Assembly: GCA_903902855.1 (NCBI GenBank)
Contig: CAIUWK010000068.1
Location: forward strand, 74,558-138,557
Direction of reading: 5' to 3'
DNA length: 64,000 bases
Source: an uncultured Geobacter sp.
GTDB lineage: Bacteria > Desulfobacterota > Desulfuromonadia > Geobacterales > CAIOGM01
In this document: positions 1 through 64,000 of the stretch, piece by piece
How the letters are laid out: the number at the start of each line of letters is the position of its first letter
How positions within the stretch are numbered: position 1 is the first letter of the stretch
Notes under the pieces: generated by a model
The model's input: the letters and a program-made list of their open reading frames with translations, nothing else
The model's database searches: none
Told to the model about the DNA's origin: nothing
Position numbers and translations under genes: made by a program

Positions 1-222
1 CAGAGCGGGGTGGCTGAAGAGGGTCATGTCGCTATGGCTGTGGATATCGATGAAACCGGGGGCCAGCACCAGCCCCCGGGCATCAATCACCAGTTCTCCA
101 AAGGCGCCGATGGACGGGGCGATCCGGTCGATCCGACCGTCAACAACCGTCAGATCCGCCTGAAAGGGATCGCCACCCGAACCGTCCACCACCGTGGCAC
201 CACGAAAGAGAGTGGAGGACAT
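1..222 (-). CDS. Amidohydrolase (N-acyl-D-amino-acid deacylase-like), N-terminal part; gene runs off the left edge
   Basis: Own translation from minus-strand ATG at 222-220: MSSTLFRGATVVDGSGGDPFQADLTVVDGRIDRIAPS...LAPGFIDIHSHSD. This shows the HxH metal motif and N-terminal pattern of the amidohydrolase family. Absent from the ORF track because it is truncated by the window edge. Confidence 0.6.
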   Translation of the reverse strand, partial: MSSTLFRGATVVDGSGGDPFQADLTVVDGRIDRIAPSIGAFGELVIDARGLVLAPGFIDIHSHSDMTLFSHPAL

Positions 223-226
223 GACG

Positions 227-646
227 TCAGGGTTTGTCCGCGGCAGCGTTGCACTGCTCCACGACCTCTCTCAGCCAGGCGATCTCATCGGGCAGAAACT
301 GCTTGGAAAAGTCGGTCCCCACGTTCAGTGCCCAGTGCAGCGGCGCCATGGTGGTGGCCGCCAGCAGGTAACCGGTAATCTCCACGCAATCCACCTCCGC
401 CTCGGCCCAGGCGTACAGCCGCTCTTTCGTATCAAAAAGCATCAGGTAGTCGTTCCCCTCATTCTCGATGACCATGGGGAGGACATCCCCCTCTTCCATG
501 GCATCCGCGGCCCCATCCACGTCCCTGGCATCCAGGGAGGGGACAAAAAAGGTGGCGTTGAGAAACAGATCGTAATAGGCGGACTGGCTTTTGGCGTTCT
601 TCATATCCTGGCGCAGAAGCTCCAGGGCGGTATCCAGTGCGGTCAT
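227..646 (-). CDS. SseB family protein
   Basis: 139-aa ORF. The pattern YYDLFLNATFFVP...MVIENEGNDYLMLFDTKERLYAW resembles the SseB N-terminal domain. Confidence 0.5.
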   Translation of the reverse strand: MTALDTALELLRQDMKNAKSQSAYYDLFLNATFFVPSLDARDVDGAADAMEEGDVLPMVIENEGNDYLMLFDTKERLYAWAEAEVDCVEITGYLLAATTMAPLHWALNVGTDFSKQFLPDEIAWLREVVEQCNAAADKP

Positions 647-692
647 GAGACGGCTCCTTCTGATTGATATGGGATGAGCATTTCAGGTTTAT

Positions 693-1598
693 CTACGGAA
701 GTTCCAGAAAAGCATAGAGGGCCGCGGTCAGGGGCATGGCCACCCCCTGCTTCCGACCCGCCTCCAGAGGCTTGGCCAGGAGCGCCTCCAGCTCCAGGGG
801 ACGCCCTTCCATCCGATCCAGCTGCATGGAGGGACGATAGGAGCCGGTCATGGCCAGGGTGAAGGTAATCATCTCCTGGGCGTAGTCAGGTAAAATCGGC
901 TCTCGAAGCCCCTGGGCGTTGGCCGCGGTGATGACCTCACCCATGATTTCCCTGATGAGCTGAGTCATTTTCCGGGAGGCGAGAAGCTCTCCCACCGGTC
1001 GCTGCAGATGAGCGCAGAGTCCGTTAAACGGGATATTCCAGACGAGCTTCTCCCACCGTGCTTTCATGATGTCGTCCACGGCTTGACAGGGAACTCCCGC
1101 CGCCGTGAAGAGACCGGCCAGCTCCGTGGCGTGAACTCCGTTACGAGGATGCAGCGCCCCCAGGACGATCCTCCCGGCGCCGAGATGATGCACCGTACCG
1201 GGCTCCCCCCGGTTGGCGCAGAGGTAGGCGACCCCGCCATAGACCCGGTGAGCGCCGAAGAGCTCCGCCAGCAGCTGTTCGTTCCCCAGACCGTTTTGCA
1301 GGGTGAGGATCATGGTGGCCGGCCCCACCAGCGGCCCCACCAGTTCCGGGTAGTGGTCGTTGGCCCAACTCTTGAGACCGATCACCACCAGATCGACGAT
1401 ACCGATCTCTTCGGCCTGCCGGAATCCCGCCACCATTGGGAGGTGGAAATCCCCGTCCAGGGAATGGACCTGGAGCCCCCCTTGCACAATGGCGTCGTAA
1501 TCGCGGCGGAGCAGAAACTTGACATCATTTCCCCCACGCTGCAGGAGCGCCCCGTAAAAGAGTCCCAAGGCCCCCGCGCCAACCACGGCTATGCGCAT
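693..1598 (-). CDS. panE: 2-dehydropantoate 2-reductase (ketopantoate reductase)
   Basis: 301 aa. N-terminal Rossmann motif MRIAVVGAGALG, typical ApbA/PanE length and C-terminal domain. Confidence 0.85.
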   Translation of the reverse strand: MRIAVVGAGALGLFYGALLQRGGNDVKFLLRRDYDAIVQGGLQVHSLDGDFHLPMVAGFRQAEEIGIVDLVVIGLKSWANDHYPELVGPLVGPATMILTLQNGLGNEQLLAELFGAHRVYGGVAYLCANRGEPGTVHHLGAGRIVLGALHPRNGVHATELAGLFTAAGVPCQAVDDIMKARWEKLVWNIPFNGLCAHLQRPVGELLASRKMTQLIREIMGEVITAANAQGLREPILPDYAQEMITFTLAMTGSYRPSMQLDRMEGRPLELEALLAKPLEAGRKQGVAMPLTAALYAFLELP

Positions 1599-1625
1599 AT
1601 AAAACCTCCGGAAAGTAGTGATTGG

Positions 1626-1792
1626 TAGTAACTACTCAGGTCGATAGGCTGAATGTTGAAGGTTGAAGAGTATCAGGAAAACCATCGCAGAATAAAGAAA
1701 AGCGACCCATACGAGACGGGTTTAACCTTCAGCCTTCAGTCTTCAGTATTCAGCCTCACTACCCGATACGGGTTTAACCTTCAGCCTCACGC
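1626..1792. repeat. Heptamer-arm hairpin element, copy A (with partial duplication of the right half)
   Basis: GTAACTACTCAGG + degenerate CTGAA/TTGAAGG repeats + core (TATCAGGAAAACC..GCAGAATAAAG..CCATACGAGACGGGTTTAA) + CCTTCAGCCTTCAGTCTTCAG. A second ATACGGGTTTAACCTTCAGCC follows. The element abuts the hrpB stop codon. Confidence 0.8.
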
Positions 1793-4303
1793 TTACTCCC
1801 GCCGCTTCGTCCGTTTTGTCGGGGTGGCGCTCCAGGGGTCATCAGGCCAGGGATGACGGGGATAACGCCACTTGAGCTCTTTTTTAACCTCACCGTAGGC
1901 TCCGTTCCAGAACCCCTTCAGATCCCGGGTTACCTGGATCGGCCTCCCCGCCGGAGAGAGGAGGTGCAGCAGAATCTGCGCCCTCCCCTTGGCCACGGTG
2001 GGGGTCTGTCCCAGCCCGAAGAGTTCCTGAAGCTTCACCGCCAGCACCGGCTCTGCGCCGCCATACTGTAGCGCAATTTTCGAACCGCTGGGGACCGTCA
2101 GGTGGGTGGGGGCCATCTCCTCCACAAAACGGATCTGCTCCCGCTGTAGCGTTCCCCGCAGCGCCCCCATGAGGTCGACTCTGGCCACGTCGGCCAGAGA
2201 GCGGACAGTGGAGAGCCAGGGCAAAAGCCACTCCCTGGCGGTGGCGGCCAGACCGGCATCGGTGACATCGGGGAGTCCGGCCTCGGGGAAGAGCCGGGCG
2301 CAGAAGGAGAGCCGGTCCCGAAACTGCAGCGCCGCCGCTGACCAGGGGAGCCGCTCCATCCCGCGCCGGACGATGCCGTCAAGAAGCGCCGCAGCCGTCT
2401 CCGCTCCCACGGGAGGAACCTGCCGGCTGGAGAGGGTCAAAGCGTCCAGCCGCTCCTCCTCCCTCACCATGACCCGCCCTTCCCGTTCGTCCCAGGAAAC
2501 CCGGCGCTCCCGGATCAGGGAATCGGCCAGCTCTTCCCGGATCATCACCTCGTCCACCACGGCTGCCAGATGAATCTGCCCCTCTCCCGCTTCCCCCCCC
2601 TCCACCTGCACCGCCACCAGAAACGGCTCGTCGTGGAGGGAGCTTCTCTCTGTCAGCCTCCCTCCCCGCCCGTTGGCCAGGAGATACCGGTCACTCCCCG
2701 GCTCACGCTGCATGGCCAGACGATCCGGGTAGGCCTTCAAAAGGAGACGCCCCACGGTGACGCTGTCGAACCCCGGTCGCTCCTCCTGCTGCGTCCCATA
2801 TCCGGTCAGTTGCCGGGCCAACCGTTCCACCGCAGCCGCCGCAGCCGGGTCGACCTCGCTCTCCCCCCGCCGCTGCCGCCACCGGACAAAGGCCTCATAT
2901 CGGTCAAAGAGATCGTTATCGCTCCTGAGCCTTCGCCTGGTCCCCGTTCCCCGGCGGAGCAAGTCCCGTTCCGCCAGGAGGGCGCAGCAGAGGGAGGCGG
3001 CGGCTCCATGCCCCAGCTCCTCACCGGCCAGGAGGAGCCGGGCCAGCCGGGGATGAAGCCCCAGGCTTCCCATCCGCCGCCCCACCGCAGTGAGTCCGTA
3101 CCGCTCATCCAGAGCCCCCAACTGGCGCAGCAGCCGCCTCGCCTCGGCCAAAGCAGGGGCCGGCGGCGGGTCCAGCCAGGGGAGGAGAGAGGGATCGGAT
3201 ACTCCCCAGAGGGCCAGCTCCAGAGCCAGAGGGGAGAGGTCGGTGACGGTGATTTCAGGAGGAGTAGCAGGAAGGAGATGCCGCTGGGTATGCCCGGTCC
3301 AGAGGCGATAGCAGATGCCGGGGCCCAGCCGTCCGGCTCGTCCGGCCCGCTGCTCCGCCGCTGCCCCGGAGACCCGCACCGTTTCCAGACGGGGAAGCCC
3401 CTTGGCCGGGTCGAAACGAGGCTGACGACTCCACCCCCCGTCGATGACCACGGTCACCCCCTGGATGGTGAGACTCGTCTCGGCAATGGTGGTGGCCAGG
3501 ACGACCTTGCGCCGCTCCCCCGGCATGATGGCCAACTCCTGCTCGCGAAAGGGGAGGTCCGCGTAGAGGGGGCAGATGAGCGGTCCATGGAGACCCAGCC
3601 GCTCCTGAAGGAGGGAGCGGGTCCGGGTGATCTCGCCATAACCGGGGAGAAAGACAAGGAGGTCGCCGCTGCTCTCTCCAAGGGCCTTCTGCACTGCGCC
3701 GGCAACGATTTCGGGAAGACGCCCCTCCGGTTCCCGCTCCAGATACCTTATCTCCACCGGGAAACAGCGCCCCTGGGAGGCGATGATGGGAATATCTCCC
3801 AGAAGGCGGGCCACCGGCTCACACTCCAGGGTGGCGGACATGACCAGGAGCTTCAGCTCATCCCGCACCCCCTGCTGCACATCCCGGCAGAGGGCCAGGG
3901 CCAGATCGCTGTTCAGGTTTCGTTCGTGGAATTCGTCGAAGATGACCAGAGAAACCCCGGCAAGGAGCGGATCGGACTGGAGTCGACGAGTCAGTATCCC
4001 CTCGGTCACCACCAGGATGCGGGTTCGGGAAGAACTCTTCCGCTCGTAGCGGATGGCGTACCCCACACTCCCTCCCACCTCCTCTCCCAGGAGGGAGGCC
4101 ATCCAGCGGGCCGCATTCACCGCAGCCAGGCGGCGGGGTTCCAGCATGATGATCGTTCCCGTCAGCCAGGGTGCATCCAGGAGCGCCAAAGGGACCCGGG
4201 TCGTCTTCCCCGCGCCGGGGGGGGCGTGGAGTACTGCCCCTGAATGGGAGCGGAGCGCCTCCATCAGATCGGGAATGACGGCATCAATGGGGAGGATGTT
4301 CAC
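1793..4303 (-). CDS. hrpB: ATP-dependent helicase HrpB
   Basis: 836 aa. Walker A APPGAGKTT, DEFH box (FDEFHER), and an HrpB-type C-terminal domain ending in a basic tail. Confidence 0.9.
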   Translation of the reverse strand: MNILPIDAVIPDLMEALRSHSGAVLHAPPGAGKTTRVPLALLDAPWLTGTIIMLEPRRLAAVNAARWMASLLGEEVGGSVGYAIRYERKSSSRTRILVVTEGILTRRLQSDPLLAGVSLVIFDEFHERNLNSDLALALCRDVQQGVRDELKLLVMSATLECEPVARLLGDIPIIASQGRCFPVEIRYLEREPEGRLPEIVAGAVQKALGESSGDLLVFLPGYGEITRTRSLLQERLGLHGPLICPLYADLPFREQELAIMPGERRKVVLATTIAETSLTIQGVTVVIDGGWSRQPRFDPAKGLPRLETVRVSGAAAEQRAGRAGRLGPGICYRLWTGHTQRHLLPATPPEITVTDLSPLALELALWGVSDPSLLPWLDPPPAPALAEARRLLRQLGALDERYGLTAVGRRMGSLGLHPRLARLLLAGEELGHGAAASLCCALLAERDLLRRGTGTRRRLRSDNDLFDRYEAFVRWRQRRGESEVDPAAAAAVERLARQLTGYGTQQEERPGFDSVTVGRLLLKAYPDRLAMQREPGSDRYLLANGRGGRLTERSSLHDEPFLVAVQVEGGEAGEGQIHLAAVVDEVMIREELADSLIRERRVSWDEREGRVMVREEERLDALTLSSRQVPPVGAETAAALLDGIVRRGMERLPWSAAALQFRDRLSFCARLFPEAGLPDVTDAGLAATAREWLLPWLSTVRSLADVARVDLMGALRGTLQREQIRFVEEMAPTHLTVPSGSKIALQYGGAEPVLAVKLQELFGLGQTPTVAKGRAQILLHLLSPAGRPIQVTRDLKGFWNGAYGEVKKELKWRYPRHPWPDDPWSATPTKRTKRRE

Positions 4304-4308
4304 GGGAG

Positions 4309-4986
4309 TCAGACGAGAAGGGAGAGGTCGTCAAGGGTCAGCTCTGACAGGGAGGCGACGATGCGAATCGTTCCGGCCAACCGCTCCGCCGGGTAACTGG
4401 TGGTGATCCCCACCACGGCAATTCCCGCACCCAGGGCCGCGGCTATCCCGCCGGGGGTGTCTTCGATGACGATGCAGCTCTCCGGCGCGATCCCTTTTCC
4501 CGGGCAGGCAGCGGCGAGTCGCTCCAGGGTGAGACGATAGCAGGCGGGATCGGGCTTGCTGACGGAGACGTCGTCGGCGGTGACGATGATGTCAAAGGCG
4601 CTCTCCAGGGCGAACTGCTCCAGGATGGGGAGGATATCGGAGCGGAGCGCGCCGCTGCAGATGGCCAGCGGCAACCGACCGCTTATCCCGGAGATGAGCT
4701 CCACGGCGCCGGGATACGGTTTGACCCCGGCGGCGATGATCTCCAGAAATACCTCCCCTTTGCGCTGAATGAGCGCTGCCAGTTCCGGCTCTTTCAGGGG
4801 CACCCCACGGCTCCGGAAGGCCTCCCGAAAGGCGTCCCGGTCATCGAACCCCAGATAGTCGGCCACGTAACTGTCCCACCCGTACCCCAGCCCCAGCGGT
4901 TCAAGAAGAGTCTGGAAGGCACGATAGTGCAGCGGTTCGGTGTCCACGATGACCCCGTCAAAATCGAAGATAACTCCGGCAAGCAT
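4309..4986 (-). CDS. HAD-IA family hydrolase (phosphatase/beta-phosphoglucomutase-like)
   Basis: 225 aa. N-terminal DxD motif (VIFDFDGVIVDTE) and a C-terminal EDTPGG-type motif. Confidence 0.8.
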   Translation of the reverse strand: MLAGVIFDFDGVIVDTEPLHYRAFQTLLEPLGLGYGWDSYVADYLGFDDRDAFREAFRSRGVPLKEPELAALIQRKGEVFLEIIAAGVKPYPGAVELISGISGRLPLAICSGALRSDILPILEQFALESAFDIIVTADDVSVSKPDPACYRLTLERLAAACPGKGIAPESCIVIEDTPGGIAAALGAGIAVVGITTSYPAERLAGTIRIVASLSELTLDDLSLLV

Positions 4987-5015
4987 CCCTCATCTCCTTA
5001 TTTCTTGATTCTCAG

Positions 5016-5366
5016 TCAGCTCCGGAAACGGGCCAGAGCGGCGACCACTGACGCTCCCACCCCATCGGCCAGCAGATCCCCGAACTCGGCGCTCCTGCTC
5101 ACGGTGAGTACCCCCTGCGCCACCTCCATCAAACCGCCCACCATGACCGCCAGGCAAGCCGCCGCCAGAAACCTGCCGCCAAGGGTACGCCGCTGAAAGG
5201 TATACGCCATGGCTCCCAGAAATGTCAGGAGAGCATAGGCGCCCGCATGCTGAAACTTGTCCCATCCCAGAAGACCCTGGTGGGGGACCGGCGGATGAGG
5301 CATGAGCGAGAGTATGACGATCGTCAGCAGCCAGGCGAAGAATGCCCATTTCCAGAAGAGTGACAT
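5016..5366 (-). CDS. VanZ family membrane protein
   Basis: 116 aa with four hydrophobic segments. The WDKFQHAGAYALL motif is typical of VanZ-like proteins. Confidence 0.65.
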   Translation of the reverse strand: MSLFWKWAFFAWLLTIVILSLMPHPPVPHQGLLGWDKFQHAGAYALLTFLGAMAYTFQRRTLGGRFLAAACLAVMVGGLMEVAQGVLTVSRSAEFGDLLADGVGASVVAALARFRS

Positions 5367-5438
5367 CGGTTACGACTCCCTGCGGGGTAAAAATGAAAAA
5401 AAAGACAGTAACCATGTGAATGATTACTGTCTCTAAGA

Positions 5439-5513
5439 TGGTGATCCCAAGGGGACTTGAACCCCTGTTACCGACGTGAAAGGCCAGTGTCCTAACCGCT
5501 AGACGATGGGACC
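5439..5513 (-). tRNA. tRNA-Glu (anticodon UUC)
   Basis: Reverse complement GGTCCCATCGTCTAGCGGTTAGGACACTGGCCTTTCACGTCGGTAACAGGGGTTCAAGTCCCCTTGGGATCACCA. It has a cloverleaf, a CTTTCAC anticodon loop and an encoded CCA. Confidence 0.9.
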
Positions 5514-5583
5514 GTACAAGTTGTTTCTATCATAAGCGTGCAGAGTTAGTCAAGTTAACTTTTTTCTGCTCGCTGTCATGCGA

Positions 5584-5658
5584 TGGCTGGGGTGCTAGGA
5601 TTCGAACCTAGGGATGATGGAGTCAGAGTCCATTGCCTTACCGCTTGGCTACACCCCA
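5584..5658 (-). tRNA. tRNA-Gln (anticodon CUG)
   Basis: Reverse complement TGGGGTGTAGCCAAGCGGTAAGGCAATGGACTCTGACTCCATCATCCCTAGGTTCGAATCCTAGCACCCCAGCCA. It closely parallels enterobacterial tRNA-Gln, with an encoded CCA. Confidence 0.9.
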
Positions 5659-5668
5659 ATGGTCAGCT

Positions 5669-5697
5669 CTTATAGCAAAGCATTCCGGAGATGTCAA
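5669..5697 (-). promoter_or_regulatory. Sigma-70-type promoter for the tRNA-Gln/tRNA-Glu pair
   Basis: Minus strand reads TTGACA - 17 nt - TATAAG and ends about 10 nt upstream of the tRNA-Gln 5' end. Confidence 0.55.
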
Positions 5698-5863
5698 GAG
5701 ATAATCTCTCATGTCCGGCATTCCTCCCTGAAAACGTTCGGCTCCCGACTTTTGCCACTCATCCCGCCTCCAAGTTACGCCACGCAGAGAACGGATATGA
5801 TCCGTTTTTTACGCTTGGATTTTCACCATTCACCGGCTACACTTCTGATCAAGGAGAAACATC

Positions 5864-6874
5864 ATGAAAGAAGCCATGTTTTACCAACGGGAGGGAGAGG
5901 GACGGGTTCGCTGCACCCTCTGTCGGTTCCTCTGCCTCATCACCGATGGAAGCCGCGGCATCTGCAATGTCCGGGAAAACCACGGAGGAAGCCTCTTCAC
6001 CTTGGTCTACGGTGCCCTCTGCGCCGAGCAGGCGGACCCCATCGAAAAGAAGCCGCTCTTCCACGTTCTGCCGGGGAGCAGCTCCTACTCCATCGCCACC
6101 ATGGGGTGCAACTTCCGCTGCCGTCACTGCCAGAACTACTCCATCTCCCAGGTCACATCCCATGGCGTCATCCGGGGAGTTCACCGCTCCCCCCAGGAGG
6201 TGGTAAGTCAGGCCCTGGCCTCCGGTTGCAGCTCCATCGCCTACACCTATACCGAACCGACCATCTTCTTCGAATTCGCCTACGATACGGCCCGGCTGGC
6301 CAAGGAGGCGGGGCTGAACAACATCTTCGTCACCAACGGCTACATCGGCAAGGAGCCGCTGGCACTCATCGCCCCCTATCTCCACGCCGCCAACATCGAC
6401 CTGAAGGGGTTCAGCGAGCGATTCTATGGCGACGTCGTCCATGCCCGCCTCTCGGAAGTGCTGGAATCCATCCTGGAATATCGGCGGCAGGGGGTCTGGA
6501 TCGAACTTACCACCCTGCTCATACCGGGACTCAACGATTCCGATGAGGAGCTGCAGGGGATCGCCTCATTCATCGCAACCAACCTGGGAATTGATACCCC
6601 CTGGCATGTGAGCCGGTTCCATCCCACGTACCAACTGCAGGATCGCCCCCGGACCCCGGTGGCAACCCTGCGGCGGGCCGGAGAGATAGGCAGAGAGGCG
6701 GGGCTCCGTTATGTGTACGAGGGAAATGTCCCCGGCGAGGGGGGGGAAAACAGCTACTGCCCTTCCTGTTCCACCCTCCTCATCCAGCGGTACGGATACG
6801 TGATCCGGATGAACAGAATCCGCAACGGGGCCTGTCCCGCCTGCGACACCGAAATTGCAGGCATCGGCATGTAA
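5864..6874 (+). CDS. AmmeMemoRadiSam-system radical SAM enzyme
   Basis: 336 aa. N-terminal Cys cluster (CTLCRFLC...C) and radical SAM motif CNFRCRHCQN. Overall similarity to the PflA-like AmmeMemoRadiSam family. Confidence 0.8.
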   Translation: MKEAMFYQREGEGRVRCTLCRFLCLITDGSRGICNVRENHGGSLFTLVYGALCAEQADPIEKKPLFHVLPGSSSYSIATMGCNFRCRHCQNYSISQVTSHGVIRGVHRSPQEVVSQALASGCSSIAYTYTEPTIFFEFAYDTARLAKEAGLNNIFVTNGYIGKEPLALIAPYLHAANIDLKGFSERFYGDVVHARLSEVLESILEYRRQGVWIELTTLLIPGLNDSDEELQGIASFIATNLGIDTPWHVSRFHPTYQLQDRPRTPVATLRRAGEIGREAGLRYVYEGNVPGEGGENSYCPSCSTLLIQRYGYVIRMNRIRNGACPACDTEIAGIGM

Positions 6875-6916
6875 GGAGCAGATGGTGACATGAGCGTCGA
6901 CGGCTCCGGTTTGTAA

Positions 6917-9900
6917 TCACACGGACAGGCACCTCTTTATTTCCGCATACAGGATCTTGAACTCAACCGGTTTGGTAACGTAGCCATCAAAACCCTGTCG
7001 CAGAATATGTTCTTCCTCCTCACGCAGTGCGTCGGCCGTAAGGGCGATGATGGGAATATGGCCACCCACTCTTCCCTCTTTTTCCCGGATTAATTTTGTC
7101 GCTTCGATTCCGTTCAGCACAGGCATCTGGATATCCATCAGGATGAGGTCGAATCTGACCTTCTCCCAAGCATCCAATGCTTCCCGGCCATCACCGGCCG
7201 ATACGAAGTCAATGCCTACTTTTCTCAGCATATATGCAGCTATTTCCAAATTTATTTCATTGTCGTCGACGACAAGCACCCGCAGCGGCGGTCCATCCCA
7301 TGTGATAGGAGATAAGTCGTTTTCCCGCCGGTGTTGCGGTTCTGAGGCAACTGATGTTACGACAAAGGGGATCACCACCGAGAAGGTGCTCCCGACCCCT
7401 TCCGTACTTTCCACCAAGATGCTCCCTCCCATCAATTCTGCCAGCTGTTTGGAGATCGACAGGCCAAGGCCGGTGCCGCCATAGTTCCTCGTCGTCGAAG
7501 AGTCCGCTTGGGTGAACGGTTCGAATATTTTCCCCATTACCTCGGAACTGATACCGATACCGTTATCCGTGACGCCGATCTTGAGGGTAGTAATACTGTC
7601 CGTCTGCTGAATGACGACGACTGAAATGGTGATGCTCCCTGTCGTGGTGAACTTGATGGCATTGCTCAGGAGGTTAAGGATAATCTGCTTGAGCCGGAGT
7701 TGGTCACCCACCAGACCATCAGGGACTTGGGTGGAAACTTCGGTCCTGATATTCAATCCTTTGCGGTATGCCAGTGAAGTCTGAGTGTTGACCACATCCG
7801 TGATGACGCTCCGGAGTCCGAACCCTTGCTGTTCCAGTTCAATTTTTCCCGCCTCAACCTTGGAGAGATCCAGGATATCGTTGATCAGTCTCAGCAGGTT
7901 TTGTGAGGATAACTCTATGGTGTCCAGGTACCCCTGCTGCTCATCGGAAAGTTCCGTGTACTGGAGGAGTTGCGTCATGCCGATGATCCCGTTCATGGGG
8001 GTTCGGATTTCGTGACTCATATTAGAGAGGAACTCACTCTTGGCTTTGTTCGCAGCCTCGGCGACCTTACGGGCCTCTTCAAGCTCACGTTCATGCTGTT
8101 TCTGAGCAGAGATATCCAGTGCTGTGGCATACAAGAAACCGTCATGGCTGATAAAATATCGCCACGACAACCAGACCATTCTACCGTCTTCACATATCAG
8201 GCGATCCTCTAAAATAGCAGCGACGCTCCCCGAAGCTTGCTGTGCGACCTCATTGAGTACCCTCTGGCGATCAGCAGGATGGACGAATTTTAAAAAATGC
8301 TGCCCGAGGATTTCCGACACGGAGTAGCCGAGTTTTGCGATGCCGGCAGGGTTCATCTTCAGGAAACACCCGTCAGGTCCGATGATGCACTTCATTTCGG
8401 GCGTAGTATCGAATAAAATAGAATACTGTTCCCGCTCTATCTCTATCAGCTTACGTGAAGTCATGTCCCTGCTGATACCCCGCATCCCCCGGCATTCACC
8501 CTCAGGGCCGAACACGGGAACCCCGCTGACCTCCATGGTGGCCTGAGCGCCATCACTGCGCCGGAAGGAAAATTCCAGGGAAGAAACAGGCTGCTGTCCG
8601 GCAAGCGCCGTCAAAAACTTTTCGCCGGCACTCCCCACCGTCTCATCCTGGGTGAGTTCGACGGGCGACCTGCCGAGGAACTCCTCAGAGGGATAGCCCG
8701 TTATTTCCTGAAATTTAGGACTGATAAAAGTGAAACAACCGTTCTCATCGACTTCCCAGATGCAGTCGCTGGTGGTCTCGACCAATGAACGGAACTTCTC
8801 CTCGCTGCTACGGAGTTCGGCGGTCCGCTCCTCCACCTTCCGCTCCAGGTTGGCGTTGAGTTCGCGGATTTCGTCTTCGGCATGCTTGTGTTCGGTGATG
8901 TCGATAACAACACCTTCCAATAGCAGGGGCGAGCCATCAGCACCATTGAAGAACTTTCCCTTGGCCGAAACCCAGTGTTCCGTGTCGTCCGGCCAGAGGA
9001 TGCGATATTCAATATCAAAATCGGCGAACTGCTCCATGGCGTTGTGCACCGCTCGTTCGGCAGCTTCGCGATCCCCCGGATGGAGCGATTTGAGCCAGTT
9101 ATCGTTACTCGCCGGGATGTCGGGATGGAATCCGAAAACCGTGCGATACGTATCAGACCAGACGATTTCTCCGGTGATGACATCCCAATGAAATGTCCCC
9201 ATCTGAGCGGCGTCGAGGGCAAGGCGCAATTGCTCTTCCTTACGCCTCAGGCTCCTCTCGGCAGTTATCTGAACGGTGACATCGGTGTACGTCCCGATCA
9301 TCCGCAGCGCTTTTCCCGCAGCATCTCTTTCGAAGACCATCCCCCGATCACGAATCCATTTCCAGTTGCCGTCCTTGCAGAGAACGCGGTGGGTGAATTC
9401 GTAGTACGGGGTCTCGCCTTTTATATGGGAGAGAACCGCTGCAGTCGCATCGGCGAGGTCGTCCGGATGGACGAGGCGGCGCCATTCGTCGGTATCCCCG
9501 CCGATTTCCTCCTCGGCGTAGCCGAGCATGCTTTTCCAGTTACGGGAGAAGTAAACGGCACCGGTCGGAATGTTCCAGTCCCAAAGACCGTGCCCGGCAC
9601 CGTCCAGAGCCATCTTCAGACGAAGTTCGTTCTCCCTGATCATTTCGTCCGCCACCCGTTTCGCGGCGAGAAGCGCCAGTTCGGACTCGGCCCGCTCTGA
9701 CTTCAGCAGAAGTCTGTTATAGAAATAAGTCCCTATTGACAGCAGTATGAGGCTAAGAGCGGCGATCGTGAGCAAGGGGAACCAGTGCTGCCACTTTAAC
9801 CAGGTGAGTTCCTCGGAGGAGACGTGAGAGACCAGCTTCCACCGCTCGGCAGCCCGCACGGCATCCTGACGTCCCGCCGCCGGATCGACCGTGACCCAAC

Positions 9901-10687
9901 TCCAGAGACCGCTGGAGGTCATGATCTGTCCCTTATTGTCGGTTGAGATACGCGCCCATACGGAAGGGTAGCGCTTGGCCAGGGAGGTATCCCGCCCCAA
10001 CATGAACCCCCAGGCATCCTCGGAATTCAAGCAGAAGCCCACCGGATTCAGCAGCAAGGGATGCCCCTGCGACACGATCCGACGGAGGTTGTCGAACGCG
10101 ATTTGAGCACGATAGTGGATCACGATCAGTCCCTGGTCGCGCCCGGCCACGACCGGCAGGCGAAGCGCCAGTCGGATCATCGGCTTGTAGGGAACCTCGA
10201 CAACCTCATGTTCGACATTCAGATCGAGAGGAGAGATATAGATCTGACCCGGTTGCAGGCGAATCGCTTCCATGTAGTTGAGACGGCCCGACTTGTCCTG
10301 CAGTTCACGCTGCGGCACGACCATGGGCTCGTTTCCCCGGCGATTGATCCGGGCAATTTCCATCCCGGAGACATTCAGCCAGCGTACATGGTCATAGGAG
10401 GGGTTGCGATACATCAGGGTTCGCAACTGTTCTTCCATCAGCGCCCGCGCTTTGTTGACCGGAGCGTGGAAGGCACGATTGATTTCCGGTTCACGAGCCA
10501 GCCCCTTGAGATGGTGCAACGACAGTTCCAAGGAACTGAGCAGAACATCCGATCCGTTAACCAGAGAGGTGCTCTCGCGAGCCGTCAACGACTCCATTTC
10601 GAATCTGATAAGGGTCAGACCGACGGCGAGAGTGACCAGCAACACCAGCAGCGCGATCGGCGTATTGAGAATAACAAATCGCTTCAT
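6917..10687 (-). CDS. Hybrid sensor histidine kinase/response regulator (TM - periplasmic sensor - TM - multiple PAS - HisKA - HATPase - REC)
   Basis: 1256 aa. H-box SHEIRTPMNGI, G-boxes (GGTGLGLSI), and C-terminal REC (VLVVDDNEIN...DLILMDIQMP). At least four PAS-like repeats. Confidence 0.9.
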   Translation of the reverse strand: MKRFVILNTPIALLVLLVTLAVGLTLIRFEMESLTARESTSLVNGSDVLLSSLELSLHHLKGLAREPEINRAFHAPVNKARALMEEQLRTLMYRNPSYDHVRWLNVSGMEIARINRRGNEPMVVPQRELQDKSGRLNYMEAIRLQPGQIYISPLDLNVEHEVVEVPYKPMIRLALRLPVVAGRDQGLIVIHYRAQIAFDNLRRIVSQGHPLLLNPVGFCLNSEDAWGFMLGRDTSLAKRYPSVWARISTDNKGQIMTSSGLWSWVTVDPAAGRQDAVRAAERWKLVSHVSSEELTWLKWQHWFPLLTIAALSLILLSIGTYFYNRLLLKSERAESELALLAAKRVADEMIRENELRLKMALDGAGHGLWDWNIPTGAVYFSRNWKSMLGYAEEEIGGDTDEWRRLVHPDDLADATAAVLSHIKGETPYYEFTHRVLCKDGNWKWIRDRGMVFERDAAGKALRMIGTYTDVTVQITAERSLRRKEEQLRLALDAAQMGTFHWDVITGEIVWSDTYRTVFGFHPDIPASNDNWLKSLHPGDREAAERAVHNAMEQFADFDIEYRILWPDDTEHWVSAKGKFFNGADGSPLLLEGVVIDITEHKHAEDEIRELNANLERKVEERTAELRSSEEKFRSLVETTSDCIWEVDENGCFTFISPKFQEITGYPSEEFLGRSPVELTQDETVGSAGEKFLTALAGQQPVSSLEFSFRRSDGAQATMEVSGVPVFGPEGECRGMRGISRDMTSRKLIEIEREQYSILFDTTPEMKCIIGPDGCFLKMNPAGIAKLGYSVSEILGQHFLKFVHPADRQRVLNEVAQQASGSVAAILEDRLICEDGRMVWLSWRYFISHDGFLYATALDISAQKQHERELEEARKVAEAANKAKSEFLSNMSHEIRTPMNGIIGMTQLLQYTELSDEQQGYLDTIELSSQNLLRLINDILDLSKVEAGKIELEQQGFGLRSVITDVVNTQTSLAYRKGLNIRTEVSTQVPDGLVGDQLRLKQIILNLLSNAIKFTTTGSITISVVVIQQTDSITTLKIGVTDNGIGISSEVMGKIFEPFTQADSSTTRNYGGTGLGLSISKQLAELMGGSILVESTEGVGSTFSVVIPFVVTSVASEPQHRRENDLSPITWDGPPLRVLVVDDNEINLEIAAYMLRKVGIDFVSAGDGREALDAWEKVRFDLILMDIQMPVLNGIEATKLIREKEGRVGGHIPIIALTADALREEEEHILRQGFDGYVTKPVEFKILYAEIKRCLSV

Positions 10688-10833
10688 ATCGTTGCTTCCT
10701 GATGAGTCATCTGGATATCTCCCGGATATATATCTTCTTCACATTACATCAGATGTGAGTATGAAAGCGGGAGGGAAGGTAAAGGCCTTGGGAAAGTTAT
10801 GCAGACTCATGGGCTGAGGGCCTGGCCATGGCC

Positions 10834-11580
10834 TCACAATCCGTTTTTAAGGTCAAGGGTTGCATACAAAATCACATCGGCTGCTGCAGTCGATTGTGAA
10901 AGTACGGATAAATCCGGAGACAGTATGATACTCCCTCCGGAAAAGCTAAGATCCCCTTCTTTCCCCCAGTTATTGGCGGCAATGAAGTAGACACCACCAT
11001 CTGTCACCATTTCCGTCCAATGGCAAAAAGGTAACTCATCCCCTACCCAATTAGTAGAAAAGGTAACTATCTGAACGTAAGCTCCGGCAATAAATTCTTT
11101 AAATTCCTGGTAGTTAATGTCATTGCAAATCCCCAGCCCGACTCTACACCCTTCGATTTCAACGGCCTGATACCCCAAATCTCCTTTTTCCGCCCAAAGA
11201 TAATCTGTTCCGAATAAATTTATCTTGCGGTATTTGCCGATGATTTGTCCGTTGTGCCCAAGGATAACCTGTGCGTTGTAAAATTTATTGGTAGCATGAT
11301 CATATTCGGCCAAGCCCAAAATCAGATAAACCTTGTGGCGTGTTGCGAGCTCAGAGAAGGCACTTGTTGCAGGACCGGGTATCGGCTCTGCGAGGATTTT
11401 GGCATCTATATAATTTTCAATAGTGAAACCTGTTGTGCACATCTCTGGAAGAACTATAATCTTGGCGCCGTTTCCTGCTGCCTCTTCAACTAAACTTGAA
11501 AGAGACCGAATATTCTCTACTTTATTAGCTGCGCCGGCGCGATATTGAATAGATGCAACTTTTAGGGCCATTGAACACAT
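10834..11580 (-). CDS. Carbon-nitrogen hydrolase (nitrilase superfamily)
   Basis: 248 aa. E-K-C triad context (VLPEMCTTGF; YRKINLF; GLGICNDINY). Lies in an AT-richer stretch. Confidence 0.8.
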   Translation of the reverse strand: MCSMALKVASIQYRAGAANKVENIRSLSSLVEEAAGNGAKIIVLPEMCTTGFTIENYIDAKILAEPIPGPATSAFSELATRHKVYLILGLAEYDHATNKFYNAQVILGHNGQIIGKYRKINLFGTDYLWAEKGDLGYQAVEIEGCRVGLGICNDINYQEFKEFIAGAYVQIVTFSTNWVGDELPFCHWTEMVTDGGVYFIAANNWGKEGDLSFSGGSIILSPDLSVLSQSTAAADVILYATLDLKNGL

Positions 11581-11625
11581 AGCGGTGATTTCATCCTGGT
11601 GTTTTAGACTAAAGCTCCGAAAGGT

Positions 11626-12021
11626 TTATTTATTAGTCCGGGCTGTTATTTTACGATCCTCTTCGGTGACGTGGCATAACAGCCACCTGTAGAGAAAAAT
11701 GACAGTCTCTGGCGTAAGGTCAGCATTACTCTTCTTTCTATCACGAATCAACCTCAACACTTCATTAGTAAAATAAACGTGTTCGGCAATATGGTTATCG
11801 ATATCCTTGTATCCCACGGACTCCATATACTGCTGTTCCGCCTTAAAATGAAAATCAGCATAATCCATAAGTAAATCTAGGGTATAATACACATCAATCG
11901 TACTATGTTGAGAACTGAGGGTATCGTACAACCTGTTAAATATTTTAAACAGTTCTTTGTGTTGTAAATCTATTTCTTCGACTCCGATGGAATACTGATT
12001 TATCCAATCAAGTAACGGCAT
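11626..12021 (-). CDS. Bacteriohemerythrin
   Basis: Start taken at MPLLDW (Met23 of the 153-aa ORF). Iron ligand motifs are present: IDLQHKELF, FHFKAEQQ, HIAEH, WLLCHVTEEDRK. Confidence 0.8.
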   Translation of the reverse strand: MPLLDWINQYSIGVEEIDLQHKELFKIFNRLYDTLSSQHSTIDVYYTLDLLMDYADFHFKAEQQYMESVGYKDIDNHIAEHVYFTNEVLRLIRDRKKSNADLTPETVIFLYRWLLCHVTEEDRKITARTNK

Positions 12022-12110
12022 AAAAAATCCTTTCCCGTAGGGGTGACAAGTTTCAGAGAGTCCCTGACTCTTCCGCCTTGCCTGCAAATTTTTCAGTAAT
12101 TCTCACGAGT

Positions 12111-12137
12111 GGCAATTTACATCAGATGTAAATTGCC
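12111..12137. repeat. 27-bp palindrome GGCAATTTACATCAGATGTAAATTGCC
   Basis: Perfect 13-bp arms around one central base. The internal 13-mer TTACATCAGATGT (12117-12129) recurs exactly at 10744-10756. Confidence 0.7.
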
Positions 12138-12304
12138 GTCAACGATGATGAATAATACTGATGTTTGAGTGGTTCTGGTTTACCAATACCGGTAAATGGT
12201 TCTCGCTGAATCTCCCGGATAAGCTGATTGATGCGTTTGAGCATCGCCTTGTCACTTTTCTGCCAGTAGAGGTAATCTTCAGCACAAGAGGTAAATATAC
12301 CTGT
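12122..12304 (-). pseudogene. YoeB (Txe/YoeB family) toxin relic, lacking a start codon and the C-terminal catalytic half
   Basis: Own translation in a frame not listed in the track: IFTSCAEDYLYWQKSDKAMLKRINQLIREIQREPFTGIGKPEPLKH, then unrelated QYYSSSLTAIYI*. It matches E. coli YoeB (..DDYLYWQETDK..KINELI....PFEGKGKPEPLKH). A stop lies directly upstream and there is no yefM-like partner. Confidence 0.6.
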
Positions 12305-12334
12305 TCAAGGCCCTCCGCCACTTTCTGCATGTAG

Positions 12335-15300
12335 TTACGCCCGCAGCGGGAAGTTTCGTGCCAGATGCATCTTCACCTCGTCTTCCACCCCACTCTCCTG
12401 ATTGCCCCGATAGACCATGGACGAACCGATCTCCGCCGCCAGGATGGCGGAGAGATATTTGCGCGGCAACCGCCCGATACGGCGGCTATACCGGGGCTCT
12501 TCCCGCAGCATCCGGGGGAGATGCGCCAGTATGGCACGACGATAGGACGGTTGCAGACAGAGCTCCGGGCGGCTCTGGAAAAACTTGAACAGCCGTGCGT
12601 AATTGGCATTGATCTCTTGGCTGATTGCATCGGAGATCTCCGTATAGAGGAGTGTAGGGTTACTCCGGCGGCGCTCCAGGATGAGCCGGGCCTCCCCTGC
12701 AGAGACCGTCTCCAGGATCTCCAGCACATCCCGCACATACCGCTCCTTCTCCCCCAAGAACTCGGCTTCCGAGAGGAGAAGGTTGGCGATGATCTCGAAG
12801 GAAGAGGAGATGACCCCGCACTTGTTGGCCGAAGCATCCCGCATGATGAGCACTCCCCGTTTCTGCAGGTTAATCCGCGCCTCCGGGGTGATGAAGGAGT
12901 TGGCCCCCTCGATGATGACCCGGGCCGACGGGGTGCCGTCGGGAAGGAAGAACCGCTCCCAGGTGGAGGCATCCACCGTTTCCGGTCGCCCCCCCGCCGG
13001 AATGAAGAGGTCGGCCGGAACCGTAAAGGGGAGCGAGCCATACTCCCGTGAAAATTCGTCGATGGAGAGCCACTCCTCCACCAGACCAGTGGAACTGCGG
13101 CTCACCTTGCGGTAGAGCTCACGTACCCCCTCCTTCCGGCTGTTACTCCTGAAAATCATGAAGCCGCCAGGGTGAAGCGTCTGGGGGGAGTAGCTCTCCA
13201 GATCCTCCTTCAGCAGGATTCTCCCCAGCTCCGTCCGGTCGGCTCCTGCCGGATCACAGAGGGCGGCGGTTCCGTCCAGAATCAAGACGATGCGCACCAG
13301 TGGGGAGCGCTCCAGCATGATTCTCATGGCATTGCCGGCCACGTCGCCGTTGGGTCCGCCGGTGAACTTGACGTTGTAGGGATCGGTGTACATATCTATC
13401 CCCAGTTCCGCCATGGTGATCCGGGCAAAGGTCACCACTCCGGTGGAGGTAACCCCGTACTCCTTGTGGTTAATTCCCACCCGCTTGCTGGAAATTAGGC
13501 CGCTCCCCAGGATATATCCCCGCTGCCGGGAGAGGGTGGCGATGGTCTCGATCATGGAGTCGTGCATGTTCTCGTCGGGCCCCAGCTCGATGGGCTCGTC
13601 ATCGCCGTAATAATCCACCACCGCCGGATGCCTGGCCCGGCCGTGGTCGGTGACGAAGATGTCCAGAAAAGCGTTAGTGATCCCGTACTGGAGTTTGTAC
13701 AGGTTCCAGGTCACCAGCTCCCCCTCTTCGTGGCTCAACTCCGAGGCGTCCAGAAGGGTCACCAACTTGGACCCCCCTTCGTAAATATCCTTGTTCTTCA
13801 GCTGTTGGGTATGGGCTAGGACGAACCCCTCCCGGAACAGGGTGGTGGCGTTGGTGATGAAGTCGTCGGGAGAACGGGCGATGACCGTGCGCCACCCCCC
13901 CCGGGCTATATCGGAGAAGCCGATGTGAAAGCCGTAGCCGGAATGGCTGAAGAAAAAGGTGACCCGGTACGGCCTGACCGGCGGGAGGTCGGCGGTGGCC
14001 TGTACCCCCAGTTCCTCCAGGTAAGCCGGGTCCAGCCGGAAGGAGAGCGCCTGTTTTTCCAGGACGAAGAAGTTTGTCTTGAGGGTGTGGCGGATGAAAG
14101 AGAGGGAGCAGTAAAAAACGGAACGGCGCAGCTCGTCCAGAAAGCGGTGGCCGGTGTTGTAATCGGCAATGGCCTGCCGGACAGAGCGCAATTCCTCTTT
14201 GAAGGGGTCCCGTTGGGTCAGCGTGGGGTCGAACCGGAGCCGGAAGAGGCTGACCAGGCGGAGAGTGATCTCCGGATTGGCATGAAACGCCCCTCGGACA
14301 TCGTCCAGACCAAAGCGGTCCGGCTGGTTGTGGGCCAGGTTTGCATGGCAAAAGGCGCTGAAGGCGGCCGTGAGGGACGCGGCTTCCCCGGACATGACCC
14401 CGGTGGTGACCCACTCCCGGTAGAGGGGGGTGCGGGTCGCCAGGATCTGGGTCGTGTAGAGCTCCTGCTGCAGCCGGGTGAAGAGCCCCGACTCCCGATC
14501 CAGGAGGGTGCCGTTCCGGGGACGGACGTAAAAGGTCCCCAGAAAATAGGGATGGACTCCGTTGTTCACCGTGAGACAGTAGGCCCGGCTTACCCCCAAA
14601 TCCAGTCGATTGAAGACCTCCATCACCTGGAGGAGGAACTCTTTGGTTGGGGGATTGGCCACGGCAAAGAGAACCCGTGATTCCCCCCCCTGGAGCATGG
14701 GCTCCAGATCCAGGTAGAGGCCGCCGGAGCGGTTCCCCTGCTGCAGGAGGTTAAGCGTCTGGGCGATACGCACCGTGGGGGAAATCCGGAGATACTTCTC
14801 GTTGTTGAGCCAGAGTATCCGGAGGAGCCGGTGGAAATCCCGGAAATCGAAGGTCGGGCAGCAGCTTTTTAGTTCGCTCCGTATACGGCGGCAGATGGCG
14901 GAGGGGACGGACACCCCCATCCCGGCCGCAATCTCGGCACTCCCCTTCCGATCAAATTCGAAGCGCTGGATCTCCAGGGTCTGCTGCAGACCGGGCAACG
15001 GACCGGCAGAGTGAGCAAACAGGGCGTAGGAGATATCCCGCTCCACGATACGGCGCAGGGTCTCGTAGAGGCTCCCGGGGCGGTTCTTCATGGCCACAAT
15101 AAAGGCGTTCTCCCGGTCCGCCAAAAGGAGGCGCCGGTTGCTCTTCAGTTCCCCCAATTCCCGGGCAAGAATCTCCAGTGCCTCCGGCTCGTCCTGCATG
15201 GCCACGAAGAAATAGGGGTTCATCTCCTCCCTGAGCCAGGCATGGTGTGCCGTCACGTCATCCTGAAGATTTCCCTCTCCCCTGTGCGACTGTTCCATGG

Positions 15301-15406
15301 CCCGTTCCCCCTGATCATCGCGGAGTATATCAAAAAAAACGGACTGGTCCATGAGAAAACAGAGCGCCCCCAGCTGTTTAACCACCGGGAGCGTAGCTGT
15401 CAGCAC
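12335..15406 (-). CDS. NAD-specific glutamate dehydrogenase, large (~1000-aa) class
   Basis: 1023 aa. Central catalytic region has KEYGVTSTGV and GGPNGDVAGN motifs typical of the bacterial large NAD-GDH family. The start codon is uncertain (alternative Met at 15352). Confidence 0.7.
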   Translation of the reverse strand: MLTATLPVVKQLGALCFLMDQSVFFDILRDDQGERAMEQSHRGEGNLQDDVTAHHAWLREEMNPYFFVAMQDEPEALEILARELGELKSNRRLLLADRENAFIVAMKNRPGSLYETLRRIVERDISYALFAHSAGPLPGLQQTLEIQRFEFDRKGSAEIAAGMGVSVPSAICRRIRSELKSCCPTFDFRDFHRLLRILWLNNEKYLRISPTVRIAQTLNLLQQGNRSGGLYLDLEPMLQGGESRVLFAVANPPTKEFLLQVMEVFNRLDLGVSRAYCLTVNNGVHPYFLGTFYVRPRNGTLLDRESGLFTRLQQELYTTQILATRTPLYREWVTTGVMSGEAASLTAAFSAFCHANLAHNQPDRFGLDDVRGAFHANPEITLRLVSLFRLRFDPTLTQRDPFKEELRSVRQAIADYNTGHRFLDELRRSVFYCSLSFIRHTLKTNFFVLEKQALSFRLDPAYLEELGVQATADLPPVRPYRVTFFFSHSGYGFHIGFSDIARGGWRTVIARSPDDFITNATTLFREGFVLAHTQQLKNKDIYEGGSKLVTLLDASELSHEEGELVTWNLYKLQYGITNAFLDIFVTDHGRARHPAVVDYYGDDEPIELGPDENMHDSMIETIATLSRQRGYILGSGLISSKRVGINHKEYGVTSTGVVTFARITMAELGIDMYTDPYNVKFTGGPNGDVAGNAMRIMLERSPLVRIVLILDGTAALCDPAGADRTELGRILLKEDLESYSPQTLHPGGFMIFRSNSRKEGVRELYRKVSRSSTGLVEEWLSIDEFSREYGSLPFTVPADLFIPAGGRPETVDASTWERFFLPDGTPSARVIIEGANSFITPEARINLQKRGVLIMRDASANKCGVISSSFEIIANLLLSEAEFLGEKERYVRDVLEILETVSAGEARLILERRRSNPTLLYTEISDAISQEINANYARLFKFFQSRPELCLQPSYRRAILAHLPRMLREEPRYSRRIGRLPRKYLSAILAAEIGSSMVYRGNQESGVEDEVKMHLARNFPLRA

Positions 15407-15457
15407 TCATCGTGACCCCGACCTGTTTTTCCCGGAGTCCGGAACCCAACGCCTTGT

Positions 15458-16843
15458 CTATCCTACCTCCGCATACTCCCGCTCCCGGAATGTTACCCTC
15501 AGCGATTGCGCCAGAGTCCGTACGGCTGCCACATCCAGACCGGGCACGGTGACGGCGCTGGCAATGACCTCGGGGATGTACTGTTTCGCCTGGGTCAGGA
15601 AGTCGCAGACGCCGCGAAACCCCCCGTCGCCGAAGGGGGTATTGCAGAGCCGGGCATAGGTGGCTCCGTCGGCGGCGTTGAGGCTCACCGAGACACTGTC
15701 CACAATTCCCGCCAGCTCCGGAAGGATATTTCTGCCGTGAACCAGGTTGGCCTGACCGTCGGTATTGATCCTGATCCGCCTCCCCTCCTCTTTCAGGGCT
15801 CTGGCCACCTCTTTCACCAGCTCCAGCCGGATGAGCGGCTCGCCGTAACCACAGAAGACCACCTCGTCGTAACCGGAGTGCTCTCCCACGGCGGCCAGCA
15901 CCTCAACGGCATCGGGTTCGTGATCCAGCTGGAGAAAATGCCCCTTCACCGTGAAGTCATCGAACTTGGCGCAGAAGGAACAGCGGTTGGAGCAGCGGTT
16001 GGTGATATTGAGGTAGAGGGAGTCCCGAATACGATAGGCGATACGAGCCGCCTGCTCCCCAGGGAGACGGAAGAGCCGGCGGGCGTTGAGGGTAGTAATC
16101 CGGGCCACGTCTTCCAGTGACAGCCCCTTCACCTCTGCCACCTTCCGGGCGGTGAGAGCGACGTGGGCCGGCTCGTTCAGCTTCCCCCGGAAGGGGACCG
16201 GCGCCAGATAGGGAGCGTCGGTTTCCAGGAGGAGATGTTCGATCTTTACCCCCCGCACCACCTCCCGCAATGCCTCGTTGTTGGGAAAGGTCACCGTGCC
16301 GGGGATGGAGAGATAAAATCCCATCTCCACACACTCCCGAGCCATGGCCAGGTCACCGGAGAAGCAGTGGAGCACCCCCCCCACCTCCCCTGCCCGCTCT
16401 TCCCGGAGGATGGTCATGACCCGGTCATGGGCGTCCCGGTCATGAATGACCAGAGGGAGGGAGAGTTCCCGGGCCAGGCCGATGAACCGCCGAAAAACCC
16501 GTTCCTGATCCTCCCGTGGCGAACGGTCCCGATAAAAGTCGAGGCCGATCTCGCCGATGGCCCGCACCTTGGGGTTGTCACCGGCCAGGGTGCGGATGAG
16601 CTCATAGCAGCGCTCCGTGACCCGACCGGCGTCATGGGGATGTATCCCCACCACGCAACTCATGGTATCATGGCGGTCGGCCAGCTCACAGGCGGCGATA
16701 CTGGATTCGATATCGGCCCCCACCACCACGATATGGCCGACCCCGGCATCTTTTGCCCGTTGGAGCATGGCGTCGAAGTCGGCAAGAAAGTCATGGCCGT
16801 AGATATGGGCATGGGTGTCGACAAGAAAAGGTGCAGCGGTCAT
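15458..16843 (-). CDS. TatD-family metal-dependent hydrolase fused to a TatD-associated radical SAM domain
   Basis: 461 aa. N-terminal TatD (VDTHAHIY...HCFSG...ETDAPYL), then NITNRCSNRCSFC (CxxxCxxC) and a small radical SAM fold. Confidence 0.8.
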   Translation of the reverse strand: MTAAPFLVDTHAHIYGHDFLADFDAMLQRAKDAGVGHIVVVGADIESSIAACELADRHDTMSCVVGIHPHDAGRVTERCYELIRTLAGDNPKVRAIGEIGLDFYRDRSPREDQERVFRRFIGLARELSLPLVIHDRDAHDRVMTILREERAGEVGGVLHCFSGDLAMARECVEMGFYLSIPGTVTFPNNEALREVVRGVKIEHLLLETDAPYLAPVPFRGKLNEPAHVALTARKVAEVKGLSLEDVARITTLNARRLFRLPGEQAARIAYRIRDSLYLNITNRCSNRCSFCAKFDDFTVKGHFLQLDHEPDAVEVLAAVGEHSGYDEVVFCGYGEPLIRLELVKEVARALKEEGRRIRINTDGQANLVHGRNILPELAGIVDSVSVSLNAADGATYARLCNTPFGDGGFRGVCDFLTQAKQYIPEVIASAVTVPGLDVAAVRTLAQSLRVTFREREYAEVG

Positions 16844-16851
16844 AGGTCTCC

Positions 16852-17928
16852 TTACCTGAAATTGTTACCCAGCCATTTTTTCCGCCGGAAATAGATCATC
16901 ATCCCCAGCGCCAACAGCGCCATGAGGACGAGGACCGCGGGGTATCCCCACTCCCACCCCAGCTCCGGCATATATTTGAAGTTCATCCCGTAGAGCCCGA
17001 CGATGAAAGTGAGGGGCATGAAGATAGTGGCGTACACCGTCAGCACCTTCATCACCTCGTTGGTCCGGTTGGCCTCGCTGGAGAGGTAGATGTCCAGCAT
17101 CCCCGAGAGCATCTCACGAGAAGTCTCCACCGTATCGATGATCTGCACGGTGTGATCGTAAAGATCCCGGAGGTAGACCAGAGTCCCCTCCCCCATGAGG
17201 TCGCAATCCCGGCGCTCCAGGCCGCCGATCAGTTCCCGCAAGGGCCAGACCGACCTCCGGATCAGGATCATCTCCTGTTTGAGACGATGAATCTTCCGGA
17301 TCGTCACCCTGGTGGGGGCCGCAACGACCTCTTCTTCCAACAGCTCCACCCGCTCGGCCAGCCGTTCCAGGACGAAGAAATAGTGGTCGACCACCGCGTC
17401 CAGCAGAGCATAGGCGAGATAGTCAGCCCCCTCCCCCCTCAGCCTCCCCTTGGCGGCACGGAGCCGCTCCCGCACCGGCTGGAAGGGGTCCCCATCCAGC
17501 CCCTCCTGAAAGGTGAGGAGCCACCCCTGCCCCAGAATCAGACTCACCTGCTCGGCGGCTATTCTCCCGTTGTCATCCATAGCCAACATCTTCACCACGA
17601 TGAAGAGGTAGTCGCCGTAATCCTCCTTCTTGGGGCGCTGGTCGGTATTGACGATATCTTCCATCACCAGAGGATGAAGTCCGTAACAATCGCCGATCCG
17701 TTTGAGGAGCTCTACCTGAGAGACCCCCTCCAGATTAAGCCAGGAGACCCCCTCCCCTCTGAGCAGCTCACAGGGATCAGCCGGTGCCAGGGTCTCCTCG
17801 GCAAAGGAGCGTTCATCGTAGGTGATGAGGGAGAGGACCGGTTCACGATGTGATGGCTCACCGATATGAACGAGGGTTCCGGGGGAAACCCCTCGCTTGT
17901 GCCGCCTGCTCTTGAGGAGACGCGCCAC
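16852..17928 (-). CDS. corA: Magnesium/cobalt transporter CorA
   Basis: 358 aa with YGMNF (GMN) motif and two C-terminal TM helices. GTG start. Confidence 0.9.
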   Translation of the reverse strand: MARLLKSRRHKRGVSPGTLVHIGEPSHREPVLSLITYDERSFAEETLAPADPCELLRGEGVSWLNLEGVSQVELLKRIGDCYGLHPLVMEDIVNTDQRPKKEDYGDYLFIVVKMLAMDDNGRIAAEQVSLILGQGWLLTFQEGLDGDPFQPVRERLRAAKGRLRGEGADYLAYALLDAVVDHYFFVLERLAERVELLEEEVVAAPTRVTIRKIHRLKQEMILIRRSVWPLRELIGGLERRDCDLMGEGTLVYLRDLYDHTVQIIDTVETSREMLSGMLDIYLSSEANRTNEVMKVLTVYATIFMPLTFIVGLYGMNFKYMPELGWEWGYPAVLVLMALLALGMMIYFRRKKWLGNNFR

Positions 17929-17931
17929 CTG

Positions 17932-18033
17932 CTACGACCTGGCCGACCGGGGGGCGATCCCGGCAATGAAGCCCTGAAAGCGGGCTCCATCCCTCCCCGC
18001 GGTTAGGGAATAATAGACGATCAGTACTTCCAT
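17932..18033 (-). CDS. 33-codon upstream ORF abutting corA (leader peptide candidate or in-frame N-terminal relic)
   Basis: GGGGAGG - 6 nt - ATG; MEVLIVYYSLTAGRDGARFQGFIAGIAPRSARS*. Its TAG stop lies 3 nt before the corA GTG, in the same frame. Confidence 0.3.
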   Translation of the reverse strand: MEVLIVYYSLTAGRDGARFQGFIAGIAPRSARS

Positions 18034-18228
18034 GAAAAACCTCCCCGAGAATCTCGACTGCTCCCTGATGCCGCTCCTATCCGGGCGATTGATCCTGAAC
18101 CACTTACCGGATACTCTTCTCCCGGCAAAAAATCAACAGCAAACCTTCGCTCATTTTCTTCATTCTTGGGACTTTTCGCATCATCCTTCGCAATTCTCCT
18201 GTAGCAGAGAACCTTCTCCTAGAGTATA

Positions 18229-18981
18229 ATGATAAAGTTAAAATTTAGACAACCATCTCCAAGGAGTATCCCTACAGTGCCTACCTGCGCTTTCATGATC
18301 ATGTTATTGCTCACCATCACCACTCCTCTCCCGGCCATGTCTGCAGTGGATAAGCCGTTACAAACCCGGACAGAACGACAGAATCCGGTCCCGGGGGAAT
18401 CGGCTCAAACGGTACCGGAGATGAGAGGCACGGAGAAAACGGCGGTCAAGCCGAAGCCCGGCAGCAATGACAGAGTCTCTCCCCGTGAACCATCAAACTC
18501 CCTGATAGTCAACTTATCTCTTTTTTTGGTCATGGGGATTGCCGCGCTCTTACTGGTAAGAGCCGTTATCCGGGCGGTCCGATTCATGTCAATGAGTGGT
18601 CTCACGAAGATGCGACATGAAAAATTCAACGTCCTCTCCCCCCTGGTGATCCGCTCTCTGGAAAACATGGCAACGCCCCTATGGGGCGAGAATCACGCCT
18701 GGTTGCGAAAGTATCATATCAAGAAAAAACGGGATCGCTGGATACTCTGCGATCGCAAGCGTGACGGATTCATTCGCTCCCAATCGGAAAAAAACAGTGT
18801 GGAAATAAGCCTGAGGGATACCAATTTCAGAGTCAACATCATCCTCCTCAATGGAATGAGGAAAAATATGATCATGGAGTGTCGCGATTTTTCCGAAAGC
18901 GAACTTGTAACCTCCCTGGAAAAGGTTAAATCAGTTATCATGATCACGCCGAACAGTACGTCGCAACAAAAGGGTCCATGA
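18229..18981 (+). CDS. Hypothetical membrane/secreted protein
   Basis: 250 aa. N-terminal hydrophobic segment and one internal TM helix (LSLFLVMGIAALLLV). ATGA overlap with the downstream REC ORF. AT-richer than its surroundings. No family recognised. Confidence 0.35.
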   Translation: MIKLKFRQPSPRSIPTVPTCAFMIMLLLTITTPLPAMSAVDKPLQTRTERQNPVPGESAQTVPEMRGTEKTAVKPKPGSNDRVSPREPSNSLIVNLSLFLVMGIAALLLVRAVIRAVRFMSMSGLTKMRHEKFNVLSPLVIRSLENMATPLWGENHAWLRKYHIKKKRDRWILCDRKRDGFIRSQSEKNSVEISLRDTNFRVNIILLNGMRKNMIMECRDFSESELVTSLEKVKSVIMITPNSTSQQKGP

Positions 18982-19891
18982 CATCACGAGATGGCTTGAA
19001 TCACCATAATCACTGCGTGGGAAAAAAGCTCCTCATCGTCGATGATGAACCGACCAGCATCAGGGTCCTGGCCGAGACACTCCCCCCCTACTACCAACTC
19101 TTCTCCGCCACTTCAGGACAAGAGGCTCTGAAGCTTGCCGCCCGAATTCAGCCAGACCTGATCCTGCTGGATATCCGGATGCCGGACATGGACGGGTACG
19201 AGCTCTTCCGGGCCATGCAGGCCGACCAATTCCTTCGGACAATCCCGATTATCTTCGTCACGGCCCTCACCGGCGAAGAAGACGAGAGCATCGGACTCGC
19301 CCTGGGTGCAGTGGACTATATCACCAAACCCTTCCGACCGGCCATTGTCAGGCAACGGATAAGCAACTATCTGGAGCTCAAACAGCGGCGCGACGAACAA
19401 CTTTCCCGGGTGGAGGAGTCGTTACGGGAGAGTGAGGAACGGTTTCGCCTCTTCTCGGCCATTTCGAGTTGGCAGACCAGGCCACCCTCTTTCTGGACGA
19501 AATCGACGAACTTCCCCTGGAAGCCCAGGCAAAACTGCTGCGGATTCTCCAGGAGGGTGAGTTTTGCCGGGTCGGCAGCCCCAGGACCATCAAGACCGAA
19601 ACGCGCATCATTGCGGCCACTAACCGGAACCTGTCCGAGGAGGTGCAGCAGGGACGGTTCCGCGAAGACCTCTACTACCGGTTGAGCGGTTTTCCGCTGA
19701 CTATCCCCCCCCCCTGCGGGACCGATCCGAAGATATCCCGCTGCGGGAGTGGCGGCTCTTTGACCTTGCAGGAAGTGGAATCCCAGCACATCATCCAGGT
19801 TCTGCGCTCCACCAACTGGCGCGTGGATGGCCCCAAAGGTGCAGCCCGTTTGCTGGGACTCAATCCCAATACCCTGCATTCCCGCATGTGA
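18978..19891 (+). pseudogene. Decayed sigma-54-dependent response regulator (REC intact; AAA+ and HTH fragmented)
   Basis: REC domain (LLIVDDEP...LILLDIRMPDMDG...DYITKP), then EERFRLF. The frame then switches to [57 protein letters not shown]. The Walker A half is missing. There is a second frame change at a C10 run (19705-19714; alternative frame reads [13 protein letters not shown]), an internal deletion before [10 protein letters not shown], and a TGA where KKLGI is expected. Confidence 0.7.
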
Positions 19892-20211
19892 AAACTGAGG
19901 ATTCATTCTCCATGAAAAATATTTCAATTATCGGTTATTCTTTTATATTAAAAAGTTATCACCCTCACCACCTGCCCCCCACTGAGCTATACCACCATAA
20001 TTACAGCCACCTACAGGGATCATTCTCCGAACAAAACGTTGGCACGATTAATGTAATCGCAACAACATGAGGGTGGAGAGTTCACCGGAGAAGGGGAGCA
20101 CGTCACCGTCAGTATGCCCCTGACGCACGAAGAGAATTCCCCATGACACAGATCGGAAGGACTCCGTCTCCCTTGACAGGAGAATCTTTCGTTGCAAGGA
20201 GAAACAGCGAC

Positions 20212-21381
20212 ATGAACACCCCCTATTGTGCCGGATTACCGGAGCTTCCCACGGTCTCAGCCGACGCCGTAAAACTGTTTCATCGTGCGATAACGAGTGT
20301 GACGGCGCAAGTGGCCGCCCATCTTGAGAGCCGGCCTGATCTGGACATGTTCACCGGCGGTAATTCGCCGGATCTGCTCCGCGGCATGCTGCGACACCAG
20401 GCGAGGTTCATGCTGATCATCTTCACCGTGGACTCCCCCCAGCAGATTGCATCGTTTCTCCTCTGGAACCATCAGACATCCCAGGCTCAGGGGTTCTCCT
20501 CAGAGTTCTTTGCCCTGCTGCTTGACGCCTGGCGAACCGTCGTCCGTGACCGGTTCACCACCCATGGAGAGGGAGGTGAGCTCCCGTCATTCTATGACTG
20601 GCTGGCTCGATGCCACGAAACAAGCAGCGTTTCCCCCGGTGAAGGGATATATCCTGCTGTTTCCCTCACGCATAATGTCAAGGGGGTGCAACTCCCCTTT
20701 CTCTGGCTGCTGCTGCAAGGAAATTTCAGCAGCTGCCTGCAGTTCAGCAGTTCGTTGATTGAAACCTTGGATGACCTGAGACAGTTTTACCTGAAAGTAA
20801 TCTGGCCTGTATTCTACCGGATAGGTGAGCTCTGGAGTTCCGGCCTGATCTCCGTCGCCGAAGAGCACTTGGCCACGAATCTGGTCAAACGGGTCATGCC
20901 GGTCCTCCTTTCCCGGTTCACCATGAACAGGGTGACTCGTGGAAAGGCCTTGGTTTCCACATCCCCCAATGAGCACCATGAGATCGGCGCCAGGATGGTC
21001 GCCGATTTTTTGGAACTGGATGGCTGGGACGTCATCTACCTGGGGGCCAATATTCCTTCCTGGGCACTTCTTGACATGGTCCAGCGAGAGAAACCTTTCC
21101 TCATCGCCCTCTCCGCTGCCACCGAGATAAACCTCGGCAATATCAGGTACATTATCGACATGATCAGGGGTGACCGACGGCTTCGAGAGACAAAAATCAT
21201 GGTTGGCGGTTACGCGTTCTGTCATAGCTGGCTGCATTGGCAGCAGATCGGCGCCGATGGCCATGCTCCCGATGCCCAGGGGGGCGCCCTGATCGCAGCG
21301 GAGTGGTGGTCGGCGCGGCAGGGTGACAAATCACAGGATGAAAGTAACCACTCAGGTTTGAGACTGAAGGCTGAAGGTTAA
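20212..21381 (+). CDS. Cobalamin (B12)-binding domain protein, CarH-like sensor module without a DNA-binding domain
   Basis: AAGGAG precedes the ATG at 20212 (the ORF opens at 20143). Four-helix cap motif W-x9-EH (ELWSSGLISVAEEHLAT) and Rossmann B12 motif ExHxxG (NEHHEIGARMV...GWDVIYLG). The N-terminal ~200 aa are unassigned. Confidence 0.75.
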   Translation: MNTPYCAGLPELPTVSADAVKLFHRAITSVTAQVAAHLESRPDLDMFTGGNSPDLLRGMLRHQARFMLIIFTVDSPQQIASFLLWNHQTSQAQGFSSEFFALLLDAWRTVVRDRFTTHGEGGELPSFYDWLARCHETSSVSPGEGIYPAVSLTHNVKGVQLPFLWLLLQGNFSSCLQFSSSLIETLDDLRQFYLKVIWPVFYRIGELWSSGLISVAEEHLATNLVKRVMPVLLSRFTMNRVTRGKALVSTSPNEHHEIGARMVADFLELDGWDVIYLGANIPSWALLDMVQREKPFLIALSAATEINLGNIRYIIDMIRGDRRLRETKIMVGGYAFCHSWLHWQQIGADGHAPDAQGGALIAAEWWSARQGDKSQDESNHSGLRLKAEG

Positions 21382-21403
21382 ACCCGTCAACCTGAGTAGT
21401 TAC
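21344..21403. repeat. Heptamer-arm hairpin element, short copy E (inverted relative to copies A-D)
   Basis: GTAACCACTCAGGTT..GACTGAAGGCTGAAGGTTAAACCCGTC..AACCTGAGTAGTTAC, with terminal inverted repeats. It overlaps the last 12 codons and the stop of the B12-binding gene. Confidence 0.75.
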
Positions 21404-21446
21404 AATATCTCTTTCATAAGGTGGAGAGGAGTCGGAGGGTAACAGG

Positions 21447-24400
21447 ATGAACGTAACCGGGATGAAAAAAGCAGTGACGCCTCGCAATGCAGGCGTTATC
21501 GGTATCGTACTGACACTGCTCCTGTTTTCCTTCGGCTATTACAACGCGTGGCAGGATTATCATAAACAGTTCATCGCCGACGCCTCGGAGCGGACCGCGG
21601 ATGTCATTGAAGCATTGCAGGACCGACTGCTGGAACTGGACGGACTCAGGCGCTTTATCAAGGGTTCGGCAGAGGTTGACCGGGAGAGCTTTCGGGAGTT
21701 CGTTCAGCCGATTCTGAAGCAACCGGGGATTCAGGCCTTGGCCTGGGCCCCCATGGTCCCCGTATCCGGCCGACGAAGGATGGAACAGGGCTCGGGAGGT
21801 TTTCCCTTCACTGAACGCGCCCCCAAAGGTCCCCTGGTGGCCGCAGGAATGCGGCCGTTCTATTACCCGGTCTCTCTGGTTGAACCGCTGCAAGGTAACG
21901 AGCAGGAAGTCGGATATGACCTGGGATCAGACCCCGACAGAGTGGGAGCGCTTCATAAGGCCGAGGAGACGGGACAGATCACGGCAACGACCCGCATCAG
22001 GCTCGTCACTGAACGCCAGGGACAAAACGGCTTTCTTCTCTTTGCACCGGTCACTGACAAAGGGAACAGGCTTCGCGGCTTTGCCGTGGGATTATTCAGA
22101 GCAGGGGACATGCTTGAGGCCGCGCTCACCCCCACCTCCACCATGGCGCTGAACAGCACCCTCGCCGACCTCTCCGCCCCCCACGGCAGACAACTACTCC
22201 ACCGCCATGAGGTCGGCAGGGAGGTTGCAGGGCAACTCCCCGGTCTGGACGACCTCCTTTTCCCCCAGCTTTCCCATACCCGGGACTTCCTCTTTGCCGG
22301 ACGGCAGTGGCGGATCACCTCCCAGGGAACTCGTGGCTATCACGCCCAAACGGTTTCCCTGGCCTTTCTCCTGATCCTCCCCGTGGGGCTTCTCATAACC
22401 TACCTGATCTATCTCTATCTGCTGCAGCAGCTCCGCTCACGGGAGGAGGTGGAGGCCCTGGTGGAAGTTCGGACAATGGAGTTGGGTAGAAGTAACAGCA
22501 GGCTCCTCGCCGAAATCGGAGAGCACCGGCGCACCGTTGAGGCTTTGCGGGCCAGTCGGAGCCAGTTCCAGACTTTTTTCGAGCGTATCGGTTCCATCAT
22601 GCTCCTCATCGACCCCGAAACCGACGCCATCGTCGATGCCAATGAGGCAGCAGAACAATTTTACGGTTATGCGCGGCAGACCCTCCGTTCCATGAAATAT
22701 ACGGAAATCAACAGTCACGGCAACCGTACCGCTGAAGGGGAGACGCATCAGACCGCCATCCGGCTGCACCGCCTCGCCAGCGGTAAATTCCGCAGCGTGG
22801 AGGTTCACTCATCCCTCATCGCTCCCCATGACGCGTCGGGCGCAAAACTCCTCTTTGCCATCATTCACGATATAACCGCCCGGCAGGAGATGGCTGCCCA
22901 CCAGGAGTTACACCAACTGCACCTGGGGATCGCCATGGACCTGGCACGTCTGGCATACTGGGAATTCGACCAAACCACCGGGAGTTTCACCTTCGACGAC
23001 CGCTGCTACGCCCAGTACGCCACCACCGCCAAGCAGGAGGGGGGAGAGACCCTCCCACTGACGGAGTATCTCCAGCGATTCGTGTATCCCGAAGACGCCC
23101 CTCTGGTGGCTGCGGCCTTTACCGGGGAGTCACAACCGTACCGCATCTTTGCCCAGAGTCTGGAATACAGGATTCTGCGCCGGGATGGCGCGGTGAGACA
23201 TATGGCGCTCTTCTACCAGACAGGGGACATCGAGACCCGACACCATGGCGCCACCCAGGACATCACCAAACTGAAACAGATCAGCCAACGACTTGAGGAG
23301 GAGCAACAGGCTCTGGCTCTCTCCCGGAACCATATGCAGACCATTCTGGACAATCTCCCCATGCAGGCCTGGCTCAAGGACCGGGAGGGGCGATTGCTCA
23401 TGGTCAACAACCAGTATGCCGCTGCCGTGGGTCGCCCCCGAGAGGAGATTCTCGGCCACACCGTCTTTGACCTCTGGCCCCACGATCTGGCAAGTTTCTA
23501 CAATGCCGTTGATGAAGAGATCATGGCCTCCGGAGTAAGCCGCCAGGTGGAGGAGCAACAGGAGGATACACCGGGTGCGGCCTGGTTCGAGACGTTCAAG
23601 GCCCCCATCATTGCGGCGGACGGCAGAGTGATCGGGACGACGGGCACGGCCCGGGACATTACCCGGCGCAAACAGTCGGAAGAGCTGATCATGACGCAGC
23701 AGTACAAACTTGAAGAGCTCAATGCCCACCTGAAAGAGCTGGTGGCGGAGGAGATTGACAAGAACCGGGCCAAGGACCTGCTGATCATGGGGCAGAAGAA
23801 GCTGGTCTCCATCGGCCAACTGGCGGCCGGCGTGGCCCATGAAATCAACACCCCTCTCGGTTTTGTCAGCAGCAATATCCGGGTCTTTGACAAATATTTC
23901 GGCCAGATGAGCAGCTATATGGCTGCCCAGCAGGCGTTCCTGGAGAGCACGGCCGCCGAAGAGGAGCGCCGTGAGCTCAAAGGACTGGAACAGAAGCTGG
24001 ACATTCCCTTTATTATGAAAGACATCCCGGAGCTCATTGCCGAATCCCTCACCGGAATCGATCGGGTGTCGAGTATCATCCTTGACCTGAAGAGATTCTC
24101 CCGGGTAGACGCTCCCAACTCCGAACCCACCGACATCACCGCCTGCATGGAGAACGCGCTCATTATTCTGACCCATGAACTGAAAGATGTGGCGACCATC
24201 CGGAGGGAGTATCAGCCGCTCCCCCGGATTCTCTGCACCCCCGGCGAACTGAACCAACTGTTTCTGAATCTGCTCCGTAACGCCGGCCAATCTCTCACCC
24301 CTGTGGGGGAGATCACCCTGAAAAGTTGGTATGATGACGGTTTCGTCTACGCTTCGGTGACGGACAACGGTCATGGTATCCCTGAACATCTCAAGGAACG

Positions 24401-24584
24401 AATCTTCGAGCCGTTTTTTACCACCAAGGATGTGGGGCAGGGAACCGGCCTGGGGTTGAGCGTCTGCCACAACATCATCACCAGACATCACGGGCAGCTG
24501 CAGGTGGAGAGCGTCGTGGGAAGCGGCAGCACCTTCACCGTCAAGATTCCCCGAAGTGAAGAAGGCTCTCCCCTACATGAATGA
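21447..24584 (+). CDS. Sensor histidine kinase (TM - CHASE - TM - PAS x3-4 - HisKA-like - HATPase)
   Basis: 1045 aa. CHASE-like periplasmic region ([27 protein letters not shown]), H-box [13 protein letters not shown]-boxes GTGLGLSV. Confidence 0.9.
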
Positions 24585-24607
24585 TACAGTACCGACAACT
24601 TCGATGA

Positions 24608-27037
24608 TCATGACCGCCGGGTCAGCCGGAGCGAATTTCCCACCACGCAGAGGGAGCTAAGAGCCATGGCCGCTGCGGCATGGATGGGGGTGAGTCGCCC
24701 GGTCATGGCCAAGGGGATTCCCACCAGGTTGTAGATGAAAGCCCAAGCCAGGTTCTGACGGATGACCCGCATGGTCCGCACCGCCAGCTGGTGGGCGATG
24801 ACGATCCGTCCCAGATCAGGTTTCGTGAGGATCAGCGCCGAGCTCTCCAGTGCAATGTCGGTACCACCGGCCATGGCGCACCCCACGGAGGCGGCGGAGA
24901 GAGCCGGGGCATCGTTGATCCCGTCACCCACCATGAGAACCGGCGCCCCCTCCCCTTCCCTATTCCCCACAAACTCCGCCTTGTCAACGGGAAGCATCCC
25001 CCCCCGGGCGTCACCGATCCCTACCTCTTGGGCGATCTCCCGCAGATGTTCGGGCCTGTCCCCGGAGAGAAGGGTCACGGCAATTCCCTGTTTCACGAAA
25101 TAGGCCGCCACCGCCGCCGCCTCGGGACGGAGCCGATCCTGCAAAACTATCAACCCGAGATACTCCCCCTGACGGGCCACATGGATGACGCTCCCCGATG
25201 CCGGGGGAGCTTCTGAAGGGAGGAGAATCCCATGGTCACGGAGAAACCGCGCCGTGCCCGCGACCACCTCCACCCCCTCCATCATGGCGGCGACACCCCC
25301 TCCCGGAGTCGTCACCACCCCTACGGCAGGGACCAGGGGATGGATTCCTCGTATTCCGGCATAGGCCATGATTCCCCTGGCCAGAGGATGGGCCGAGCCT
25401 GACTCAACCCCGGCAGAGGTGACCAGGAGCAGCTCCGGGGAGACCCCCGCGGCAGGGCAAAGCGCCACCACCTGGGGGCGCCCCAGGGTGAGGGTCCCGG
25501 TCTTATCGAACACCACCTGCCTGATCCGGCTCAGCCGTTCCAGGATCTCCCCCCCCCGGAAGATGATCCCGCTCCCGGCAGCAGCGCCGGTCCCTGCCAC
25601 CACCGCGGTGGGGGTGGCCAGTCCCAGGGCGCAGGGGCAGGCGATGACCACCACGGCCAAAGCTCTCATGAGTGCCATGCCAAAGGGAAACCCGGCAAAG
25701 AACAACAAGCCGAAGGTGAGGAGCGCCAGCAGCAGCACCGCCGGGACAAAGAGAGCCGAGAGCCGTTCCGCAAGGTTCTGGATGGGGGCGCGGCGCTGCT
25801 GGGCCTCCTCCACCAGCCGGGCAATGCGGGCGATGAAGCTATCGGAGGCCGGTCGTGCCACCCGGACCCGGACGGAGGCCAGGAGGTTGATGCTCCCGGC
25901 GATGACCGGATCACCGCTCTTCTTGGCCACGGGAAGAGACTCGCCGGTGGCCGGGGATTCATCCACCTCGCTCTCCCCTTCCAGCAACACGCCGTCCACG
26001 GGAAACCGCTCCCCCTCCCGGACCAGCACGATGTCGCCGGGGATCAGCTCGGAGCTCTCCACGGTTTCCGGCACATCCCCCCGGAGACGAAGCGCCTGGG
26101 CCGGGGCGCAGGCAAGGAGCCGCTCCACCCCGGCCGAGGCGCGATGTCGGGCCGAGAGCTCCAGGAGCCGGCCGGCCAGGATGAGGGTAACGATCATGGC
26201 CGCGGTCTCGAAATAGACCTCACTCCCGTTGACCAGGGCGTAGATGCTGTAGAGGTATGAGGAGAGAGCCCCCACCGTGATGAGAAGATCCATCCCCGGA
26301 GCCCGGTTGGCGATGCTCCGCCAGGCTCCGGCCAGAAACGGCCACCCGGAGTAGAAGAGCACCGGCGTCGTCACTGCCAGGGAAAACCACTGCATGACCG
26401 CTTTCATGGTCTCCCCCATCCCCTGGACGAACCCGGCATAGAGAGCCAGGGAGGAGGCCATGAGCTGCATGGTGAGGAAGAGGGAGGTGCCGAAGCGGAG
26501 GAGGAGCTCTTTTCTCTGGAGGGCGTAGGCGGCTTCGGCAACTCCGAAGGAGTAGGGTCGGGGGCGGTAACCGGCGGCGGAGATACGCCGGAAGATGGCG
26601 GCAGGGGTGGTCAGGGAGGGATCAAAGTGAAGTCTGGCCCGGCCGGTGGCGTAGTTCACCCGAACCTGACTGGTTCCGGGGAGGCCGGCGATGATCTTTT
26701 CCATGAGCCAGACGCAGGAGGCGCAGCGAATACCGTCGATGAGGATATCCAGGGCAAAGGTGTCACCCGCCGGCTGTACGAAACGGGCGAGATACTCCTC
26801 GGAGAACTCATCCTGGTACGCCCCGCTCCCCAGCCCCTTGTCGCGCCACTCCCGGCGCCGGTAATAGTCGTCAAGTCCGGCGCCGGTGATCAGCTCATAG
26901 GCGCCAAGACACCCCTTGCAGCAGAAGAGCCGCTCCACGCCGTCGGAGCGATCCACCACAGTGGCGCCGGGCAGGAGCTCCGCCTCGCAGTGGAGGCAGC
27001 GCCGGGGCGCTTCGGTTACGGCAAGAGTGTCATTCAC
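24608..27037 (-). CDS. ccoI: Copper-translocating P1B-type ATPase, CcoI/FixI type
   Basis: 809 aa. N-terminal Cys-rich CcoI-type domain (CLHCEAEL...CCKGCLGAYE), CPC motif (ACPCALGLATP), DKTGTLT, GDGINDAP. Genomic association with ccoNOQP-ccoG-fixH. Confidence 0.85.
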   Translation of the reverse strand: MNDTLAVTEAPRRCLHCEAELLPGATVVDRSDGVERLFCCKGCLGAYELITGAGLDDYYRRREWRDKGLGSGAYQDEFSEEYLARFVQPAGDTFALDILIDGIRCASCVWLMEKIIAGLPGTSQVRVNYATGRARLHFDPSLTTPAAIFRRISAAGYRPRPYSFGVAEAAYALQRKELLLRFGTSLFLTMQLMASSLALYAGFVQGMGETMKAVMQWFSLAVTTPVLFYSGWPFLAGAWRSIANRAPGMDLLITVGALSSYLYSIYALVNGSEVYFETAAMIVTLILAGRLLELSARHRASAGVERLLACAPAQALRLRGDVPETVESSELIPGDIVLVREGERFPVDGVLLEGESEVDESPATGESLPVAKKSGDPVIAGSINLLASVRVRVARPASDSFIARIARLVEEAQQRRAPIQNLAERLSALFVPAVLLLALLTFGLLFFAGFPFGMALMRALAVVVIACPCALGLATPTAVVAGTGAAAGSGIIFRGGEILERLSRIRQVVFDKTGTLTLGRPQVVALCPAAGVSPELLLVTSAGVESGSAHPLARGIMAYAGIRGIHPLVPAVGVVTTPGGGVAAMMEGVEVVAGTARFLRDHGILLPSEAPPASGSVIHVARQGEYLGLIVLQDRLRPEAAAVAAYFVKQGIAVTLLSGDRPEHLREIAQEVGIGDARGGMLPVDKAEFVGNREGEGAPVLMVGDGINDAPALSAASVGCAMAGGTDIALESSALILTKPDLGRIVIAHQLAVRTMRVIRQNLAWAFIYNLVGIPLAMTGRLTPIHAAAAMALSSLCVVGNSLRLTRRS

Positions 27038-27044
27038 GGTGTCG

Positions 27045-27352
27045 TTATACCCGACTTACTCTTTCGAGCAGAAGATATTCCAAATCTCGACGTCCATCGA
27101 TGACCGACAGGACAAAAACATTTTCCTCTTCGATGCAATACATGATCCGCCATGGTGTCGGGAGCAGTTCCCGGTACTGGAATATGCCCTGTTTCTGCAG
27201 TTCCGGTACGACACGCCCCCGTTACGCGGACCGGTTGAATGTCGTCTTGCAGATTTATTGACCACCTCCTGACCGAATTCAATACCATACTCAGCCTTGT
27301 ACAGCAAGGTTTCACCCTACAAACGCAGGGTAAATTTGTTCTCCGCATATTC
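27045..27352 (-). pseudogene. ParE/RelE-family toxin relic (in-frame TAG plus frameshift)
   Basis: Own three-frame reading: ..EYAENKFTLRL*GETLLYKAEYGIEFGQEVVNKSARRHSTGPRNGG, then after a shift at a 5-nt C run (27216-27220) RVVPELQKQGIFQYRELLPTPWRIMYCIEEENVFVLSVIDGRRDLEYLLLERVSRV*. The C-terminal half is classic ParE. The stop lies 8 nt upstream of the ccoI ATG. Confidence 0.55.
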
Positions 27353-27680
27353 ACTAGACCCCCCAGGAACATGAATTTTTTGTCCTGCGCAAGTAATCGA
27401 AGACTAGTCGCACATTCCAGATAGGGGAGATGGTGATAAGTGACTTCTGTTGTCGGCGCTAATTCAGGGAGCGGGTGTGGTGATTTTTTGTCGGGTTGTC
27501 TGTACGTGTTGACCACCGATGCCGATGGCCGGTTTACCTTGCCGACTATGGATTTTCTGGATGCTTTCGTACAGATCAAAGCGGCAGATGGTAAGGACTT
27601 TGCGACGGTCAACCTGCCGATTAAGATGTTTGAAACGGGGGAACTGGCGGTAGTGCTGCAGCCAAGGCAGTAGGGTTTTA

Positions 27681-28097
27681 CTACACGAACCCCAACTCAA
27701 TCCGTTTGCCGAACACCCGGGCAATCTTTTCGAGGGTCTTAACGGTAGGATTAGCTTTGCGTGGATTTTCCAGGCGTTGATAGACCTGATAGGAGATGTT
27801 GAGCTGTCGTGCCACTTCGGTCTGCGGTCGATCGGCACGCAGGGTGCGCAACATCATGGCAACAGCGATATGCGGAGCTACGGGGATATTGTATGTGTTT
27901 TTACTTAGAATGGCAGAAGGAGATGGAATGACGAAATTTCGTTCAAAATCGGATTCGATACAACCGTTCAGCGCCTCTTCGGCATTATGCAGAGCCTCTT
28001 CCAATGTAGCTCCATAGGTCATGACGTTCTCTAAGTCGGGAAAACTGGCCAGATAGCCGTCGTCCTGTTTTTCTATAAGCACCGGATATGCCAGCAT
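27681..28097 (-). CDS. hicB: HicB family antitoxin with C-terminal HTH
   Basis: 138 aa. N-terminal HicB fold pattern (YPVLIEKQDDGYLASFPDL...GATLEEALHNAEEAL) and C-terminal XRE-like HTH (QTEVARQLNISYQVYQRLE). Confidence 0.85.
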   Translation of the reverse strand: MLAYPVLIEKQDDGYLASFPDLENVMTYGATLEEALHNAEEALNGCIESDFERNFVIPSPSAILSKNTYNIPVAPHIAVAMMLRTLRADRPQTEVARQLNISYQVYQRLENPRKANPTVKTLEKIARVFGKRIELGFV

Positions 28098-28102
28098 AAT
28101 TA

Positions 28103-28288
28103 TTACTCCTTTATTCCCGCTTGTTTAAGAATGCCGTGAACAAGTCCTTTGGGCAGATCTGTTGTGCCGTGTGTCGGAATGGGAACCGAGCGGCACCCCT
28201 CGCGGATCATGATGTGATGGCTGCCGGAGATACGATCAAGCACCCAGCCATGTTCCTCAAGAATCTTTTTGAGCTGTTTGCCGGTCAT
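28103..28288 (-). CDS. hicA: HicA family mRNA interferase toxin
   Basis: Start taken at MTGKQLKKILEEHGW (Met16 of the ORF). GSHHIM...PIPTHG..DLPKGLVHGILKQAGI is typical of HicA. Lies 5 nt upstream of hicB. Confidence 0.85.
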   Translation of the reverse strand: MTGKQLKKILEEHGWVLDRISGSHHIMIREGCRSVPIPTHGTTDLPKGLVHGILKQAGIKE

Positions 28289-28532
28289 GAAATAATTTAT
28301 ACAGCATAAATGATGTGTGTCAAGAAATACCATTGACCACTTGGAGGAATTGATCCGCTGGCTGATACCAAGGTGACTGCTTACAGGGGTGGAGGGTCAG
28401 GCTTGGACGGACCGTCCAAGATTGCGCGTTGCAGAATGTGGCGAGACAGGAAGGGCTTGAAAGAAATGGGGGATTGGGGACGGGTTAAAATGGTGACGGT
28501 CTGGATGTTCCAGTAAGTGAATATGTGAACTA

Positions 28533-28582
28533 CGTCCCGTCCGCCCCGTCCGCCCCGCGTCCCGTCCGCCCCGTCCGCCCGC
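28533..28582. repeat. C-rich tandem array (CCGTCCGCC-like units)
   Basis: CGTCCCGTCCGCCCCGTCCGCCCCGCGTCCCGTCCGCCCCGTCCGCCCGC. Confidence 0.7.
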
Positions 28583-28670
28583 AGTCCAGCTAAAACCGCA
28601 CTTCATTAGTTTTTTTGATATAAAAATAGTGTTTTATTTTGGCCTAAAATGTTATTTTTCAGCAAGTTGA

Positions 28671-29057
28671 ATGCCCGTTTCGGCATGCCGAAATGAGTAC
28701 AAAAAAGTGCTGACGGCTCTATTGTCTGAATGTGAAACGCCGGCTCTCACTGACACCGGTGCCCACCCTACCCTTCACGGCCACATACTCTACCTCGGGT
28801 TCCTGACATTGATTGGGCATAAGCTTGACAATACCGATGCTTCAATAATCGGCGTGAACCGCACCTACAAGGATCTGGTCACCGGTGAGCAGTTGACGAT
28901 AAAGGAGAGTTTCATCGAAAGTCTGACTCATGACAGCTATGTGATCCAGATTCCGAGTCTGGCTAGCAGGAAACACACCTGTTTACCCCTTCGAGTCGAC
29001 GGTAGAGTGTTCTGCCGGGATTCTTCACTGAAAGGAGTGTATAGGGTTATTTGGTGA
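28671..29057 (+). CDS. Hypothetical protein (weak call)
   Basis: 128-aa ORF with no recognisable SD. The start codon sits beside the TTTCGGCATGCCGAAA palindrome, and the 3' end overlaps the convergent RES gene by 11 nt. No family recognised. Confidence 0.25.
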   Translation: MPVSACRNEYKKVLTALLSECETPALTDTGAHPTLHGHILYLGFLTLIGHKLDNTDASIIGVNRTYKDLVTGEQLTIKESFIESLTHDSYVIQIPSLASRKHTCLPLRVDGRVFCRDSSLKGVYRVIW

Positions 29058-29772
29058 GGGATATTTTTTGTGGCGAGCAGTAAATGTTTTGCAGGAGAAC
29101 ACCTCGCTCCCGTTCAACCCTCAGTGCGCCATTGGCCAGAGGATTGAAAATATATGTAAGAAAGCAATGGTCTCTGGCATCACTTAACCTCGATTGTTTG
29201 AAAATCGCCCCGTTGGTTCCGCTACATCGTGCCGACCTGTACATGACTCCGTTCTGTCCTTGCCGTTGAAGATAACTACCAAGAGCATTGGAAAACGTGT
29301 AGTCGTCGGGGTCTACCAGAGCGTGATACTCAATCTCCTTGCCAAGCAGTGAAACAAGGATGCCGTGACACTTCGCTTTGATCACGCGGCGTTCCGCCAC
29401 TATGTCTGTTGATTCATTCGGGAACGAAGCGAGGACGAAACGACGCCAGTGATAAGCGGATTCATGGATGGTCGTTTCAAGGTCCAGCGAGCCGTACCAA
29501 ACACCATAGCGAATGCCGTCACTAAACCGGGTCCGCTGCCAGTTCGCTTCTATAAAAGGAAATGCGATGGCGGCGCCATAATCAAAGGGCCTTGAGAGCA
29601 GGCTTTCTTCGGTCGCCACGCTGTCCCGGTTCTCGGCTGCGTGAGCAATGGCGTAATCGTCTCCGTCGTCTCCCAGGTCATCAAACAGATCCTGAGAAAT
29701 GCGGAGGCCTTTGATGTTACGTAACAAGTATTCGTCAAAATCAACGATGTCCGTGAGTAGTTTCGAGTACAT
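29047..29772 (-). CDS. RES-domain toxin (NAD+-targeting, MbcT/ParT-like family)
   Basis: 241 aa. R..E..S signature context (RFSDG..YGVWYGS...TTIHE...GVMYRSARC). Lies directly downstream of its Xre-like partner. Confidence 0.85.
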   Translation of the reverse strand: MYSKLLTDIVDFDEYLLRNIKGLRISQDLFDDLGDDGDDYAIAHAAENRDSVATEESLLSRPFDYGAAIAFPFIEANWQRTRFSDGIRYGVWYGSLDLETTIHESAYHWRRFVLASFPNESTDIVAERRVIKAKCHGILVSLLGKEIEYHALVDPDDYTFSNALGSYLQRQGQNGVMYRSARCSGTNGAIFKQSRLSDARDHCFLTYIFNPLANGALRVERERGVLLQNIYCSPQKISLTK

Positions 29773-30180
29773 CTATCGGTCACATTCGAAATCAAGATAG
29801 CGTCTGATCGCCAACAATCCTTCATACCCGCTCCGCATGATCTCCAAGGGGGGCTTGCCGGTAAAAGTCGCGTTGGGCGCAGTGACCCACGTATAAACTA
29901 GATCCCGATTATGGGGGAACATGATGCGAAGAGCCTTGTGGATGCCCAACAGGTGACCGACTCTGCCGATGAGGTCGACGCTGTTTTCCAGGGGAGAACC
30001 TTTCCGATAGCGAGTCAACGTCATGCGGGAGGTGGGAGCGAGGCCAAGCAAGGCACACTGGTCCGACTTTGAGAGTCCCCAATGGTCAAAAAGTCGGGCA
30101 ATCATCTTGGCGAGGCTTTCTCGTGAGGCTTTGGAGCCAAGGTCAACAAGGTGGTTTTCTTGAGCCGCGGCGGCGAGCAT
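29773..30180 (-). CDS. Xre/MbcA/ParS-like antitoxin (DUF2384-type toxin-binding domain)
   Basis: 135 aa. C-terminal W...PN..F.GK.PLE......G...L..YL pattern (YTWVTAPNATFTGKPPLEIMRSGYEGLLAIRRYL). Adjoins the RES gene with no gap. Confidence 0.85.
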   Translation of the reverse strand: MLAAAAQENHLVDLGSKASRESLAKMIARLFDHWGLSKSDQCALLGLAPTSRMTLTRYRKGSPLENSVDLIGRVGHLLGIHKALRIMFPHNRDLVYTWVTAPNATFTGKPPLEIMRSGYEGLLAIRRYLDFECDR

Positions 30181-30326
30181 GGATATCTCTCCTGAACAAT
30201 ATTTTTTGTTGCATAAATAGTATCAAAAGATATACAGATGGGCAAGGGGAAACTTCATTGTCCGTAAATCGCACAGATTGACATTGATATAAACTTTGCA
30301 CGTGAGCTGTCTACAGAGGACACCGC

Positions 30327-30470
30327 AACATTCTGGTAACCGGTCCCACTGGCGCCGGCAAGTTACCTTGCCGGCGCTCTGGTCCAGAAAGCCTGTCGAC
30401 CGGCAGATCCACCAGGAAGTCGGTGAGTTCTTCTCTTCGGGTCATGAGGTAGGCTGATGCCACACTTCGC
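30327..30470 (+). pseudogene. IstB-like (IS21 helper) P-loop ATPase fragment, frameshifted
   Basis: Own translation NILVTGPTGAGK, then after a shift YLAGALVQKACR. This is a Walker A region only, colliding with the truncated integrase on the opposite strand. Confidence 0.4.
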
Positions 30471-30995
30471 CAGCACCTGGTCGAACTGCTCCTTCAAACG
30501 TGGCGTCATTCCCCTGAATCCCCAGAGAACATACTCCGACTTGATCTGCTTGGGCCACCGGCTGAGCGGTCCATAGAGGTCGTCTCCGATGGGGATAACC
30601 CGCAAACGACCACGCTCCCGATTCCCCGCCACGATGACCTTCCTGTCGAGGTCCACGCTATCCCAGGTCAGCCTGAATATCTCGCCGAGCCGCATGCCGG
30701 TGTTCAGTGACATCCTGACGAGCATTTGAAGCTGGGGATGAACGGAACACGCATCAACGAGGTCCAGCCATTCCGTGATTTGCAGGTAGCGGAGATTCTC
30801 GTGACGTGGCCGAAGCATCTCGGCAAGTCCCACCATTGAACTGACCGCCACACTCACCAGTTCCCACCGCTCGCACATACTATATATATGCTTCAGGACG
30901 TCCACGTGGTGGTCGCAGGTCTGGGGAGAGACGATGGCAAGGGCTTTCACCTGATACTCCTCGATGTCGGCAAGGTCGATGCCGTCGAGGTTCAT
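30455..30995 (-). pseudogene. Tyrosine recombinase (phage integrase family) fragment
   Basis: MNLDGIDLADIEEYQ...LVRMSLNTGMRLGEIFRLTWDSVDLDRKVI covers the core-binding region and first catalytic Arg box. The HxxR and Tyr boxes are absent. The listed 300-aa ORF extends N-terminally only by reading through the G-rich repeat array. Confidence 0.6.
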
Positions 30996-31011
30996 CTTGC
31001 CGAAGTGGGCA

Positions 31012-31109
31012 GTAGGGTGGCGGGTCGTAGGGTGGCTGGTCGGGGGTGGCGGGTGGCGGGTCGGGCGGGTGGCGGGTCGGGGTGGCGGGTCGCGGGGTGG
31101 CGGGTCGGG
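31012..31109. repeat. G-rich tandem array (GGTGGCGGGTCG-like units, about 8 copies)
   Basis: GTAGGGTGGCGGGTCGTAGGGTGGCTGGTCGGGGGTGGCGGGTGGCGGGTCGGGCGGGTGGCGGGTCGGGGTGGCGGGTCGCGGGGTGGCGGGTCGGG. Confidence 0.8.
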
Positions 31110-31195
31110 CTTCCAAGTTGCCAAGATTGCGCGTGGGCGGGTCGAAGGAGGGGGGCAGGGAAAGCTCGGGTCGGGTTTGCATTTGTATAAGCTAT

Positions 31196-31350
31196 CGACA
31201 AATTCGATCAACCAAAACCAAGTATCAAATGGCATTATTGCGGCAAAACAGGCTGTTTCACCCAACTTCGGCGCGCCGAAGATTGGCGGAACCTACCGGA
31301 AAACAACAATACACCTTTTAATAATTCGAAATATGCGCAGTATCATTTAG
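31196..31350. repeat. Conserved non-coding module, copy 1 (homologous to 41640-41791)
   Basis: Alignable by eye with few substitutions: GGCAAAACAGGCYGTTTYACCCAACTTCGGC(GC/AT)GCCGAAGATYGGCGNAACCTACCGGAA..AACAATACACCTTTTAATAAT(T)CGAAATATGCGC..ATCATTTAG. Confidence 0.8.
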
Positions 31351-31514
31351 CTGGAAAACAAGGAATCACTGCTGAGGCATCATCATTAGTTGGCTGGGGT
31401 GAGACGCGAATACGTGTACCCATAGCGGCGGATACCCATGAAACTGTGGTCAAGCAGGGAAAGAAAAAAGGAGAAGCGGTGGAGAGGATAATCGTGGGTC
31501 TGTTCATAGATGCA

Positions 31515-31555
31515 GGAAAAGGCTATTTCCTTGAATTCAATAAAAAAATAGCCTC
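31515..31555 (-). terminator. Putative intrinsic terminator after the HigBA-like pair
   Basis: The minus strand has a 9-bp stem (AGGCTATTT/AAATAGCCT) followed by TTTTCC, about 30 nt past the antitoxin stop. Confidence 0.4.
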
Positions 31556-31585
31556 TTCCTTTTCGGCGTCCGTGTTGCTAGCTCG

Positions 31586-31861
31586 CTAAGCCACTCGTAC
31601 CTCAAGATGCTTGCCTAACGCCATGGCAATGTTACGTAGCGTTGAAAGTCGGATATCGTCGGCGTGATTTTCAATTCGTGAAATTGCCGACTTTCTGGTG
31701 TGAATACGATTTGCCAGCTCTTCCTGGGTTATTCCTGCCTGCTCCCGGGCTTGCCGGAGCATAGCGCCGATTTTGAATTCTTCATATCCAGTGTCAAAAG
31801 ATTCGGCAAATTCTACAGACTGTTTTTTGCGTTTCTCAATATACCGTCCGAGATCATCCAT
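31586..31861 (-). CDS. XRE-family HTH antitoxin (HigA-like)
   Basis: 91 aa. [27 protein letters not shown]. Overlaps the upstream toxin-like ORF by 8 nt. Confidence 0.8.
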
Positions 31862-32078
31862 TATTAATCACCTCCCTGCCTTGATGCTCGCGCTTTCTGG
31901 TTTCCGCCAGTTCAATTTCACGTCGAGGAGTCTTTTGTGTCTTTTTCTGAAAACCGAGGTCTCTTACCAACTTCATAACCCACAATATTTTTTTGACTTG
32001 GGCATCGGAAAGCGTGTCGAGGAATTCTTCAACAGGCGAAACACCAGTGGTCGTTTTGAAAAAATCTATCCGTCTCAT
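31854..32078 (-). CDS. HigB/Gp49-like (RelE superfamily) toxin, apparently truncated
   Basis: 74 aa. N-terminal [33 protein letters not shown] matches the Gp49/DUF891-type toxin N-terminus. The C-terminal half is short and divergent. Confidence 0.55.
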
Positions 32079-32080
32079 GC

Positions 32081-32113
32081 CACTGATGTTAACATATCAG
32101 TGAACCTAGTCAA
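32081..32113 (-). promoter_or_regulatory. Promoter with overlapping inverted-repeat operator for the HigBA-like pair (probably a leaderless mRNA)
   Basis: Minus strand reads TTGACT - 16 nt - TAACAT - 7 nt - ATG. The imperfect inverted repeat CACTGAT..GTTAAC..ATCAGTG (32081-32102) spans the -10 element. Confidence 0.45.
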
Positions 32114-32208
32114 GAAAATTGACCGGTCTGCCGAGCTTTTCCGCGACCGTCTCTATTCCCGCCTGCCATCCCACCACACATATGAAATGGATATGCATCA
32201 GCACAGGA

Positions 32209-32257
32209 GGGGTGGAGGGTCAGACTTGAGGGGTGGAGGGTGGAGGGTCAGACTTGG
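32209..32257. repeat. G-rich direct repeat GGGGTGGAGGGTCAGACTTG (two copies; a third at 28386-28405)
   Basis: GGGGTGGAGGGTCAGACTTG A GGGGTGGAGGGTGGAGGGTCAGACTTGG. Position 28386 reads GGGGTGGAGGGTCAGGCTTG. Confidence 0.75.
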
Positions 32258-32371
32258 GTCCTGTTGTTTGTGTGTGTGGGGGGGGGTGGAGGTAGAGTAG
32301 GAAAGAGGGCGGTGCCTGGCTTGTGTCCTCTCATTGTTGGGGGACGGACCTCCATGTCCAGAGCAAGGAGT

Positions 32372-32830
32372 TCACCGCATCACCGTCATTCTGCCGTTCA
32401 TGGTGTCGGCGCCGCGCCGGAAGAGCCAGCCGGCCTTGATGACGGAACCGTCCGCCGGGATCAGAGGGACGCAGTAGACCCCCGGTGCCTCGATTCCGCA
32501 GGTAAGCCCCCTGGTCGCTCGCCCCGCCCCTTCCACCGTGACGGTGAGTTCCCCCCCCTCCACCGGAGCGCCGTTCCGGTCGATGACCCGGAGTTCCAGC
32601 CGACCGTTTCCATAGAGCGGCTCGGCTCGCCATCCCAGGCGAGCCGCGGCCCCGGCGGCATCAACCGGCGCATAGAGGAGCCCCTGATTGTAGTAATCCC
32701 GGTCAACGACCCGGCTCACCCCTCTGGCCGCCTTGATGAGGGAAAAGGTCATCCCTGCCAGAAAAATAGCTATCATCATGAGGAGGCCGTAGAGCCAGAT
32801 CTTGCCACCATGTGGCGCACGTGATTTCAT
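32372..32830 (-). CDS. FixH family protein (cbb3 assembly)
   Basis: 152 aa. N-terminal TM helix followed by a beta-rich domain. Lies directly downstream of ccoG. Confidence 0.7.
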   Translation of the reverse strand: MKSRAPHGGKIWLYGLLMMIAIFLAGMTFSLIKAARGVSRVVDRDYYNQGLLYAPVDAAGAAARLGWRAEPLYGNGRLELRVIDRNGAPVEGGELTVTVEGAGRATRGLTCGIEAPGVYCVPLIPADGSVIKAGWLFRRGADTMNGRMTVMR

Positions 32831-32856
32831 TTGCGAACCGACCTATCATTACCCGT

Positions 32857-34071
32857 TTATTTAACCAACAGTGTCATCTCCGCCTCGGCCAGCTGCTCCC
32901 CTTCTTGCAGCAGTCGGAGCTTCAGTTTTTCCGGGGCTGCCGGTGCCGGCGTCACCCTGACCATGAAATCCACCCGGCGGTTTTCGTTGGCGGCAACCTT
33001 GATCCGCTCCGTCGGCCCCAGCAGTTCAATTTTCTGTCCCGCTCCGCCGCTCACCCGTATTCCGTAGAGCGCCGGGACACGGGAACGGTTTTCCAGATAG
33101 GCGGTATAAAAATTGACCACCCCGCCATCGGGAAGCCTTCTTACCGTCCCATCCCCCCCTCGACTGACCTTGATGGTCCCCTGGGAACGGTGGAGCGTGG
33201 CGAAAAGGAACATCCCGGAGAGAGCCATGATGAGCAGCATCACGAGCAGGGAGCGGGGATTCACCGGCCTCCCCCCCCCTGCGCTGCGTCGGCCGAAGGT
33301 GTACTGCATGATCCCCGGTTGGTTGAGACGGTTGAGTACGCCACGGCAGGCGTCCAGGCAGCGGCCGCAGTTGATGCACTCAACCTGGAACCCTTTCCTG
33401 ATGTCGATGCCGGTGGGACAGACCCGGGTACAGGAGTTGCAGCGGATACAGCGGTGGGCCTGGGTGGGATCAAACTCCAAGGTCAGGGTGTTCACATCCA
33501 TGGCCATGAGCTGTATCCGGCCATAGGGGCAGATCGCCTTGCAGAAATACCGCCTGATGAAGGTCAGGTCGACCCAGACGAGACCCCCCACCGAGAAGAG
33601 GGTGATACCGGCGACTAACCCCAGCTCTCCCCCCAGGAGGCGTCGAAGATAGTCGACCGGGGGAATGAAGTACCAGATCAGGTTGGAAGCCACCAGAAAC
33701 GCCAGGAGCGCCGGAGCAAGATAACGCGCGGCAGCGGCAACGGAACTCTGACCGAGACGCTTCTTGATTCTCCGCTCCAGAGCCTCCAGAAGATCGGTGA
33801 GGGTGGATTGGGGACAGAACCAGCCGCACCAGACCCGTCCGAAGAGCATGGTCACAAAGAGAAAGATGAACATGAAGAGGAGGGAAATGAGAAGAACGAG
33901 GTAGAACTCCTCGATCCTGATGGCTGCGCCGAAAAAGTAAAGGGTGCGGGAGGATGCGTCCAGCCGGAGAAGTGACTCTCCCCCCACCCGCACAAAGGGG
34001 ATGAACAGGAGGAGCAGGGTGGAGAGCCACTGAACGGTTTCTCGTTTCCAGGCAAGACGGGTCTGTTGCAT
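32857..34071 (-). CDS. ccoG: Cytochrome c oxidase accessory protein CcoG/FixG (4Fe-4S, cupric reductase)
   Basis: 404 aa. TM helices, ferredoxin motifs CIRCNSCTRVCP and CINCGRCLDAC, and a C-terminal Ig-like domain. Confidence 0.85.
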   Translation of the reverse strand: MQQTRLAWKRETVQWLSTLLLLFIPFVRVGGESLLRLDASSRTLYFFGAAIRIEEFYLVLLISLLFMFIFLFVTMLFGRVWCGWFCPQSTLTDLLEALERRIKKRLGQSSVAAAARYLAPALLAFLVASNLIWYFIPPVDYLRRLLGGELGLVAGITLFSVGGLVWVDLTFIRRYFCKAICPYGRIQLMAMDVNTLTLEFDPTQAHRCIRCNSCTRVCPTGIDIRKGFQVECINCGRCLDACRGVLNRLNQPGIMQYTFGRRSAGGGRPVNPRSLLVMLLIMALSGMFLFATLHRSQGTIKVSRGGDGTVRRLPDGGVVNFYTAYLENRSRVPALYGIRVSGGAGQKIELLGPTERIKVAANENRRVDFMVRVTPAPAAPEKLKLRLLQEGEQLAEAEMTLLVK

Positions 34072-34073
34072 CC

Positions 34074-34562
34074 TTACTTCAGGGAAAGAAGATAGGTGAC
34101 GATACCTTCAAGCTGCTCATGACCGAGTTCCTTGCCGAAACCGGGCATGCCGCCGGGACGGCCGTTGGCAATACTCTCCAGGATGGCGGCCTGGCTCTTG
34201 CCGTATTTGAACTCACCTCTGGTCAGATCAGGACCGATCCCCCCCTTGGCGTCCGCTCCATGGCAGGCGACGCAGCGCTCGCCGAAGATCTTCTTCCCCG
34301 AAGCAAGGTAGGCGGCCGGATCGCTCTTCTCCCCCCCCTTGGCTGGCGCCGACTTCTCCTTCAGCTCGAACTCCGCCGATTTGGCCGCAGCGATCTTCTG
34401 CTTCTGGGCAAACTCCTTGCCGGAACTCCAGCCGCTGAAGAGGTAATACCCCATGAAAAGCACTCCCCACACCGCCAGACAGCCGAAGAGAATACGGAAT
34501 ATCAGCGGGGAGCGGTTACCGTCATCACGGTATTTGATCCCGTCAAAATCATTTTCAGCCAT
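34074..34562 (-). CDS. ccoP: cbb3 oxidase subunit CcoP-like, monohaem
   Basis: 162 aa. FixP_N-like start (DFDGIKYRDDGNRSP), one TM helix and a single CVACH haem motif with GGMPGF. Confidence 0.7.
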   Translation of the reverse strand: MAENDFDGIKYRDDGNRSPLIFRILFGCLAVWGVLFMGYYLFSGWSSGKEFAQKQKIAAAKSAEFELKEKSAPAKGGEKSDPAAYLASGKKIFGERCVACHGADAKGGIGPDLTRGEFKYGKSQAAILESIANGRPGGMPGFGKELGHEQLEGIVTYLLSLK

Positions 34563-34720
34563 TACTTCCTCCCTTTCAGGTCGTCATCATCCAGCATCCG
34601 ATATTTGGGGCTTTCCATCCGCTCCTTCCGCTTGCCGCTGTAGGTCCTGACGACAATCAGGGCAAAGATGAGGAAGAGGAGCACGGTTATCCCCAGATAA
34701 AAGATGGATGCCGCCACCAT
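34562..34720 (-). CDS. ccoQ: cbb3 oxidase small subunit CcoQ/FixQ
   Basis: Not in the ORF track (52 aa). Own translation MVAASIFYLGITVLLFLIFALIVVRTYSGKRKERMESPKYRMLDDDDLKGRK*. The start lies 1 nt after the ccoO stop, with a TAATG overlap with the ccoP start. Confidence 0.6.
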   Translation of the reverse strand: MVAASIFYLGITVLLFLIFALIVVRTYSGKRKERMESPKYRMLDDDDLKGRK

Positions 34721-34721
34721 G

Positions 34722-35615
34722 TTACTTCTCCCCTTTGCGGGATGAGATGTAGCTGATCACCTTCCAGACCTTCTCCTTGCCGAGCGTATCGCCAAAGGCC
34801 GGCATCCCCAGGCGATCAAGCCCCTGATAGATGGTAGTGAAGATCTCCCCCTCGGTTTTCTTCAATTCGGCCAGGGGGACGCCGATATCCCCCTTCAGAT
34901 CTTTGCCGTGACACTGGGCACAATTCTCTTCATAGAGCTTCTTCCCCTCAACACCCCCCGCAGCATTTCCCGCGAATGGATTTTTGAGATCCCCCACCAG
35001 AGGCCCCGCCACCGCTGCCTTGCGCCAGGGGATATCGTTCCCCAGCTTCTGCAGGTAGGCTACCATGGCGTCCAGCTCCGTTTTTCCCTTCACCGCGTCC
35101 AACTCTCCCTGGGTATAGGGGAAACCCAGGGCCTTCATCTTCCTCTCGGTGATGGAACTGTCCAAGGGCTGTTTCAAGAAGGCGTAGCTGGGCATATTTG
35201 ACTTGGGGACCATGCTCTGGGGATCGACCATATGCTTGTAGTGCCAGGCACCCGGATACTTGCCGCCGATGCGGGCCAGGTCGGGACCGGTCCTGCGGGA
35301 ACCCCAGAGATGCGGCTGGTCATAGACGAATTCCCCCACCTTGGAGTAGCCGTCCGTGGAACCGGGGGCATACCGGGCCACATCGGCCACCAGGGGGCGC
35401 ACCGTCTGGGTGTGGCAGTTGTTGCACCCTTCACGGATATAAATGTCCCGTCCTTCCAACTGCAGCGGGGTATAGGGCTTGACCCCCGCGATCTTTTGCG
35501 ACGGATCGTTAATCCATTTGAAGGGGGCGATCATGGTCACGGTGGTGCCGATCATGATGACCACCGCCGCCAGCAGCAGCAGGATTACCGGTTTTTTCTC
35601 CAGAAGATCAAACAT
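34722..35615 (-). CDS. ccoO: cbb3 oxidase subunit CcoO with an extra C-terminal monohaem cytochrome c domain
   Basis: Start taken at MFDLLEKKP. CcoO core (GCNNCHTQ..PHLWGSRRTGPDL..H) plus a second domain with CAQCH...GMPAF. Confidence 0.85.
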   Translation of the reverse strand: MFDLLEKKPVILLLLAAVVIMIGTTVTMIAPFKWINDPSQKIAGVKPYTPLQLEGRDIYIREGCNNCHTQTVRPLVADVARYAPGSTDGYSKVGEFVYDQPHLWGSRRTGPDLARIGGKYPGAWHYKHMVDPQSMVPKSNMPSYAFLKQPLDSSITERKMKALGFPYTQGELDAVKGKTELDAMVAYLQKLGNDIPWRKAAVAGPLVGDLKNPFAGNAAGGVEGKKLYEENCAQCHGKDLKGDIGVPLAELKKTEGEIFTTIYQGLDRLGMPAFGDTLGKEKVWKVISYISSRKGEK

Positions 35616-35628
35616 GGCGTATCCCCCC

Positions 35629-37044
35629 TCAAGCCGCGCCGGTAGCGCGGGCGGTTTCACCGGTGGCGCTGCCGCTCTGGACCGTCTTGATGATGTTGTA
35701 GATAAAGATGAAGAGACTCACCAGGTAGATGACCCCGCCGCCGGCCCGCATGTGCCAGTAAGGGTACATCTCGGTCAGGGTCTCCATGAAGCTGTAATGG
35801 AGGCTGCCGTCGGCGTTGGTGGCGTGAAGCATGGTGGCCTGCTGGACCCCGGCAATCCACATACTAATGGAGTAGATGAGCTGACCGGTCACCGCCAGCC
35901 AGAAGTGAGCGTTGGCCAGCTTCACGCTATGGAGTTCGGTGTTGTAGAGACGGGGGATCAGATAGTAGATCCCGGCAAAGAGGATCAGCGACACCCACCC
36001 CAGCGCCCCCATGTGCACATGCCCCGGCACCCAGTCGGTGTAGTGAATGAAGGCCGAGAAGGTTCGGACCGCCTGGGCTGGCCCCTGGAGGGTCTGAAGA
36101 CCGTAAAAGGTGATGCCGAAGATGAAGAATTTAGCCAGATAGTTATCCCGCATCTGATGCCACTGGCCGTTCATGGAAAGGTAGCCGTTGATGACCGAGG
36201 CCCAGGAAGGGGCGATGAGCATGATGGAGAAACCCATGGCCAGGGTCTGAACCCAGTCCGGGATCGGTGTCCAGAGGAGGTGGTGGGCCCCGGTCCAGAG
36301 GTACATGAAAATGAGACTCCAGAAGGCAATGATTCCCATGCGGTGACTATAGATGGGGACCCCGGTGGACTTGGGGAGAAAATAATAGAAGATGGCCAGG
36401 GGGGGAGTGGTGAGAACCATGGCCACGGCGTTATGGCCATACCACCACTGAACGTTGGCATCATTGGCCCCGGCAAAGGCGGAGTACGACTTGGTGAGCG
36501 ACACCGGGATGCCGGCATTATTCACCAGATAGAGGACAGCGACCCCCACCAGGGTGGCGATGATGTACCAGAGGGAGACATACATCTGCTCCTCTTTGCG
36601 CTTCATGATGGTCATGAGGATATTCACCGTAAAGATAACCCAGAGGATTACCACGAGAATATCGATGGGCCACTCCAGCTCGGCGTACTCCTTGGACTGG
36701 TTATACCCCATGAGGAGGGTTACCGCCGCCAGGACGATGACCAGATTGAAGAGCCAGAGCTGGAACCGGGCCAGACCCAAGCTCCAGATGGGGGCCTTGG
36801 TCAGTCGCTGGGTGATGTAATAGAACATCCCCATGAAGCTCCCGATACCCCAGCCGAAGATGGCGGCGTTGGTGTGGAGCGGACGGAGACGGCCGTAGGT
36901 CAGAAACGGCGGGAAATTGAGCTGCGGAAAGACCAGCTGGAACGAGATGAGCACTCCAACCAGCACCGCCACCAGCCCCCAGATGATGCTCCAGAAGAGA
37001 AAACCCTTGGTTACCTCATCGGAGTATCCTGTTTTTACACCCAT
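35629..37044 (-). CDS. ccoN: cbb3-type cytochrome c oxidase subunit I
   Basis: 471 aa, 12+ TM helices. Conserved His ligand contexts (HTNAAIFGW; WTGAHH; HYTDWVPGHVHMGALGW). Confidence 0.95.
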   Translation of the reverse strand: MGVKTGYSDEVTKGFLFWSIIWGLVAVLVGVLISFQLVFPQLNFPPFLTYGRLRPLHTNAAIFGWGIGSFMGMFYYITQRLTKAPIWSLGLARFQLWLFNLVIVLAAVTLLMGYNQSKEYAELEWPIDILVVILWVIFTVNILMTIMKRKEEQMYVSLWYIIATLVGVAVLYLVNNAGIPVSLTKSYSAFAGANDANVQWWYGHNAVAMVLTTPPLAIFYYFLPKSTGVPIYSHRMGIIAFWSLIFMYLWTGAHHLLWTPIPDWVQTLAMGFSIMLIAPSWASVINGYLSMNGQWHQMRDNYLAKFFIFGITFYGLQTLQGPAQAVRTFSAFIHYTDWVPGHVHMGALGWVSLILFAGIYYLIPRLYNTELHSVKLANAHFWLAVTGQLIYSISMWIAGVQQATMLHATNADGSLHYSFMETLTEMYPYWHMRAGGGVIYLVSLFIFIYNIIKTVQSGSATGETARATGAA

Positions 37045-37095
37045 GACAACCTCCTTGCTGCGTAAATCGTATCGAAACCAGTATTAACTGTCGTT

Positions 37096-37218
37096 GTAAC
37101 TCAGGCTGAAGGCTGAAGAGTATGAGGAAAACCTCTGCAAGATCAATAAAGGTGCCCCATACAAGATGGGTTTAACCTTCAGCCTTCAGTCTTCAGCCTC
37201 ATTACTTGAGTAGTTACC
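37096..37218. repeat. Heptamer-arm hairpin element, copy B (best preserved)
   Basis: GTAACTCAGG CTGAAGGCTGAAG - core (AGTATGAGGAAAACCTCTGCAAGATCAATAAAGGTGCCCCATACAAGATGGGTTTAA) - CCTTCAGCCTTCAGTCTTCAGCC..CTTGAGTAGTTACC. Lies between the Rrf2 stop and the ccoN start. Confidence 0.85.
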
Positions 37219-37224
37219 TGTCGT

Positions 37225-37638
37225 TTATGGTGACTCTTCCCTGGCCAACTCCTCGATGGTCACCCCATCCAGGGTCTCCTGCGCCTGCAACTGCACCTGG
37301 CGCCAGACGGTATGCACCGTACAGGTCGCGGAGCGCACACACTCTCCCGCTGGAGCAACACAGCGGTTGGGGGCAATGGGCCCTTCAACCGCCTCAACTA
37401 CCTGCCGCAGGGTGATTTCCGCTGCCGGTCGGGCGAGAGAAAACCCCCCTCCAGTTCCCCGATAAGAGTTGATAAACCCTAATTTAGCGAAATTCTGGAA
37501 GATTTTTGCCAGAAACGTCTGGGGAATTTCGGCCGCCTCTGCGATCTCGCCGAGGAGGACAACGGTACCGTAAGGCTGGCGGGCAAGGTGAATGATCCCC
37601 CTGACTGCATACTCACCCTTGCGGGTTAATTCCATCAT
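37225..37638 (-). CDS. Rrf2 family transcriptional regulator (three-Cys, IscR/NsrR-like)
   Basis: Start taken at MMELTRKGEYAVR. Winged HTH plus CVAPAGECVRSATC cysteine cluster. Confidence 0.85.
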   Translation of the reverse strand: MMELTRKGEYAVRGIIHLARQPYGTVVLLGEIAEAAEIPQTFLAKIFQNFAKLGFINSYRGTGGGFSLARPAAEITLRQVVEAVEGPIAPNRCVAPAGECVRSATCTVHTVWRQVQLQAQETLDGVTIEELAREESP

Positions 37639-37705
37639 CACACTACCTTCAAGACCATTTTTATCTTTTTTAGTGAATCTGCTCCCCGGTGTCAACAGTT
37701 TTCAT

Positions 37706-38251
37706 TCAGTCAAAGTAGTCCGCCTGACAAAACGGCTTCCCCTGGAGATCCTTCCCCGAGAGGATCGGTTCCCCCACCAGGGGCCATTCAACGGCCAACT
37801 CCGGATCGTTCCAGGCGATACAGCGCTCGTACTCCGGGGCGTAGTAGTCGGTGGTCTTGTAGAGGAACTCGGCAGAATCCGAGACCACGAGGAAGCCGTG
37901 GGCAAACCCCTCCGGCACCCAGAACTGACGCTTGTTGGCGGCGGAGAGGTAGCACCCCTCCCATCTGCCGAAGGTGGGAGAACTTCGCCGGATATCCACG
38001 GCCACATCAAAGACCTCACCGCTCACCACCCGCACCAGTTTACCCTGGGGACGGACCATCTGATAATGGAGCCCCCTCAGGACGTTGGCCCCGGATTTGG
38101 AATGGTTGTCCTGCACGAAGCGGTGCGTCACGCCGAGCTGCTTCTCCCACTCCTTCTCGTTGAAACTCTCGAAAAAAAACCCCCGATCGTCGCCGAAAAT
38201 CTTCGGCTCGATGATAAGCAGGTCGGGGATGGATGTCTGAATAACCTTCAT
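37706..38251 (-). CDS. rfbC: dTDP-4-dehydrorhamnose 3,5-epimerase
   Basis: 181 aa. DDRGFF..E, RGLHYQ and WVPEGFAHGF motifs. Confidence 0.9.
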   Translation of the reverse strand: MKVIQTSIPDLLIIEPKIFGDDRGFFFESFNEKEWEKQLGVTHRFVQDNHSKSGANVLRGLHYQMVRPQGKLVRVVSGEVFDVAVDIRRSSPTFGRWEGCYLSAANKRQFWVPEGFAHGFLVVSDSAEFLYKTTDYYAPEYERCIAWNDPELAVEWPLVGEPILSGKDLQGKPFCQADYFD

Positions 38252-38288
38252 GTAATGTCTCCTCTCCGCTGGGATGCGGAGCGCATTA

Positions 38289-40004
<1,716 letters not shown>

Positions 40005-40024
40005 TAAATTACCTCGGTTTGATT

Positions 40025-40224
40025 CCGGGACCAAGGACCGGGAACCAGTGGAAAAGCTGGGACCGGGGACCGGGAACCGGTAAGTGCGGTTATTGTTCTG
40101 TACGATTCACAATAGGGAAGTATTGGTGCTTCATGATGTCGTATGCTGACGTATCGACCGTTTATTGTTTCATTCCGGCCTCATACGGGTTTCCTGGTCC
40201 CAGGTCCCAGGTCACCGGTCCCCG
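40025..40224. repeat. Hairpin element variant with GGGACCN/NGGTCCC heptamer arms
   Basis: Left arm CCGGGACCAAGGACCGGGAACC..GGGACCGGGGACCGGGAACCGG. Right arm, after ..CCTCATACGGGTTTCC, is TGGTCCCAGGTCCCAGGTCACCGGTCCCCG. The right arm overlaps the last codons of ispG. Confidence 0.75.
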
Positions 40225-41273
40225 TTCACAGCCTTCAACACTTCCGCCACCAGGGCGTCGGCCATCTCGGCCTCGGGAACTTTCCGGATGATCTCGCCGT
40301 GACGGAAGAGGAGCCCCTCCCCTTTTCCCCCGGCAATACCGAAATCGGCCTCCCTGGCCTCGCCGGGTCCGTTCACCCCGCACCCCATCACCGCCACGGT
40401 GACGGGACTCTTCACCCCCCTCAACCGCTCCTCAACCTCGTTGGCCACATGAATGAGATCGATCTGGCAGCGGCCGCAGGTGGGGCAGGAGACGAAGTTG
40501 ACCCCATGCTGCCGGAGGTTAAGGGCTTTGAGGATCTCGAACCCCACCCGGACCTCGTCCACGGGGTCGCCGGTGAGAGAGACCCGCATGGTGTCGCCTA
40601 TACCGTCAGCCAAAAGGATTCCCAGCCCCACGGAAGATTTAATGGTGCCGGAGAAGATGGTTCCAGCCTCGGTAATGCCGATATGCAGTGGGTAATCGAC
40701 CTTCTCTGCCAGAAGACGGTATGCCGCCACGGTCTTCATGACATCCGACGCCTTGAGAGAAACCTTGATCCGGTCATACCCCAACTCTTCCAGAATCCGG
40801 ACATGCCCCAAGGCCGACTCCACCATGGCCTCCGCCGTGGGATGACCGTACTTGGCCAGGAGTTCCTTCTCCAGGGAGCCGGCATTGACCCCAATCCGGA
40901 TGGGCACCTGACGCTCACGGGCGGCGGCCACCACCTCGGCCACCTTCCATTGATCACCGATGTTGCCGGGGTTGAGCCGAAGCCCGTCGATCCCTGCGGC
41001 CAGCACCGTGAGGGCCAGCTTGTAGTCGAAGTGGATGTCGGCAATGACCGGGATGGGGCTCTGCGCCTTGATCCGTCCCAGAGCTTCAGCCGCCTCCATG
41101 TCCAGCACGGCGCAGCGGACCAGCTCACAGCCGGCCTGGGCCAGGGAACTGATCTGGGCCATGGTGGCTGCCACATCCCGGGTGTCGGTGTTACACATGG
41201 ACTGGACGGAGATGGGTGCCCCGCCGCCGACGGCTATGGTTCCGATAGTTATCTGTTTCGTCGCTTTTCTCAT
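40212..41273 (-). CDS. ispG: 4-hydroxy-3-methylbut-2-en-1-yl diphosphate synthase (flavodoxin)
   Basis: Start taken at MRKATKQITIG. The PISVQSM..NT motif and C-terminal CPTCGRC...GC..NGPGE cluster are present. Confidence 0.95.
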   Translation of the reverse strand: MRKATKQITIGTIAVGGGAPISVQSMCNTDTRDVAATMAQISSLAQAGCELVRCAVLDMEAAEALGRIKAQSPIPVIADIHFDYKLALTVLAAGIDGLRLNPGNIGDQWKVAEVVAAARERQVPIRIGVNAGSLEKELLAKYGHPTAEAMVESALGHVRILEELGYDRIKVSLKASDVMKTVAAYRLLAEKVDYPLHIGITEAGTIFSGTIKSSVGLGILLADGIGDTMRVSLTGDPVDEVRVGFEILKALNLRQHGVNFVSCPTCGRCQIDLIHVANEVEERLRGVKSPVTVAVMGCGVNGPGEAREADFGIAGGKGEGLLFRHGEIIRKVPEAEMADALVAEVLKAVNGDR

Positions 41274-41575
41274 GGCGCGAATCCTAGTCAAATGTAGGAA
41301 AAAATGCAAGGGAAAGGACGAAGAGGAAGAGACATAAGGGGATTATTACTGCACGGCCAAGCGGTTCCAGTCAGTTATGACAGACAGAGGCGCCATCAAT
41401 CTGTTGTGGCGGGTGGCGGCCCGTACTGATCCCACAACCCTAAGTCCACGCATACTGATCCATTCAGCAATTGGGGAGGGACGAAAGGGGGCTGAAAGGT
41501 CATTCAGAAATTGACAAGAGTTATCGCTATTGCTAACGTCAGCCCATGGCCACCAAACAGGACGTGGAAGTCGCC

Positions 41576-41649
41576 GCTTTCGGTTGTTGAATATTCGCCA
41601 AAGCGAGAGGCGAGAGGGTCAGGCTTTCGGTTGTTGAATATTCGCCAAA
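41576..41649. repeat. 27-nt direct repeat x2 (period 47) containing near-palindrome TTGAATATTCG
   Basis: GCTTTCGGTTGTTGAATATTCGCCAAA occurs at 41576-41602 and 41623-41649. Confidence 0.8.
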
Positions 41650-41791
41650 ATCAACAATCCAACGACACCAAACGGCTTTTTCAGGCAAAACAGGCCGTTT
41701 TACCCAACTTCGGCATGCCGAAGATCGGCGTAACCTACCGGAAGATAACAATACACCTTTTAATAATCGAAATATGCGCGGCATCATTTAG
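41640..41791. repeat. Conserved non-coding module, copy 2 (homologous to 31196-31350)
   Basis: See copy 1. Contains the 16-bp perfect palindrome CTTCGGCATGCCGAAG (41708-41723). Confidence 0.8.
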
Positions 41792-41856
41792 GGCAGAAAT
41801 TGAATATCAGCCGAAACGAGAAGAAACAAGCTGGTGGAGATTACGCTCACTCCTCC

Positions 41857-41896
41857 ATAAAAAACCGGCGTCTGGAAGTGATTCCGTGACGCCGGT
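41857..41896 (-). terminator. Intrinsic terminator (minus strand)
   Basis: Minus strand has ACCGGCGTC..GGAA-loop-TTCC..GACGCCGGT followed by TTTTTTAT. Confidence 0.55.
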
Positions 41897-42155
41897 CCTG
41901 GCCAGAGCTGAATTTATGGTGACGCAAGCCGACGAGGATCAGGATTTGTATCGATATGCCTGACCATGCCGCCACCTCTCAGGAATCAATTGATGAGGGG
42001 GTACTTTAGCAGCAAAACCCTTCACTGGCAACCAAATCTTTTAATAAGAAAAATATCCTGATAAATAATTCGGATACGCAAAAGAACACGGGACCGCAGG
42101 GCTTCCAAGGAGCCCCAGACCACCAGGTTCCCAAGTCCCCCTTTGACTCAACTTT

Positions 42156-42752
42156 TCATTCCGCGAACACCGCAGTCAAGTCGATCTCCAGATCCGGAAA
42201 GATATTGACCTGCGGCCGGTCGGTATCAACATAAACCGACGGCCGGCCGTATTGCCCATCACCCTGCAGGATAAAGACCAGCACTATTTTTGCCGCCGGG
42301 TCCACGATCCAGTATTCCCGGACCCCGGCCCGCTCGTACCGGGCCAGCTTGGTCTTCAGATCCTTCTGGGCCGTGGATGGCGAAAGAATCTCCACCACCA
42401 ACTCCGGAGCTCCCCGGTACCCGGTATTGTCAAGCCGACTCTTGTCACAAATCACCGACAGGTCGGGCTGCACCACCGTGGTAATCTCGTCATCATGCTC
42501 GTCACTTTCCGCCAGGCGGACATCGATAGGGGCGATGAATACCTGGCACGGCTTACCGCGTAGCCAGTTGGCAAACTGACGATGCAACTCCCCAAGAAGC
42601 AACTGATGCCGGGGGGACGGCGCCGGTGACATGCAATAGGGGACGCCGTCAATCAGCTCCCACCGCTCATCATCATTCCAGGTTCGATAATCACCATAGG
42701 TAAACAGTTCTTCAAGTTTGTACGCCAATGGTCCCATTTCCGCTCTCCCCAC
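42156..42752 (-). CDS. Uma2 family (DUF820) endonuclease
   Basis: 198 aa. The YELIDG-type motif (WELIDGVPY), PD-(D/E)xK-like core (QPDLSVIC...PELVVEILSPST) and EYWIVDP are present. Confidence 0.8.
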   Translation of the reverse strand: MGRAEMGPLAYKLEELFTYGDYRTWNDDERWELIDGVPYCMSPAPSPRHQLLLGELHRQFANWLRGKPCQVFIAPIDVRLAESDEHDDEITTVVQPDLSVICDKSRLDNTGYRGAPELVVEILSPSTAQKDLKTKLARYERAGVREYWIVDPAAKIVLVFILQGDGQYGRPSVYVDTDRPQVNIFPDLEIDLTAVFAE

Positions 42753-42764
42753 TGAACCACGAGC

Positions 42765-43709
42765 TTACCCACCGATGACCAGCACCGTCTCGTCCAGACG
42801 AATCTCCTCCGTAGAGGTAAGCCCAACCTCCCTCAGCCAGGAGGCGATCTCCCCAGGAGGGTAACAGCTCCCCCCTTCGCTGTTCACCAGCATGTTCACT
42901 GCGAACAACGCCCCCATGACAGGCTGAGTCAGGGTATCGTCGATGAGGAACTCCTGTACCACAATCCTCCCTCCGGGATTGAGCCCCTTACGGCAGTTGG
43001 CCAGTATCCGCCGGTTCTCCTCGGGTGAATAGGAGTGGAGCAGGTGGCTGATGAAGATCAGGTCGTACCCCTCCCCCACCGGACCGGTGAGGGCATCACC
43101 CTCTTGAAAGGAGAGGTTGACCCCCTGCTCGTCGGCGATCTCACGGGCGATGGCGACGGTATCGGGAAGATCGAAGAGGGTGACCGCCACCCCCCGCCGG
43201 GCCAACTCCATGCTGTAGGTGCCGGGGCCCCCCGCCAGATCCAGAGCGTTTCTCACCCCGGAGAGATCCAGACGGTCGATGACCTGAACGGCCTTGAAGA
43301 TTGCATTGTTGTGCATGGCTCGGATAAAGGAGGAGTGATCAGAGGCCCGACGTATCGGCTTCCCGGTACGGACGATCTCATCCAGGGCCGACCAGTTCTG
43401 CCAGAGGGTGTCGTAATGTTTGATCATCTCCCCCTGATACCCGGGGCTCCCGCTCACGAGATACTTCTCGGCCAGAGGGGTATTCAGGTAGAGGTCGTCC
43501 CGTTTCTCCAGAAGGGAGAGGCCACAGAGAGCGTTCAACAGGATTTCAATCCCCCGCAGACTCACCTTGAGGAGGGGAGCCAGTTCTGCGGCCCTCTTTC
43601 CTTCCCCCAGGTGATCGAAGAGCCGGAAGTTATTAGCGGTGAGGATGACGCGGGAGGGCCAGAAACTCCATAGCCGCCGCAAGCTGTTGAGATCGTCGGG
43701 CTGTTCCAT
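42765..43709 (-). CDS. SAM-dependent O-methyltransferase (dimerisation domain plus class I MTase)
   Basis: Start taken at MEQPDDL (GGAGG SD). ALDLAGGPG SAM motif and an O-MT-like winged-helix N-terminal domain. Confidence 0.7.
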   Translation of the reverse strand: MEQPDDLNSLRRLWSFWPSRVILTANNFRLFDHLGEGKRAAELAPLLKVSLRGIEILLNALCGLSLLEKRDDLYLNTPLAEKYLVSGSPGYQGEMIKHYDTLWQNWSALDEIVRTGKPIRRASDHSSFIRAMHNNAIFKAVQVIDRLDLSGVRNALDLAGGPGTYSMELARRGVAVTLFDLPDTVAIAREIADEQGVNLSFQEGDALTGPVGEGYDLIFISHLLHSYSPEENRRILANCRKGLNPGGRIVVQEFLIDDTLTQPVMGALFAVNMLVNSEGGSCYPPGEIASWLREVGLTSTEEIRLDETVLVIGG

Positions 43710-43711
43710 GA

Positions 43712-44221
43712 TCAAACCTCCTGGGTGGGTATACTTTTCTTTGTCTTCTCCAGACGGATGAAGGTTGCCGGCATCTTCCCGAGGAGCTCGTCGCGGCATG
43801 TTTCCGTAAAACAGTCTACAGGAAGTTCGGGAAAGGTGACATCACCGGGAATCTCCTGGTGAATGATCGTCAGGCAGATCCGGTCCGCCAACGGCAGGGC
43901 CTGCCGGTAGAGTTCCCCCCCTCCGGCAATGAACAGCTCTTCCCCGCCAGGGGAGCGCGCCCCCAGGAGAAACGCCTCTTCCAGAGAGCCGGCGAGGATG
44001 TCGTCCGGGAGAATCATCTGCCGGTTTCGGGAGAGGACAATGACCGTCCGACCATCCAGCTGTCGGGGGAGCGACTGGTACGTCCTGCGTCCCATGATCA
44101 CCGGATGCCCCATGGTGACGGCCCGAAATCGCTTCCGGTCTTCCGGGAGGTCCCACGGAATACCGTTCTCCCTGCCGATGACCCGGTTTTCCGCCATGGC
44201 CGCAATGAGCGTGATGATCAT
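43712..44221 (-). CDS. folA: Dihydrofolate reductase
   Basis: Start taken at MIITLIAAMAENRVIGRENGIPW. The GRRTYQSL and IAGGGELY motifs are present. Confidence 0.9.
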   Translation of the reverse strand: MIITLIAAMAENRVIGRENGIPWDLPEDRKRFRAVTMGHPVIMGRRTYQSLPRQLDGRTVIVLSRNRQMILPDDILAGSLEEAFLLGARSPGGEELFIAGGGELYRQALPLADRICLTIIHQEIPGDVTFPELPVDCFTETCRDELLGKMPATFIRLEKTKKSIPTQEV

Positions 44222-44237
44222 CTCCAGCCGGCCACGC

Positions 44238-45254
44238 TCAACGTCCCGAGGGTGACGCCGGCGCGGTGGTTTCCGGAAGCCTCCCGCAGAAAAGTTCTTT
44301 GCGCTCACCGGGCGCCAGAAGGGGGAACTGCGTTGTGCCGCGATATTCCCCCTTCCAGTAACAGGAAGCTTCACCGGCAGGGAGGGTGAGGGGTGTGGAA
44401 TTGGTGAGGGTCAGTGAAAGGGGCGAGAGCGGTGCGGCGGAAGCCGACACCACAACCGGAAGAGCATAAACGGCAATGGGAGCAGCATCAGAGGCAGCCG
44501 GCAGAGTATCCGGCTGCGAAGCCGCTGAGGTCAGATGAGCCGGTGTCACCGTGACCACCGTCCCCGGTTCGGTTTCCGGAAGTAACGCTCGGAGGGTCAG
44601 ACGGGCAGTGGCCGACTCATCCGCTCTGACATCATAGAGCGGCTTCCAGGCAGCATCATTCCGGGCGTACAACAGCGTCAGGGTGCCTGCTTTTCCCTGG
44701 AACCAGATCCGGGCGATACTCCCCCCCGCGTTGGCCTTGCGCAGCAAATCGGTGCGCCGCGCCTCCACCCCCTTCAGCTCTTTTTCCGCCATGCGCCGCA
44801 AACGGTAGACCTCCTCCAGTCGATCCAAGGCCAGATCGGTCCCCTGTTTGATGGCGGTAACCGGCTCAGGGTTGGTTTTGGATTTCCGCGGTGCCTTGGC
44901 ACTCTGAGACTTGGCCGCAGCCGTGAAAATACCTTCCCGAGTCTGGAGCGCCCTCAACCGGTCCCCCAGGAGCTCCCGGCGTTCGTCCAGGGAAGCAAGC
45001 AGCTTCTCCATCTTCGGGTCAATCCTGGCCGGTACGATCTGAACCCGGCTGATGACGGCATCATTTCCCGGCCTCACCCGCAGACTCCCCGGCAAGAGGC
45101 TTCCGGGGAGCGGCGCTTCGGCGTACCATTTAGCCGTGACGATCTCCCGGCTCACCAACCCTCCATCCAGGTAGCAGACTAGAGTCTGGTTGGCGGCAAA
45201 GAGCGGCGGGGTTAAGAGGAAGAGCATTCCGGCAGCAATGACGAGTCGTCTCAT
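44238..45254 (-). CDS. Secreted DUF4139/DUF4140-like protein
   Basis: 338 aa. Signal peptide, central coiled-coil and WKPLYDVRAD motif reminiscent of the DUF4139 (MuiA-like) family. The assignment is tentative. Confidence 0.45.
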   Translation of the reverse strand: MRRLVIAAGMLFLLTPPLFAANQTLVCYLDGGLVSREIVTAKWYAEAPLPGSLLPGSLRVRPGNDAVISRVQIVPARIDPKMEKLLASLDERRELLGDRLRALQTREGIFTAAAKSQSAKAPRKSKTNPEPVTAIKQGTDLALDRLEEVYRLRRMAEKELKGVEARRTDLLRKANAGGSIARIWFQGKAGTLTLLYARNDAAWKPLYDVRADESATARLTLRALLPETEPGTVVTVTPAHLTSAASQPDTLPAASDAAPIAVYALPVVVSASAAPLSPLSLTLTNSTPLTLPAGEASCYWKGEYRGTTQFPLLAPGERKELFCGRLPETTAPASPSGR

Positions 45255-45322
45255 GGGTGTCCCCGGCAGCAGGAGCGACCCCCACCCGGCGGAGGTCGCC
45301 CTTGCTGAAGTTTTGGCTTCGG

Positions 45323-45694
45323 CTACACGTCCAGCAGTTCCACGTCAAAGATAAGCGTGGCATTGGGAGGAATTACCCCTCCGGCGCCGACGATACCGTA
45401 GCCCAACTGCGACGGGATGATCAGCTTCCGTTTGCCCCCCACCCTCATGGAGAGTACCCCTTCATCCCAGCCGGCAATCACCTGCCCCACGCCGATGGTG
45501 AAGGAGAACGGTTGCCCCCGGTCCACGGAGCTGTCGAACTTGGTCCCGTTCTCCAGTGTGCCGGTATAGTGGACCTTCACCTGCTTCCCCACCCGGGGGG
45601 AGAGGCCGGTGCCGGGGGTGATGTCAAGGTAGGAGAGGCCGGACGGGGTGGTGATGTACTGGTCTGCGCTCTTCTGTTCAACGGTCATAAACAT
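45323..45694 (-). CDS. FKBP-type peptidyl-prolyl cis-trans isomerase
   Basis: 123 aa. VHYTGTLENGTKFDSS...GQVIAGWDEG...IPP.ATLIFDVELL. Confidence 0.9.
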   Translation of the reverse strand: MFMTVEQKSADQYITTPSGLSYLDITPGTGLSPRVGKQVKVHYTGTLENGTKFDSSVDRGQPFSFTIGVGQVIAGWDEGVLSMRVGGKRKLIIPSQLGYGIVGAGGVIPPNATLIFDVELLDV

Positions 45695-45724
45695 ATTCTC
45701 CTTGTGTGAGTTAGTTACCTGCCT

Positions 45725-45863
45725 GGTAACTTCAGGTTGATGCGCTGAAGGCTGAAGACCATCAGGAAAACCACTGCAAAATCAGTAAAGGCAATTTATC
45801 CGAGACGGGTTCAACCTTCAGCCTTCAGTCTTCAGTCTTCAGTCTTAATACCTGAGAAGTTAC
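45725..45863. repeat. Heptamer-arm hairpin element, copy C
   Basis: GGTAACTTCAGG..CTGAAGGCTGAAG - core - CCTTCAGCCTTCAGTCTTCAGTCTTCAGTCTT..CCTGAGAAGTTAC. Lies between the EVE-gene stop and the FKBP start. Confidence 0.85.
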
Positions 45864-45890
45864 TCTGCCTGATAGCTACGGAGCATCACG

Positions 45891-46379
45891 TTACTCCAGG
45901 GTTGTCCCCCCCAGGTGCAACAGGAACTCCCACTCTTCGGGGCGCACCGGCTGCACGGAGAGTCGACTCCGTTTTACCAGCTCCATCCCGGCCAGGAGCG
46001 GCTGCTTTTTGATCTCATCCAGGGTTACCTGCTGCGCCAATGGTTGCACATACCTCACATCCACCATGTACCAGATGGGATTCTCAGCACTGCTCTTGGG
46101 GTCGAAATGCTCCCCTGACGGGTCCCGGGCGGTAAAATCGGGATATCCCTCCCGCACCACCTCCACCACACCGACGATGGCCGGCTGGGAGATATTGCTG
46201 TGATAGAAGAAACCGAAGTCACCCGGCCTGATCTCGTCACGCAAGAGGTTGCGGGCCTGGTAGTTGCGCACCCCGTCCCACTTCTCCGTCATCCCGGGAG
46301 CATTTTTCAGATTTTCAAAAGAAAAGCATCCCGGCTCCGACTTGAAGAGCCAGTAGCGGCGCTCACGCTCCATGGTCAT
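45891..46379 (-). CDS. EVE domain (PUA-like) protein
   Basis: 162 aa. YWLFKSEP...W.GVRNYQARN......GD..FFYHS pattern. Confidence 0.8.
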   Translation of the reverse strand: MTMERERRYWLFKSEPGCFSFENLKNAPGMTEKWDGVRNYQARNLLRDEIRPGDFGFFYHSNISQPAIVGVVEVVREGYPDFTARDPSGEHFDPKSSAENPIWYMVDVRYVQPLAQQVTLDEIKKQPLLAGMELVKRSRLSVQPVRPEEWEFLLHLGGTTLE

Positions 46380-47617
46380 TTCAGCAGATGCACGAACAGT
46401 CCGCTCCGAAGTTTCGGCTCGAACCAGGTGGACTTGGGAGGCATGATCTTATCCTCGTCGGAGAGTGCCATGAGCTCTCCCAGAGAGGTGGGAAAGAGGG
46501 CAAAGGCCACCGCGTAGGAACCGGAATCCACCAGCCGCTCCAACTCCCCCATGCCGCGGATCCCCCCCACGAACTGAATCCGCTGATCGGTGCGGGGATC
46601 GTCGATCCCCAGAAGCGGCCGGAGCAGGTTGTTCTGCAGGATGGAGACATCCAGCTTCGCCACCGAATCGTTCTCGTCAAAGCTCTCCGCTTCAGGAGTC
46701 AGCCGTGACCATACCCCCTGAAGATACATGCCGAACGTATGCCGCTCCCGGGGTTGAAAGCGTCCCTCCCACGGGGTCACCAGGAAACTCTCCCCCAGGC
46801 CGGCCAGGAACTCCTGGGAAGAGAGGCCGTTCAGGTCGTTCACCACCCGGTTGTAGGGCATGATGGTCATCTCGTCATCGGGAAAGATGACGGTGAGAAA
46901 GGTGTTGTACTCCTCGTCCCCGCCATGTGCAGCGTTGGCAGCCCGGCGCAGCTCCCGCACCCGACTGGCAGCCGCGCTCCGGTGATGACCATCGGCCACA
47001 TAGAGGGGAACGATGGCACCGAACAGGGAGGTGAGCCGACCGATTTCTTCCCGTCCCCGGACGACCCAAAGCTGATGTTCCACCCCGTCATCCGTGGTAA
47101 AGTCGTACTCCGGCACCCCTTGGGTCAGCGTCGCAATGAGGGAGGAGAGCTCCGGGTTGTGACGGTAGGTATAGAAGACCGGTTCGTCGTTGGCGTCCAG
47201 GGCATCGATATGCCTGACCCGGTCCTCTTCCTTGTCGGCCCGGGTCAGTTCATGCTTTTTGATCACCCCGGTCTGGTAGTCATCCACGCTGGTACAGGTC
47301 ACGAGCCCCGTCTGAATCAGCTCACCCATCCGCTGGCGATAGACGTAGTAACACTCTTCATCCTCCTGAACCAGAACACCGTCACGGATGAAGGCCTGGA
47401 GATTCTCCCGCCCCTTCTCGTAAACCGGGTCGTCATGGGAATCGGTCCCCAGGGGGAGGTCGATCTCGGGCCGGGTGATATGGAGGAAACTGTAAGGGTT
47501 CCCCTCGGCCATGACCCGGGCCTCGGCCACGCTCATGACATCATAGGGGAGCGATGCCACTTTTCCAGCCAACTCTTGCCGGGGACGCACCGCCCGGAAC
47601 GGTTTGATGAACGCCAT
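46376..47617 (-). CDS. DUF1015 family protein
   Basis: 413 aa. N-terminal IKPFRAVRP...VASLPYDV and central ADGHHR motif. Confidence 0.8.
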   Translation of the reverse strand: MAFIKPFRAVRPRQELAGKVASLPYDVMSVAEARVMAEGNPYSFLHITRPEIDLPLGTDSHDDPVYEKGRENLQAFIRDGVLVQEDEECYYVYRQRMGELIQTGLVTCTSVDDYQTGVIKKHELTRADKEEDRVRHIDALDANDEPVFYTYRHNPELSSLIATLTQGVPEYDFTTDDGVEHQLWVVRGREEIGRLTSLFGAIVPLYVADGHHRSAAASRVRELRRAANAAHGGDEEYNTFLTVIFPDDEMTIMPYNRVVNDLNGLSSQEFLAGLGESFLVTPWEGRFQPRERHTFGMYLQGVWSRLTPEAESFDENDSVAKLDVSILQNNLLRPLLGIDDPRTDQRIQFVGGIRGMGELERLVDSGSYAVAFALFPTSLGELMALSDEDKIMPPKSTWFEPKLRSGLFVHLLK

Positions 47618-47630
47618 ATGAAGACTCCTT

Positions 47631-47739
47631 GGTAACTTCAGGCTGAAGGCTATCAGAAAAAGATCTGCAAAATCAATAAATACGGCTTATACAAGACGGG
47701 GTCAACCTTCAGTCTTCAGCCTTAATACCTGCGTAGTTC
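47631..47739. repeat. Heptamer-arm hairpin element, copy D
   Basis: GGTAACTTCAGGCTGAAGGC - core (TATCAGAAAAAGATCTGCAAAATCAATAAA..TATACAAGACGGGGTCAA) - CCTTCAGTCTTCAGCCTT..CCTGCGTAGTTC. Abuts the stop of the NlpC/P60 gene. Confidence 0.8.
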
Positions 47740-48539
47740 TAAAAATACCGCCGGGCGCCGATGAAGCGCTTCTCGAAATAGGACTCATCCACCCGCGACA
47801 CCTTGATATCGTCACCCCGCCGGGGGGCATGAACGAAGCGACCGTCACCCACGTAGATCCCCACATGGTTGATCCTGTTGACGGAATCGCCGAAAAAAAC
47901 CAGATCACCGTCCCGCAGCTCCCCCTTGCCGATGGTCTGGCCGGTCTGGAACTGCTCACCGGAAGTGCGGGGGATGTTGACCCCGCAGAGGTTGAAGACC
48001 GCCCGGGCAAAGCCGCTGCAGTCCATGCCATCCACCACGGTGGTGCCACCCCACCGATAGGGTATCCCCACGAACCGTTCGGCGGTCCTTGCGGCAATCC
48101 CCCCCATCTCCCGGTCACCTCTGGGGATGATGCATTCCTCTCCCTTTTTCGGCTTTTTATCCGGCTTTCCCACCGGTTTTTCCGGTTTATCCGGTTTATC
48201 CGATTTTTCGGCGGGGGTGGCGCAAAACGGGGGAGCGATATAGTACGCCCCGATGACCTTCTCCTGCACCAGTTTTTCCGCCCCCCTTCGGGCCGCATCC
48301 TTTCTGGGGAAGTCGCCGAACCGGACGGCGTAGACTCCGTTCTCCTTCTTGAAGTAAAAGGCCTCCACCCCCTTGCTCTGAAGGGCAGTGGTGAGCCGCT
48401 CGGCGTTCTTCACCTCGGCAAAGGCCCCCACCTGGATGGAAAAGCCGATGCGGGTGACCCCCTGGGCCGGCAGCGCGAAGGCGCAACCTGACCAGAGGAG
48501 CGAAGCGAGGGTAAGGAGTGCAGAGAGTATGCGGCGCAT
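47739..48539 (-). CDS. Lipoprotein with SPOR domain, Lys/Pro-rich linker and NlpC/P60 (C40) peptidase domain
   Basis: 266 aa. Lipobox LWSGC, SPOR (FSIQVGAF...YAVRFGDF), KPDKPEKPVGKPDKKPKK linker, and NlpC/P60 catalytic MDCSGF...H...H. Confidence 0.85.
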   Translation of the reverse strand: MRRILSALLTLASLLWSGCAFALPAQGVTRIGFSIQVGAFAEVKNAERLTTALQSKGVEAFYFKKENGVYAVRFGDFPRKDAARRGAEKLVQEKVIGAYYIAPPFCATPAEKSDKPDKPEKPVGKPDKKPKKGEECIIPRGDREMGGIAARTAERFVGIPYRWGGTTVVDGMDCSGFARAVFNLCGVNIPRTSGEQFQTGQTIGKGELRDGDLVFFGDSVNRINHVGIYVGDGRFVHAPRRGDDIKVSRVDESYFEKRFIGARRYF

Positions 48540-48541
48540 TG

Positions 48542-49655
48542 TCAGCTCTCCTTCACCTCTCTCCGGATACCCATGAGAAAGGCGACGATGAACTCCTCCA
48601 GGTCGCCATCCAGGACAGCGTCGGGGTTACCGCTCTCCACGCCGGTCCGGAGGTCTTTGACCATCTTGTAGGGATGAAGCACGTAGGAACGGATCTGACT
48701 CCCCCAGCCGATCTCCTTCTTCTCTCCGGAGATCTCCGCTGCCTGGGCTTCCCGTTCCAGCACCTCTTTTTCATACAGCTTGGCCCGGAGGACCCGCATG
48801 GCCGTGGCCTTGTTCAGGTGCTGACTCCGTTCGGTCTGACAGGCCGCCACGAGGCCGGTGGGGATATGGGTCACCCGCACCGCGGAATCGGTGGTATTCA
48901 CGTGCTGCCCCCCGGCCCCGCTGGAGCGGTAGGTGTCAACCCGGAGGTCGGACTCCACAATCTTCACGTCGATATCGTCGGCAATCTCGGGAAAGGCAAA
49001 GACCGAGGCAAAGGAGGTATGCCGCCGGGCGTTGCTGTCGAAGGGGGAGATCCGGACCAGCCGGTGAATGCCGATCTCCGCCTTGAGGTAGCCATAGGCA
49101 TACTCGCCGGAGACCATGAGGGTGACCCCCTTGACCCCGGCCTCATCACCGGCCTGATAGTCGGTAATCTCGCTTTTCCACCCCCGGCGCTCGCAATAGC
49201 GGAGGTACATCCTCAAGAGCATCTCGGCCCAGTCCTGGGACTCGGTGCCGCCGGCTCCGGCGTTGATGGAGAAGAAGCAGTTGCTCCGGTCGTGCTGCCC
49301 CGAGAGCATCTTCTGGAACTCGGCTCCGTCCACCCCCCGCTCCAGTTCATCGTTGAGAGCGTGGACCTCTTCCAGCGTTGCCTGGTCCTCCATCTCCCCC
49401 CCCAGTTCGATGAGGACCTGAATATCCTCCATCTGCCGGTTGAGGCGATCCCACCCCTCCACGATCTTTTCCCTGGAAGTTCGCTCCTTCAGGAGAAGCT
49501 GGGCCTTCTCCTGGTTGTCCCAGAAATCCGGGGCAGCGAAGTGCGACTCCATCTCCTGTATCTCTTCCCGCTTCAGGTCGACGTCAAAGAGACCCCCGAA
49601 GCTTGACGATCCGCTCCTGGAGCGCTTCAACCCGTGCTACCTCTTCTCTGAACAT
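48542..49655 (-). CDS. prfB: Peptide chain release factor 2, with programmed +1 frameshift
   Basis: Frame 0 reads MFREEVARVEALQERIVKLRGSL, then CTT TGA C (TGA at 49586-49584), preceded by the SD-like GGGGG. The +1 frame continues DVDLKREEIQ... to 48542 and contains SPF and GGQ (SGAGGQHVN). Confidence 0.9.
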
Positions 49656-49668
49656 ATGTTTTTCTCCC

Positions 49669-51246
49669 TTACCTTGTAAATTCCTGTCCCTTGACCCGCT
49701 TGCGCCGGGCCACCACCACCAATAAAACCACGAAACCCCCACAGACCAAGTGAACAAAGAGGTCGCCGTAGAGGGTATGGAACGTCACCCGGTTGGTAAG
49801 CCGGATATCCCCCACCAGTACCGCCTCCTGGAAAAGGGGAGTAGTATCCGCTATCCGGCCGGTACTGTCAATAAGGGAAGAGATCCCCGTATTGGCGGCA
49901 CGCACCACCGGCACCCGATTTTCCACGGCCCGAAAGGCGTACATGGAGAGGTGCTGCCAAGGGGCCGACGACCGGCCGAACCAGGCATCATTGGTGATAT
50001 TCACCAGAAAACGACTCCCTTGGCGGATGTATCCCCGCGCCAGTTCGGGGAAAATACCCTCGAAGCAGACGAGGACCCCGGCGTCCCCCTTCCCCGTGGG
50101 AAAGGTGACGTACTTTGTGCCGGGAACGAAATCACCGATCCCCTCAACCATCTTGTGGACGAAGGGGAGAAGTTTCGCCAAGGGAACATACTCCCCAAAG
50201 GGGACCAGATGAATCTTGTCGCTGCGCGGGCCCACCTCACCGGTGGGAGTAAAGAAAAAGGCGCTATTGAGGTAGCGCGTCCGCTCCCCATCGCGCTCCA
50301 TGGCCGGACTCCCGACGATCATCCCGGACTTTGCCTCCCGGGCGAGAGTTCCGATCCGGGCGGAGAGCTGCGGCTCATCCTGTACGAAAAAAGGGGCCGC
50401 ACTTTCCGGCCAGACGATGAGGTCCAGCTTGCCTGAGGCGGCAGCCCGACGGGTGAGACGTTCATAAATCTGCAGGGTCGCCTCCTGAAAGGCAGGGTCC
50501 CATTTCACATCCTGGGGGATGTTCCCCTGAATCAACGCCACCTTGAGGGTCGCCCCGTCCGGGCTCTGCTTGAGACGGTGGAAACCGTACCCCACTGTTC
50601 CCGCCAGCAGGAACGCCAGGAGGAGTCCGCCGGAGAGGGGCCACCGACAGGGAGCCCCCCTCACCCCCCGACGGAGCACCAGGAAGAGGACCATATTGGC
50701 CAGGGCGATGAGAAAACTGAGGCCATAGACCCCGGTGATATCGGCGATCTGAATGAGGGGGAGCACCCTGTAGAGTGAATAGCCCAGAGTTCCCCAGGGG
50801 AAGCCGGAGAGGGCAAAGGAACGTAGATATTCCAGAGAGGTCCAGGCCAGGGGGAAGAGAAGGAGCGGAGAGACCCCTCTCACCTCGGCCCACCGGGTGA
50901 TACAGAGCGCCGTTGCCGGGTAGAGGGAGAGATAGGCGATCATCAGGAGAAAGAGAAAGAGAGAAACCAGCCAGGGGAGATGCCCGTATCTGGTCACCAC
51001 GATATTGATCCAGTAGAGGAGTCCCCCGAATCCCGCCAGACCGGTCACGAACCCCAACCGGAACGCCCGACCGGGGCTTTTGTGACGGCACGCCAGAAAG
51101 AGCGGGATAAAGGCGACCCAGGCCAGAGGCCAGAGTCCCGCCTTGGGAAAAGAGAGCGCATACAGCACGCCGGAGAGGAGCGCCAGCAGGTAGTCACGCC
51201 GGGGGATGCTCTTGAAATCGGCCAGGCCGAATCTGCGGTAATCCAT
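49669..51246 (-). CDS. lnt: Apolipoprotein N-acyltransferase
   Basis: 525 aa. Multiple N-terminal TM helices and a C-terminal CN-hydrolase domain (VWPE...K...VCFE). Confidence 0.9.
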
Positions 51247-51271
51247 CGAGAAAAACCTTTATGTAGTGAGT

Positions 51272-52123
51272 TTATACAGTAGCAGCCTCGGAAGGCTCAT
51301 GTTGCTCTATGATCCGGACCTTCCGGATCTTGCGCTCATCGGCATCGACGATGGTCATGAGCAGCGCTCCGTAGGCAATCTCATCACCCGGTTTCGGAAT
51401 CCGGCCGATGAGGTGAAAGATCAGTCCGGCCACCGTGTCGAACTTGTCCCGCTCCACCACGATACCGAAACGCTCCTCCAACTCTTCTATGGGGAACCGG
51501 GCATCCACGACCACGGCGCCGTCGGACTGCTCGATGAGCCACTCCTCTTCGGTGTCATACTCATCCTGGATATCCCCCACGATCTGTTCCAGGATGTCCT
51601 CAATGGTGATCAGCCCGGAGGTACCGCCATACTCGTCCATGACGATGGCGATATGGACCCGTTTTCGCTTGAAATCCTGGAGGAGTTCTTCAAAATTCTT
51701 GGTTTCGGGGATGAAAAAGGGGGGACGCATGAGCCGCTGCAGCTGAATATCCGCCGCATCTTTTCCCCATTCCCGCAGGAGATCCTTGGCGTAGAGAAGG
51801 CCGGTGATGTTGTCCAAGGTCCCTTCATACACCGGTATCCGCGAGTGACCGCAGCGGTTGATGGTCTCCAGGATCTCTCCCATGGAGGCATCCAGGGGAA
51901 CGGCTGCCATATCGGTCCGGGGGACCATGATCTCCCGGACGACCTTGTTCTTCATCTCGAAGATGGAACGGATCATCTCGTTCTCATCCTCGTTAAGGAG
52001 CCCCTCCACTTCACCGGCGTCGATGATCTCCTGAATCGCTTCGCCTGTGACCTTTTTCCTTCCTGAAATGATACTACCGATGAGTTCCCGGAGGCCGGGA
52101 CTCTTTCGAGGAGCTTCGTCCAA
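51272..52123 (-). CDS. CorC/HlyC family protein (CBS pair plus transporter-associated domain)
   Basis: 283 aa. REIMVPRTDM, tandem CBS domains and a C-terminal CorC_HlyC domain. Confidence 0.85.
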   Translation of the reverse strand: MDEAPRKSPGLRELIGSIISGRKKVTGEAIQEIIDAGEVEGLLNEDENEMIRSIFEMKNKVVREIMVPRTDMAAVPLDASMGEILETINRCGHSRIPVYEGTLDNITGLLYAKDLLREWGKDAADIQLQRLMRPPFFIPETKNFEELLQDFKRKRVHIAIVMDEYGGTSGLITIEDILEQIVGDIQDEYDTEEEWLIEQSDGAVVVDARFPIEELEERFGIVVERDKFDTVAGLIFHLIGRIPKPGDEIAYGALLMTIVDADERKIRKVRIIEQHEPSEAATV

Positions 52124-52144
52124 CGCCTGATTCCTCCTTCGCTG

Positions 52145-52864
52145 TTACAGAATATGCTCCGGTCTGATGGTCCTGAAGAGCAGGGAAATGATTACCGTGA
52201 TGACGCTGCCGGTCAACGCGCCGAAAATCACCTCGCGCATGGTGTGGATATGCATGAGAAGTCGTGAATGGCTGACCATGGCAGCCAGGGCGATGGTCAG
52301 GATGGAGATGATCGGATCCCCGGTATTCAGGGAAACAGAGGTGGCGATGGAAAAGGCCACTGCCGCATGTCCGCTGGGGAGTCCCCCGTGCAGGGAGGAA
52401 CCGGTGCCGGTCAACGCCTTGAGGATGATCACGATGATGACCACGATGAGAATGGATACGAGAGTCGCCATCTCGCCGGGAGTGCCTATCATGGTGAGAA
52501 ATCTCCTGTAACAGGGAAAGATGTACTTGGCAAGGATTGAATACCCCATGACCGCCGCACCGCAGGCGGCGATGAGAACCCCCCCGGCCGCCGTATCCTT
52601 GGCCACCTTGGCCAGGGGGTGGTACTCCGGGGAGACCAGATCCACGATGGCCTCTATGGCCGTGTTGAGCATCTCGGCAAAGAGGACGAACGATACCGAC
52701 AGGCAGAGCAGGGTAAACTCCACTGACGAGATCCTCAGGAAGAGCACCGCCACCAGGAGCAGAATCGCCGAGCAGAAGTGGTACCGCATATGCTTCTGGG
52801 TCCGGGTGGCGTGGAGAATCCCCTGGATGGCGAAGTTGACCGAGTCGATGAACCGGTACGTCAC
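52145..52864 (-). CDS. Diacylglycerol/undecaprenol kinase (DgkA) fused to a PAP2 phosphatase domain
   Basis: DgkA motifs (NFAIQGI..E.LNTAIE..VD) followed by PAP2 motifs (PSGH...SR...H). The start is probably the GTG at 52864, overlapping the ybeY stop as GTGA (the ORF opens at 52885). Confidence 0.75.
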   Translation of the reverse strand: MTYRFIDSVNFAIQGILHATRTQKHMRYHFCSAILLLVAVLFLRISSVEFTLLCLSVSFVLFAEMLNTAIEAIVDLVSPEYHPLAKVAKDTAAGGVLIAACGAAVMGYSILAKYIFPCYRRFLTMIGTPGEMATLVSILIVVIIVIILKALTGTGSSLHGGLPSGHAAVAFSIATSVSLNTGDPIISILTIALAAMVSHSRLLMHIHTMREVIFGALTGSVITVIISLLFRTIRPEHIL

Positions 52865-53328
52865 CCCTGGAGCTCCTCCAGGCACCCGCTATGGCTGATG
52901 AGGGCAAACAGTTCCCGCTCCTTCTCCTCCATGCGCGCCGCCTCCTCCGGGCCGCTTCGCTCATGGTCGTACCCGGCCAGGTGCAGGATACCGTGCAACA
53001 GGAGAAAGGAGAGGCGGTGAAAAAAGGGAATCTCCGCTTCGGCCGCCTCGCGCTCCGCCGTTGCGGCGGAGATCACCACATCCCCCAGGACATCCGGGTT
53101 GACTCCGGAACACTCCCCTTCGTTCATGGCAAAGGAGATCACATTGGTGGGGCAATCTTTTCCCAGGTAGTCGCGGTTTAGGGTACGGATACTCCGATCC
53201 CCCACGACAGTGATGGCCAATTCTCTACCTGGCAATCCCAAGGCGTTTAAGATCGTCTGTGCCACCCCCCTGAGTTGCTTGGCTCTGATCGGCAGATATC
53301 TCTGCCGGTTCTCGATGGTAATCCTCAC
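52861..53328 (-). CDS. ybeY: rRNA maturation RNase YbeY
   Basis: 155 aa. HGILHLAGYDH zinc motif. GTG start preceded by GGGAGGAGGG. Confidence 0.9.
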   Translation of the reverse strand: MRITIENRQRYLPIRAKQLRGVAQTILNALGLPGRELAITVVGDRSIRTLNRDYLGKDCPTNVISFAMNEGECSGVNPDVLGDVVISAATAEREAAEAEIPFFHRLSFLLLHGILHLAGYDHERSGPEEAARMEEKERELFALISHSGCLEELQG

Positions 53329-55609
53329 GGTTGCTGTTCCCTCCTCCCCCCGTATCCCTGACGCCGGGTTCGGGGTATTCGATCCGTTGATGATGAATGC
53401 CGGAGAGTATCCGGTTGAAGCTTTTGGCTATTTCATGGAGGTTCTTCAGGGTCAGTTCGCACTCGTCCAACTGGCCGTCGGTGAAGATATTATTGATGAT
53501 CTTCTGCACCAGCCCCTGTATCCGGGCCGGCGTCGGATCGGTGAGGGTCCGGGAGGCGGCCTCCACGCAATCGGCCAGCATGACCAGTCCCGCCTCCCGG
53601 GTCTGGGGTTTCGTCCCTGGGTAACGGTACTCCCGTTCATCCACCACGCCATCCGCTCCCGCCTGATTTTTGGCCTTCTGATAAAAAAAGCTGATAAGCG
53701 AGGTGCCGTGGGTCTGACGGATGATGTCGATGATCGTCTGCCCCAGACGATTCCGGCGGGCCAATTCCACCCCTTCCTTCACATGGGCGATGAGGATCAG
53801 GGCGGACATGCTGGGGGCCAGCTTCTCGTGACGGTTGTCACCCCCTGCCACATTTTCGATGAAATAGAGCGGTTTGCTGATCTTGCCGATGTCGTGGTAA
53901 TAGGACGCCACCCGCGCCAGGAGCGGATTGGCATGAATCGCCTCGGCGGCCCCCTCCGCCAGGTTCCCCACCAAAATGCTGTGATGATAGGTGCCGGGCG
54001 CCTTGATCATCAGCTCTCGCAGCACCGGGGTATTGAGGCTGGAGAGTTCCAGGAGTTTGATATCGGTGGTGTAGAGGAACAGATTTTCCAGGAGCGGAAT
54101 CGTGGCATTGACGAAGGCGGCGGTGACGATTCCGCCGGCGGCGGCAAAGACGACGCAGAGGAGGGTCTGCATGGTGAAGAGATTGCCGGAGAGAATCTGG
54201 AAGGAGAGCGCCAGGGCGATCCCCACCACACTCACCTTGAGTCCCGCCAGGTAGATGGTTCCCCGATCCTTGCAGTGACGAACCCCGTGAGCCCCCACGA
54301 TGCCGGTCATGAGGGCATAGATGACGATGGAAAGACTATTCTCGAACATGATTCCGGCCAGAAGCGCGCAGACCGAGCTGTAGACCAGCGCCACCTCCGA
54401 GTTGATGAGAATCCTGACCAGCATCCCCCCCAGGGCAAAGGGGAAGAGATAGTAATAGTCGGTGACATGGATATACGGAAACATCCCCCCCATGGCCGAG
54501 GTGACCGCCAGTGACAGCCGGAGTCCCAGGAACAGACCGATGGTGATATAGGTGAGGAGGAGCAGATCCTTGCCGGAGGGGTTGAACTTCCTGATGTTCT
54601 TGCAGGCGAACCGGTAGGGGAAGACCAGCATGATCAGCGTCAGGCCGAAGACCCCCATCATCATGAAGAGCTGCTCCACGCCGCTCCGTCCCTGATAGAT
54701 CAGCGCCAGCTTCCGGGCCTGCTCCTCACGGATCACCTCCCCTTCGCGAACGATGATTTCCCCCCGTTTGACCTGAAACATGACCGGGGCAACGCCGTCA
54801 GAGGCTTCCTGGCGCTTCTTCCCGGAAGCCTCCCGGTTGAGAAACAGATTCGGTTTCAGGGTCCGGGCCAACACCCCTTTGAGCAGAGCCAGGTCACGGC
54901 GCACCCCGAACGCCGGCAACTGCGTCTTTTCCACCTGTCGCCGCGCCTCATCCAGCCCCAGGAACTGCTGATAACTCTGGGGCGACATCTCGGCGCCGGT
55001 TGTCCCCGTGACGACCAACCCGTGGAGCAGGTCATTGGCGAACCGCTCCTTGTTGGCCACAATGACCCGTTCATAGGTCCGGTTGGTCAACTCCGTCACC
55101 GCTCCCGCTATCTGCACGGAACGGAGGCGGGCCAGCAACTCCAGATCCTCCCCATCCACCTCAAACCCCGCCAGATCTGTGACCCTTTTCCTCAGCGTCC
55201 GCTTCAGCTCCGGATCGGAAGAGAGTCCGGCTTCCCGCACCAGTTCGAGAATGAGTCCCAGTCGCTGCCTCACCTCGGCAGCCGCAGACGGATTGAAAGT
55301 ATAGACCAGAGGGGCGGCCAGCGCGGCTTCTTTCCGTTTCTTCTCCGTGAGCTGCGTATCTTCCAGAAGATAGTTCTGATTGGCCCTGACACTGACGCCG
55401 GCAATGTCTCCGGCCTTGAAGCTGGTGGGGATGAGCTGTTGATGGGGGGTGATCAGGAGCGTGAGAATGAGGGAGGTAATGATGAGGAAGATCAGCCGGC
55501 TCCACCGGCTGGCCTCATCGCCGGCAAAACGGCCGCCGAGGGTGTCCAGGAGTATCCGGCCAACCCGGAGCAACGTAGTTAAGAAGTTCTTGCCGTTATC
55601 GGAGGGCAT
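53225..55609 (-). CDS. 7TM-receptor HD-domain phosphohydrolase (PgpH/YqfF-like)
   Basis: 794 aa. Extracellular N-terminal domain, 7 TM helices, and HD domain (HHSILVGNLAE...YHDIGK). Confidence 0.85.
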   Translation of the reverse strand: MPSDNGKNFLTTLLRVGRILLDTLGGRFAGDEASRWSRLIFLIITSLILTLLITPHQQLIPTSFKAGDIAGVSVRANQNYLLEDTQLTEKKRKEAALAAPLVYTFNPSAAAEVRQRLGLILELVREAGLSSDPELKRTLRKRVTDLAGFEVDGEDLELLARLRSVQIAGAVTELTNRTYERVIVANKERFANDLLHGLVVTGTTGAEMSPQSYQQFLGLDEARRQVEKTQLPAFGVRRDLALLKGVLARTLKPNLFLNREASGKKRQEASDGVAPVMFQVKRGEIIVREGEVIREEQARKLALIYQGRSGVEQLFMMMGVFGLTLIMLVFPYRFACKNIRKFNPSGKDLLLLTYITIGLFLGLRLSLAVTSAMGGMFPYIHVTDYYYLFPFALGGMLVRILINSEVALVYSSVCALLAGIMFENSLSIVIYALMTGIVGAHGVRHCKDRGTIYLAGLKVSVVGIALALSFQILSGNLFTMQTLLCVVFAAAGGIVTAAFVNATIPLLENLFLYTTDIKLLELSSLNTPVLRELMIKAPGTYHHSILVGNLAEGAAEAIHANPLLARVASYYHDIGKISKPLYFIENVAGGDNRHEKLAPSMSALILIAHVKEGVELARRNRLGQTIIDIIRQTHGTSLISFFYQKAKNQAGADGVVDEREYRYPGTKPQTREAGLVMLADCVEAASRTLTDPTPARIQGLVQKIINNIFTDGQLDECELTLKNLHEIAKSFNRILSGIHHQRIEYPEPGVRDTGGGGNSNREDYHREPAEISADQSQATQGGGTDDLKRLGIAR

Positions 55610-55675
55610 AGGCTCGCAGATTCCGTTACTACAGTCACCATTGCTGCTGAATAAAAACGGTACTATAGACTCACA

Positions 55676-55779
55676 CCGGTGGGGGTGTCAATGGAAACCC
55701 CAAAATTTAAGGAATGTGTTGTCTCTCCGGACGAATTCCCGCTCCTCCGAAGGGGGGAGAGATTATTTTCCTTTTTTTT
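55676..55779 (+). ncRNA. Candidate small transcript or 5' leader (orphan promoter-terminator pair) upstream of eno
   Basis: TTGCTG - 17 nt - TATAGA at 55641-55669. About 100 nt later there is a GC-rich hairpin (GTCTCTCC...GGGGAGAGA) followed by TTATTTTCCTTTTTTTT. No family recognised. Confidence 0.25.
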
Positions 55780-55799
55780 GCCCGTGAAGTGGTTTATAG

Positions 55800-57134
<1,335 letters not shown>

Positions 57135-57158
57135 TTATAAATTTCTTCCTGCTGAATA

Positions 57159-57192
57159 CAGCCGGTTACGCAATGTGGCCGGCTGTTTTTTT
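57159..57192 (+). terminator. Intrinsic terminator of eno
   Basis: CAGCCGG - loop - CCGGCTG followed by a run of seven Ts. Confidence 0.75.
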
Positions 57193-57208
57193 ACAAGGTG
57201 AGACGATC

Positions 57209-58729
57209 ATGTACCGACTGACAACGAAGAGATCCCTCCTGGCCCACGGCGTCGCCGCGATGTTGTTGACTCTCACCCTGGCCGCCATGGCCGCGGCCCA
57301 GGAAGGTCGCGTGGGGATCACTCTGCAAGAGGCCATCCGGTCGGCCGCGGAGAATAACCTGGACGTCAGGGTCGAGCTGTACAACCCGGCCCAGGCGGAG
57401 TCGGACATCCGAAGAAATCGGGCCATCTATGACCCGAATCTCACGGCTCAAGTAAACTATGGGGTAAACAGTTCGGCCAGCCTGGGAGCCATCAACACGT
57501 TCAAATCCTTCGACTTGGCCGCAGCTCTGAGTCAACTGACCCCCTGGGGAGGGACGGTGGCTCTTTCCCTGGACAACGGCTGGTCCAGGACCGAATACAG
57601 CGCACTCGTCAACGGCAGACAAGGCGAATATTTTCTCAACAAACTGGCTCTTTCCGTCAGTCAGCCGCTCCTCAAGAAATTCGGCAGGGAGAACACCGAA
57701 CTGAACATCTCCCTGGCATCCTTCAACAAGGAAGCATCCCTGCAGCAGTTCCTGACGCGACTCACCGGCGTCATAACCCAGGTACGGACCGAATATTTCA
57801 AGCTCTACTCTCTGCGGGAGAACCTGGAGGTAAACAAGACCTCCCTGACCCTGGCGGAGAAGATCCTTGCTGAAACCAGGGCAAAGGTCAAAGCCGGGGT
57901 GTTGCCGGCCATGGAGATCCTCAACGCCGAGTTCAATGTCTCCACCAGAGAAAACGCCCTCATCAACGCGGAGCGGGCTCTGCGTGACGAACGGGATCTG
58001 CTCCGGACCCTCTGCCAGATCACCCGGCCGGGAGAGATCGACCCGGTGGATTCACCGGTGACGGTCTCATTCTCCTTCGCGGAACCGGATTCGGTCACGA
58101 GCGCCCTGAGCAGACGTCCGGAGCTGAGACAACTGCGGGAAAACATCAAGAGCTCCGAACTCCAGGAACGGTTCCTGCGGAATCAGACTCTCCCTGACCT
58201 GTCACTGGTGGCATCCGCCGGTCTTCAGGGGATCGACAGCAGGTACGGTGCCCAGTGGGAATCCATGGGGCGTGGTGACTACCCGGTCTGGAGCGTCGGC
58301 TTCTCCTTTGCCTACCCCCTGGGGAATAACGCCGCGCTGAACGACTCCATCAAAGGGAGACTCAAGACGGAACAGCTTCGTCTCCAGTTGCAGAGTCAGG
58401 AAGAGGCGATCGCCAATGAAGTCCGCTCCGCCATCCGTGGCGTTCAGGCCGGCTACAAACAGCTGGATGTAACCGCCCGGGGGAGTGCCTACGCCCAGGA
58501 GGTCCTGAATGCCTATGTCAAGAAAGCGGCGGTGGGACTGGCCACCACCAAGGATGTGTTCGACGTGCAGAACAACCTGGTGGCTGCCAAGGGGGCCGAG
58601 ATCTCGGCCCGGGCCGGGTATGACAACGCCCTCACCCTCTACTGGAAAGCCACCGGTGAGACCCTCGACCGGGAGGGGATAAAGATCAACGGAAAAGAGG
58701 CCGACGCACTCTACGGAAAGCTGAAGTGA
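57209..58729 (+). CDS. TolC family outer membrane protein
   Basis: Start taken at MYRLTTKRSLL (signal peptide ..AAMAAAQE). Two OEP repeats with a typical coiled-coil/beta pattern. Confidence 0.8.
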   Translation: MYRLTTKRSLLAHGVAAMLLTLTLAAMAAAQEGRVGITLQEAIRSAAENNLDVRVELYNPAQAESDIRRNRAIYDPNLTAQVNYGVNSSASLGAINTFKSFDLAAALSQLTPWGGTVALSLDNGWSRTEYSALVNGRQGEYFLNKLALSVSQPLLKKFGRENTELNISLASFNKEASLQQFLTRLTGVITQVRTEYFKLYSLRENLEVNKTSLTLAEKILAETRAKVKAGVLPAMEILNAEFNVSTRENALINAERALRDERDLLRTLCQITRPGEIDPVDSPVTVSFSFAEPDSVTSALSRRPELRQLRENIKSSELQERFLRNQTLPDLSLVASAGLQGIDSRYGAQWESMGRGDYPVWSVGFSFAYPLGNNAALNDSIKGRLKTEQLRLQLQSQEEAIANEVRSAIRGVQAGYKQLDVTARGSAYAQEVLNAYVKKAAVGLATTKDVFDVQNNLVAAKGAEISARAGYDNALTLYWKATGETLDREGIKINGKEADALYGKLK

Positions 58730-58805
58730 CCTGATTGACCAACGAGTCGGCATCTCCACTCTCCTGTGCAAGGAGCAGGGGAGACGTTGACAAAGGAGAT
58801 TCAAC

Positions 58806-60053
58806 ATGCGACATGGCAAACGGACAGTGTCAGGCGTCCTCATCTTGGCGGCATGCCTTCTTCCCGGCATTGTCGCCGCGGCGGAGCCGGCAAAAAAAGC
58901 GGTGCCGGCAAAAATAACCGTTACCTTCCCCCTGGGGACGGCGACACCGTCGGAAGTTTGCGGCGACTGCCACAAGGCCATCTATGGCGAACATTCCCAT
59001 GGTTTCGGCAGTGACAATCCGGCCATGAGCATCATGACCTCCGCCTGGAAAAACCGCACCTCCTTGAGCCCGACCGCACGCGGCAGCTCCCATGCCCTAG
59101 CAGGGGTCGATTTATTCCCCCTCCACTCCCGGGATGCCGAAGAGGAGGGAAAATCGTGCAATAGCTGTCACTTCCCCAAGGCATATATACTCCCGGACCT
59201 GGACGTGGCGGAGGTGACGAAACCGAACCCCCGTGATAAGAAAGATGAGTTCGGCGGCCTGACCTGCGCCAGCTGCCACCTGACGCCGGAGGGAAAGGTG
59301 CGCGCTCCCTACAATCTCCGGGCCCCCCACGAAAATTTCCCCGATGCCCGGATGAAGAGCTCGGTCCTCTGCGCCACCTGTCACTCTCTGGGGAAGCGGG
59401 TCGTAGGGAAGCAGGATCAGACCTATCTGGAATGGCGTGATGACTACTGGCGAAAAGGGTTGGGGTATAGCTGCCAGCAGTGTCATATGCCCCGGACTAA
59501 CCGTCAGCTGTCCGAAGAGTACGATGTGCCGGATCGGGTAGTGGCGCGTCATCTCTGGACCGGGGGGAGATCGCTGCAGCGGCTGCAGAGCGCCCTGAGC
59601 CAGGCGGTGGTCATTCCCCAGCCGGGAAGTTCAAAGCTTGAGATTCACCTCCTGAATATCGGTGCGGGTCATTCCGTCCCCACCGGTTCCAGCCGACGGG
59701 GGGTCTATCTGCAGGCGGAGATCCGGGATGCTCAGGGAAAGGTGGCGGCGCACCAGGAGTGGCTCTTTGCCCCCTCCTATGGAGCGCGCCCCGATGACAG
59801 GAAACACCTTACGGAAGACAAAACGCGCCTGGACGCGGTGGCAGTCATGCAGGCGGATGCCCAGGGGCCCCATGAGCCGATCATTCGCGCCGGTGAAGAA
59901 CGGATCATCCGCTGGTCGCCACCATTGAAACCGGGGGTCTATACTCTCACGACCCGTCTTTTGTACGATCTCAACCGGTATAACGACCGGAACATCAGTG
60001 ACGACCAGAAACTGATGGGTTCCGCGGAGACGTCGATTACCGTCACCAACTGA
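58806..60053 (+). CDS. Periplasmic pentahaem c-type cytochrome
   Basis: 415 aa. Signal peptide and five CXXCH motifs (CGDCH, CNSCH, CASCH, CATCH, CQQCH). The C-terminal ~150 aa are beta-rich and haem-free. Confidence 0.85.
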   Translation: MRHGKRTVSGVLILAACLLPGIVAAAEPAKKAVPAKITVTFPLGTATPSEVCGDCHKAIYGEHSHGFGSDNPAMSIMTSAWKNRTSLSPTARGSSHALAGVDLFPLHSRDAEEEGKSCNSCHFPKAYILPDLDVAEVTKPNPRDKKDEFGGLTCASCHLTPEGKVRAPYNLRAPHENFPDARMKSSVLCATCHSLGKRVVGKQDQTYLEWRDDYWRKGLGYSCQQCHMPRTNRQLSEEYDVPDRVVARHLWTGGRSLQRLQSALSQAVVIPQPGSSKLEIHLLNIGAGHSVPTGSSRRGVYLQAEIRDAQGKVAAHQEWLFAPSYGARPDDRKHLTEDKTRLDAVAVMQADAQGPHEPIIRAGEERIIRWSPPLKPGVYTLTTRLLYDLNRYNDRNISDDQKLMGSAETSITVTN

Positions 60054-60098
60054 TCCACAGAACGTTTGACGCCGCCATGAAGGTGGCGGCAAGATCCC

Positions 60099-60136
60099 GT
60101 AACAGAAAAACCCGCGAAAGCGGGTTTTTCTGTTAC
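60099..60136. terminator. Bidirectional intrinsic terminator
   Basis: Perfect 17-bp stem GTAACAGAAAAACCCGC-GAAA-GCGGGTTTTTCTGTTAC, with U-tracts on both strands. Lies between the convergent cytochrome and Cys-rich/yggS genes. Confidence 0.8.
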
Positions 60137-60168
60137 TGCTCGGCATGTCGCGAGTTCGCCACTGCCGG

Positions 60169-60339
60169 CTACCGCGGCGCCTCTCCATTGAGCAGCTCGT
60201 ATTGTTCAACCTGCTCTTGAAGCGTCATCTTCTTCCGCTCCCCGCAGCCGGTGCGGAGACAGAGGCGGCAGCGGTCATCGCTGCACCACTGACAGCAGCG
60301 GCAATCGGGACAGGGATGCTTCTTGTCATGATCGGGCAT
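60169..60339 (-). CDS. Small cysteine-rich protein (56 aa)
   Basis: Start taken at an internal ATG: MPDHDKKHPCPDCRCCQWCSDDRCRLCLRTGCGERKKMTLQEQVEQYELLNGEAPR*. Nine Cys within 23 residues. Overlaps the yggS 3' end by 14 nt. The family is uncertain. Confidence 0.4.
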   Translation of the reverse strand: MPDHDKKHPCPDCRCCQWCSDDRCRLCLRTGCGERKKMTLQEQVEQYELLNGEAPR

Positions 60340-61024
60340 AGATCCGTTCCCCGAACAGCGCCGAACCGACCCGAACCAGGGTCGCCCCCTCCTGGATGGC
60401 TGCTTCAAAGTCCCCTGACATCCCCATGGAGAGCTCCTGCATCCGGACACCGGGAATTTCGGCCGCGGTTATGACCCCGGCCAAGCGGTGAAGCTCCCTA
60501 AAATAGGGGCGCGCCCCTTCCGGATCATCGAAGAAGGGGGGCATGGTCATGAGTCCCATGATCCGCAAGTGCGGCAGTTCGGCCACCTCCCGGGTCAGCT
60601 CCAGAAGATCGTCACCGGTGGTTCCCCCCTTGGTGGTCTCTCCGGCGATGTTCACCTCCAACAGGATGTCGCAGTTCTTCCCCCCCCTCCCCCACTGGCG
60701 GCTGATCTCCTGGGCCAGGGAGAACCGGTCCACCGAATGGATCATGGTGACCAGACCGACCAGCTGTTTGACCTTGTTGCTCTGGAGGGAGCCGATAAAG
60801 TGCCACTCCACCGGCTCCGACAGAGCTTCTGCCTTGGCGGTGAATTCCTGGACGTAGTTTTCCCCGAAGAGGAGCTGCCCGGCCCGTACCGCCTCCTTTA
60901 CCGCGTCTGCCGATTGGGTCTTGGAGACCGCCACCAGTCGCACGTCATCCGGGTTCCGTCCGGAGCGCAGGGCGGCAGCGGAGATCCGTTCTTGAATTTG
61001 CTTCAGATTTTCGGCAATGCTCAT
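60326..61024 (-). CDS. yggS: YggS family pyridoxal-phosphate homeostasis protein
   Basis: 232 aa. VAVSKT (PLP Lys), HFIG.LQSNK and MGMS.D motifs. Confidence 0.9.
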   Translation of the reverse strand: MSIAENLKQIQERISAAALRSGRNPDDVRLVAVSKTQSADAVKEAVRAGQLLFGENYVQEFTAKAEALSEPVEWHFIGSLQSNKVKQLVGLVTMIHSVDRFSLAQEISRQWGRGGKNCDILLEVNIAGETTKGGTTGDDLLELTREVAELPHLRIMGLMTMPPFFDDPEGARPYFRELHRLAGVITAAEIPGVRMQELSMGMSGDFEAAIQEGATLVRVGSALFGERIYARS

Positions 61025-61059
61025 GTTTGTATCCGGAAGAGCAGGGGCACCGGCTCTGT

Positions 61060-61097
61060 AGGTTGACAGGCTGAAGGGTGAATACCCGAGTAGTTAC
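61060..61097. repeat. Degenerate fragment of the heptamer-arm element (copy F)
   Basis: ..GACAGGCTGAAGGGTGAATACCCGAGTAGTTAC keeps one arm unit and one terminal repeat. Confidence 0.5.
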
Positions 61098-61313
61098 AAA
61101 TCGTCGGCGCCTGGGTAGAATGGCGGGGAGTATAGATGAGGGATGATTCTGTTGTCAAGATATCCCCTCCGTTGTCGTACGTCCCCGGATATCACTAAAT
61201 TTCAAGGAACTCCCCGTCCCGCGCTCGCCTCTATTCCACGCTATACCTTCAAGAAGTTTACGTGTATAATTTGCCCACTTTTTATCTTAATGAAACATAG
61301 AGGAGATGACGCG

Positions 61314-63281
61314 ATGGCCATTCGGAAAAAAATTGGATTTGCCTGGAACATGATCAGCCTCGTCGGAATAGTTCTGGCGGTCACCGCTGCCGGTCTCACC
61401 GTCGCGTTTACGGCCTATGAGATGATGGCCGAAGCGGAACATGCCTATCTGGGACTCATGACGTTTTTTGTGTTCCCGGCCATGATGGTCGCCGGATTGA
61501 TCCTGGTTCCCGTCGGAGCATGGCTGAAGCGTAACGATCTGCGGAAATCCGCTCTGGAAGGGAAGATATCCCTTGATGAGGAGATACAGGCATTCCCGAC
61601 CCTTAACTTGAACGACCCGCACAAACGCCAAATGTTCATTTTCTTCATCATGGCCACGATCATCTTTGTCATTATCATGGCAATCGCCTCCATCAAGGGT
61701 TTCGAATTCACCGAGTCGACCACCTTCTGCGGCACTCTCTGCCACCCGGTCATGACTCCCGAGTATACGGCTTGGCAAAACTCTCCCCATGCCAAGGTCA
61801 GGTGCGTTGAATGCCACGTCGGCCCCGGAGCGGCATGGTACGTCAAGGCCAAGGTATCCGGAATGAAACAATTGTATGCGGTCATATTCCATACCTACCC
61901 GGAAACCATCGAGACCCCCATCGATAACCTCCGGCCGGCGCGGGAAACCTGTGAGCACTGTCACTGGCCCGATAAATTCTCCGTTGCCCGCCAGAAAATC
62001 TTCTACCACTACGCTCCCGATGAGGACAACACCCCTCGCAAGATCGACATGCTGATCCATATCGGCGGTTCACCGTTGAAAGCCACGACCAACGGTATCC
62101 ACTGGCATATCGGTTCAGAGGTTACCTATATTGCCCGGGACCAGAAACGTACCTCTATCTCCTATATTGCGGTCAAGGACAAGAGCGGCAAGGTGACCGA
62201 ATTCATGGATACCGAGAAGCCTCTGACCAAGGATGAGATCGCCAAAGCGAATAAGCGGTTGATGGACTGCACCGACTGTCACAACCGGCCGACCCATATC
62301 TATAACTCGCCCAGTGAGGGGATGGACCTGAATTTTGTCTCAAACCTCGTCGACCGAAAGCTCCCCTTCATAAAGAAGGTCTCCGTTGAACTGCTCAACC
62401 GCCCCTACAAGACCAAGGAAGAGGGGTTTGCCACCATCGCCACTGGGATTCCGGCCTACTACGCCAAAAATTATCCGAAGATTGCCCAGGAAAAGGGGGA
62501 AGCCATCAACGCTGCCGTGGTTCAAGTGAAGGATATCTATGAGCGGAACTTTTTCCCGGCAATGAAGGTCAAGTGGAGCACCTATCCGAATAATATCGGC
62601 CATTTCTATACGCCGGGTTGTTTCCGGTGCCATGATGACAAGCACAAGTCGGCCGATGGCAAGGTTATCTCCAAGAGCTGCGAACTCTGTCACGAAGTCC
62701 TCGGCCAGATCCAGGAAAACATCCCGCCTGGAACGGTGGTCAACCAGTTCGTTCATCCCGTGGACATCGGCGACGATCTCTTCGAGACTAACTGTAGCGA
62801 CTGCCATGCTGCCGGCGGCCACGATGGTACCGCCAAAGGTGCCACGACGACACTCAAGCCGACAGGACATGCGGCCGCCGTTGGCGTGACCTTGAGTTCT
62901 CAGAAGAACCAGGAAGCGGCAAAGGCCATGGTAAAGAGTGCCCTGGCATATCTGAAGGCGAACGGCAAGGCTAAGACCCTGCTTGAAATCAGCGAAGCCA
63001 AAGGACAATTTGTCAAAGGGGAACAGTACCTTTTTGCCATCGATCTGCAGGGACGAATGCTTGCCCATGGCGCAAATCCGACTCTGGTAGGGAAGAGCAT
63101 GATTGAATTCAAGGATCCTGACGGGAAGTATTTCTTTAAGGATTTTATCAGCGTAGCCCGGAAGGGAAATGGCTGGGTCACCTATAAATGGATCAATCCC
63201 GTAACCAGGAAGACCGAGCCGAAGTCTTCTTACGTGGAGATGGCAGAAGATTTCATTATCGGGTGCGGTATTTATCGCTAG
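61314..63281 (+). CDS. Inner-membrane heptahaem NapC/NirT-family cytochrome (ImcH-like) with C-terminal sCache_2-like domain
   Basis: Start taken at MAIRKKIGF (AGGAG 8 nt upstream). Three TM segments. Haem motifs CGTLCH (CX3CH), CVECH, CEHCH, CTDCH, CFRCH, CELCH, CSDCH. The C-terminal ~130 aa match the single-Cache pattern (..GEQYLFAIDLQGRMLAHGANP.LVGKS...KDPDGKYF......GWVTYKW.NP.T...E.K.SYV......IIGCGIY). Confidence 0.85.
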   Translation: MAIRKKIGFAWNMISLVGIVLAVTAAGLTVAFTAYEMMAEAEHAYLGLMTFFVFPAMMVAGLILVPVGAWLKRNDLRKSALEGKISLDEEIQAFPTLNLNDPHKRQMFIFFIMATIIFVIIMAIASIKGFEFTESTTFCGTLCHPVMTPEYTAWQNSPHAKVRCVECHVGPGAAWYVKAKVSGMKQLYAVIFHTYPETIETPIDNLRPARETCEHCHWPDKFSVARQKIFYHYAPDEDNTPRKIDMLIHIGGSPLKATTNGIHWHIGSEVTYIARDQKRTSISYIAVKDKSGKVTEFMDTEKPLTKDEIAKANKRLMDCTDCHNRPTHIYNSPSEGMDLNFVSNLVDRKLPFIKKVSVELLNRPYKTKEEGFATIATGIPAYYAKNYPKIAQEKGEAINAAVVQVKDIYERNFFPAMKVKWSTYPNNIGHFYTPGCFRCHDDKHKSADGKVISKSCELCHEVLGQIQENIPPGTVVNQFVHPVDIGDDLFETNCSDCHAAGGHDGTAKGATTTLKPTGHAAAVGVTLSSQKNQEAAKAMVKSALAYLKANGKAKTLLEISEAKGQFVKGEQYLFAIDLQGRMLAHGANPTLVGKSMIEFKDPDGKYFFKDFISVARKGNGWVTYKWINPVTRKTEPKSSYVEMAEDFIIGCGIYR

Positions 63282-63446
63282 AGAAACCCGGAAGCCACCG
63301 GCAACACCGGTGAAATTCCATGCAGGGGCGATTCGCGAATGGTCGATTCGTGAATCGCCCCTACGCTGACTGTGACGCCTGCGACCACAGGGAGAGGTGC
63401 TGGGGAGAACGGAGGAAGAGTTGAAGAGGAGGTCACTATCGTGGCG

Positions 63447-63480
63447 CAAAACTGACCGGTGTTTTTTGGGCCGGTTCAGC
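63447..63480 (-). terminator. Putative intrinsic terminator after the oxidoreductase gene
   Basis: Minus strand has CTGAACCGG - loop - CCGGTCAG followed by TTTTG, about 25 nt past the stop. Confidence 0.4.
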
Positions 63481-63504
63481 CGCAAATCACCGCAAGAGCC
63501 ATTG

Positions 63505-64000
63505 TCAAAAAACGCTGCTGCCGCAATCTCGTACCCCCAGCATTTCCCGATAGTAACCGTCATGACGCGGCGAGGCAAGAATCGCTTTGATGCTCCGGTC
63601 CACCCGCTTTTGGGAACGGTAGAGCTGATAGACATAGCCGGACATGCGGGTGTCGCCGATTATGAGATAACCGTTGATCTTCCCATCTTTCAAATAGACT
63701 CTGCGCCAGATGTCTCCCTGCTCCCAGGTGACCGCCTCGCCACTGAAGCTCCCCGCTGAAACGATGGGGAAGTCGATATGCTTTTTGAGCACGTTGGTGT
63801 TAATGGAGCCGGGATAGACGCCGTCGCCGTGCATCAAATGGCGGGCCGCAGTGCGGGCCTGGAGCATGGCGTTGGGATAGGTGGCGTAGATGCCGTCACG
63901 ACCGTCCACCAGGTGCGGGGTGACCGCCACGTCTCCGGCGCAGTAGATGGACGGGTCGGCCAGCATCTGGGCGCTCACCGCCACCCCCCGATCCTCCCCG
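63505..64000 (-). CDS. FAD/NAD(P)-dependent pyridine nucleotide-disulfide oxidoreductase, C-terminal part; 5' end beyond the right edge
   Basis: The frame is open to the window edge. Contains IYCAGDVA (FAD motif) followed by a dimerisation-type C-terminal domain. Confidence 0.65.
   Translation of the reverse strand, partial: GEDRGVAVSAQMLADPSIYCAGDVAVTPHLVDGRDGIYATYPNAMLQARTAARHLMHGDGVYPGSINTNVLKKHIDFPIVSAGSFSGEAVTWEQGDIWRRVYLKDGKINGYLIIGDTRMSGYVYQLYRSQKRVDRSIKAILASPRHDGYYREMLGVRDCGSSVF

Follow-up and report, generated by a model that had tools for sequence, protein, structure and literature searches.

The gene at 20212-21381 of the DNA studied here, a stretch of 64,000 nucleotides referred to as the window, raises the question of what a CarH-type cobalamin photoreceptor signature is doing in a protein that has no DNA-binding domain and lies next to a CHASE-PAS histidine kinase. 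Both parts of that description, made in the original prediction, were borne out: the W-x9-EH and EHHEIG motifs are present and invariant in 63 homologues, Pfam found no helix-turn-helix (HTH) or other DNA-binding family in the protein, NCBIfam found no HTH, and the N-terminus is predicted to fold as a globin. We put the probability at about 0.5 that the protein, here called B12-globin, is a soluble, stand-alone photoglobin-B12 ("photocobilin-like") sensor and a probable accessory input to the regulator/CHASE-PAS kinase pair that surrounds it.

The ATG at 20212 is preceded by a ribosome binding site (RBS), AAGGAG at 20196-20201, with a spacing of 10 nt. A longer reading frame starting at an ATG at 20143 was rejected, having no backing from homologue N-termini, from gene calls on other contigs, or from an RBS. 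AF2 modeled the full-length protein with a pLDDT of 89.2 and a pTM of 0.83, and the predicted architecture is an N-terminal globin-fold domain followed by a CarH/photocobilin-type cobalamin-binding module (Table 1). Most homologues have a shorter C-terminal tail, and the tail differs between strains at residues 379, 387, and 389.

Table 1. Coordinates of features at the B12-globin locus, numbered from the first nucleotide of the window
Feature	Position	Strand	Details and basis
234-aa gene	18277..18981	+	ORF extendable to 18229; stop overlaps regulator start; syntenic 238-aa gene in L088
Segment without nucleotide homology to syntenic locus L088	18899..21426	.	L088 comparison
Pseudogene of REC-PAS-PAS-sigma54 AAA+-HTH_8 regulator	18978..19891	+	Domain searches, sister-strain comparison
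AT-rich intergenic region upstream of B12-globin gene	19892..20211	+	320 nt; contains the RBS AAGGAG
B12-globin sensor gene	20212..21381	+	389 aa; ORF and gene calls, Pfam, 63-sequence alignment, AF2
Globin-fold (photoglobin-like) domain, predicted, residues 1-140	20212..20631	+	AF2 of the domain alone, Foldseek, hhalign
Interdomain linker, residues 141-155	20632..20676	+	Low confidence, pLDDT block 58
Four-helix bundle (B12-binding_2), residues 156-234	20677..20913	+	Pfam, alignment, AF2, motif comparison
Rossmann B12-binding domain, residues 245-352	20944..21267	+	Pfam, alignment, AF2
Long C-terminal helix, residues 355-387	21274..21372	+	Alignment, AF2, strain comparison
Spacer between B12-globin and kinase genes	21382..21446	+	65 nt; kinase RBS GGAGG at 21434-21438
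CHASE-PAS-PAS-PAS-HisKA-HATPase_c membrane histidine kinase	21447..24584	+	1045 aa; domain searches, orthologue loci
Convergent Cu-type P-type ATPase	24608..27037	-	809 aa; synteny anchor with loci of kinase orthologues

The two cobalamin-binding families for which an HMM check had been proposed were both detected by Pfam above their cut-offs, B12-binding_2 at residues 166-232 (E=6.5e-10; score, 39.5 bits; cut-off, 23) and B12-binding at residues 244-355 (E=7.7e-20; score, 71.4 bits; cut-off, 32.1). Within the four-helix bundle, the motif WSSGLISVAEEH contains W208 (20833-20835) and E218-H219 (20863-20868), and the bundle thereby carries G205-x-x-W208 plus E218-H219, the adenosyl-pocket triad of AdoCbl photoreceptors. 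The EHHEIG motif of the Rossmann domain contributes E254 and H256 (20971-20979), and the predicted lower axial ligand is His256 (20977-20979) within N253-E254-H255-H256; the G278-A-N-I-P282 loop of the same domain lies at 21043-21057. Across a 63-sequence family alignment, G205, W208, E218, H219, N253, E254, H256, G259, and G278 are invariant and P282 is nearly so. As W208, E218, and H219 are invariant, the loss of the W-x9-EH residues among orthologues that would tell against a sensor was not found. Three elements of the SignatureFinder signature (PMC11796333) are matched, namely GxxW (G205 to W208), EH, and GxxxP (G278 to P282), and the Gly of the fourth, GxxH, is the invariant Asn253. At position 209, beside the Trp, B12-globin has Ser, the family consensus Glu, and SasPcob Gln.

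When the family profile was compared with PDB sequences, SasPcob scored best (5e-37), followed by CtMerR (1e-23) and AbPcob (2e-23), and lower scores were obtained for CarH (3e-12), MetH (1e-10), and AerR (7te2, 2.8e-3). The choice between clustering with sensors and clustering with methyltransferase-associated proteins thus fell on the sensor side, the profile being nearest to photoreceptors and a methyltransferase appearing in 0 of 54 co-directional downstream neighbors of relatives. A corrinoid methyl-carrier of a methyltransferase system would share the cap and Rossmann architecture, many homologues bear the JGI name "methanogenic corrinoid protein MtbC1," and there are partial NCBIfam matches to MtgC, MtbC, and MtaC; these matches fall far below their cut-offs, however, the highest being MtgC_2 at 54.7 bits against 370, and the best partial NCBIfam match is CarH. 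Moreover, no methyltransferase occurs at the window locus, the protein has an additional globin domain, and the W...EH triad common to B12-globin, SasPcob, CtMerR, and AbPcob is replaced by F...EV in the Moorella corrinoid protein 1y80. Gene context and the triad together led us to reject the carrier identity, which we regard as effectively refuted. The sequence comparisons support the C-terminal half as a putative sensor-type (CarH/photocobilin-type) cobalamin domain and not a methyl-carrier.

The N-terminal domain had been described as about 200 unassigned residues that are not a MerR HTH. The absence of an HTH stands, the length is closer to 140-155 residues, and AF2 and Foldseek assign a predicted globin fold. 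Pfam, NCBIfam, and PDB sequence and profile searches returned nothing significant for this domain, and it had to be modeled separately because the B12 domain accounted for most of the output of a whole-chain Foldseek search, which was uninformative on the N-terminus. Modeled alone, the domain gave a six-helix globin (pLDDT 87; helices at residues 17-39, 44-48, 53-70/73, 76-92, 99-117, and 123-139). Almost all of its top 50 Foldseek matches were globins at TM scores of 0.54 to 0.62, all with E values above 0.05, and they included SasPcob (TMq, 0.54 to 0.55), allophycocyanin (0.57 to 0.58), and SMURFP-BV (0.59).

Evidence for a specific relationship to photoglobins is marginal at the sequence level. 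The C-terminal domain of SasPcob recurred as a weak, sub-threshold match in sequence and profile searches, and hhalign against the SasPcob photoglobin profile gave P=0.009 to 0.013 over 100 collinear columns in a low-confidence alignment, a score reached by 1 of 30 and 0 of 60 column shuffles. The heme-oxygenase C-terminal domain served as a positive control (P=1e-4 against photoglobin); used as a transitive bridge to the N-terminal globin, it was not significant (P=0.07 to 0.31). hmmsearch found no link to classical photoglobins. When the profile of this domain was used in an exhaustive HMM search, every protein recovered had the same architecture except one of 529 aa, which carries the domain at 162-301, and no bridge to classical photoglobins emerged. 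Consistent with a photoglobin, the motif W-x7-(A/S)RG-phi-(S/P) is common to the B12-globin family and SasPcob, and W85 (20464-20466), a Trp in 57 of 63 members including the window protein, pairs in the hhalign alignment with the bilin-stacking Trp296 of SasPcob. We infer that the domain is most likely a divergent photoglobin, which would place the protein in the photoglobin-B12 ("photocobilin") class.

In the putative tetrapyrrole pocket, column 59, which aligns at low confidence with the biliverdin-binding Asp270 of SasPcob, holds Asn in 43 of the 63 sequences, the window protein having Met there; AbPcob, a validated photocobilin, likewise has His in place of the bilin-binding Asp (PMC10979010). 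His63, on the third helix, is present in 62 of 63 members, the window protein alone having Gln (20398-20400), and the otherwise invariant Tyr87 is His there (20470-20472). The window pocket also deviates at R88, Y90, N59, and H60. One way to read these residues is that the family is a non-photic sensor in which cobalamin and a His-lined globin pocket, holding heme or another tetrapyrrole, report cobalamin, redox state, or oxygen, with B12-globin taking the place of a hemerythrin. Such a sensor would fit the near-universal His63 and the frequent His60 found instead of the photocobilin Asp, as well as Foldseek neighbors that include the heme sensor globins Geobacter GCS (2w31) and DosC (TM, 0.56 to 0.62). 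The family nonetheless has no invariant proximal His on the fourth (F-equivalent) helix, since column 91 has His in 37 of the 63 sequences and Gln in the window protein, and its strictly conserved residues are those by which known photoreceptors hold the photolabile adenosyl group.

The distribution of the family bears on the same alternative. The N-terminal-globin/B12 family comprises 589 representative clusters spread through many anaerobe phyla, strict anaerobes among them, and the titles of some MAG records point to a deep mine, a deep aquifer, digesters, and sediments as habitats. Heme oxygenase, an O2-dependent source of biliverdin, adjoins few family loci (those of relatives L004, L014, and L019 and of the P0006 contigs, one of the nearest-clade type included), and neither a heme oxygenase nor a second globin or photoglobin is encoded in the 64 kb of the window. 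That many hosts come from dark habitats by these titles was counted against a photocobilin-like protein as well as in favor of a non-photic one; the habitats were read from record titles, however, and sample names for the window lineage suggest lake water-column metagenomes, where dim light is plausible. Weighing these points, we regard a non-photic sensor as a minority possibility.

Neighboring genes in relatives point to signaling. A PAS-like partner domain is encoded in 50 of 54 co-directional downstream neighbors, 24 of these partners having GGDEF, 19 a Cys tail, and 1 being a hybrid kinase. The PAS-coiled-coil partner is usually translationally coupled to the family gene and ends in a GGDEF domain, a Cys-rich tail, or a kinase, and in the clade nearest to B12-globin the genes are embedded in histidine-kinase operons. 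The canonical PAS-like partner is absent from the window in all six reading frames, and the partner-domain HMM gave 1.6 to 4.6 bits for the window kinase and for the undamaged regulator encoded by the sister strain, which amounts to generic PAS similarity.

The position of the gene 65 nt upstream of, and co-directional with, the 1045-aa kinase agreed with our coordinates. No terminator-like hairpin was found in the spacer, and co-transcription of the two genes is therefore likely; good RBSs at both genes also count in favor of a photocobilin-like sensor acting with the kinase. Conservation of the pairing, a check proposed with the original prediction, was not found: for all three orthologous kinases (58 to 71% identity), the slot upstream is taken by a hemerythrin. 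Comparison with the syntenic locus L088 shows that the region from ~18.9 to 21.43 kb has been replaced, the equivalent place in L088 being occupied by a PAS-HK-REC-REC hybrid kinase and a hemerythrin. Because the kinase orthologues carry hemerythrin in the upstream slot, we conclude that the B12-globin/kinase pairing is a derived cassette swap.

The swap lends further weight to a non-photic sensor, as B12-globin occupies the exact hemerythrin slot upstream of the orthologous kinase, beside cbb3-oxidase assembly genes. The kinase-adjacent hemerythrins may themselves be accessory sensors. A broader and quite doubtful extension holds that small soluble cofactor proteins are interchangeable inputs to one CHASE-PAS kinase and that the N-terminal-globin/B12 family, marked by His63 and by a PAS-coiled-coil partner of its own, is a distinct sensor type reporting something besides or instead of light, such as oxygen or redox state by way of a non-bilin tetrapyrrole in the globin that is coupled to the cobalamin.

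Upstream of B12-globin, the original prediction had noted a decayed sigma-54 regulator. The gene is indeed split across two frames, with REC in 18978..19685 and the C-terminal half of AAA+ plus HTH_8 in another frame (19469..19891), yet the damage is a strain-specific deletion and the sister strain encodes an intact 737-aa σ54 regulator within a complete regulator-sensor-kinase unit. One deletion, with its junction at 19454/19455, removed 1081 nt (about aa 160 to 520) and shifted the frame, and a second, with its junction at ~19744, removed about aa 616 to 677. A candidate sigma-54 promoter, TGGCACG-N4-ATGTA at 20040-20055, is no more than a weak lead: its -24 element is sigma-54-like but its -12 element is poor, it has two consensus mismatches, and sites of this stringency occur at the rate expected from shuffling (25 observed, 25 expected). 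A search for a cobalamin riboswitch or other RNA at the locus found none, and the only RNA genes were two tRNAs, far off.

Because the sister strain keeps an intact regulator, an AerR-like role can be considered, in which B12-globin would act on the PAS domains or AAA+ ring of the sigma-54 regulator as its B12-dependent modulator, and not on the kinase. B12-globin directly follows the REC-PAS-PAS-AAA+-HTH regulator there, usual family partners start with a PAS-like domain, and AerR itself is a weak profile match (7te2, E=2.8e-3). We consider this role very unlikely: similarity of the partner-domain HMM to the regulator PAS domains was generic and insignificant, the gap across strains is 297 to 320 nt to the regulator as opposed to 65 to 79 nt to the kinase, and no CrtJ/PpsR-type context is present.

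Strain comparison showed that constraint on B12-globin in the window is relaxed. Its dN/dS was 0.54, as opposed to 0.00 to 0.16 for six neighbor genes, and its 7 nonsynonymous and 4 synonymous substitutions, small counts, differed from the 12 and 51 of the neighbors (Fisher p=0.005). The two deletions in the regulator, together with the divergent globin pocket, have probably crippled the pathway in the window strain. These findings raise the prospect that a rearrangement placed the gene by the kinase with no functional tie and that it is heading for loss, an accident with which the replaced ~18.9- to 21.43-kb segment, the raised dN/dS, the family-invariant globin residues lost in the window protein alone, the absent canonical partner, the deleted regulator, and mobile-element genes just past the Cu-type ATPase would all be consistent. 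Few substitutions were counted, however; all seven cluster variants, which come from several samples, retain an uninterrupted ORF; the core B12 domain (residues 201-378) is free of amino-acid changes; every B12 motif is preserved; tight spacing and the RBS are consistent with an operon; and kinase adjacency recurs in the nearest clade. We therefore consider an accidental neighbor unlikely and a functional link between B12-globin and the CHASE-PAS kinase plausible.

How a photocobilin-like B12-globin might work can be outlined by analogy, cofactor binding, light response, and kinase contact each being extrapolated from characterized relatives. In the dark, His256 would ligate the cobalt of adenosylcobalamin from below, as in SasPcob/AbPcob and CarH, and the 5'-deoxyadenosyl group would be cradled by W208, E218, and H219 across a head-to-tail dimer. 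Green light would break the Co-C bond, as in the same proteins, and the resulting conformational or oligomeric change would pass to a signaling enzyme by protein-protein contact. In most family members that enzyme would be the translationally coupled PAS-coiled-coil protein; here, the module sits between the sigma-54 regulator and the CHASE-PAS kinase, in the hemerythrin slot, and would probably be an accessory input to the pair.

If the photocobilin-like proposal is true, two-component systems of Desulfuromonadales-like anaerobes would be brought within the reach of B12-based light sensing; the photocobilins characterized so far number just two, both of the opposite domain order. The locus is moreover a natural experiment, one kinase having a hemerythrin in three relatives and B12-globin here, and the idea of swappable trans-acting sensors is directly testable because the orthologous kinase occurs with either protein. 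The family-wide PAS-coiled-coil partner, with its GGDEF or Cys-rich tail, marks a likely docking surface, and diguanylate cyclase activity of the PAS-coiled-coil/GGDEF partner would be a tractable in vitro readout for the whole family. Many homologues carry incorrect annotations, as "methanogenic corrinoid protein MtbC1" or as "MerR family regulator." New here are the coupling of the family to its partner, the hemerythrin/B12-globin swap, the sister-strain regulator, and the pocket losses and dN/dS of the window protein.

Among known systems, the hemerythrins upstream of the orthologous kinases are alike in being small soluble cofactor proteins in the identical slot, 15 to 80 nt before the kinase, and differ in having an unrelated fold and a di-iron site as opposed to the cobalamin and globin of B12-globin. 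AerR/PpaA (PDB 7TE2) are likewise stand-alone B12-binding regulators without a DNA-binding domain, which act by protein-protein contact; they differ in their marginal profile match to the family (2.8e-3), and B12-globin differs from them in its globin domain and in a locus without photosynthesis or CrtJ/PpsR context. CarH/LitR/CtMerR (PDB 5C8A, 3WHP, and 8JBS) share the four-helix bundle and Rossmann module, with W-x9-EH, the lower axial His, GxxW, EH, and GxxxP. B12-globin lacks their MerR DNA-binding domain and has Asn for the Gly of GxxH, and CarH scored far lower with the family profile (3e-12). Beside the Trp, CarH has His132 (TtCarH numbering), which forms the bis-His light state, whereas B12-globin has Ser209 and the family consensus is Glu.

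The closest relatives are photoglobin-B12 proteins. The class was described computationally in 2021 by Schneider et al. and linked to two-component operons (PMC8717448), and two photocobilins, SasPcob and AbPcob, were characterized in 2024 by Zhang et al. (PMC10979010; PDB 8J2W, 8J2X, and 8J2Y), who report that photocobilin groups exist with the B12 domain at either terminus and that stand-alone photocobilins regulate a diguanylate cyclase in trans. The earlier statement that a stand-alone B12 or light-sensing module feeding a two-component pathway is not a described circuit was overstated, because globin-B12 fusions and their link to two-component operons are already published (PMC8717448, PMC10979010, PMC10151467). 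Photoglobins (PMC8717448) and BBAG-2 (Rockwell et al. 2023, PMC10151467) resemble the family in having a non-heme globin before or after B12-binding_2 and B12-binding, operons in which genes for PAS, GGDEF, histidine kinase, REC, and heme oxygenase proteins abound, and a wide spread in non-phototrophs, at loci without experimental study. They differ in a conserved Asp (D49) and Leu (L80) pattern that is not evident in the B12-globin family, and the PAS-coiled-coil partner and Cys-rich tail appear not to be described in PMC8717448 or PMC10151467. Compared with SasPcob and AbPcob, the family has the reverse order, globin first; a globin related at P of about 0.01, for which HMMER finds no link; Asn at the column of SasPcob Asp270 (Met in the window), with His63 instead; and anaerobic as opposed to actinobacterial hosts. 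SasPcob nevertheless is the best B12 profile match (5e-37), both proteins have W-x9-EH and ExH, a globin-fold second domain, a stand-alone form, and no DNA-binding domain, and AbDPcob has a diguanylate cyclase partner, as do many B12-globin family members. We conclude that the window protein is a new, divergent representative of the already described photoglobin-B12 class.

The 389-aa B12-globin protein is read from an ATG that is preceded by AAGGAG (20196-20201) and agrees with homologue N-termini in the family alignment; a longer start at 20143 disagrees with them. Six to eight contigs, drawn from several samples, gave an identical protein with the same start. Pfam recognized B12-binding_2 (residues 166-232, E=6.5e-10) and B12-binding (residues 244-355, E=7.7e-20), both exceeding curated cut-offs, and no DNA-binding domain, as the original prediction held. 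The predicted motifs, W208-x9-E218-H219 and E254-H255-H256-E-I-G259, were likewise right: in an alignment of 63 full-length homologues that share 30-47% identity with the window protein, G205, W208, E218, H219, N253, E254, H256, G259, and G278 were invariant and P282 nearly so. Solved photoreceptors scored best with the family profile (SasPcob, 5e-37; CtMerR, 1.2e-23; AbPcob, 2.1e-23), CarH (~3e-12), methionine synthase (~1e-10), and AerR (2.8e-3) scored lower, and methylamine corrinoid proteins gave 1e-11 to 1e-15. Two corrinoid carriers also scored high (1y80, 3.5e-23; 4jgi, 1.8e-20), but at the residue level 1y80 has F...EV where the family and the three photoreceptors have W...EH. Three of the four elements of the published light-response signature, GxxW / EH / GxxH / GxxxP (PMC11796333), are present in the family, the Gly of GxxH being an invariant Asn. 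We conclude that the B12 domain is of the sensor type.

The N-terminal domain had been left unassigned, and sequence searches with it gave no significant match. AlphaFold2 predicted six helices for residues 1-150 alone (pLDDT 87.1) and, with the family alignment as input, a confident full-length model (pLDDT 89.2, pTM 0.83). When the N-terminal domain was compared with the PDB by Foldseek, the top 50 were nearly all globins, and the neighbors included heme and sensor globins (Geobacter GCS 2w31, TM 0.56; DosC, 0.60-0.62), allophycocyanins (TM 0.57-0.58, rmsd 3.4-3.6 Å), biliverdin-bound SMURFP (0.59), and SasPcob (TMq 0.54-0.55). As not one Foldseek E-value was below 0.05, the fold assignment rests on the consistent list and the TM-scores. 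To compare profiles, SasPcob (P0121) and its relatives were retrieved and their C-terminal photoglobin domain was excised. hhalign returned the same collinear 100-column alignment from two query profiles (P=0.013 and 0.009), and column-shuffled controls reached its score in 1/30 and 0/60 cases. Family W85 (Trp in 57/63 members) fell opposite the SasPcob residue that stacks on ring D of the bilin, Trp296 (PMC10979010), and the motif W-x7-(A/S)RG-φ-(S/P) was common to both. HMMER found no bridge between the family's N-terminal domain and photoglobins. An exhaustive search of 1.84 billion representatives with the N-terminal profile retrieved 589 proteins, of which nearly all measure about 365-375 aa and begin with the globin domain; P0480, with 529 aa, was the sole listed protein to carry it elsewhere (residues 162-301). 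We conclude that the domain is a globin with good confidence and, with moderate confidence, a divergent photoglobin.

Photoglobins are sisters of biliverdin-binding BBAG-2 globins (PMC10151467) and are fused "either before or after" B12-binding_2 and B12-binding (PMC8717448); among photocobilins, groups have been described in which the B12 domain is N- or C-terminal (PMC10979010). Photoglobin-B12 proteins have been tied to two-component operons, none experimentally studied (PMC8717448), and the claim that such a circuit is undescribed therefore falls. Assignment to the photoglobin-B12 class is well supported.

Scanning one genome per species gave at least 440 relatives. The hosts of the best 80 loci included Desulfuromonadales, Geobacteraceae, Smithella, Syntrophomonadaceae, Halanaerobium, Nitrospirota, Atribacterota, Thermotogae, Elusimicrobia, Spirochaetes, and others. 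A co-directional gene lay within 120 nt downstream at 54 loci (simple ORF call), most overlapping the B12-globin stop codon by 4 to 38 nt. An N-terminal PAS-like domain and coiled coil were common to 50 of these 54 partners; behind them, 24 of the 50 have GGDEF and 19 have a conserved Cys-rich tail (PICxxCKxIR...W...HGICPxC) with no Pfam or NCBIfam match. In many phyla, translational coupling links the B12-globin gene to that of the Cys-tail partner (~220 aa; longer consensus PICxxCKxIRxD...W...E.Y...HS...FSHGICPxC). At one Desulfuromonadales locus, L063, the partner is a hybrid kinase (PAS-PAS-HK-REC-Hpt) that opens with the family's partner domain; over its first 160 residues it shares 46% identity with a small partner. 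Two neighboring ORFs (149 and 213 aa) make up the B12-globin gene at this locus, possibly through a frameshift or assembly error. No methyltransferase was found among the 54 downstream neighbors. This context fits the published control of a diguanylate cyclase in trans by stand-alone photocobilins (PMC10979010).

The closest relatives of the window protein are merely 42-47% identical to it and have kinase operons in place of the usual partner, whose domain is also absent from the window. The order for P0006 (22 contigs) is multi-PAS kinase, REC-kinase (4-nt overlap), B12-globin, and a 428-aa heme oxygenase; CheB-CheR-PAS kinases flank the P0002 gene on either side, and an upstream kinase overlaps that of P0007. 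Adjoining Desulfuromonadales B12-globin genes, 428-432-aa proteins carry a heme oxygenase domain at the N-terminus; their C-terminal half, like that of the P0006 heme oxygenase, fits the profile of SasPcob-type photoglobins (hhalign P=1e-4). Such an enzyme is notable in presumed anaerobes; no heme oxygenase was found in the 64-kb window.

Pfam confirmed the predicted CHASE/PAS kinase 65 nt downstream, and the spacer contains a GGAGG ribosome-binding site and no terminator-like hairpin. Co-occurrence with this kinase, raised in the original prediction, did not extend to its orthologues (71, 59, and 58% identity): all three have a small hemerythrin directly upstream, sometimes with one or two more downstream. 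These loci adjoin genes for Cu-ATPase, FixH, FixG, and cbb3 oxidase, a setting that points to an oxygen-related circuit. The convergent downstream Cu-ATPase is common to the window and two of the loci, and L088 also shares the upstream CorA and 238-aa genes. Nucleotide matches to L088 span 16924-17992, 18579-18898, and 21427 to 27035, the last beginning 20 nt ahead of the kinase ATG; between them, the window has the regulator remnant and B12-globin gene, whereas L088 has a PAS-HK-REC-REC kinase and hemerythrin. We conclude that the B12-globin/kinase pairing is derived, either as a sensor swap or as a by-product of rearrangement.

G+C is 0.525 at 18001-20000, versus 0.58-0.61 on either side; this stretch covers the start of the segment lacking L088 homology, and its composition would fit foreign or rearranged DNA. 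Beyond the Cu-ATPase (about 27400-31000), toxin-antitoxin genes and a phage-type integrase lie where L088 and L089 have FixH, FixG, and cbb3 oxidase genes, and may mark a mobile-element insertion or rearrangement breakpoint. The window itself has a stand-alone hemerythrin gene ~9 kb upstream, whose neighbors are genes for a CN-hydrolase and a multi-PAS kinase of large size. The sole Rfam matches in the window were two tRNA genes.

Coordinates of features in the window and at loci of relatives
Feature	Location	Details
B12-globin gene	window 20212..21381 (+)	389 aa
CHASE-PAS kinase	window 21447..24584	CHASE, three PAS, HisKA, HATPase_c (Pfam)
Regulator remnant	window 18978-19891	two internal deletions
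Intact regulator	L090:7490-9703	737 aa, REC-PAS-PAS-σ54 AAA+-HTH
Hemerythrin upstream of kinase orthologue	L088:5578-5985, L089:5519-5920	also P0257 contig
Stand-alone hemerythrin	window 11626-12021 (-)	
HicB-like	window 27681-28097	
RES	window about 29047-29772	
Xre-type antitoxin	window about 29773-30180	
Integrase	window about 30363-30995	
tRNA genes	window 5442-5513 and 5587-5658 (-)	
428-432-aa protein adjoining B12-globin	L004:9164-10450, L014:6614-7912, L084:9215-10501	Desulfuromonadales
Cys-tail partner examples	L006:9070-9741, L014:9065-9763, L015:8966-9628, L041:9056-9721	
Split B12-globin gene	L063:7989-9081	Desulfuromonadales MAG

The predicted decay of the upstream sigma-54 regulator was borne out by sister strain L090 (98.8-99.5% nucleotide identity), in which the regulator is intact ahead of the B12-globin gene. 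The first deletion in the window (1081 nt, junction 19454/19455) removes aa about 160-520, including Walker A, and causes a frameshift; the second (about 180 nt, aa about 616-677) lies at a short direct repeat, CCNCTGCGGG, with its junction at about 19744. As the regulator is intact in L090, the species unit is regulator, B12-globin, kinase; the window strain has it in disrupted form. Between strains, the B12-globin gene carries 7 non-synonymous and 4 synonymous changes (dN/dS 0.54), versus 12 and 51 in six neighbor genes (dN/dS 0.00-0.16; Fisher p=0.005 on counts). Residues 201-378 had zero changes among seven cluster variants. The window protein alone among 63 members lacks His63 (Gln, with His62 beside it), is the sole outlier at Tyr87, and also deviates at R88, Y90, L78, T82, N59, and H60. 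We conclude that the B12 core is conserved and that the globin pocket is drifting or being re-tuned. The relaxed constraint and broken regulator make it a serious alternative that the gene is an accidental, decaying neighbor of the kinase.

A non-photic role in sensing oxygen, redox, or cobalamin is also a serious rival, favored by the hemerythrin replacement and the His-lined globin pocket. Moreover, MAG titles suggest that some hosts (L013, L030, L065, and L029) live without light, in a deep mine (DeMMO6), a deep aquifer (Tomsk), an anaerobic membrane bioreactor, or a biofilm on tar, which would be odd for a purely light-sensing role. A stand-alone photoglobin-B12 sensor remains the best-supported explanation. 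Such a sensor would use AdoCbl photochemistry and act through contact with other proteins, at this locus probably with the neighboring two-component pair; we infer a light response, a second cofactor, and contact with the CHASE-PAS kinase.

What is new is the exchange of a hemerythrin for a B12-globin beside an orthologous kinase, a PAS-coiled-coil partner found across the family, and evidence of relaxed constraint on this copy. In CarH, a His after the Trp gives the bis-His light state; the window protein has Ser there (family consensus, Glu), and SasPcob, with Gln, likewise lacks it. The biliverdin-binding Asp270 of SasPcob corresponds to family column 59, which is Asn in 43/63 members and Met in the window protein. 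We conclude that the window protein is a divergent representative of an already known class.

Follow-up and report, generated by a model that had tools for sequence, protein, structure and literature searches.

A decayed toxin–antitoxin remnant probably inserted at the fixH/ccoI overlap of a cbb3 oxidase cluster in an uncultured Geobacter species

Toxin–antitoxin (TA) systems stabilise genomic islands and integrative conjugative elements, as described for the islands SXT (MosAT), SGI1 (SgiAT) and Shewanella CGI48 (HipAB) (PMC2654960, PMC5006074, PMC8978831). The locus described here lies in a 64-kb window (the whole stretch of DNA that was analysed) from an uncultured Geobacter sp., a freshwater member of the Geobacteraceae. 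It shares with those islands a foreign composition, a tyrosine recombinase, type II TA modules, absence from sister species and, putatively, flanking repeat copies of the target gene's 3' end (here imperfect ones). Unlike them, it is only 5.3 kb long, carries TA genes as its sole cargo, has an integrase without either end, and has as its target a stop/start overlap within an operon, where theirs are tRNA genes or intergenic sites; stabilisation, moreover, is putative in this case. The interrupted genes encode a cbb3 oxidase and its assembly factors, among which CcoI, with two N-terminal metal sites, supplies the oxidase with copper (PMC8475189). When compared to the model proteobacterial ccoNOQP-ccoGHIS cluster (PMC8475189), the genes from ccoN to ccoI and their order are the same; the cluster here differs in being split by 5.3 kb, in the absence of ccoS, and (by Pfam) in a CcoO with an extra haem c domain and a CcoP that is a short mono-haem protein. 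The native genes, which share the minus strand, are as follows.

35629-37044, minus: ccoN (Pfam)
34722-35660, minus: ccoO (Pfam)
34562-34720, minus: ccoQ (Pfam)
34074-34562, minus: ccoP (Pfam)
32857-34071, minus: ccoG (Pfam)
32372-32830, minus: fixH, final gene of the native ccoNOQP-ccoG-fixH run (Pfam FixH, E = 4.6e-12)
24608-27037, minus: ccoI, CopA2-type copper ATPase (Pfam ATPase-cat_bd, HMA, E1-E2_ATPase, Hydrolase)

By Pfam, ccoG, fixH (ccoH) and ccoI are all present and intact, and CcoI has both N-terminal metal sites; it also matches the NCBIfam copper P-type ATPase. Identity to the three closest island-free species (L001-L003) is 71-80% for CcoG, 68% for FixH (L001 and L002) and 76.6% for CcoI (L002). 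Codon differences in ccoI between strains of the species are nine synonymous and four non-synonymous, and the gene is, as judged from sequence, intact and under constraint. The first-pass annotation had reported no ccoS after ccoI, and this was borne out: only 24 nt separate the end of ccoI from the stop of a histidine kinase gene that converges on it, and the CcoS profile found no match in the window, in L002 or in L003. In 16 more distant relatives, the same profile places ccoS 3' of ccoI. Because ccoS is also missing from the island-free sisters L002 and L003, the island did not cause its loss; the absence of ccoS is a trait of the clade and not an effect of the island.

The block between fixH and ccoI spans positions 27035-32371. 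It had been proposed that about 5.3 kb of AT-richer DNA was inserted here, and windowed GC and k-mer deviation confirm that the composition is non-native: GC is 0.513 in the island versus 0.587 in the remainder of the window (z = -3.2), and the tetranucleotide distance (z = 5.7) is the top value among all 5.3-kb windows. Consistent with this, GC3 is 0.44-0.64 in the TA genes and 0.71-0.82 in native genes. The right border, formerly placed at 32330, lies at 32371, directly after the fixH stop. Within the block are three TA pairs, an integrase fragment, an istB scrap, a sub-threshold ParE tail and three G-rich arrays. (Genes were identified with Pfam, and some with NCBIfam as well; Pfam hits were judged by gathering scores.) From the fixH end to the ccoI end, the features are:

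32209-32256, plus: G-rich array C (GGGGTGGAGGGTCAGACTTG units), with the fixH stop on one side and the higB promoter on the other; unit number strain-dependent
31854-32078, minus: Gp49/HigB-like toxin with an in-frame 45-codon internal deletion (Pfam Gp49, profile positions 69-89 only)
31586-31861, minus: HTH (Xre-type) antitoxin, the Gp49 partner (Pfam HTH_3, E = 3.6e-13)
31514-31560, minus: hairpin, 19-bp stem then U-tract, directly 3' of the higA stop (inverted repeat I2)
31226-31350, no strand: 125-nt non-coding repeat; second copy at 41669-41791
31015-31134, plus: G-rich array B, made up of GGGTGGCGGGTCG units and CCAAGATTGCGCGT; copy number differs greatly from strain to strain
30455-30995, minus: tyrosine recombinase fragment, ~180 residues from the middle of a phage-type integrase of ~350 aa (Pfam Phage_integrase)
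30326-30398, plus: istB (IS21 helper ATPase) scrap, Walker A region, frameshifted, ~73 nt (DNA match)
29773-30180, minus: Xre/MbcA/ParS-type antitoxin (Pfam Xre_MbcA_ParS_C, E = 1.1e-9; Xre-like-HTH)
29047-29772, minus: RES-domain toxin (Pfam RES, E = 3.1e-19)
28671-29057, plus: orf128, probably part of a 291-aa gene (no match in Pfam or NCBIfam)
28386-28580, no strand: junction block, comprising site A (GGGGTGGAGGGTCAGGCTTG, a 9-bp palindrome, CCAAGATTGCGCGT) and a (CCCGTCCGC)n array (repeat analysis)
28103-28333, minus: hicA toxin, the ATG at 28288 giving a protein of 61 aa (Pfam HicA_toxin, E = 8.2e-18)
27681-28097, minus: hicB antitoxin, HicB fold plus HTH (Pfam HicB_lk_antitox, HTH_3)
27440-27673, plus: orf77, a short ORF, probably a gene fragment (no family match in Pfam or NCBIfam)
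27045-27221, minus: possible C-terminal relic of a ParE/RelE-type toxin, 58 codons and a stop, with an in-frame stop upstream

All six TA domains (HicAB, Xre-RES and Gp49-HTH) score above their Pfam gathering scores, and in domains, gene order, tight spacing and conserved residues the three modules appear to match described HicAB, Xre-RES (MbcTA/ParST type) and Gp49(HigB-like)-HTH systems. They depart from the latter two in that the C-terminus of RES is replaced and the Gp49 toxin of the window strain has an internal deletion. The description of the TA modules as intact consequently holds for hicAB and xre-RES and fails for the HigBA-like pair, which does have its Gp49 and HTH domains; its toxin is 45 codons short. 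The shortened toxin still matches Gp49 with 30.6 bits, above the gathering score. Strains L081 and L083 lack the 135-nt gap and retain a 119-aa form, and the intact L081 allele matches the whole profile (E = 7.7e-21). (Matches of the partner antitoxin to NCBIfam antitoxin-type HTH models fall below cut-off.) The RES protein, whose homologues NCBI names 'RES family NAD+ phosphorylase', has the conserved residue at each of the 55 columns that are invariant in an alignment of 12 sequences, with only its last ~14 residues replaced and no substitutions between strains, and appears intact. As for the claimed ParE relic, a C-terminal similarity is there (ParE_toxin profile positions 46-88 of 89, E = 0.0098), and its score is sub-threshold (16.9 bits versus a cut-off of 23).

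Relatives of these modules occur in other company. The xre-RES module, promoter included, has 78% DNA identity to unrelated loci, with homology limited to 30252-29092. Chromosomal TA clusters in Desulfuromonadales (L107-L109) carry the same module (76-78% protein identity, 78% DNA identity) beside HigBA, MazE-PIN, AbiE or Uma2 genes; unlike the island, these clusters lie between unrelated housekeeping genes, are without G-rich arrays and split no operon. HicB has 815 homologues, many of them 73-94% identical and in Geobacteraceae, and hicAB homology to other loci is confined to 28329-27676, which leaves the junction block outside the conserved module. Two unrelated loci (L110 and L111) have an internal deletion in hicA, and part of the 291-aa gene beside their hicB is 80% identical to window positions 28842-28966.

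Among nine places listed for the same species, all seven metagenome assemblies that reach beyond fixH show the island's higB/higA next, and ccoI adjoins fixH in none of them. The junctions are identical in independent assemblies from different samples. One strain (L082) matches the window with 99.98% identity, and indels in the G-rich arrays and toxin genes set L081 and L083 apart from it. In L083 hicA is gone. The G-rich arrays, which had been noticed earlier, number three; they are hypervariable, with unit numbers that vary between strains, and lie at module borders. Two of them mark breakpoints, namely (CCCGTCCGC)n, in which a strain deletion has one of its ends, and array B at the 5' truncation of the integrase, which it adjoins. 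By these assemblies, the island is fixed in the species.

Outside the species the picture is different. In L001-L003, fixH and ccoI overlap (GTGA), and in 45 related loci the distance from the ccoG end to the ccoI start ranges from -27 to 1918 nt, versus 5820 nt here. No island protein is encoded in any of 80 related loci, and the only island carriers among the loci compared belong to the same species. Examination of the fixH-ccoI junction in related genomes had been suggested as a check on the insertion, which would be undermined by the same genes at native composition in relatives or by fixH and ccoI being generally unlinked; neither was found, linkage holding across the lineage. Comparison with these relatives indicates that fixH overlapping ccoI is the ancestral arrangement.

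We then compared the two ends of the island with this ancestral overlap.

32372-32390, minus: left repeat copy, native fixH tail AATGACGGTGATGCGGTGA, including the ancestral GTGA stop/start (fixH-tail comparison)
27016-27034, minus: putative right repeat copy, degenerate fixH tail AATGACACTCTTGCCGTAA (in-register comparison)

Some 17-19 nt of the fixH tail appear to be imperfectly repeated before ccoI, and with this tail at both island ends fixH and ccoI would each have stayed complete. Of the 17 positions compared, the left copy shares 14-15 with the corresponding tails in L001-L003. The right copy, placed in register with the ccoI alignment, matches the ancestral tail at 11 of 17 positions (binomial p = 6e-4 to 3e-3); upstream of it the match is random (8-9 of 28). 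Note that an unconstrained local alignment of the island ends was not significant (p = 0.04 versus shuffles, 0.13 versus native controls), so the repeat is carried solely by the in-register test. The right copy, unchanged in strain L081, now codes for CcoI residues 2-7. The ancestral ccoI start has gone from GTG to GTA, the GGTGAT ribosome-binding motif ahead of it is lost, and a new GTG start at 27037, on the island edge, adds six residues before the first Cys motif. No Shine-Dalgarno is recognisable by sequence at this new start.

The machinery for movement is fragmentary. The integrase fragment covers positions 10-123 of the 172 of the Phage_integrase profile and aligns to residues ~100-280 of its relatives (33-37% identity). 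It is truncated at both ends and lacks the C-terminal catalytic His/Arg/Tyr region, and since a functional tyrosine recombinase is absent, the island is classed as a relic. The expected istB fragment is also present, reduced to ~73 frameshifted nucleotides with 81% DNA identity to istB on the Trichlorobacter lovleyi SZ plasmid NC_010815 (E = 4e-8; 24.7 bits to Pfam IstB_IS21 after repair by hand). An IS21 element was considered for the island as a whole and rejected, given so little istB and given that the island ends lack terminal inverted repeats. A search for an intact parent element gave self matches only in an index, and at most 37% identity when exhaustive. (The two copies of the 125-nt repeat are 87% identical, E = 1.5e-36, and the repeat shows no significant fold.)

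We consider it likely that the island is a decayed, immobilised remnant that was horizontally acquired and entered exactly at the 4-nt GTGA overlap of fixH and ccoI. The phage-type integrase would have made the first insertion, acting on an att site similar to the end of fixH; more modules would have accreted afterwards, and an IS21 insertion together with deletions would have killed the integrase. The comparisons above make the island a mosaic and not one recognisable element: its three type II TA modules are self-contained and circulate separately among related bacteria, with xre-RES and hicAB relatives sitting in other TA clusters, and beside them lie the integrase fragment, the istB scrap and pieces of other genes. 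Note that the integrase fragment, 1.3 kb from the fixH end and with a host-like GC3 of 0.74, may for these reasons not be the inserting enzyme.

The mosaic structure also suits a less likely history, which we nonetheless take seriously, in which there was no site-specific integration and modules and fragments piled up singly at a tolerated spot by illegitimate or homology-assisted recombination, the integrase fragment being another passenger. The sharp homology borders of TA modules found elsewhere in different company, the spread of GC3 between modules (0.44 to 0.74), the recombination-prone G-rich arrays at module borders and the weakness of the end repeat all fit such a history; the in-register fixH-tail duplicate at the ends, typical of att-type integration, the presence of an integrase relic and the orientation of all modules with the operon argue against it.

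A further proposal concerns ccoI expression. The hairpin after higA folds at -28.2 kcal/mol (z = -4.0; none of 200 shuffles folds as well), and is, on this prediction, likely an intrinsic terminator. Such a strong hairpin with its U-tract is consistent with a ccoI that the operon promoter no longer serves: most transcripts begun at the cco promoter would end there, and ccoI would then be read from the xre-RES and hicAB promoters, uncoupled from fixH translation. A consensus scan finds 14 minus-strand promoter-like sites versus 4.2 expected, including sites upstream of xre and hicA (the latter, at 28323-28294, scoring 10/12), and no minus-strand terminator is predicted between hicB and ccoI. 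Island-internal transcription of ccoI is plausible on these models. That the autoregulated TA promoters have been co-opted to drive ccoI, so that copper delivery is controlled apart from the oxidase structural genes, strikes us as improbable. The hairpin, the promoter-like sites, the lack of a predicted terminator before ccoI, an intact, constrained ccoI and an island found in every same-species assembly reaching past fixH agree with co-option as they stand; the transcription signals come from predictive scans only, a Shine-Dalgarno is not recognisable at the new start of ccoI, and drift or addiction explains fixation equally.

Very improbable is the reading of the block as a CALIN, an array of integron-like cassettes in which the G-rich repeats would serve as attC sites and the recombinase would be what is left of an IntI. 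Co-oriented TA cassettes with repeats between them, and 'integron integrase' models among the weak NCBIfam matches, recall such arrays. Against this, an inverted-repeat scan found no imperfect 60-140-nt palindromes at the module borders, the conserved modules do not include the G-rich sites, the NCBIfam scores are all far under cut-offs (21 bits versus 265 for the integron-integrase model), and the nearest relatives of full length are integrases of the phage type, which carry Int_N/SAM-like domains and a full catalytic domain. Least credible of all is an ancestral origin of the intervening genes with precise loss in relatives, or a chimeric assembly, a formal possibility with nothing further behind it that runs against ccoG and ccoI lying within 1.9 kb in 45 loci across several orders, the foreign composition and GC3, the duplicated fixH tail and the recurrence of the same junctions in independent assemblies from different samples.

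If the island is an immobilised remnant, its TA modules may be what holds it in place. The only deletions seen (three, and anecdotal) hit toxin genes and spare antitoxins, and retention is consistent with these toxin-only deletions, in higB of the window strain, in hicA of L083 and in hicA of L110 and L111. Loss of the island would remove the antitoxins while the stable toxins HicA and RES stay, and the remnant would persist for that reason; retention of the island by its TA modules is thus a plausible reading for this species.

Comparison with other genomes upholds the claim of the first-pass annotation that the fixH-ccoI junction is split by a foreign block, and the split was found only in this species. 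A CcoG scan that took one genome per species gave 80 loci, which we compared by tblastn with the proteins of the window. In the three closest species (CcoG 80, 78 and 71% identical; CcoN 88-91% identical) the fixH and ccoI frames overlap, and where ccoI lies downstream of ccoG on its strand (45 loci), the end of ccoG and the start of ccoI are -27 to 1918 nt apart, compared with 5820 nt in the window. The island proteins had no tblastn match in any of the 80 CcoG loci. Looking up the exact FixH sequence identified at least nine same-species assemblies, from different samples; in all seven that reach beyond fixH the island higB/higA genes come next, and ccoI is adjacent in none. Strain L082 is 99.98% identical to the window across 6 kb, and strains L081 and L083 show about 98-99% identity and carry indels. 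Thus, because the relatives lack the island and same-species assemblies from different samples carry it, the insertion is specific to this species, fixed in it and not an assembly artefact.

All recognisable genes of the 5.3-kb block lie on the minus strand, as do the flanking cco genes (ORF listing, Pfam). The features are as follows (window coordinates).

37695 down to 32372, minus strand: rrf2, ccoN, ccoO, ccoQ, ccoP, ccoG and fixH (ORF listing and Pfam)
32209-32256 and 31015-31109: tandem G-rich arrays
31854-32078, minus strand: Gp49/HigB-like toxin (Pfam)
31586-31861, minus strand: HTH antitoxin, partner of the Gp49/HigB-like toxin (Pfam)
about 30455-30995, minus strand: Phage_integrase fragment (Pfam)
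29773-30180, minus strand: Xre/MbcA-type antitoxin (Pfam)
29047-29772, minus strand: RES toxin, partner of the Xre/MbcA-type antitoxin (Pfam)
28533-28580: C-rich array
28103-28333, minus strand: HicA (Pfam)
27681-28097, minus strand: HicB (Pfam)
27037-24608, minus strand: ccoI, full-length CopA2-type ATPase gene (ATPase-cat_bd, HMA, E1-E2 and HAD domains)

Two smaller pieces reported earlier are present but marginal: the ParE relic (27045-27221) falls under the Pfam cut-off (E = 0.0098), and the IstB fragment is a real but frameshifted plus-strand scrap of about 73 nt (30326-30398), 81% identical to istB of a Trichlorobacter lovleyi plasmid. The search of the plasmid database with the island returned only this scrap and a 152-nt HTH stretch. 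Neither orf77 nor orf128 matched a family in Pfam or NCBIfam; orf128 appears to be part of a 291-aa gene. Rfam gave no RNA family within the island; a ZMP/ZTP riboswitch match over the 3' end of hicB (27630-27729, plus strand; 26.6 bits where the gathering score is 39, E = 0.23) is probably due to chance. Of note, CcoO (34722-35660; 312 aa) has an additional C-terminal cytochrome c domain after its FixO domain and CcoP (34074-34562) is a short mono-haem protein of 162 aa, layouts that are shared with relatives.

The composition of the block is deviant, as had been noticed by eye. Its GC content is 0.513 versus 0.587 in the rest of the window (z = -3.2), and no other segment of its size lies further from the rest of the window in tetranucleotide distance (z = 5.7). 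The TA genes have a GC3 of 0.44-0.64 versus 0.71-0.82 in the cco, proS and kinase genes; that of the integrase fragment is host-like (0.74). Note that there is a second low-GC patch (0.41-0.50) at 10700-12100, where carbon-nitrogen-hydrolase-like (10834-11580) and hemerythrin-like (11626-12087) ORFs, both on the minus strand, were recognised by eye.

In relatives the junction reads ...ATGACGGTGATGCC GTGA CC..., in which TGA is the fixH stop and GTG is likely the ccoI start, with a GGTGAT ribosome-binding motif ahead of it. In the window the fixH side is kept (...AATGACGGTGATGCGGTGA, 32390-32372) and the ccoI side reads CGACACC GTG AATGACACTCTTGCCGTAA CC... (27044-27014). Counted in register with the gap-free ccoI alignment, the ccoI side agrees with the ancestral fixH tail at 11 of the 17 positions just upstream of the former GTGA (binomial p = 6e-4 to 3e-3), and over the following 28 nt upstream the agreement is at chance level (8-9 of 28). 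This match and its decay beyond argue, on the in-register test, that about 17-19 nt of the target were imperfectly duplicated at both island ends. Unconstrained local alignment of the ends for att sites was not significant (p = 0.04-0.13), nor did it give terminal inverted repeats.

The ancestral ccoI start is GTA in the window, and its ribosome-binding motif is gone. The GTG at 27037, which is island-edge sequence, is the sole start with which the first CxxC metal site is retained; it is preceded by an in-frame stop 21 nt before it, has no evident Shine-Dalgarno sequence and gives CcoI the extra residues MNDTLA. Strains differ at nine synonymous and four non-synonymous ccoI codons, and CcoI is about as conserved with respect to the island-free L002 (76.6% identity) as CcoG is (78%), which argues that ccoI remains under constraint.

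The truncated tyrosine recombinase does meet an IstB fragment, as the first-pass annotation had it. The integrase fragment corresponds to residues ~100-280 of integrases of ~350 aa (33-37% identity), and in its full-length relatives the catalytic domain is complete and the N-domain is Int_N/SAM-like. Array B stands in place of its 5' part and the istB scrap in place of its 3' part; with both ends lost, the fragment, judged from its sequence, cannot be active. A word-indexed search for its homologues returned only self matches. We do not regard the block as an active element, the integrase being dead; most likely it is a small genomic islet of the integrase type, stabilised by TA modules. Published work describes TA modules that stabilise SXT, SGI1 and Shewanella islands (PMC2654960, PMC5006074, PMC8978831), and we liken the working of the block to theirs. 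The block is neither an IS21 element nor an integron; against the attC or integron reading, the module borders have no attC-like palindromes, the integron-integrase model scores only 21 bits where its NCBIfam cut-off is 265, and the nearest full-length integrases are phage-type.

All four copies of the G-rich motif GGGGTGGAGGGTCAGRCTTG in the window lie within the island (0.05 copies expected by chance). Together with CCAAGATTGCGCGT, the motif marks out three related junction blocks (A, B and C), of which A is outside the conserved hicAB unit; the loci that carry xre-RES relatives lack the motif. The number of array units varies from strain to strain, and a 415-nt strain deletion has one end inside the (CCCGTCCGC)n array. 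We read the arrays as probable recombination-prone junction DNA and, since the borders lack palindromes of the attC type, not as attC sites. A metagenome-wide scan with the G-rich 20-mer of the island gave 20 matches (JGI metagenome contigs L087-L106), none with island proteins; 19 of the contigs are members of a single AT-rich repeat family, and ORFs of plant-like retroelement and ARM-repeat type were seen in the two that we looked at (L092, L094). Being chance matches, the 20 are uninformative on the arrays.

Folding of the 125-nt repeat of the island (31226-31350) gave no significant structure. A second copy, 87% identical (41669-41791), lies in the 846-nt ispG-Uma2 intergenic region (41300-42150), which also holds two perfect 27-nt repeats 47 nt apart (41576-41649) and G-rich bits like the island motif (GGCGGGTGGCGG, GAGGGTCAGGCTT); this region may be another remnant of an element of this type. 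Separately, a dispersed REP-like repeat (about 110 nt, core ACGGGTTTAACCTTCAGCCTTCAGTCT) is found at 1657-1787, 21354-21403 (inverted), 37107-37216, 45746-45855 and 47637-47746, with one copy between rrf2 and ccoN, the likely cco promoter region.

The TA modules are self-contained, separately circulating units. DNA homology to xre-RES copies on other contigs (78%) is confined to 30252-29092, and those copies sit in other TA clusters with HigBA, MazE-PIN, AbiE or Uma2; homology to hicAB copies (82-86%) is confined to 28329-27676. RES keeps all invariant residues of its family, with just the final ~14 residues replaced.

Toxin genes have decayed among strains. The Gp49 toxin gene has a 135-nt in-frame deletion in the window and L082, and the 119-aa toxin is intact in L081 and L083. 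Site A, the promoter of hicA and three quarters of the gene itself are missing from L083, through a deletion that falls exactly between two 23-nt repeat copies still found in L081. (The deletion point in L083 is at 14362-14369, corresponding to window 28147-28562; in L081 a 23-nt copy of the hicA 3' end, ACTTGTTCACGGCATTCTTAAAC, lies within the (CCCGTCCGC)n array at ~14440-14470.) Past hicB codon ~10 the L083 contig turns to unrelated sequence, as a result of a rearrangement or of a chimera at the contig end. The homologous hicA of an unrelated metagenome genome (L110 4874-5422; L111 984-1532) is internally deleted and the hicB there is intact; the 291-aa gene beside this hicAB is 80% identical across 125 nt to the orf128 region. 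The toxin was thus removed and the antitoxin spared in three of three deletions seen, an anecdotal set that matches the prediction of addiction logic. Strains in public metagenomes offer a small population-level view of TA decay in which toxins are lost first.

A hairpin with a 19-bp stem and then a U-tract is predicted directly 3' of higA (-28 kcal/mol, z = -4). The island has 14 predicted promoter-like sites versus 4.2 expected, mainly on the minus strand and including sites upstream of higB, xre (30226-30198) and hicA (28323-28294), and no terminator is predicted on the minus strand from hicB to ccoI. In what we infer to be the most likely picture, transcripts from the cco promoter would mostly stop after higA, and ccoI would be transcribed by read-through from island promoters, its translation uncoupled from fixH.

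The absence of ccoS after ccoI was confirmed with a profile made from ten CcoS ORFs of fetched loci: in 16 more distant relatives it detects CcoS immediately after ccoI (E at most 1e-18), and it has no match in the window, L002 or L003. Since these two island-free species also lack a match, loss or relocation of ccoS is earlier than the island or independent of it. In the window the stops of ccoI and the convergent CHASE-PAS histidine kinase gene are just 24 nt apart; in L002 two hemerythrin-like genes (14075-14990) lie between the same pair. The CcoQ (34562-34720) tail, SPKYRMLDDDD, closely resembles the CcoS tail of relatives, GPKYRMLDDDD (loci L007, L009-L011, L015-L019 and others).

CcoI supplies copper to the cbb3 oxidase and has two N-terminal metal sites (PMC8475189). 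We think it unlikely, if conceivable, that the remnant has been co-opted, such that cco transcription ends at the post-higA hairpin, autoregulated TA promoters (xre-RES and/or hicAB) express ccoI, and the G-rich arrays, potentially quadruplex-forming, are recombination hot spots that shuffle or delete modules. If true, copper loading of the cbb3 oxidase in this species would be tied to toxin-antitoxin regulation.

The block reveals no new principle and no new kind of system; slightly unusual are the operon-internal stop/start overlap as target, the new ccoI start codon and the hypervariable G-rich arrays at the module borders. It is a natural case in which foreign DNA landed on the 4-nt stop/start overlap of an assembly operon for a respiratory enzyme and destroyed neither gene, the downstream ccoI being saved by a start codon newly gained at the edge of the island, and it illustrates tolerated breakage of translational coupling and co-transcription.

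Follow-up and report, generated by a model that had tools for sequence, protein, structure and literature searches.

Arrays of G-rich heptanucleotides were described by Rehm et al. (2015, PMC4692102), who reported GGGAATC and GGGGAYT repeats in Xanthomonas and Nostoc with a preference for four units, and 70-75 convergent inverted pairs in each Xanthomonas genome. The repeats on the coding strand lie within 50 bp of a stop codon or overlap it, those on the non-coding strand lie within 50 bp upstream of ORFs, and the type of repeat is kept between related species (PMC4692102). As summarised in PMC4679880, long simple-sequence repeats in many bacterial genomes are reported to consist most often of heptanucleotide units, for which polymerase slippage is the proposed cause. 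A repeat of this kind was also catalogued in Geobacter metallireducens as Gmet_H4, which consists of four tandem GGGACCG units, occurs in 49 intergenic or intragenic copies and was regarded in the annotation as a putative global regulatory element (Aklujkar et al. 2009, PMC2700814, Fig. S2). Its consensus, ...GGGACC(G/A)GGAAAACC, is a canonical G-quadruplex (G4) motif, and the alignment has a tail GG(G/T)AAAA(C)C and an outer flank ..GGCC (PMC2700814). The convergent layout of inverted heptamer arrays is thus already known, from Geobacter (Aklujkar 2009) and from Xanthomonas and Nostoc (Rehm 2015). When the published Gmet_H4 alignment was analyzed, all 11 pairs of copies lying no more than 440 nt apart were in plus-then-minus order (P = 5e-4). 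Among the 47 copies assessed out of 49, 25 were solo and 18 had TAA, TAG or TGA as their first three columns (P ~1e-12).

A second kind of element is relevant for comparison. The REP and BIME elements of enterobacteria are imperfect palindromes found in operon spacers and at 3' ends, where they stabilise the upstream mRNA, and those close to a stop codon can lower translation.

The locus studied here is the spacer between ispG and proS in the window, by which we mean the whole 64,000-nt stretch of DNA that was analyzed, which comes from an uncultured member of the Geobacteraceae. Both genes are on the minus strand and the spacer is 207 nt long (Table 1). The identity of IspG follows from an identical 353-aa protein on metagenome contigs with Pfam GcpE, and that of ProS from Pfam tRNA-synt_2b, tRNA_edit and HGTP_anticodon on identical contigs. 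On balance, we consider it probable that the spacer holds a locus of the G-rich heptanucleotide repeat class, a convergent pair of arrays kept alike by replication slippage that acts as a REP-like intercistronic stem-loop.

Table 1 Features of the ispG-proS region and copies of the CTGAAGG hairpin family in the window
Feature	Position	Strand	Basis or remark
ispG (GcpE) CDS	40212-41273	minus	translation
ispG stop codon TGA	40212-40214	minus	inside predicted outer stem
5' arm (mRNA sense), GGGGACC GGTGACC TGGGACC TGGGACC	40196-40223	minus	sequence; TRF period 7
Loop-proximal A-rich tail AGGAAACCC (plus strand GGGTTTCCT)	40187-40195	minus	
Interior/loop, about 105 nt, AT-richer, unique sequence	40082-40186	minus	
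3' arm inner block, GGGACCG GGGACCG GGAACCG GT	40059-40081	plus	non-coding strand G-rich
3' arm outer block, GGGACCA AGGACCG GGAACCA GT	40027-40049	plus	direct repeat D2
proS Shine-Dalgarno-like CGAGG	40012-40016	minus	GAGGT invariant in five orthologous spacers
proS CDS	38289-40004	minus	ORF list; ATG 40002-40004
CTGAAGG/CCTTCAG full copies	1646-1756, 37103-37199, 45745-45846, 47636-47723		
CTGAAGG-family partial copies	21350-21388, 1764-1788		

The 5' arm (on the plus strand CC TGGTCCC AGGTCCC AGGTCAC CGGTCCC C, 40193-40223) covers the end of ispG. The gene closes with AAC GGG GAC CGG TGA, so that the heptamer array supplies its four final codons (NGDR), as the preliminary description had stated, and the stop codon is carried by the second unit, GGTGACC. 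The 3' arm is split into two blocks, the inner of which runs into the tail GGTAAGTG. Read in the mRNA sense, the C-rich blocks are CCGGTTCCCGGTCCCCGGTCCCAG (40081-40057) and CTGGTTCCCGGTCCTTGGTCCC (40049-40027), followed by GGAATCAAACCGAGGTAATTTA and the proS ATG, which lies 23 nt downstream of the outer block; at proS, ATGCGTTA(T/C) is kept across the orthologues.

The hexamer GGGACC/GGTCCC occurs six times in 211 nt here, where 0.13 occurrences would be predicted from its frequency in the remainder of the window (Poisson P = 5e-9), and the spacer is the one locus with GGGACCN arrays in the 64 kb. The stretch at 42081-42135 that had been reported as related has GGGACC and GGTTCCC once each, is free of tandem arrays and is not a related element. 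On the metagenome contigs with the exact IspG the spacer is identical save for one SNP at 40050, and no length polymorphism of the arrays was found among four near-identical contigs. BLAST found no paralogue of the focal interior in the window or in the fetched loci; an exact 15-nt match between 61858-61872 and interior positions 83-97 (E = 0.09) is probably due to chance. The region 39950-40300 had no Rfam match at E<=10, and at gathering score the whole window gave two tRNAs and nothing else.

Other repeats were also seen in the window. A direct repeat of about 135 bp (31240-31360 and 41690-41800, about 87 % identical) contains the palindrome AACTTCGGCGCGCCGAAG and could be a shared regulatory region or sRNA. 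The 880-nt gap upstream of ispG holds one of its copies, which is part of a 150-aa ORF; this ORF lacks a Pfam match and may be spurious. Short tandem arrays were found at 48173-48206 (CCGGTTTAT x3.8) and at 28533-28580 (CCCGTCCGC x5, for which TRF also scores a 25-nt unit x1.9).

When the intergenic RNA was folded in silico (ViennaRNA), 29 arm-arm pairs were predicted between the arrays at 40027-40081 and the facing array at 40196-40223, with an arm duplex of -57 kcal/mol. In the MFE structure the 5' arm pairs with 40039-40075. The inner block pairs with 40192-40210 and the outer block with 40213-40224. The spacer folds better than its dinucleotide shuffles (z = -3.5 to -4.0). Because of the GGGACC excess, the predicted arm pairing and the better-than-shuffle fold, the observation of inverted GGGACCN arrays that are able to form a long hairpin is real, and in this respect the preliminary description was right. 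Sequestration of the proS Shine-Dalgarno sequence was also considered; it is paired with the outermost array unit in the window fold and unpaired in the orthologous locus L125, and we make no claim for it.

The element belongs to the class to which Gmet_H4 belongs. Four units are present in the 5' arm and 3 + 3 in the 3' arm, compared with the three to four GGGACC(G/A) units of each Gmet_H4 array, and the A-rich tail is present beside both arms (AGGAAACCC and GGTAAGTG). Unit, number of units per array, occurrence in the Geobacteraceae, frequent contact with a stop codon, the loop-side tail GG(G/T/A)AAA(A)CC and the outer flank are alike, and many Gmet_H4 copies are likewise paired convergently (plus/minus) at distances of 40-440 nt. 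However, the units of the Gmet_H4 consensus follow a 7-6-7-7 pattern, the ispG-proS spacer of G. metallireducens itself is 11 nt long and does not contain the element, and the focal locus differs in its split 3' arm and in the 5' unit mutated to GGTGACC, which provides the stop codon. The repeats of Rehm et al. are likewise heptamers with a G3+ tract in arrays of about four units that form convergent pairs, and the focal arrays are placed as those are, one over the ispG stop and one shortly before proS; their unit is GGGNATC or GGGGAYT instead of GGGACCN and their hosts are from another phylum. Rehm et al. (2015) emphasised G4 formation and not a hairpin, whereas the focal locus has no canonical four-tract G4 motif. 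A solo array of about 12 GGGTGGC/GGGTCGN units was observed elsewhere in the window (31015-31109), on the non-coding strand directly upstream of a minus-strand ATG, in agreement with the placement that Rehm et al. described; together with a solo GGGTGGA array at 32210-32260, this part of the window includes several canonical G4 motifs.

With REP and BIME elements the locus shares membership in a multicopy extragenic class and a predicted stem-loop between co-directional genes whose stem starts at the stop codon. It differs from them in that its arms are tandem heptamers, it has no unique palindrome and its loop is long and variable; the GTAG-headed palindrome of 20-40 nt that is typical of REP/BIME is absent from the focal spacer.

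A genome scan was carried out with the pattern GGACCNGGGACCNGGAAA, for which many matches were coding coincidences (for example the Walker-A motif GPGTGKT and a WTWDQE motif). Among the matches listed, GGGACC(C/G) arrays were found in Xanthomonadaceae (with the same layout), Desulfuromonadales, Acidobacteriota and others. The 119 loci among these matches included 38 convergent, no divergent and 2 same-strand pairs and 33 solo arrays. The partner arms, which were outside the search pattern, have the tail NG(N)AAAAGC toward the loop in the 38 unrelated pairs among the matches listed. Since an A-rich tail is general in such arrays, the GGGTTT noted beside the arm in the preliminary description is a generic tail of the class. 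The minimal form is seen in L085, (GGGACCG)3 GTAAAACC / GGTTTTCC (CGGTCCC)4. In a Geobacter MAG (L105, 1900-1975), (GGGACCG)4 GGAAAAGC is followed 12 nt later by (TTCACCA)3, upstream of a cobyric-acid-synthase-like start.

The preliminary description had interpreted the spacer as a variant of the CTGAAGG/CCTTCAG hairpins of the same window in which both arms had been replaced together, the core had been kept and the hairpin shape was under selection. Members of that family have a conserved 56-nt interior (..ATCAGGAAAACC..GCAAAATCAATAAAG..CATACGAGACGGGTTTAA) and outer inverted repeats GTAAC(T/C)ACTCAGG (GTAACnACTCAGG); the family has no Rfam match and resembles a MITE or a group of small structured RNAs. 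When metagenomes were scanned with the family interior and the arms were left unspecified, six further true copies were obtained from JGI metagenome Ga0114951 (L133, L135, L147, L152, L153 and L161), the first nearly identical to the copy at 45745. All 10 copies that bear the interior, four from the window and six from the metagenome, have CTGAAGG/CCTTCAG arms. A profile of these 10 copies (nhmmer) recovered four full and two partial copies in the window and no match at 40000-40250 (E<=10, filters off with --max). The interiors therefore show no detectable homology, which speaks against an exchange of arms in a CTGAAGG element. The outer repeat is also absent from the focal flanks, and the focal arms are GGGACCN and not CTGAAGG/CCTTCAG.

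Several points can be named on the other side. The gross architecture is alike, as had been claimed: convergent heptamer arrays, an A-rich inner tail, a loop and an intergenic position. The same orientation relative to transcription holds for at least the 37103-37199 copy, the left inner end of the family, CAGGAAAACC, equals the Gmet_H4 tail, and the arms match each other within every element of the window. The retained core signature that had been claimed was not confirmed in its literal form: ATACNNGGGTTT occurs in no copy, and a search with up to one mismatch gave one unrelated 1-mismatch match where 2.2 were expected. CATACGGGTTT is present (40182-40192), and the only string common to the focal element and the family is the exact 8-mer AAACCCGT, the reverse complement of part of the CATAC..GGGTTT signature proposed earlier. 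It is located 2 nt past the last 5'-arm heptamer on the mRNA strand, at equal offset from the 5' arm in both, and it overlaps the A-rich tail. Its significance is borderline (p = 0.0014 as a single test, ~0.03 after 22 tests); the family has a 5-nt insert (ATACGAGACGGGTTT) that the focal element does not have, and the orthologous hairpins lack AAACCCGT. In G. metallireducens, the 'class 3' MTYCTGA heptamer pairs also resemble the focal element in their convergent arrays, A-rich inner tail and intergenic position. The focal element and the CTGAAGG elements share an architectural class but belong to different families.

Orthologous ispG-proS loci (L124-L131, L162 and L163, all from other members of the Geobacteraceae) were compared. 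The closest named IspG proteins share 83-85 % identity with IspG of the window. In L125 (IspG 90 %), the array at the ispG end is (GGGACCN)3, the tail G(G)TAA gives the stop codon, the interior is 41-50 nt long and the arrays before proS are of the type TTTACCGGTCCC.., and the same layout was found in L127 (the cultured Geomobilimonas luticola, 84 %) and L130 (84 %). In L131 (84 %), the 5' arm is (CCGGAAA)3 and the 3' arm is GGTCCC-like, and the two do not pair (z = -0.9). An array at the ispG end with a partner before proS is thus present in L125, L127, L130 and L131, and the orthologues have three units at the ispG end. The C-terminus of IspG is array-encoded in several lineages (GDRGPGTR, GNRGSGTG, DRGPGTGDQ). 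L126 (88 %) has the 5' array alone, followed by a PhdYeFM-PIN module and a REP-like hairpin. L124 (94 %), L128 (93 %) and L162 (93 %) have GTAG-headed GC-rich palindromes and no GGGACCN heptamers, while the spacer is plain in L163 (Geobacter sp. AOG1, 83 %) and in L129 (G. metallireducens, 84 %, 11 nt).

The GTAG-headed REP-like hairpins (e.g. CGTAGGGGCGAACGGCGTTCGCCCC) were located at 2260-2365 in L124, 2260-2330 and 3200-3283 in L128, 1890-1960 and 2650-2713 in L126 and 2370-2402 in L162, and in L126 and L128 they occur alongside the inserted PhdYeFM-PIN toxin-antitoxin pair. The REP-like sequence of these relatives is absent from the whole 64-kb window. In L162, the end of ispG (2235-2275) reads GTGAATG GTGAAGG GTGAATC GTGAAAG, another period-7 run at the position of the GGGACCN array of the window.

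In a five-way alignment of the spacers, the arms are kept across genera as GGGACCN and the interiors are divergent; the focal interior could be aligned with the 41-50 nt interiors of the orthologues over about 25 nt beside the 3' arm only. The two-block 3' arm and its flank are common to the window and L125, and this common flank and arm substructure indicates that the two loci are related by descent. RNAalifold on the five spacers gave 21 arm pairs, 0 compensatory changes and a covariation term of +2.76. All arm variants break pairs, and neither the variable seventh base of the unit nor the variant units (GGTGACC, GGAACC) are matched between the arms. The covariation on the scale of a whole stem that had been proposed is not supported by these data. 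The expected match between left and right arms, which holds throughout the window, fails in L131. Since there is no covariation and the arms are lost or diverged elsewhere, the complementarity of the arms is best explained by the presence of one repeat in inverted orientation and not by selection for pairing. The hairpin is also dispensable because the arms of L131 do not pair, L126 lacks the 3' arm and roughly every second copy in G. metallireducens is solo. What stays constant is the stop-codon array, which is more persistent than the hairpin. On the IspG tree the array-bearing loci are patchy and the sisters L162 and L163 have no GGGACCN arrays; with such a scattered distribution, an ancient origin with losses and repeated gain are both possible.

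The reading that we favour is as follows. Two GGGACCN arrays form a convergent pair, the coding-strand one over the ispG stop and the non-coding one before proS, each ending toward the loop in the A-rich tail GG(A/T)AAA. Each arm would evolve independently as point mutations occur and units are added or lost, probably by replication slippage. The pair would be transcribed within a single ispG-proS message; co-transcription is plausible because no promoter-like and no sense-strand terminator-like site was found in the spacer (the only terminator-like site in the scan was weak and antisense) and the gap in G. metallireducens is only 11 nt. This message should fold in vivo into a stem of about 29 bp, with interruptions, in which the ispG stop codon would be buried; a ribosome ending ispG would have to open the stem. 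By analogy with REP and BIME elements, we infer that the stem-loop may block 3'-5' decay or provide a site for processing, and may partly uncouple the expression of ispG and proS. The presence of REP-like palindromes in the same spacer of sister lineages is a parallel that fits either functional equivalence or a merely permissive site.

It is unlikely that the locus is a neutral by-product, with heptanucleotide repeats born by slippage persisting harmlessly at gene ends and a hairpin that has no role. Such an origin agrees with the abundance of heptanucleotides among long simple-sequence repeats and the slippage proposed as their cause (PMC4679880), with the lack of covariation and the dispensable arms, and with the fact that G. 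metallireducens copes with an 11-nt spacer. However, orientation is strictly convergent (38 versus 0 among the matches listed), the stop codon is at a fixed distance at the start of 18 of 47 G. metallireducens copies, the tails are conserved, and the arms are kept across genera while the interiors are randomised. Convergence, stop-codon distance, tails and arm retention point to constraint or to a directed mechanism of origin.

We give little probability to the explanation that the arrays form G-quadruplexes in DNA or RNA and that these, rather than the hairpin, affect transcription or transcript ends. In its favour, every unit carries a G3-4 tract, the Gmet_H4 consensus is G4-capable, the class prefers four units, GGGAATC repeats have CD evidence, and transcript starts and stops are commoner at G4-capable repeats (Rehm 2015, PMC4692102). 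At the focal locus this explanation is weaker because neither strand has a canonical four-tract motif (G3+N1-7 x4, 40001-40240). The sense arm has three G3+ tracts and the antisense arm three close and two distant ones, the orthologues likewise have three units at the ispG end, and the complementary C-rich arm nearby favours a duplex.

It is about as improbable that a MITE- or REP-like, non-autonomous mobile element entered the spacer on separate occasions in several lineages. The arrays are patchy on the IspG tree with sister taxa that have none, the class is multicopy and dispersed, and the spacer of relatives does take up REP-like elements and the PhdYeFM-PIN module. Nevertheless, no target-site duplication was found at the focal element, the interior is conserved neither in sequence nor in length, the class has no known transposase link, the flank and arm substructure shared with L125 argue for descent, and the four near-identical contigs have no length polymorphism. 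The short direct repeats D7 and D8 were considered as a target-site duplication and ruled out, as the element does not lie between them.

Still less probable is the view of the arrays as putative DNA sites for a nucleoid or global regulator (IHF/HU-type, as speculated by Aklujkar et al.) or as a cruciform site. The annotation of putative global regulatory elements by the authors of the G. metallireducens genome (PMC2700814), the regular spacing of the units and the A/T-rich centre are consistent with it. Against it, a 7-bp period mismatches the helical repeat, the ends of coding sequences tolerate arrays, and the number of units varies among orthologues.

A slim chance is also left for a modular organisation of Geobacteraceae hairpins, in which a constant loop-side motif (AGGAAA(A)CC / AAACCCGT) is combined with interchangeable heptamer arms (GGGACCN, CTGAAGG or MTYCTGA). 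The constant motif may be recognised by a shared factor or made by a shared mechanism, and the arms may have a fixed polarity, with the G-rich or array strand first on both strands and never the reverse. If true, this polarity would point to a dedicated repeat-building process, such as snap-back synthesis, and not to plain slippage. The joint replacement of both arms in a CTGAAGG element under selection for hairpin shape is, given the comparisons with the family and the orthologues described above, very improbable.

The focal locus is thus one more example of a class that was catalogued in 2009 and 2015 and never explained. The comparison shows that the arms are complementary through common origin rather than through compensatory changes. 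Convergent polarity and an A-rich inner tail are shared across phyla, and any mechanism must explain both, together with the position of the arrays on stop codons. For the Geobacteraceae, the ispG-proS spacer represents a natural variant series with a hairpin, a half element, REP-like palindromes, a toxin-antitoxin insertion or nothing. The series includes the cultured Geomobilimonas luticola and could be used to test the effects of the repeat on an essential two-gene operon.
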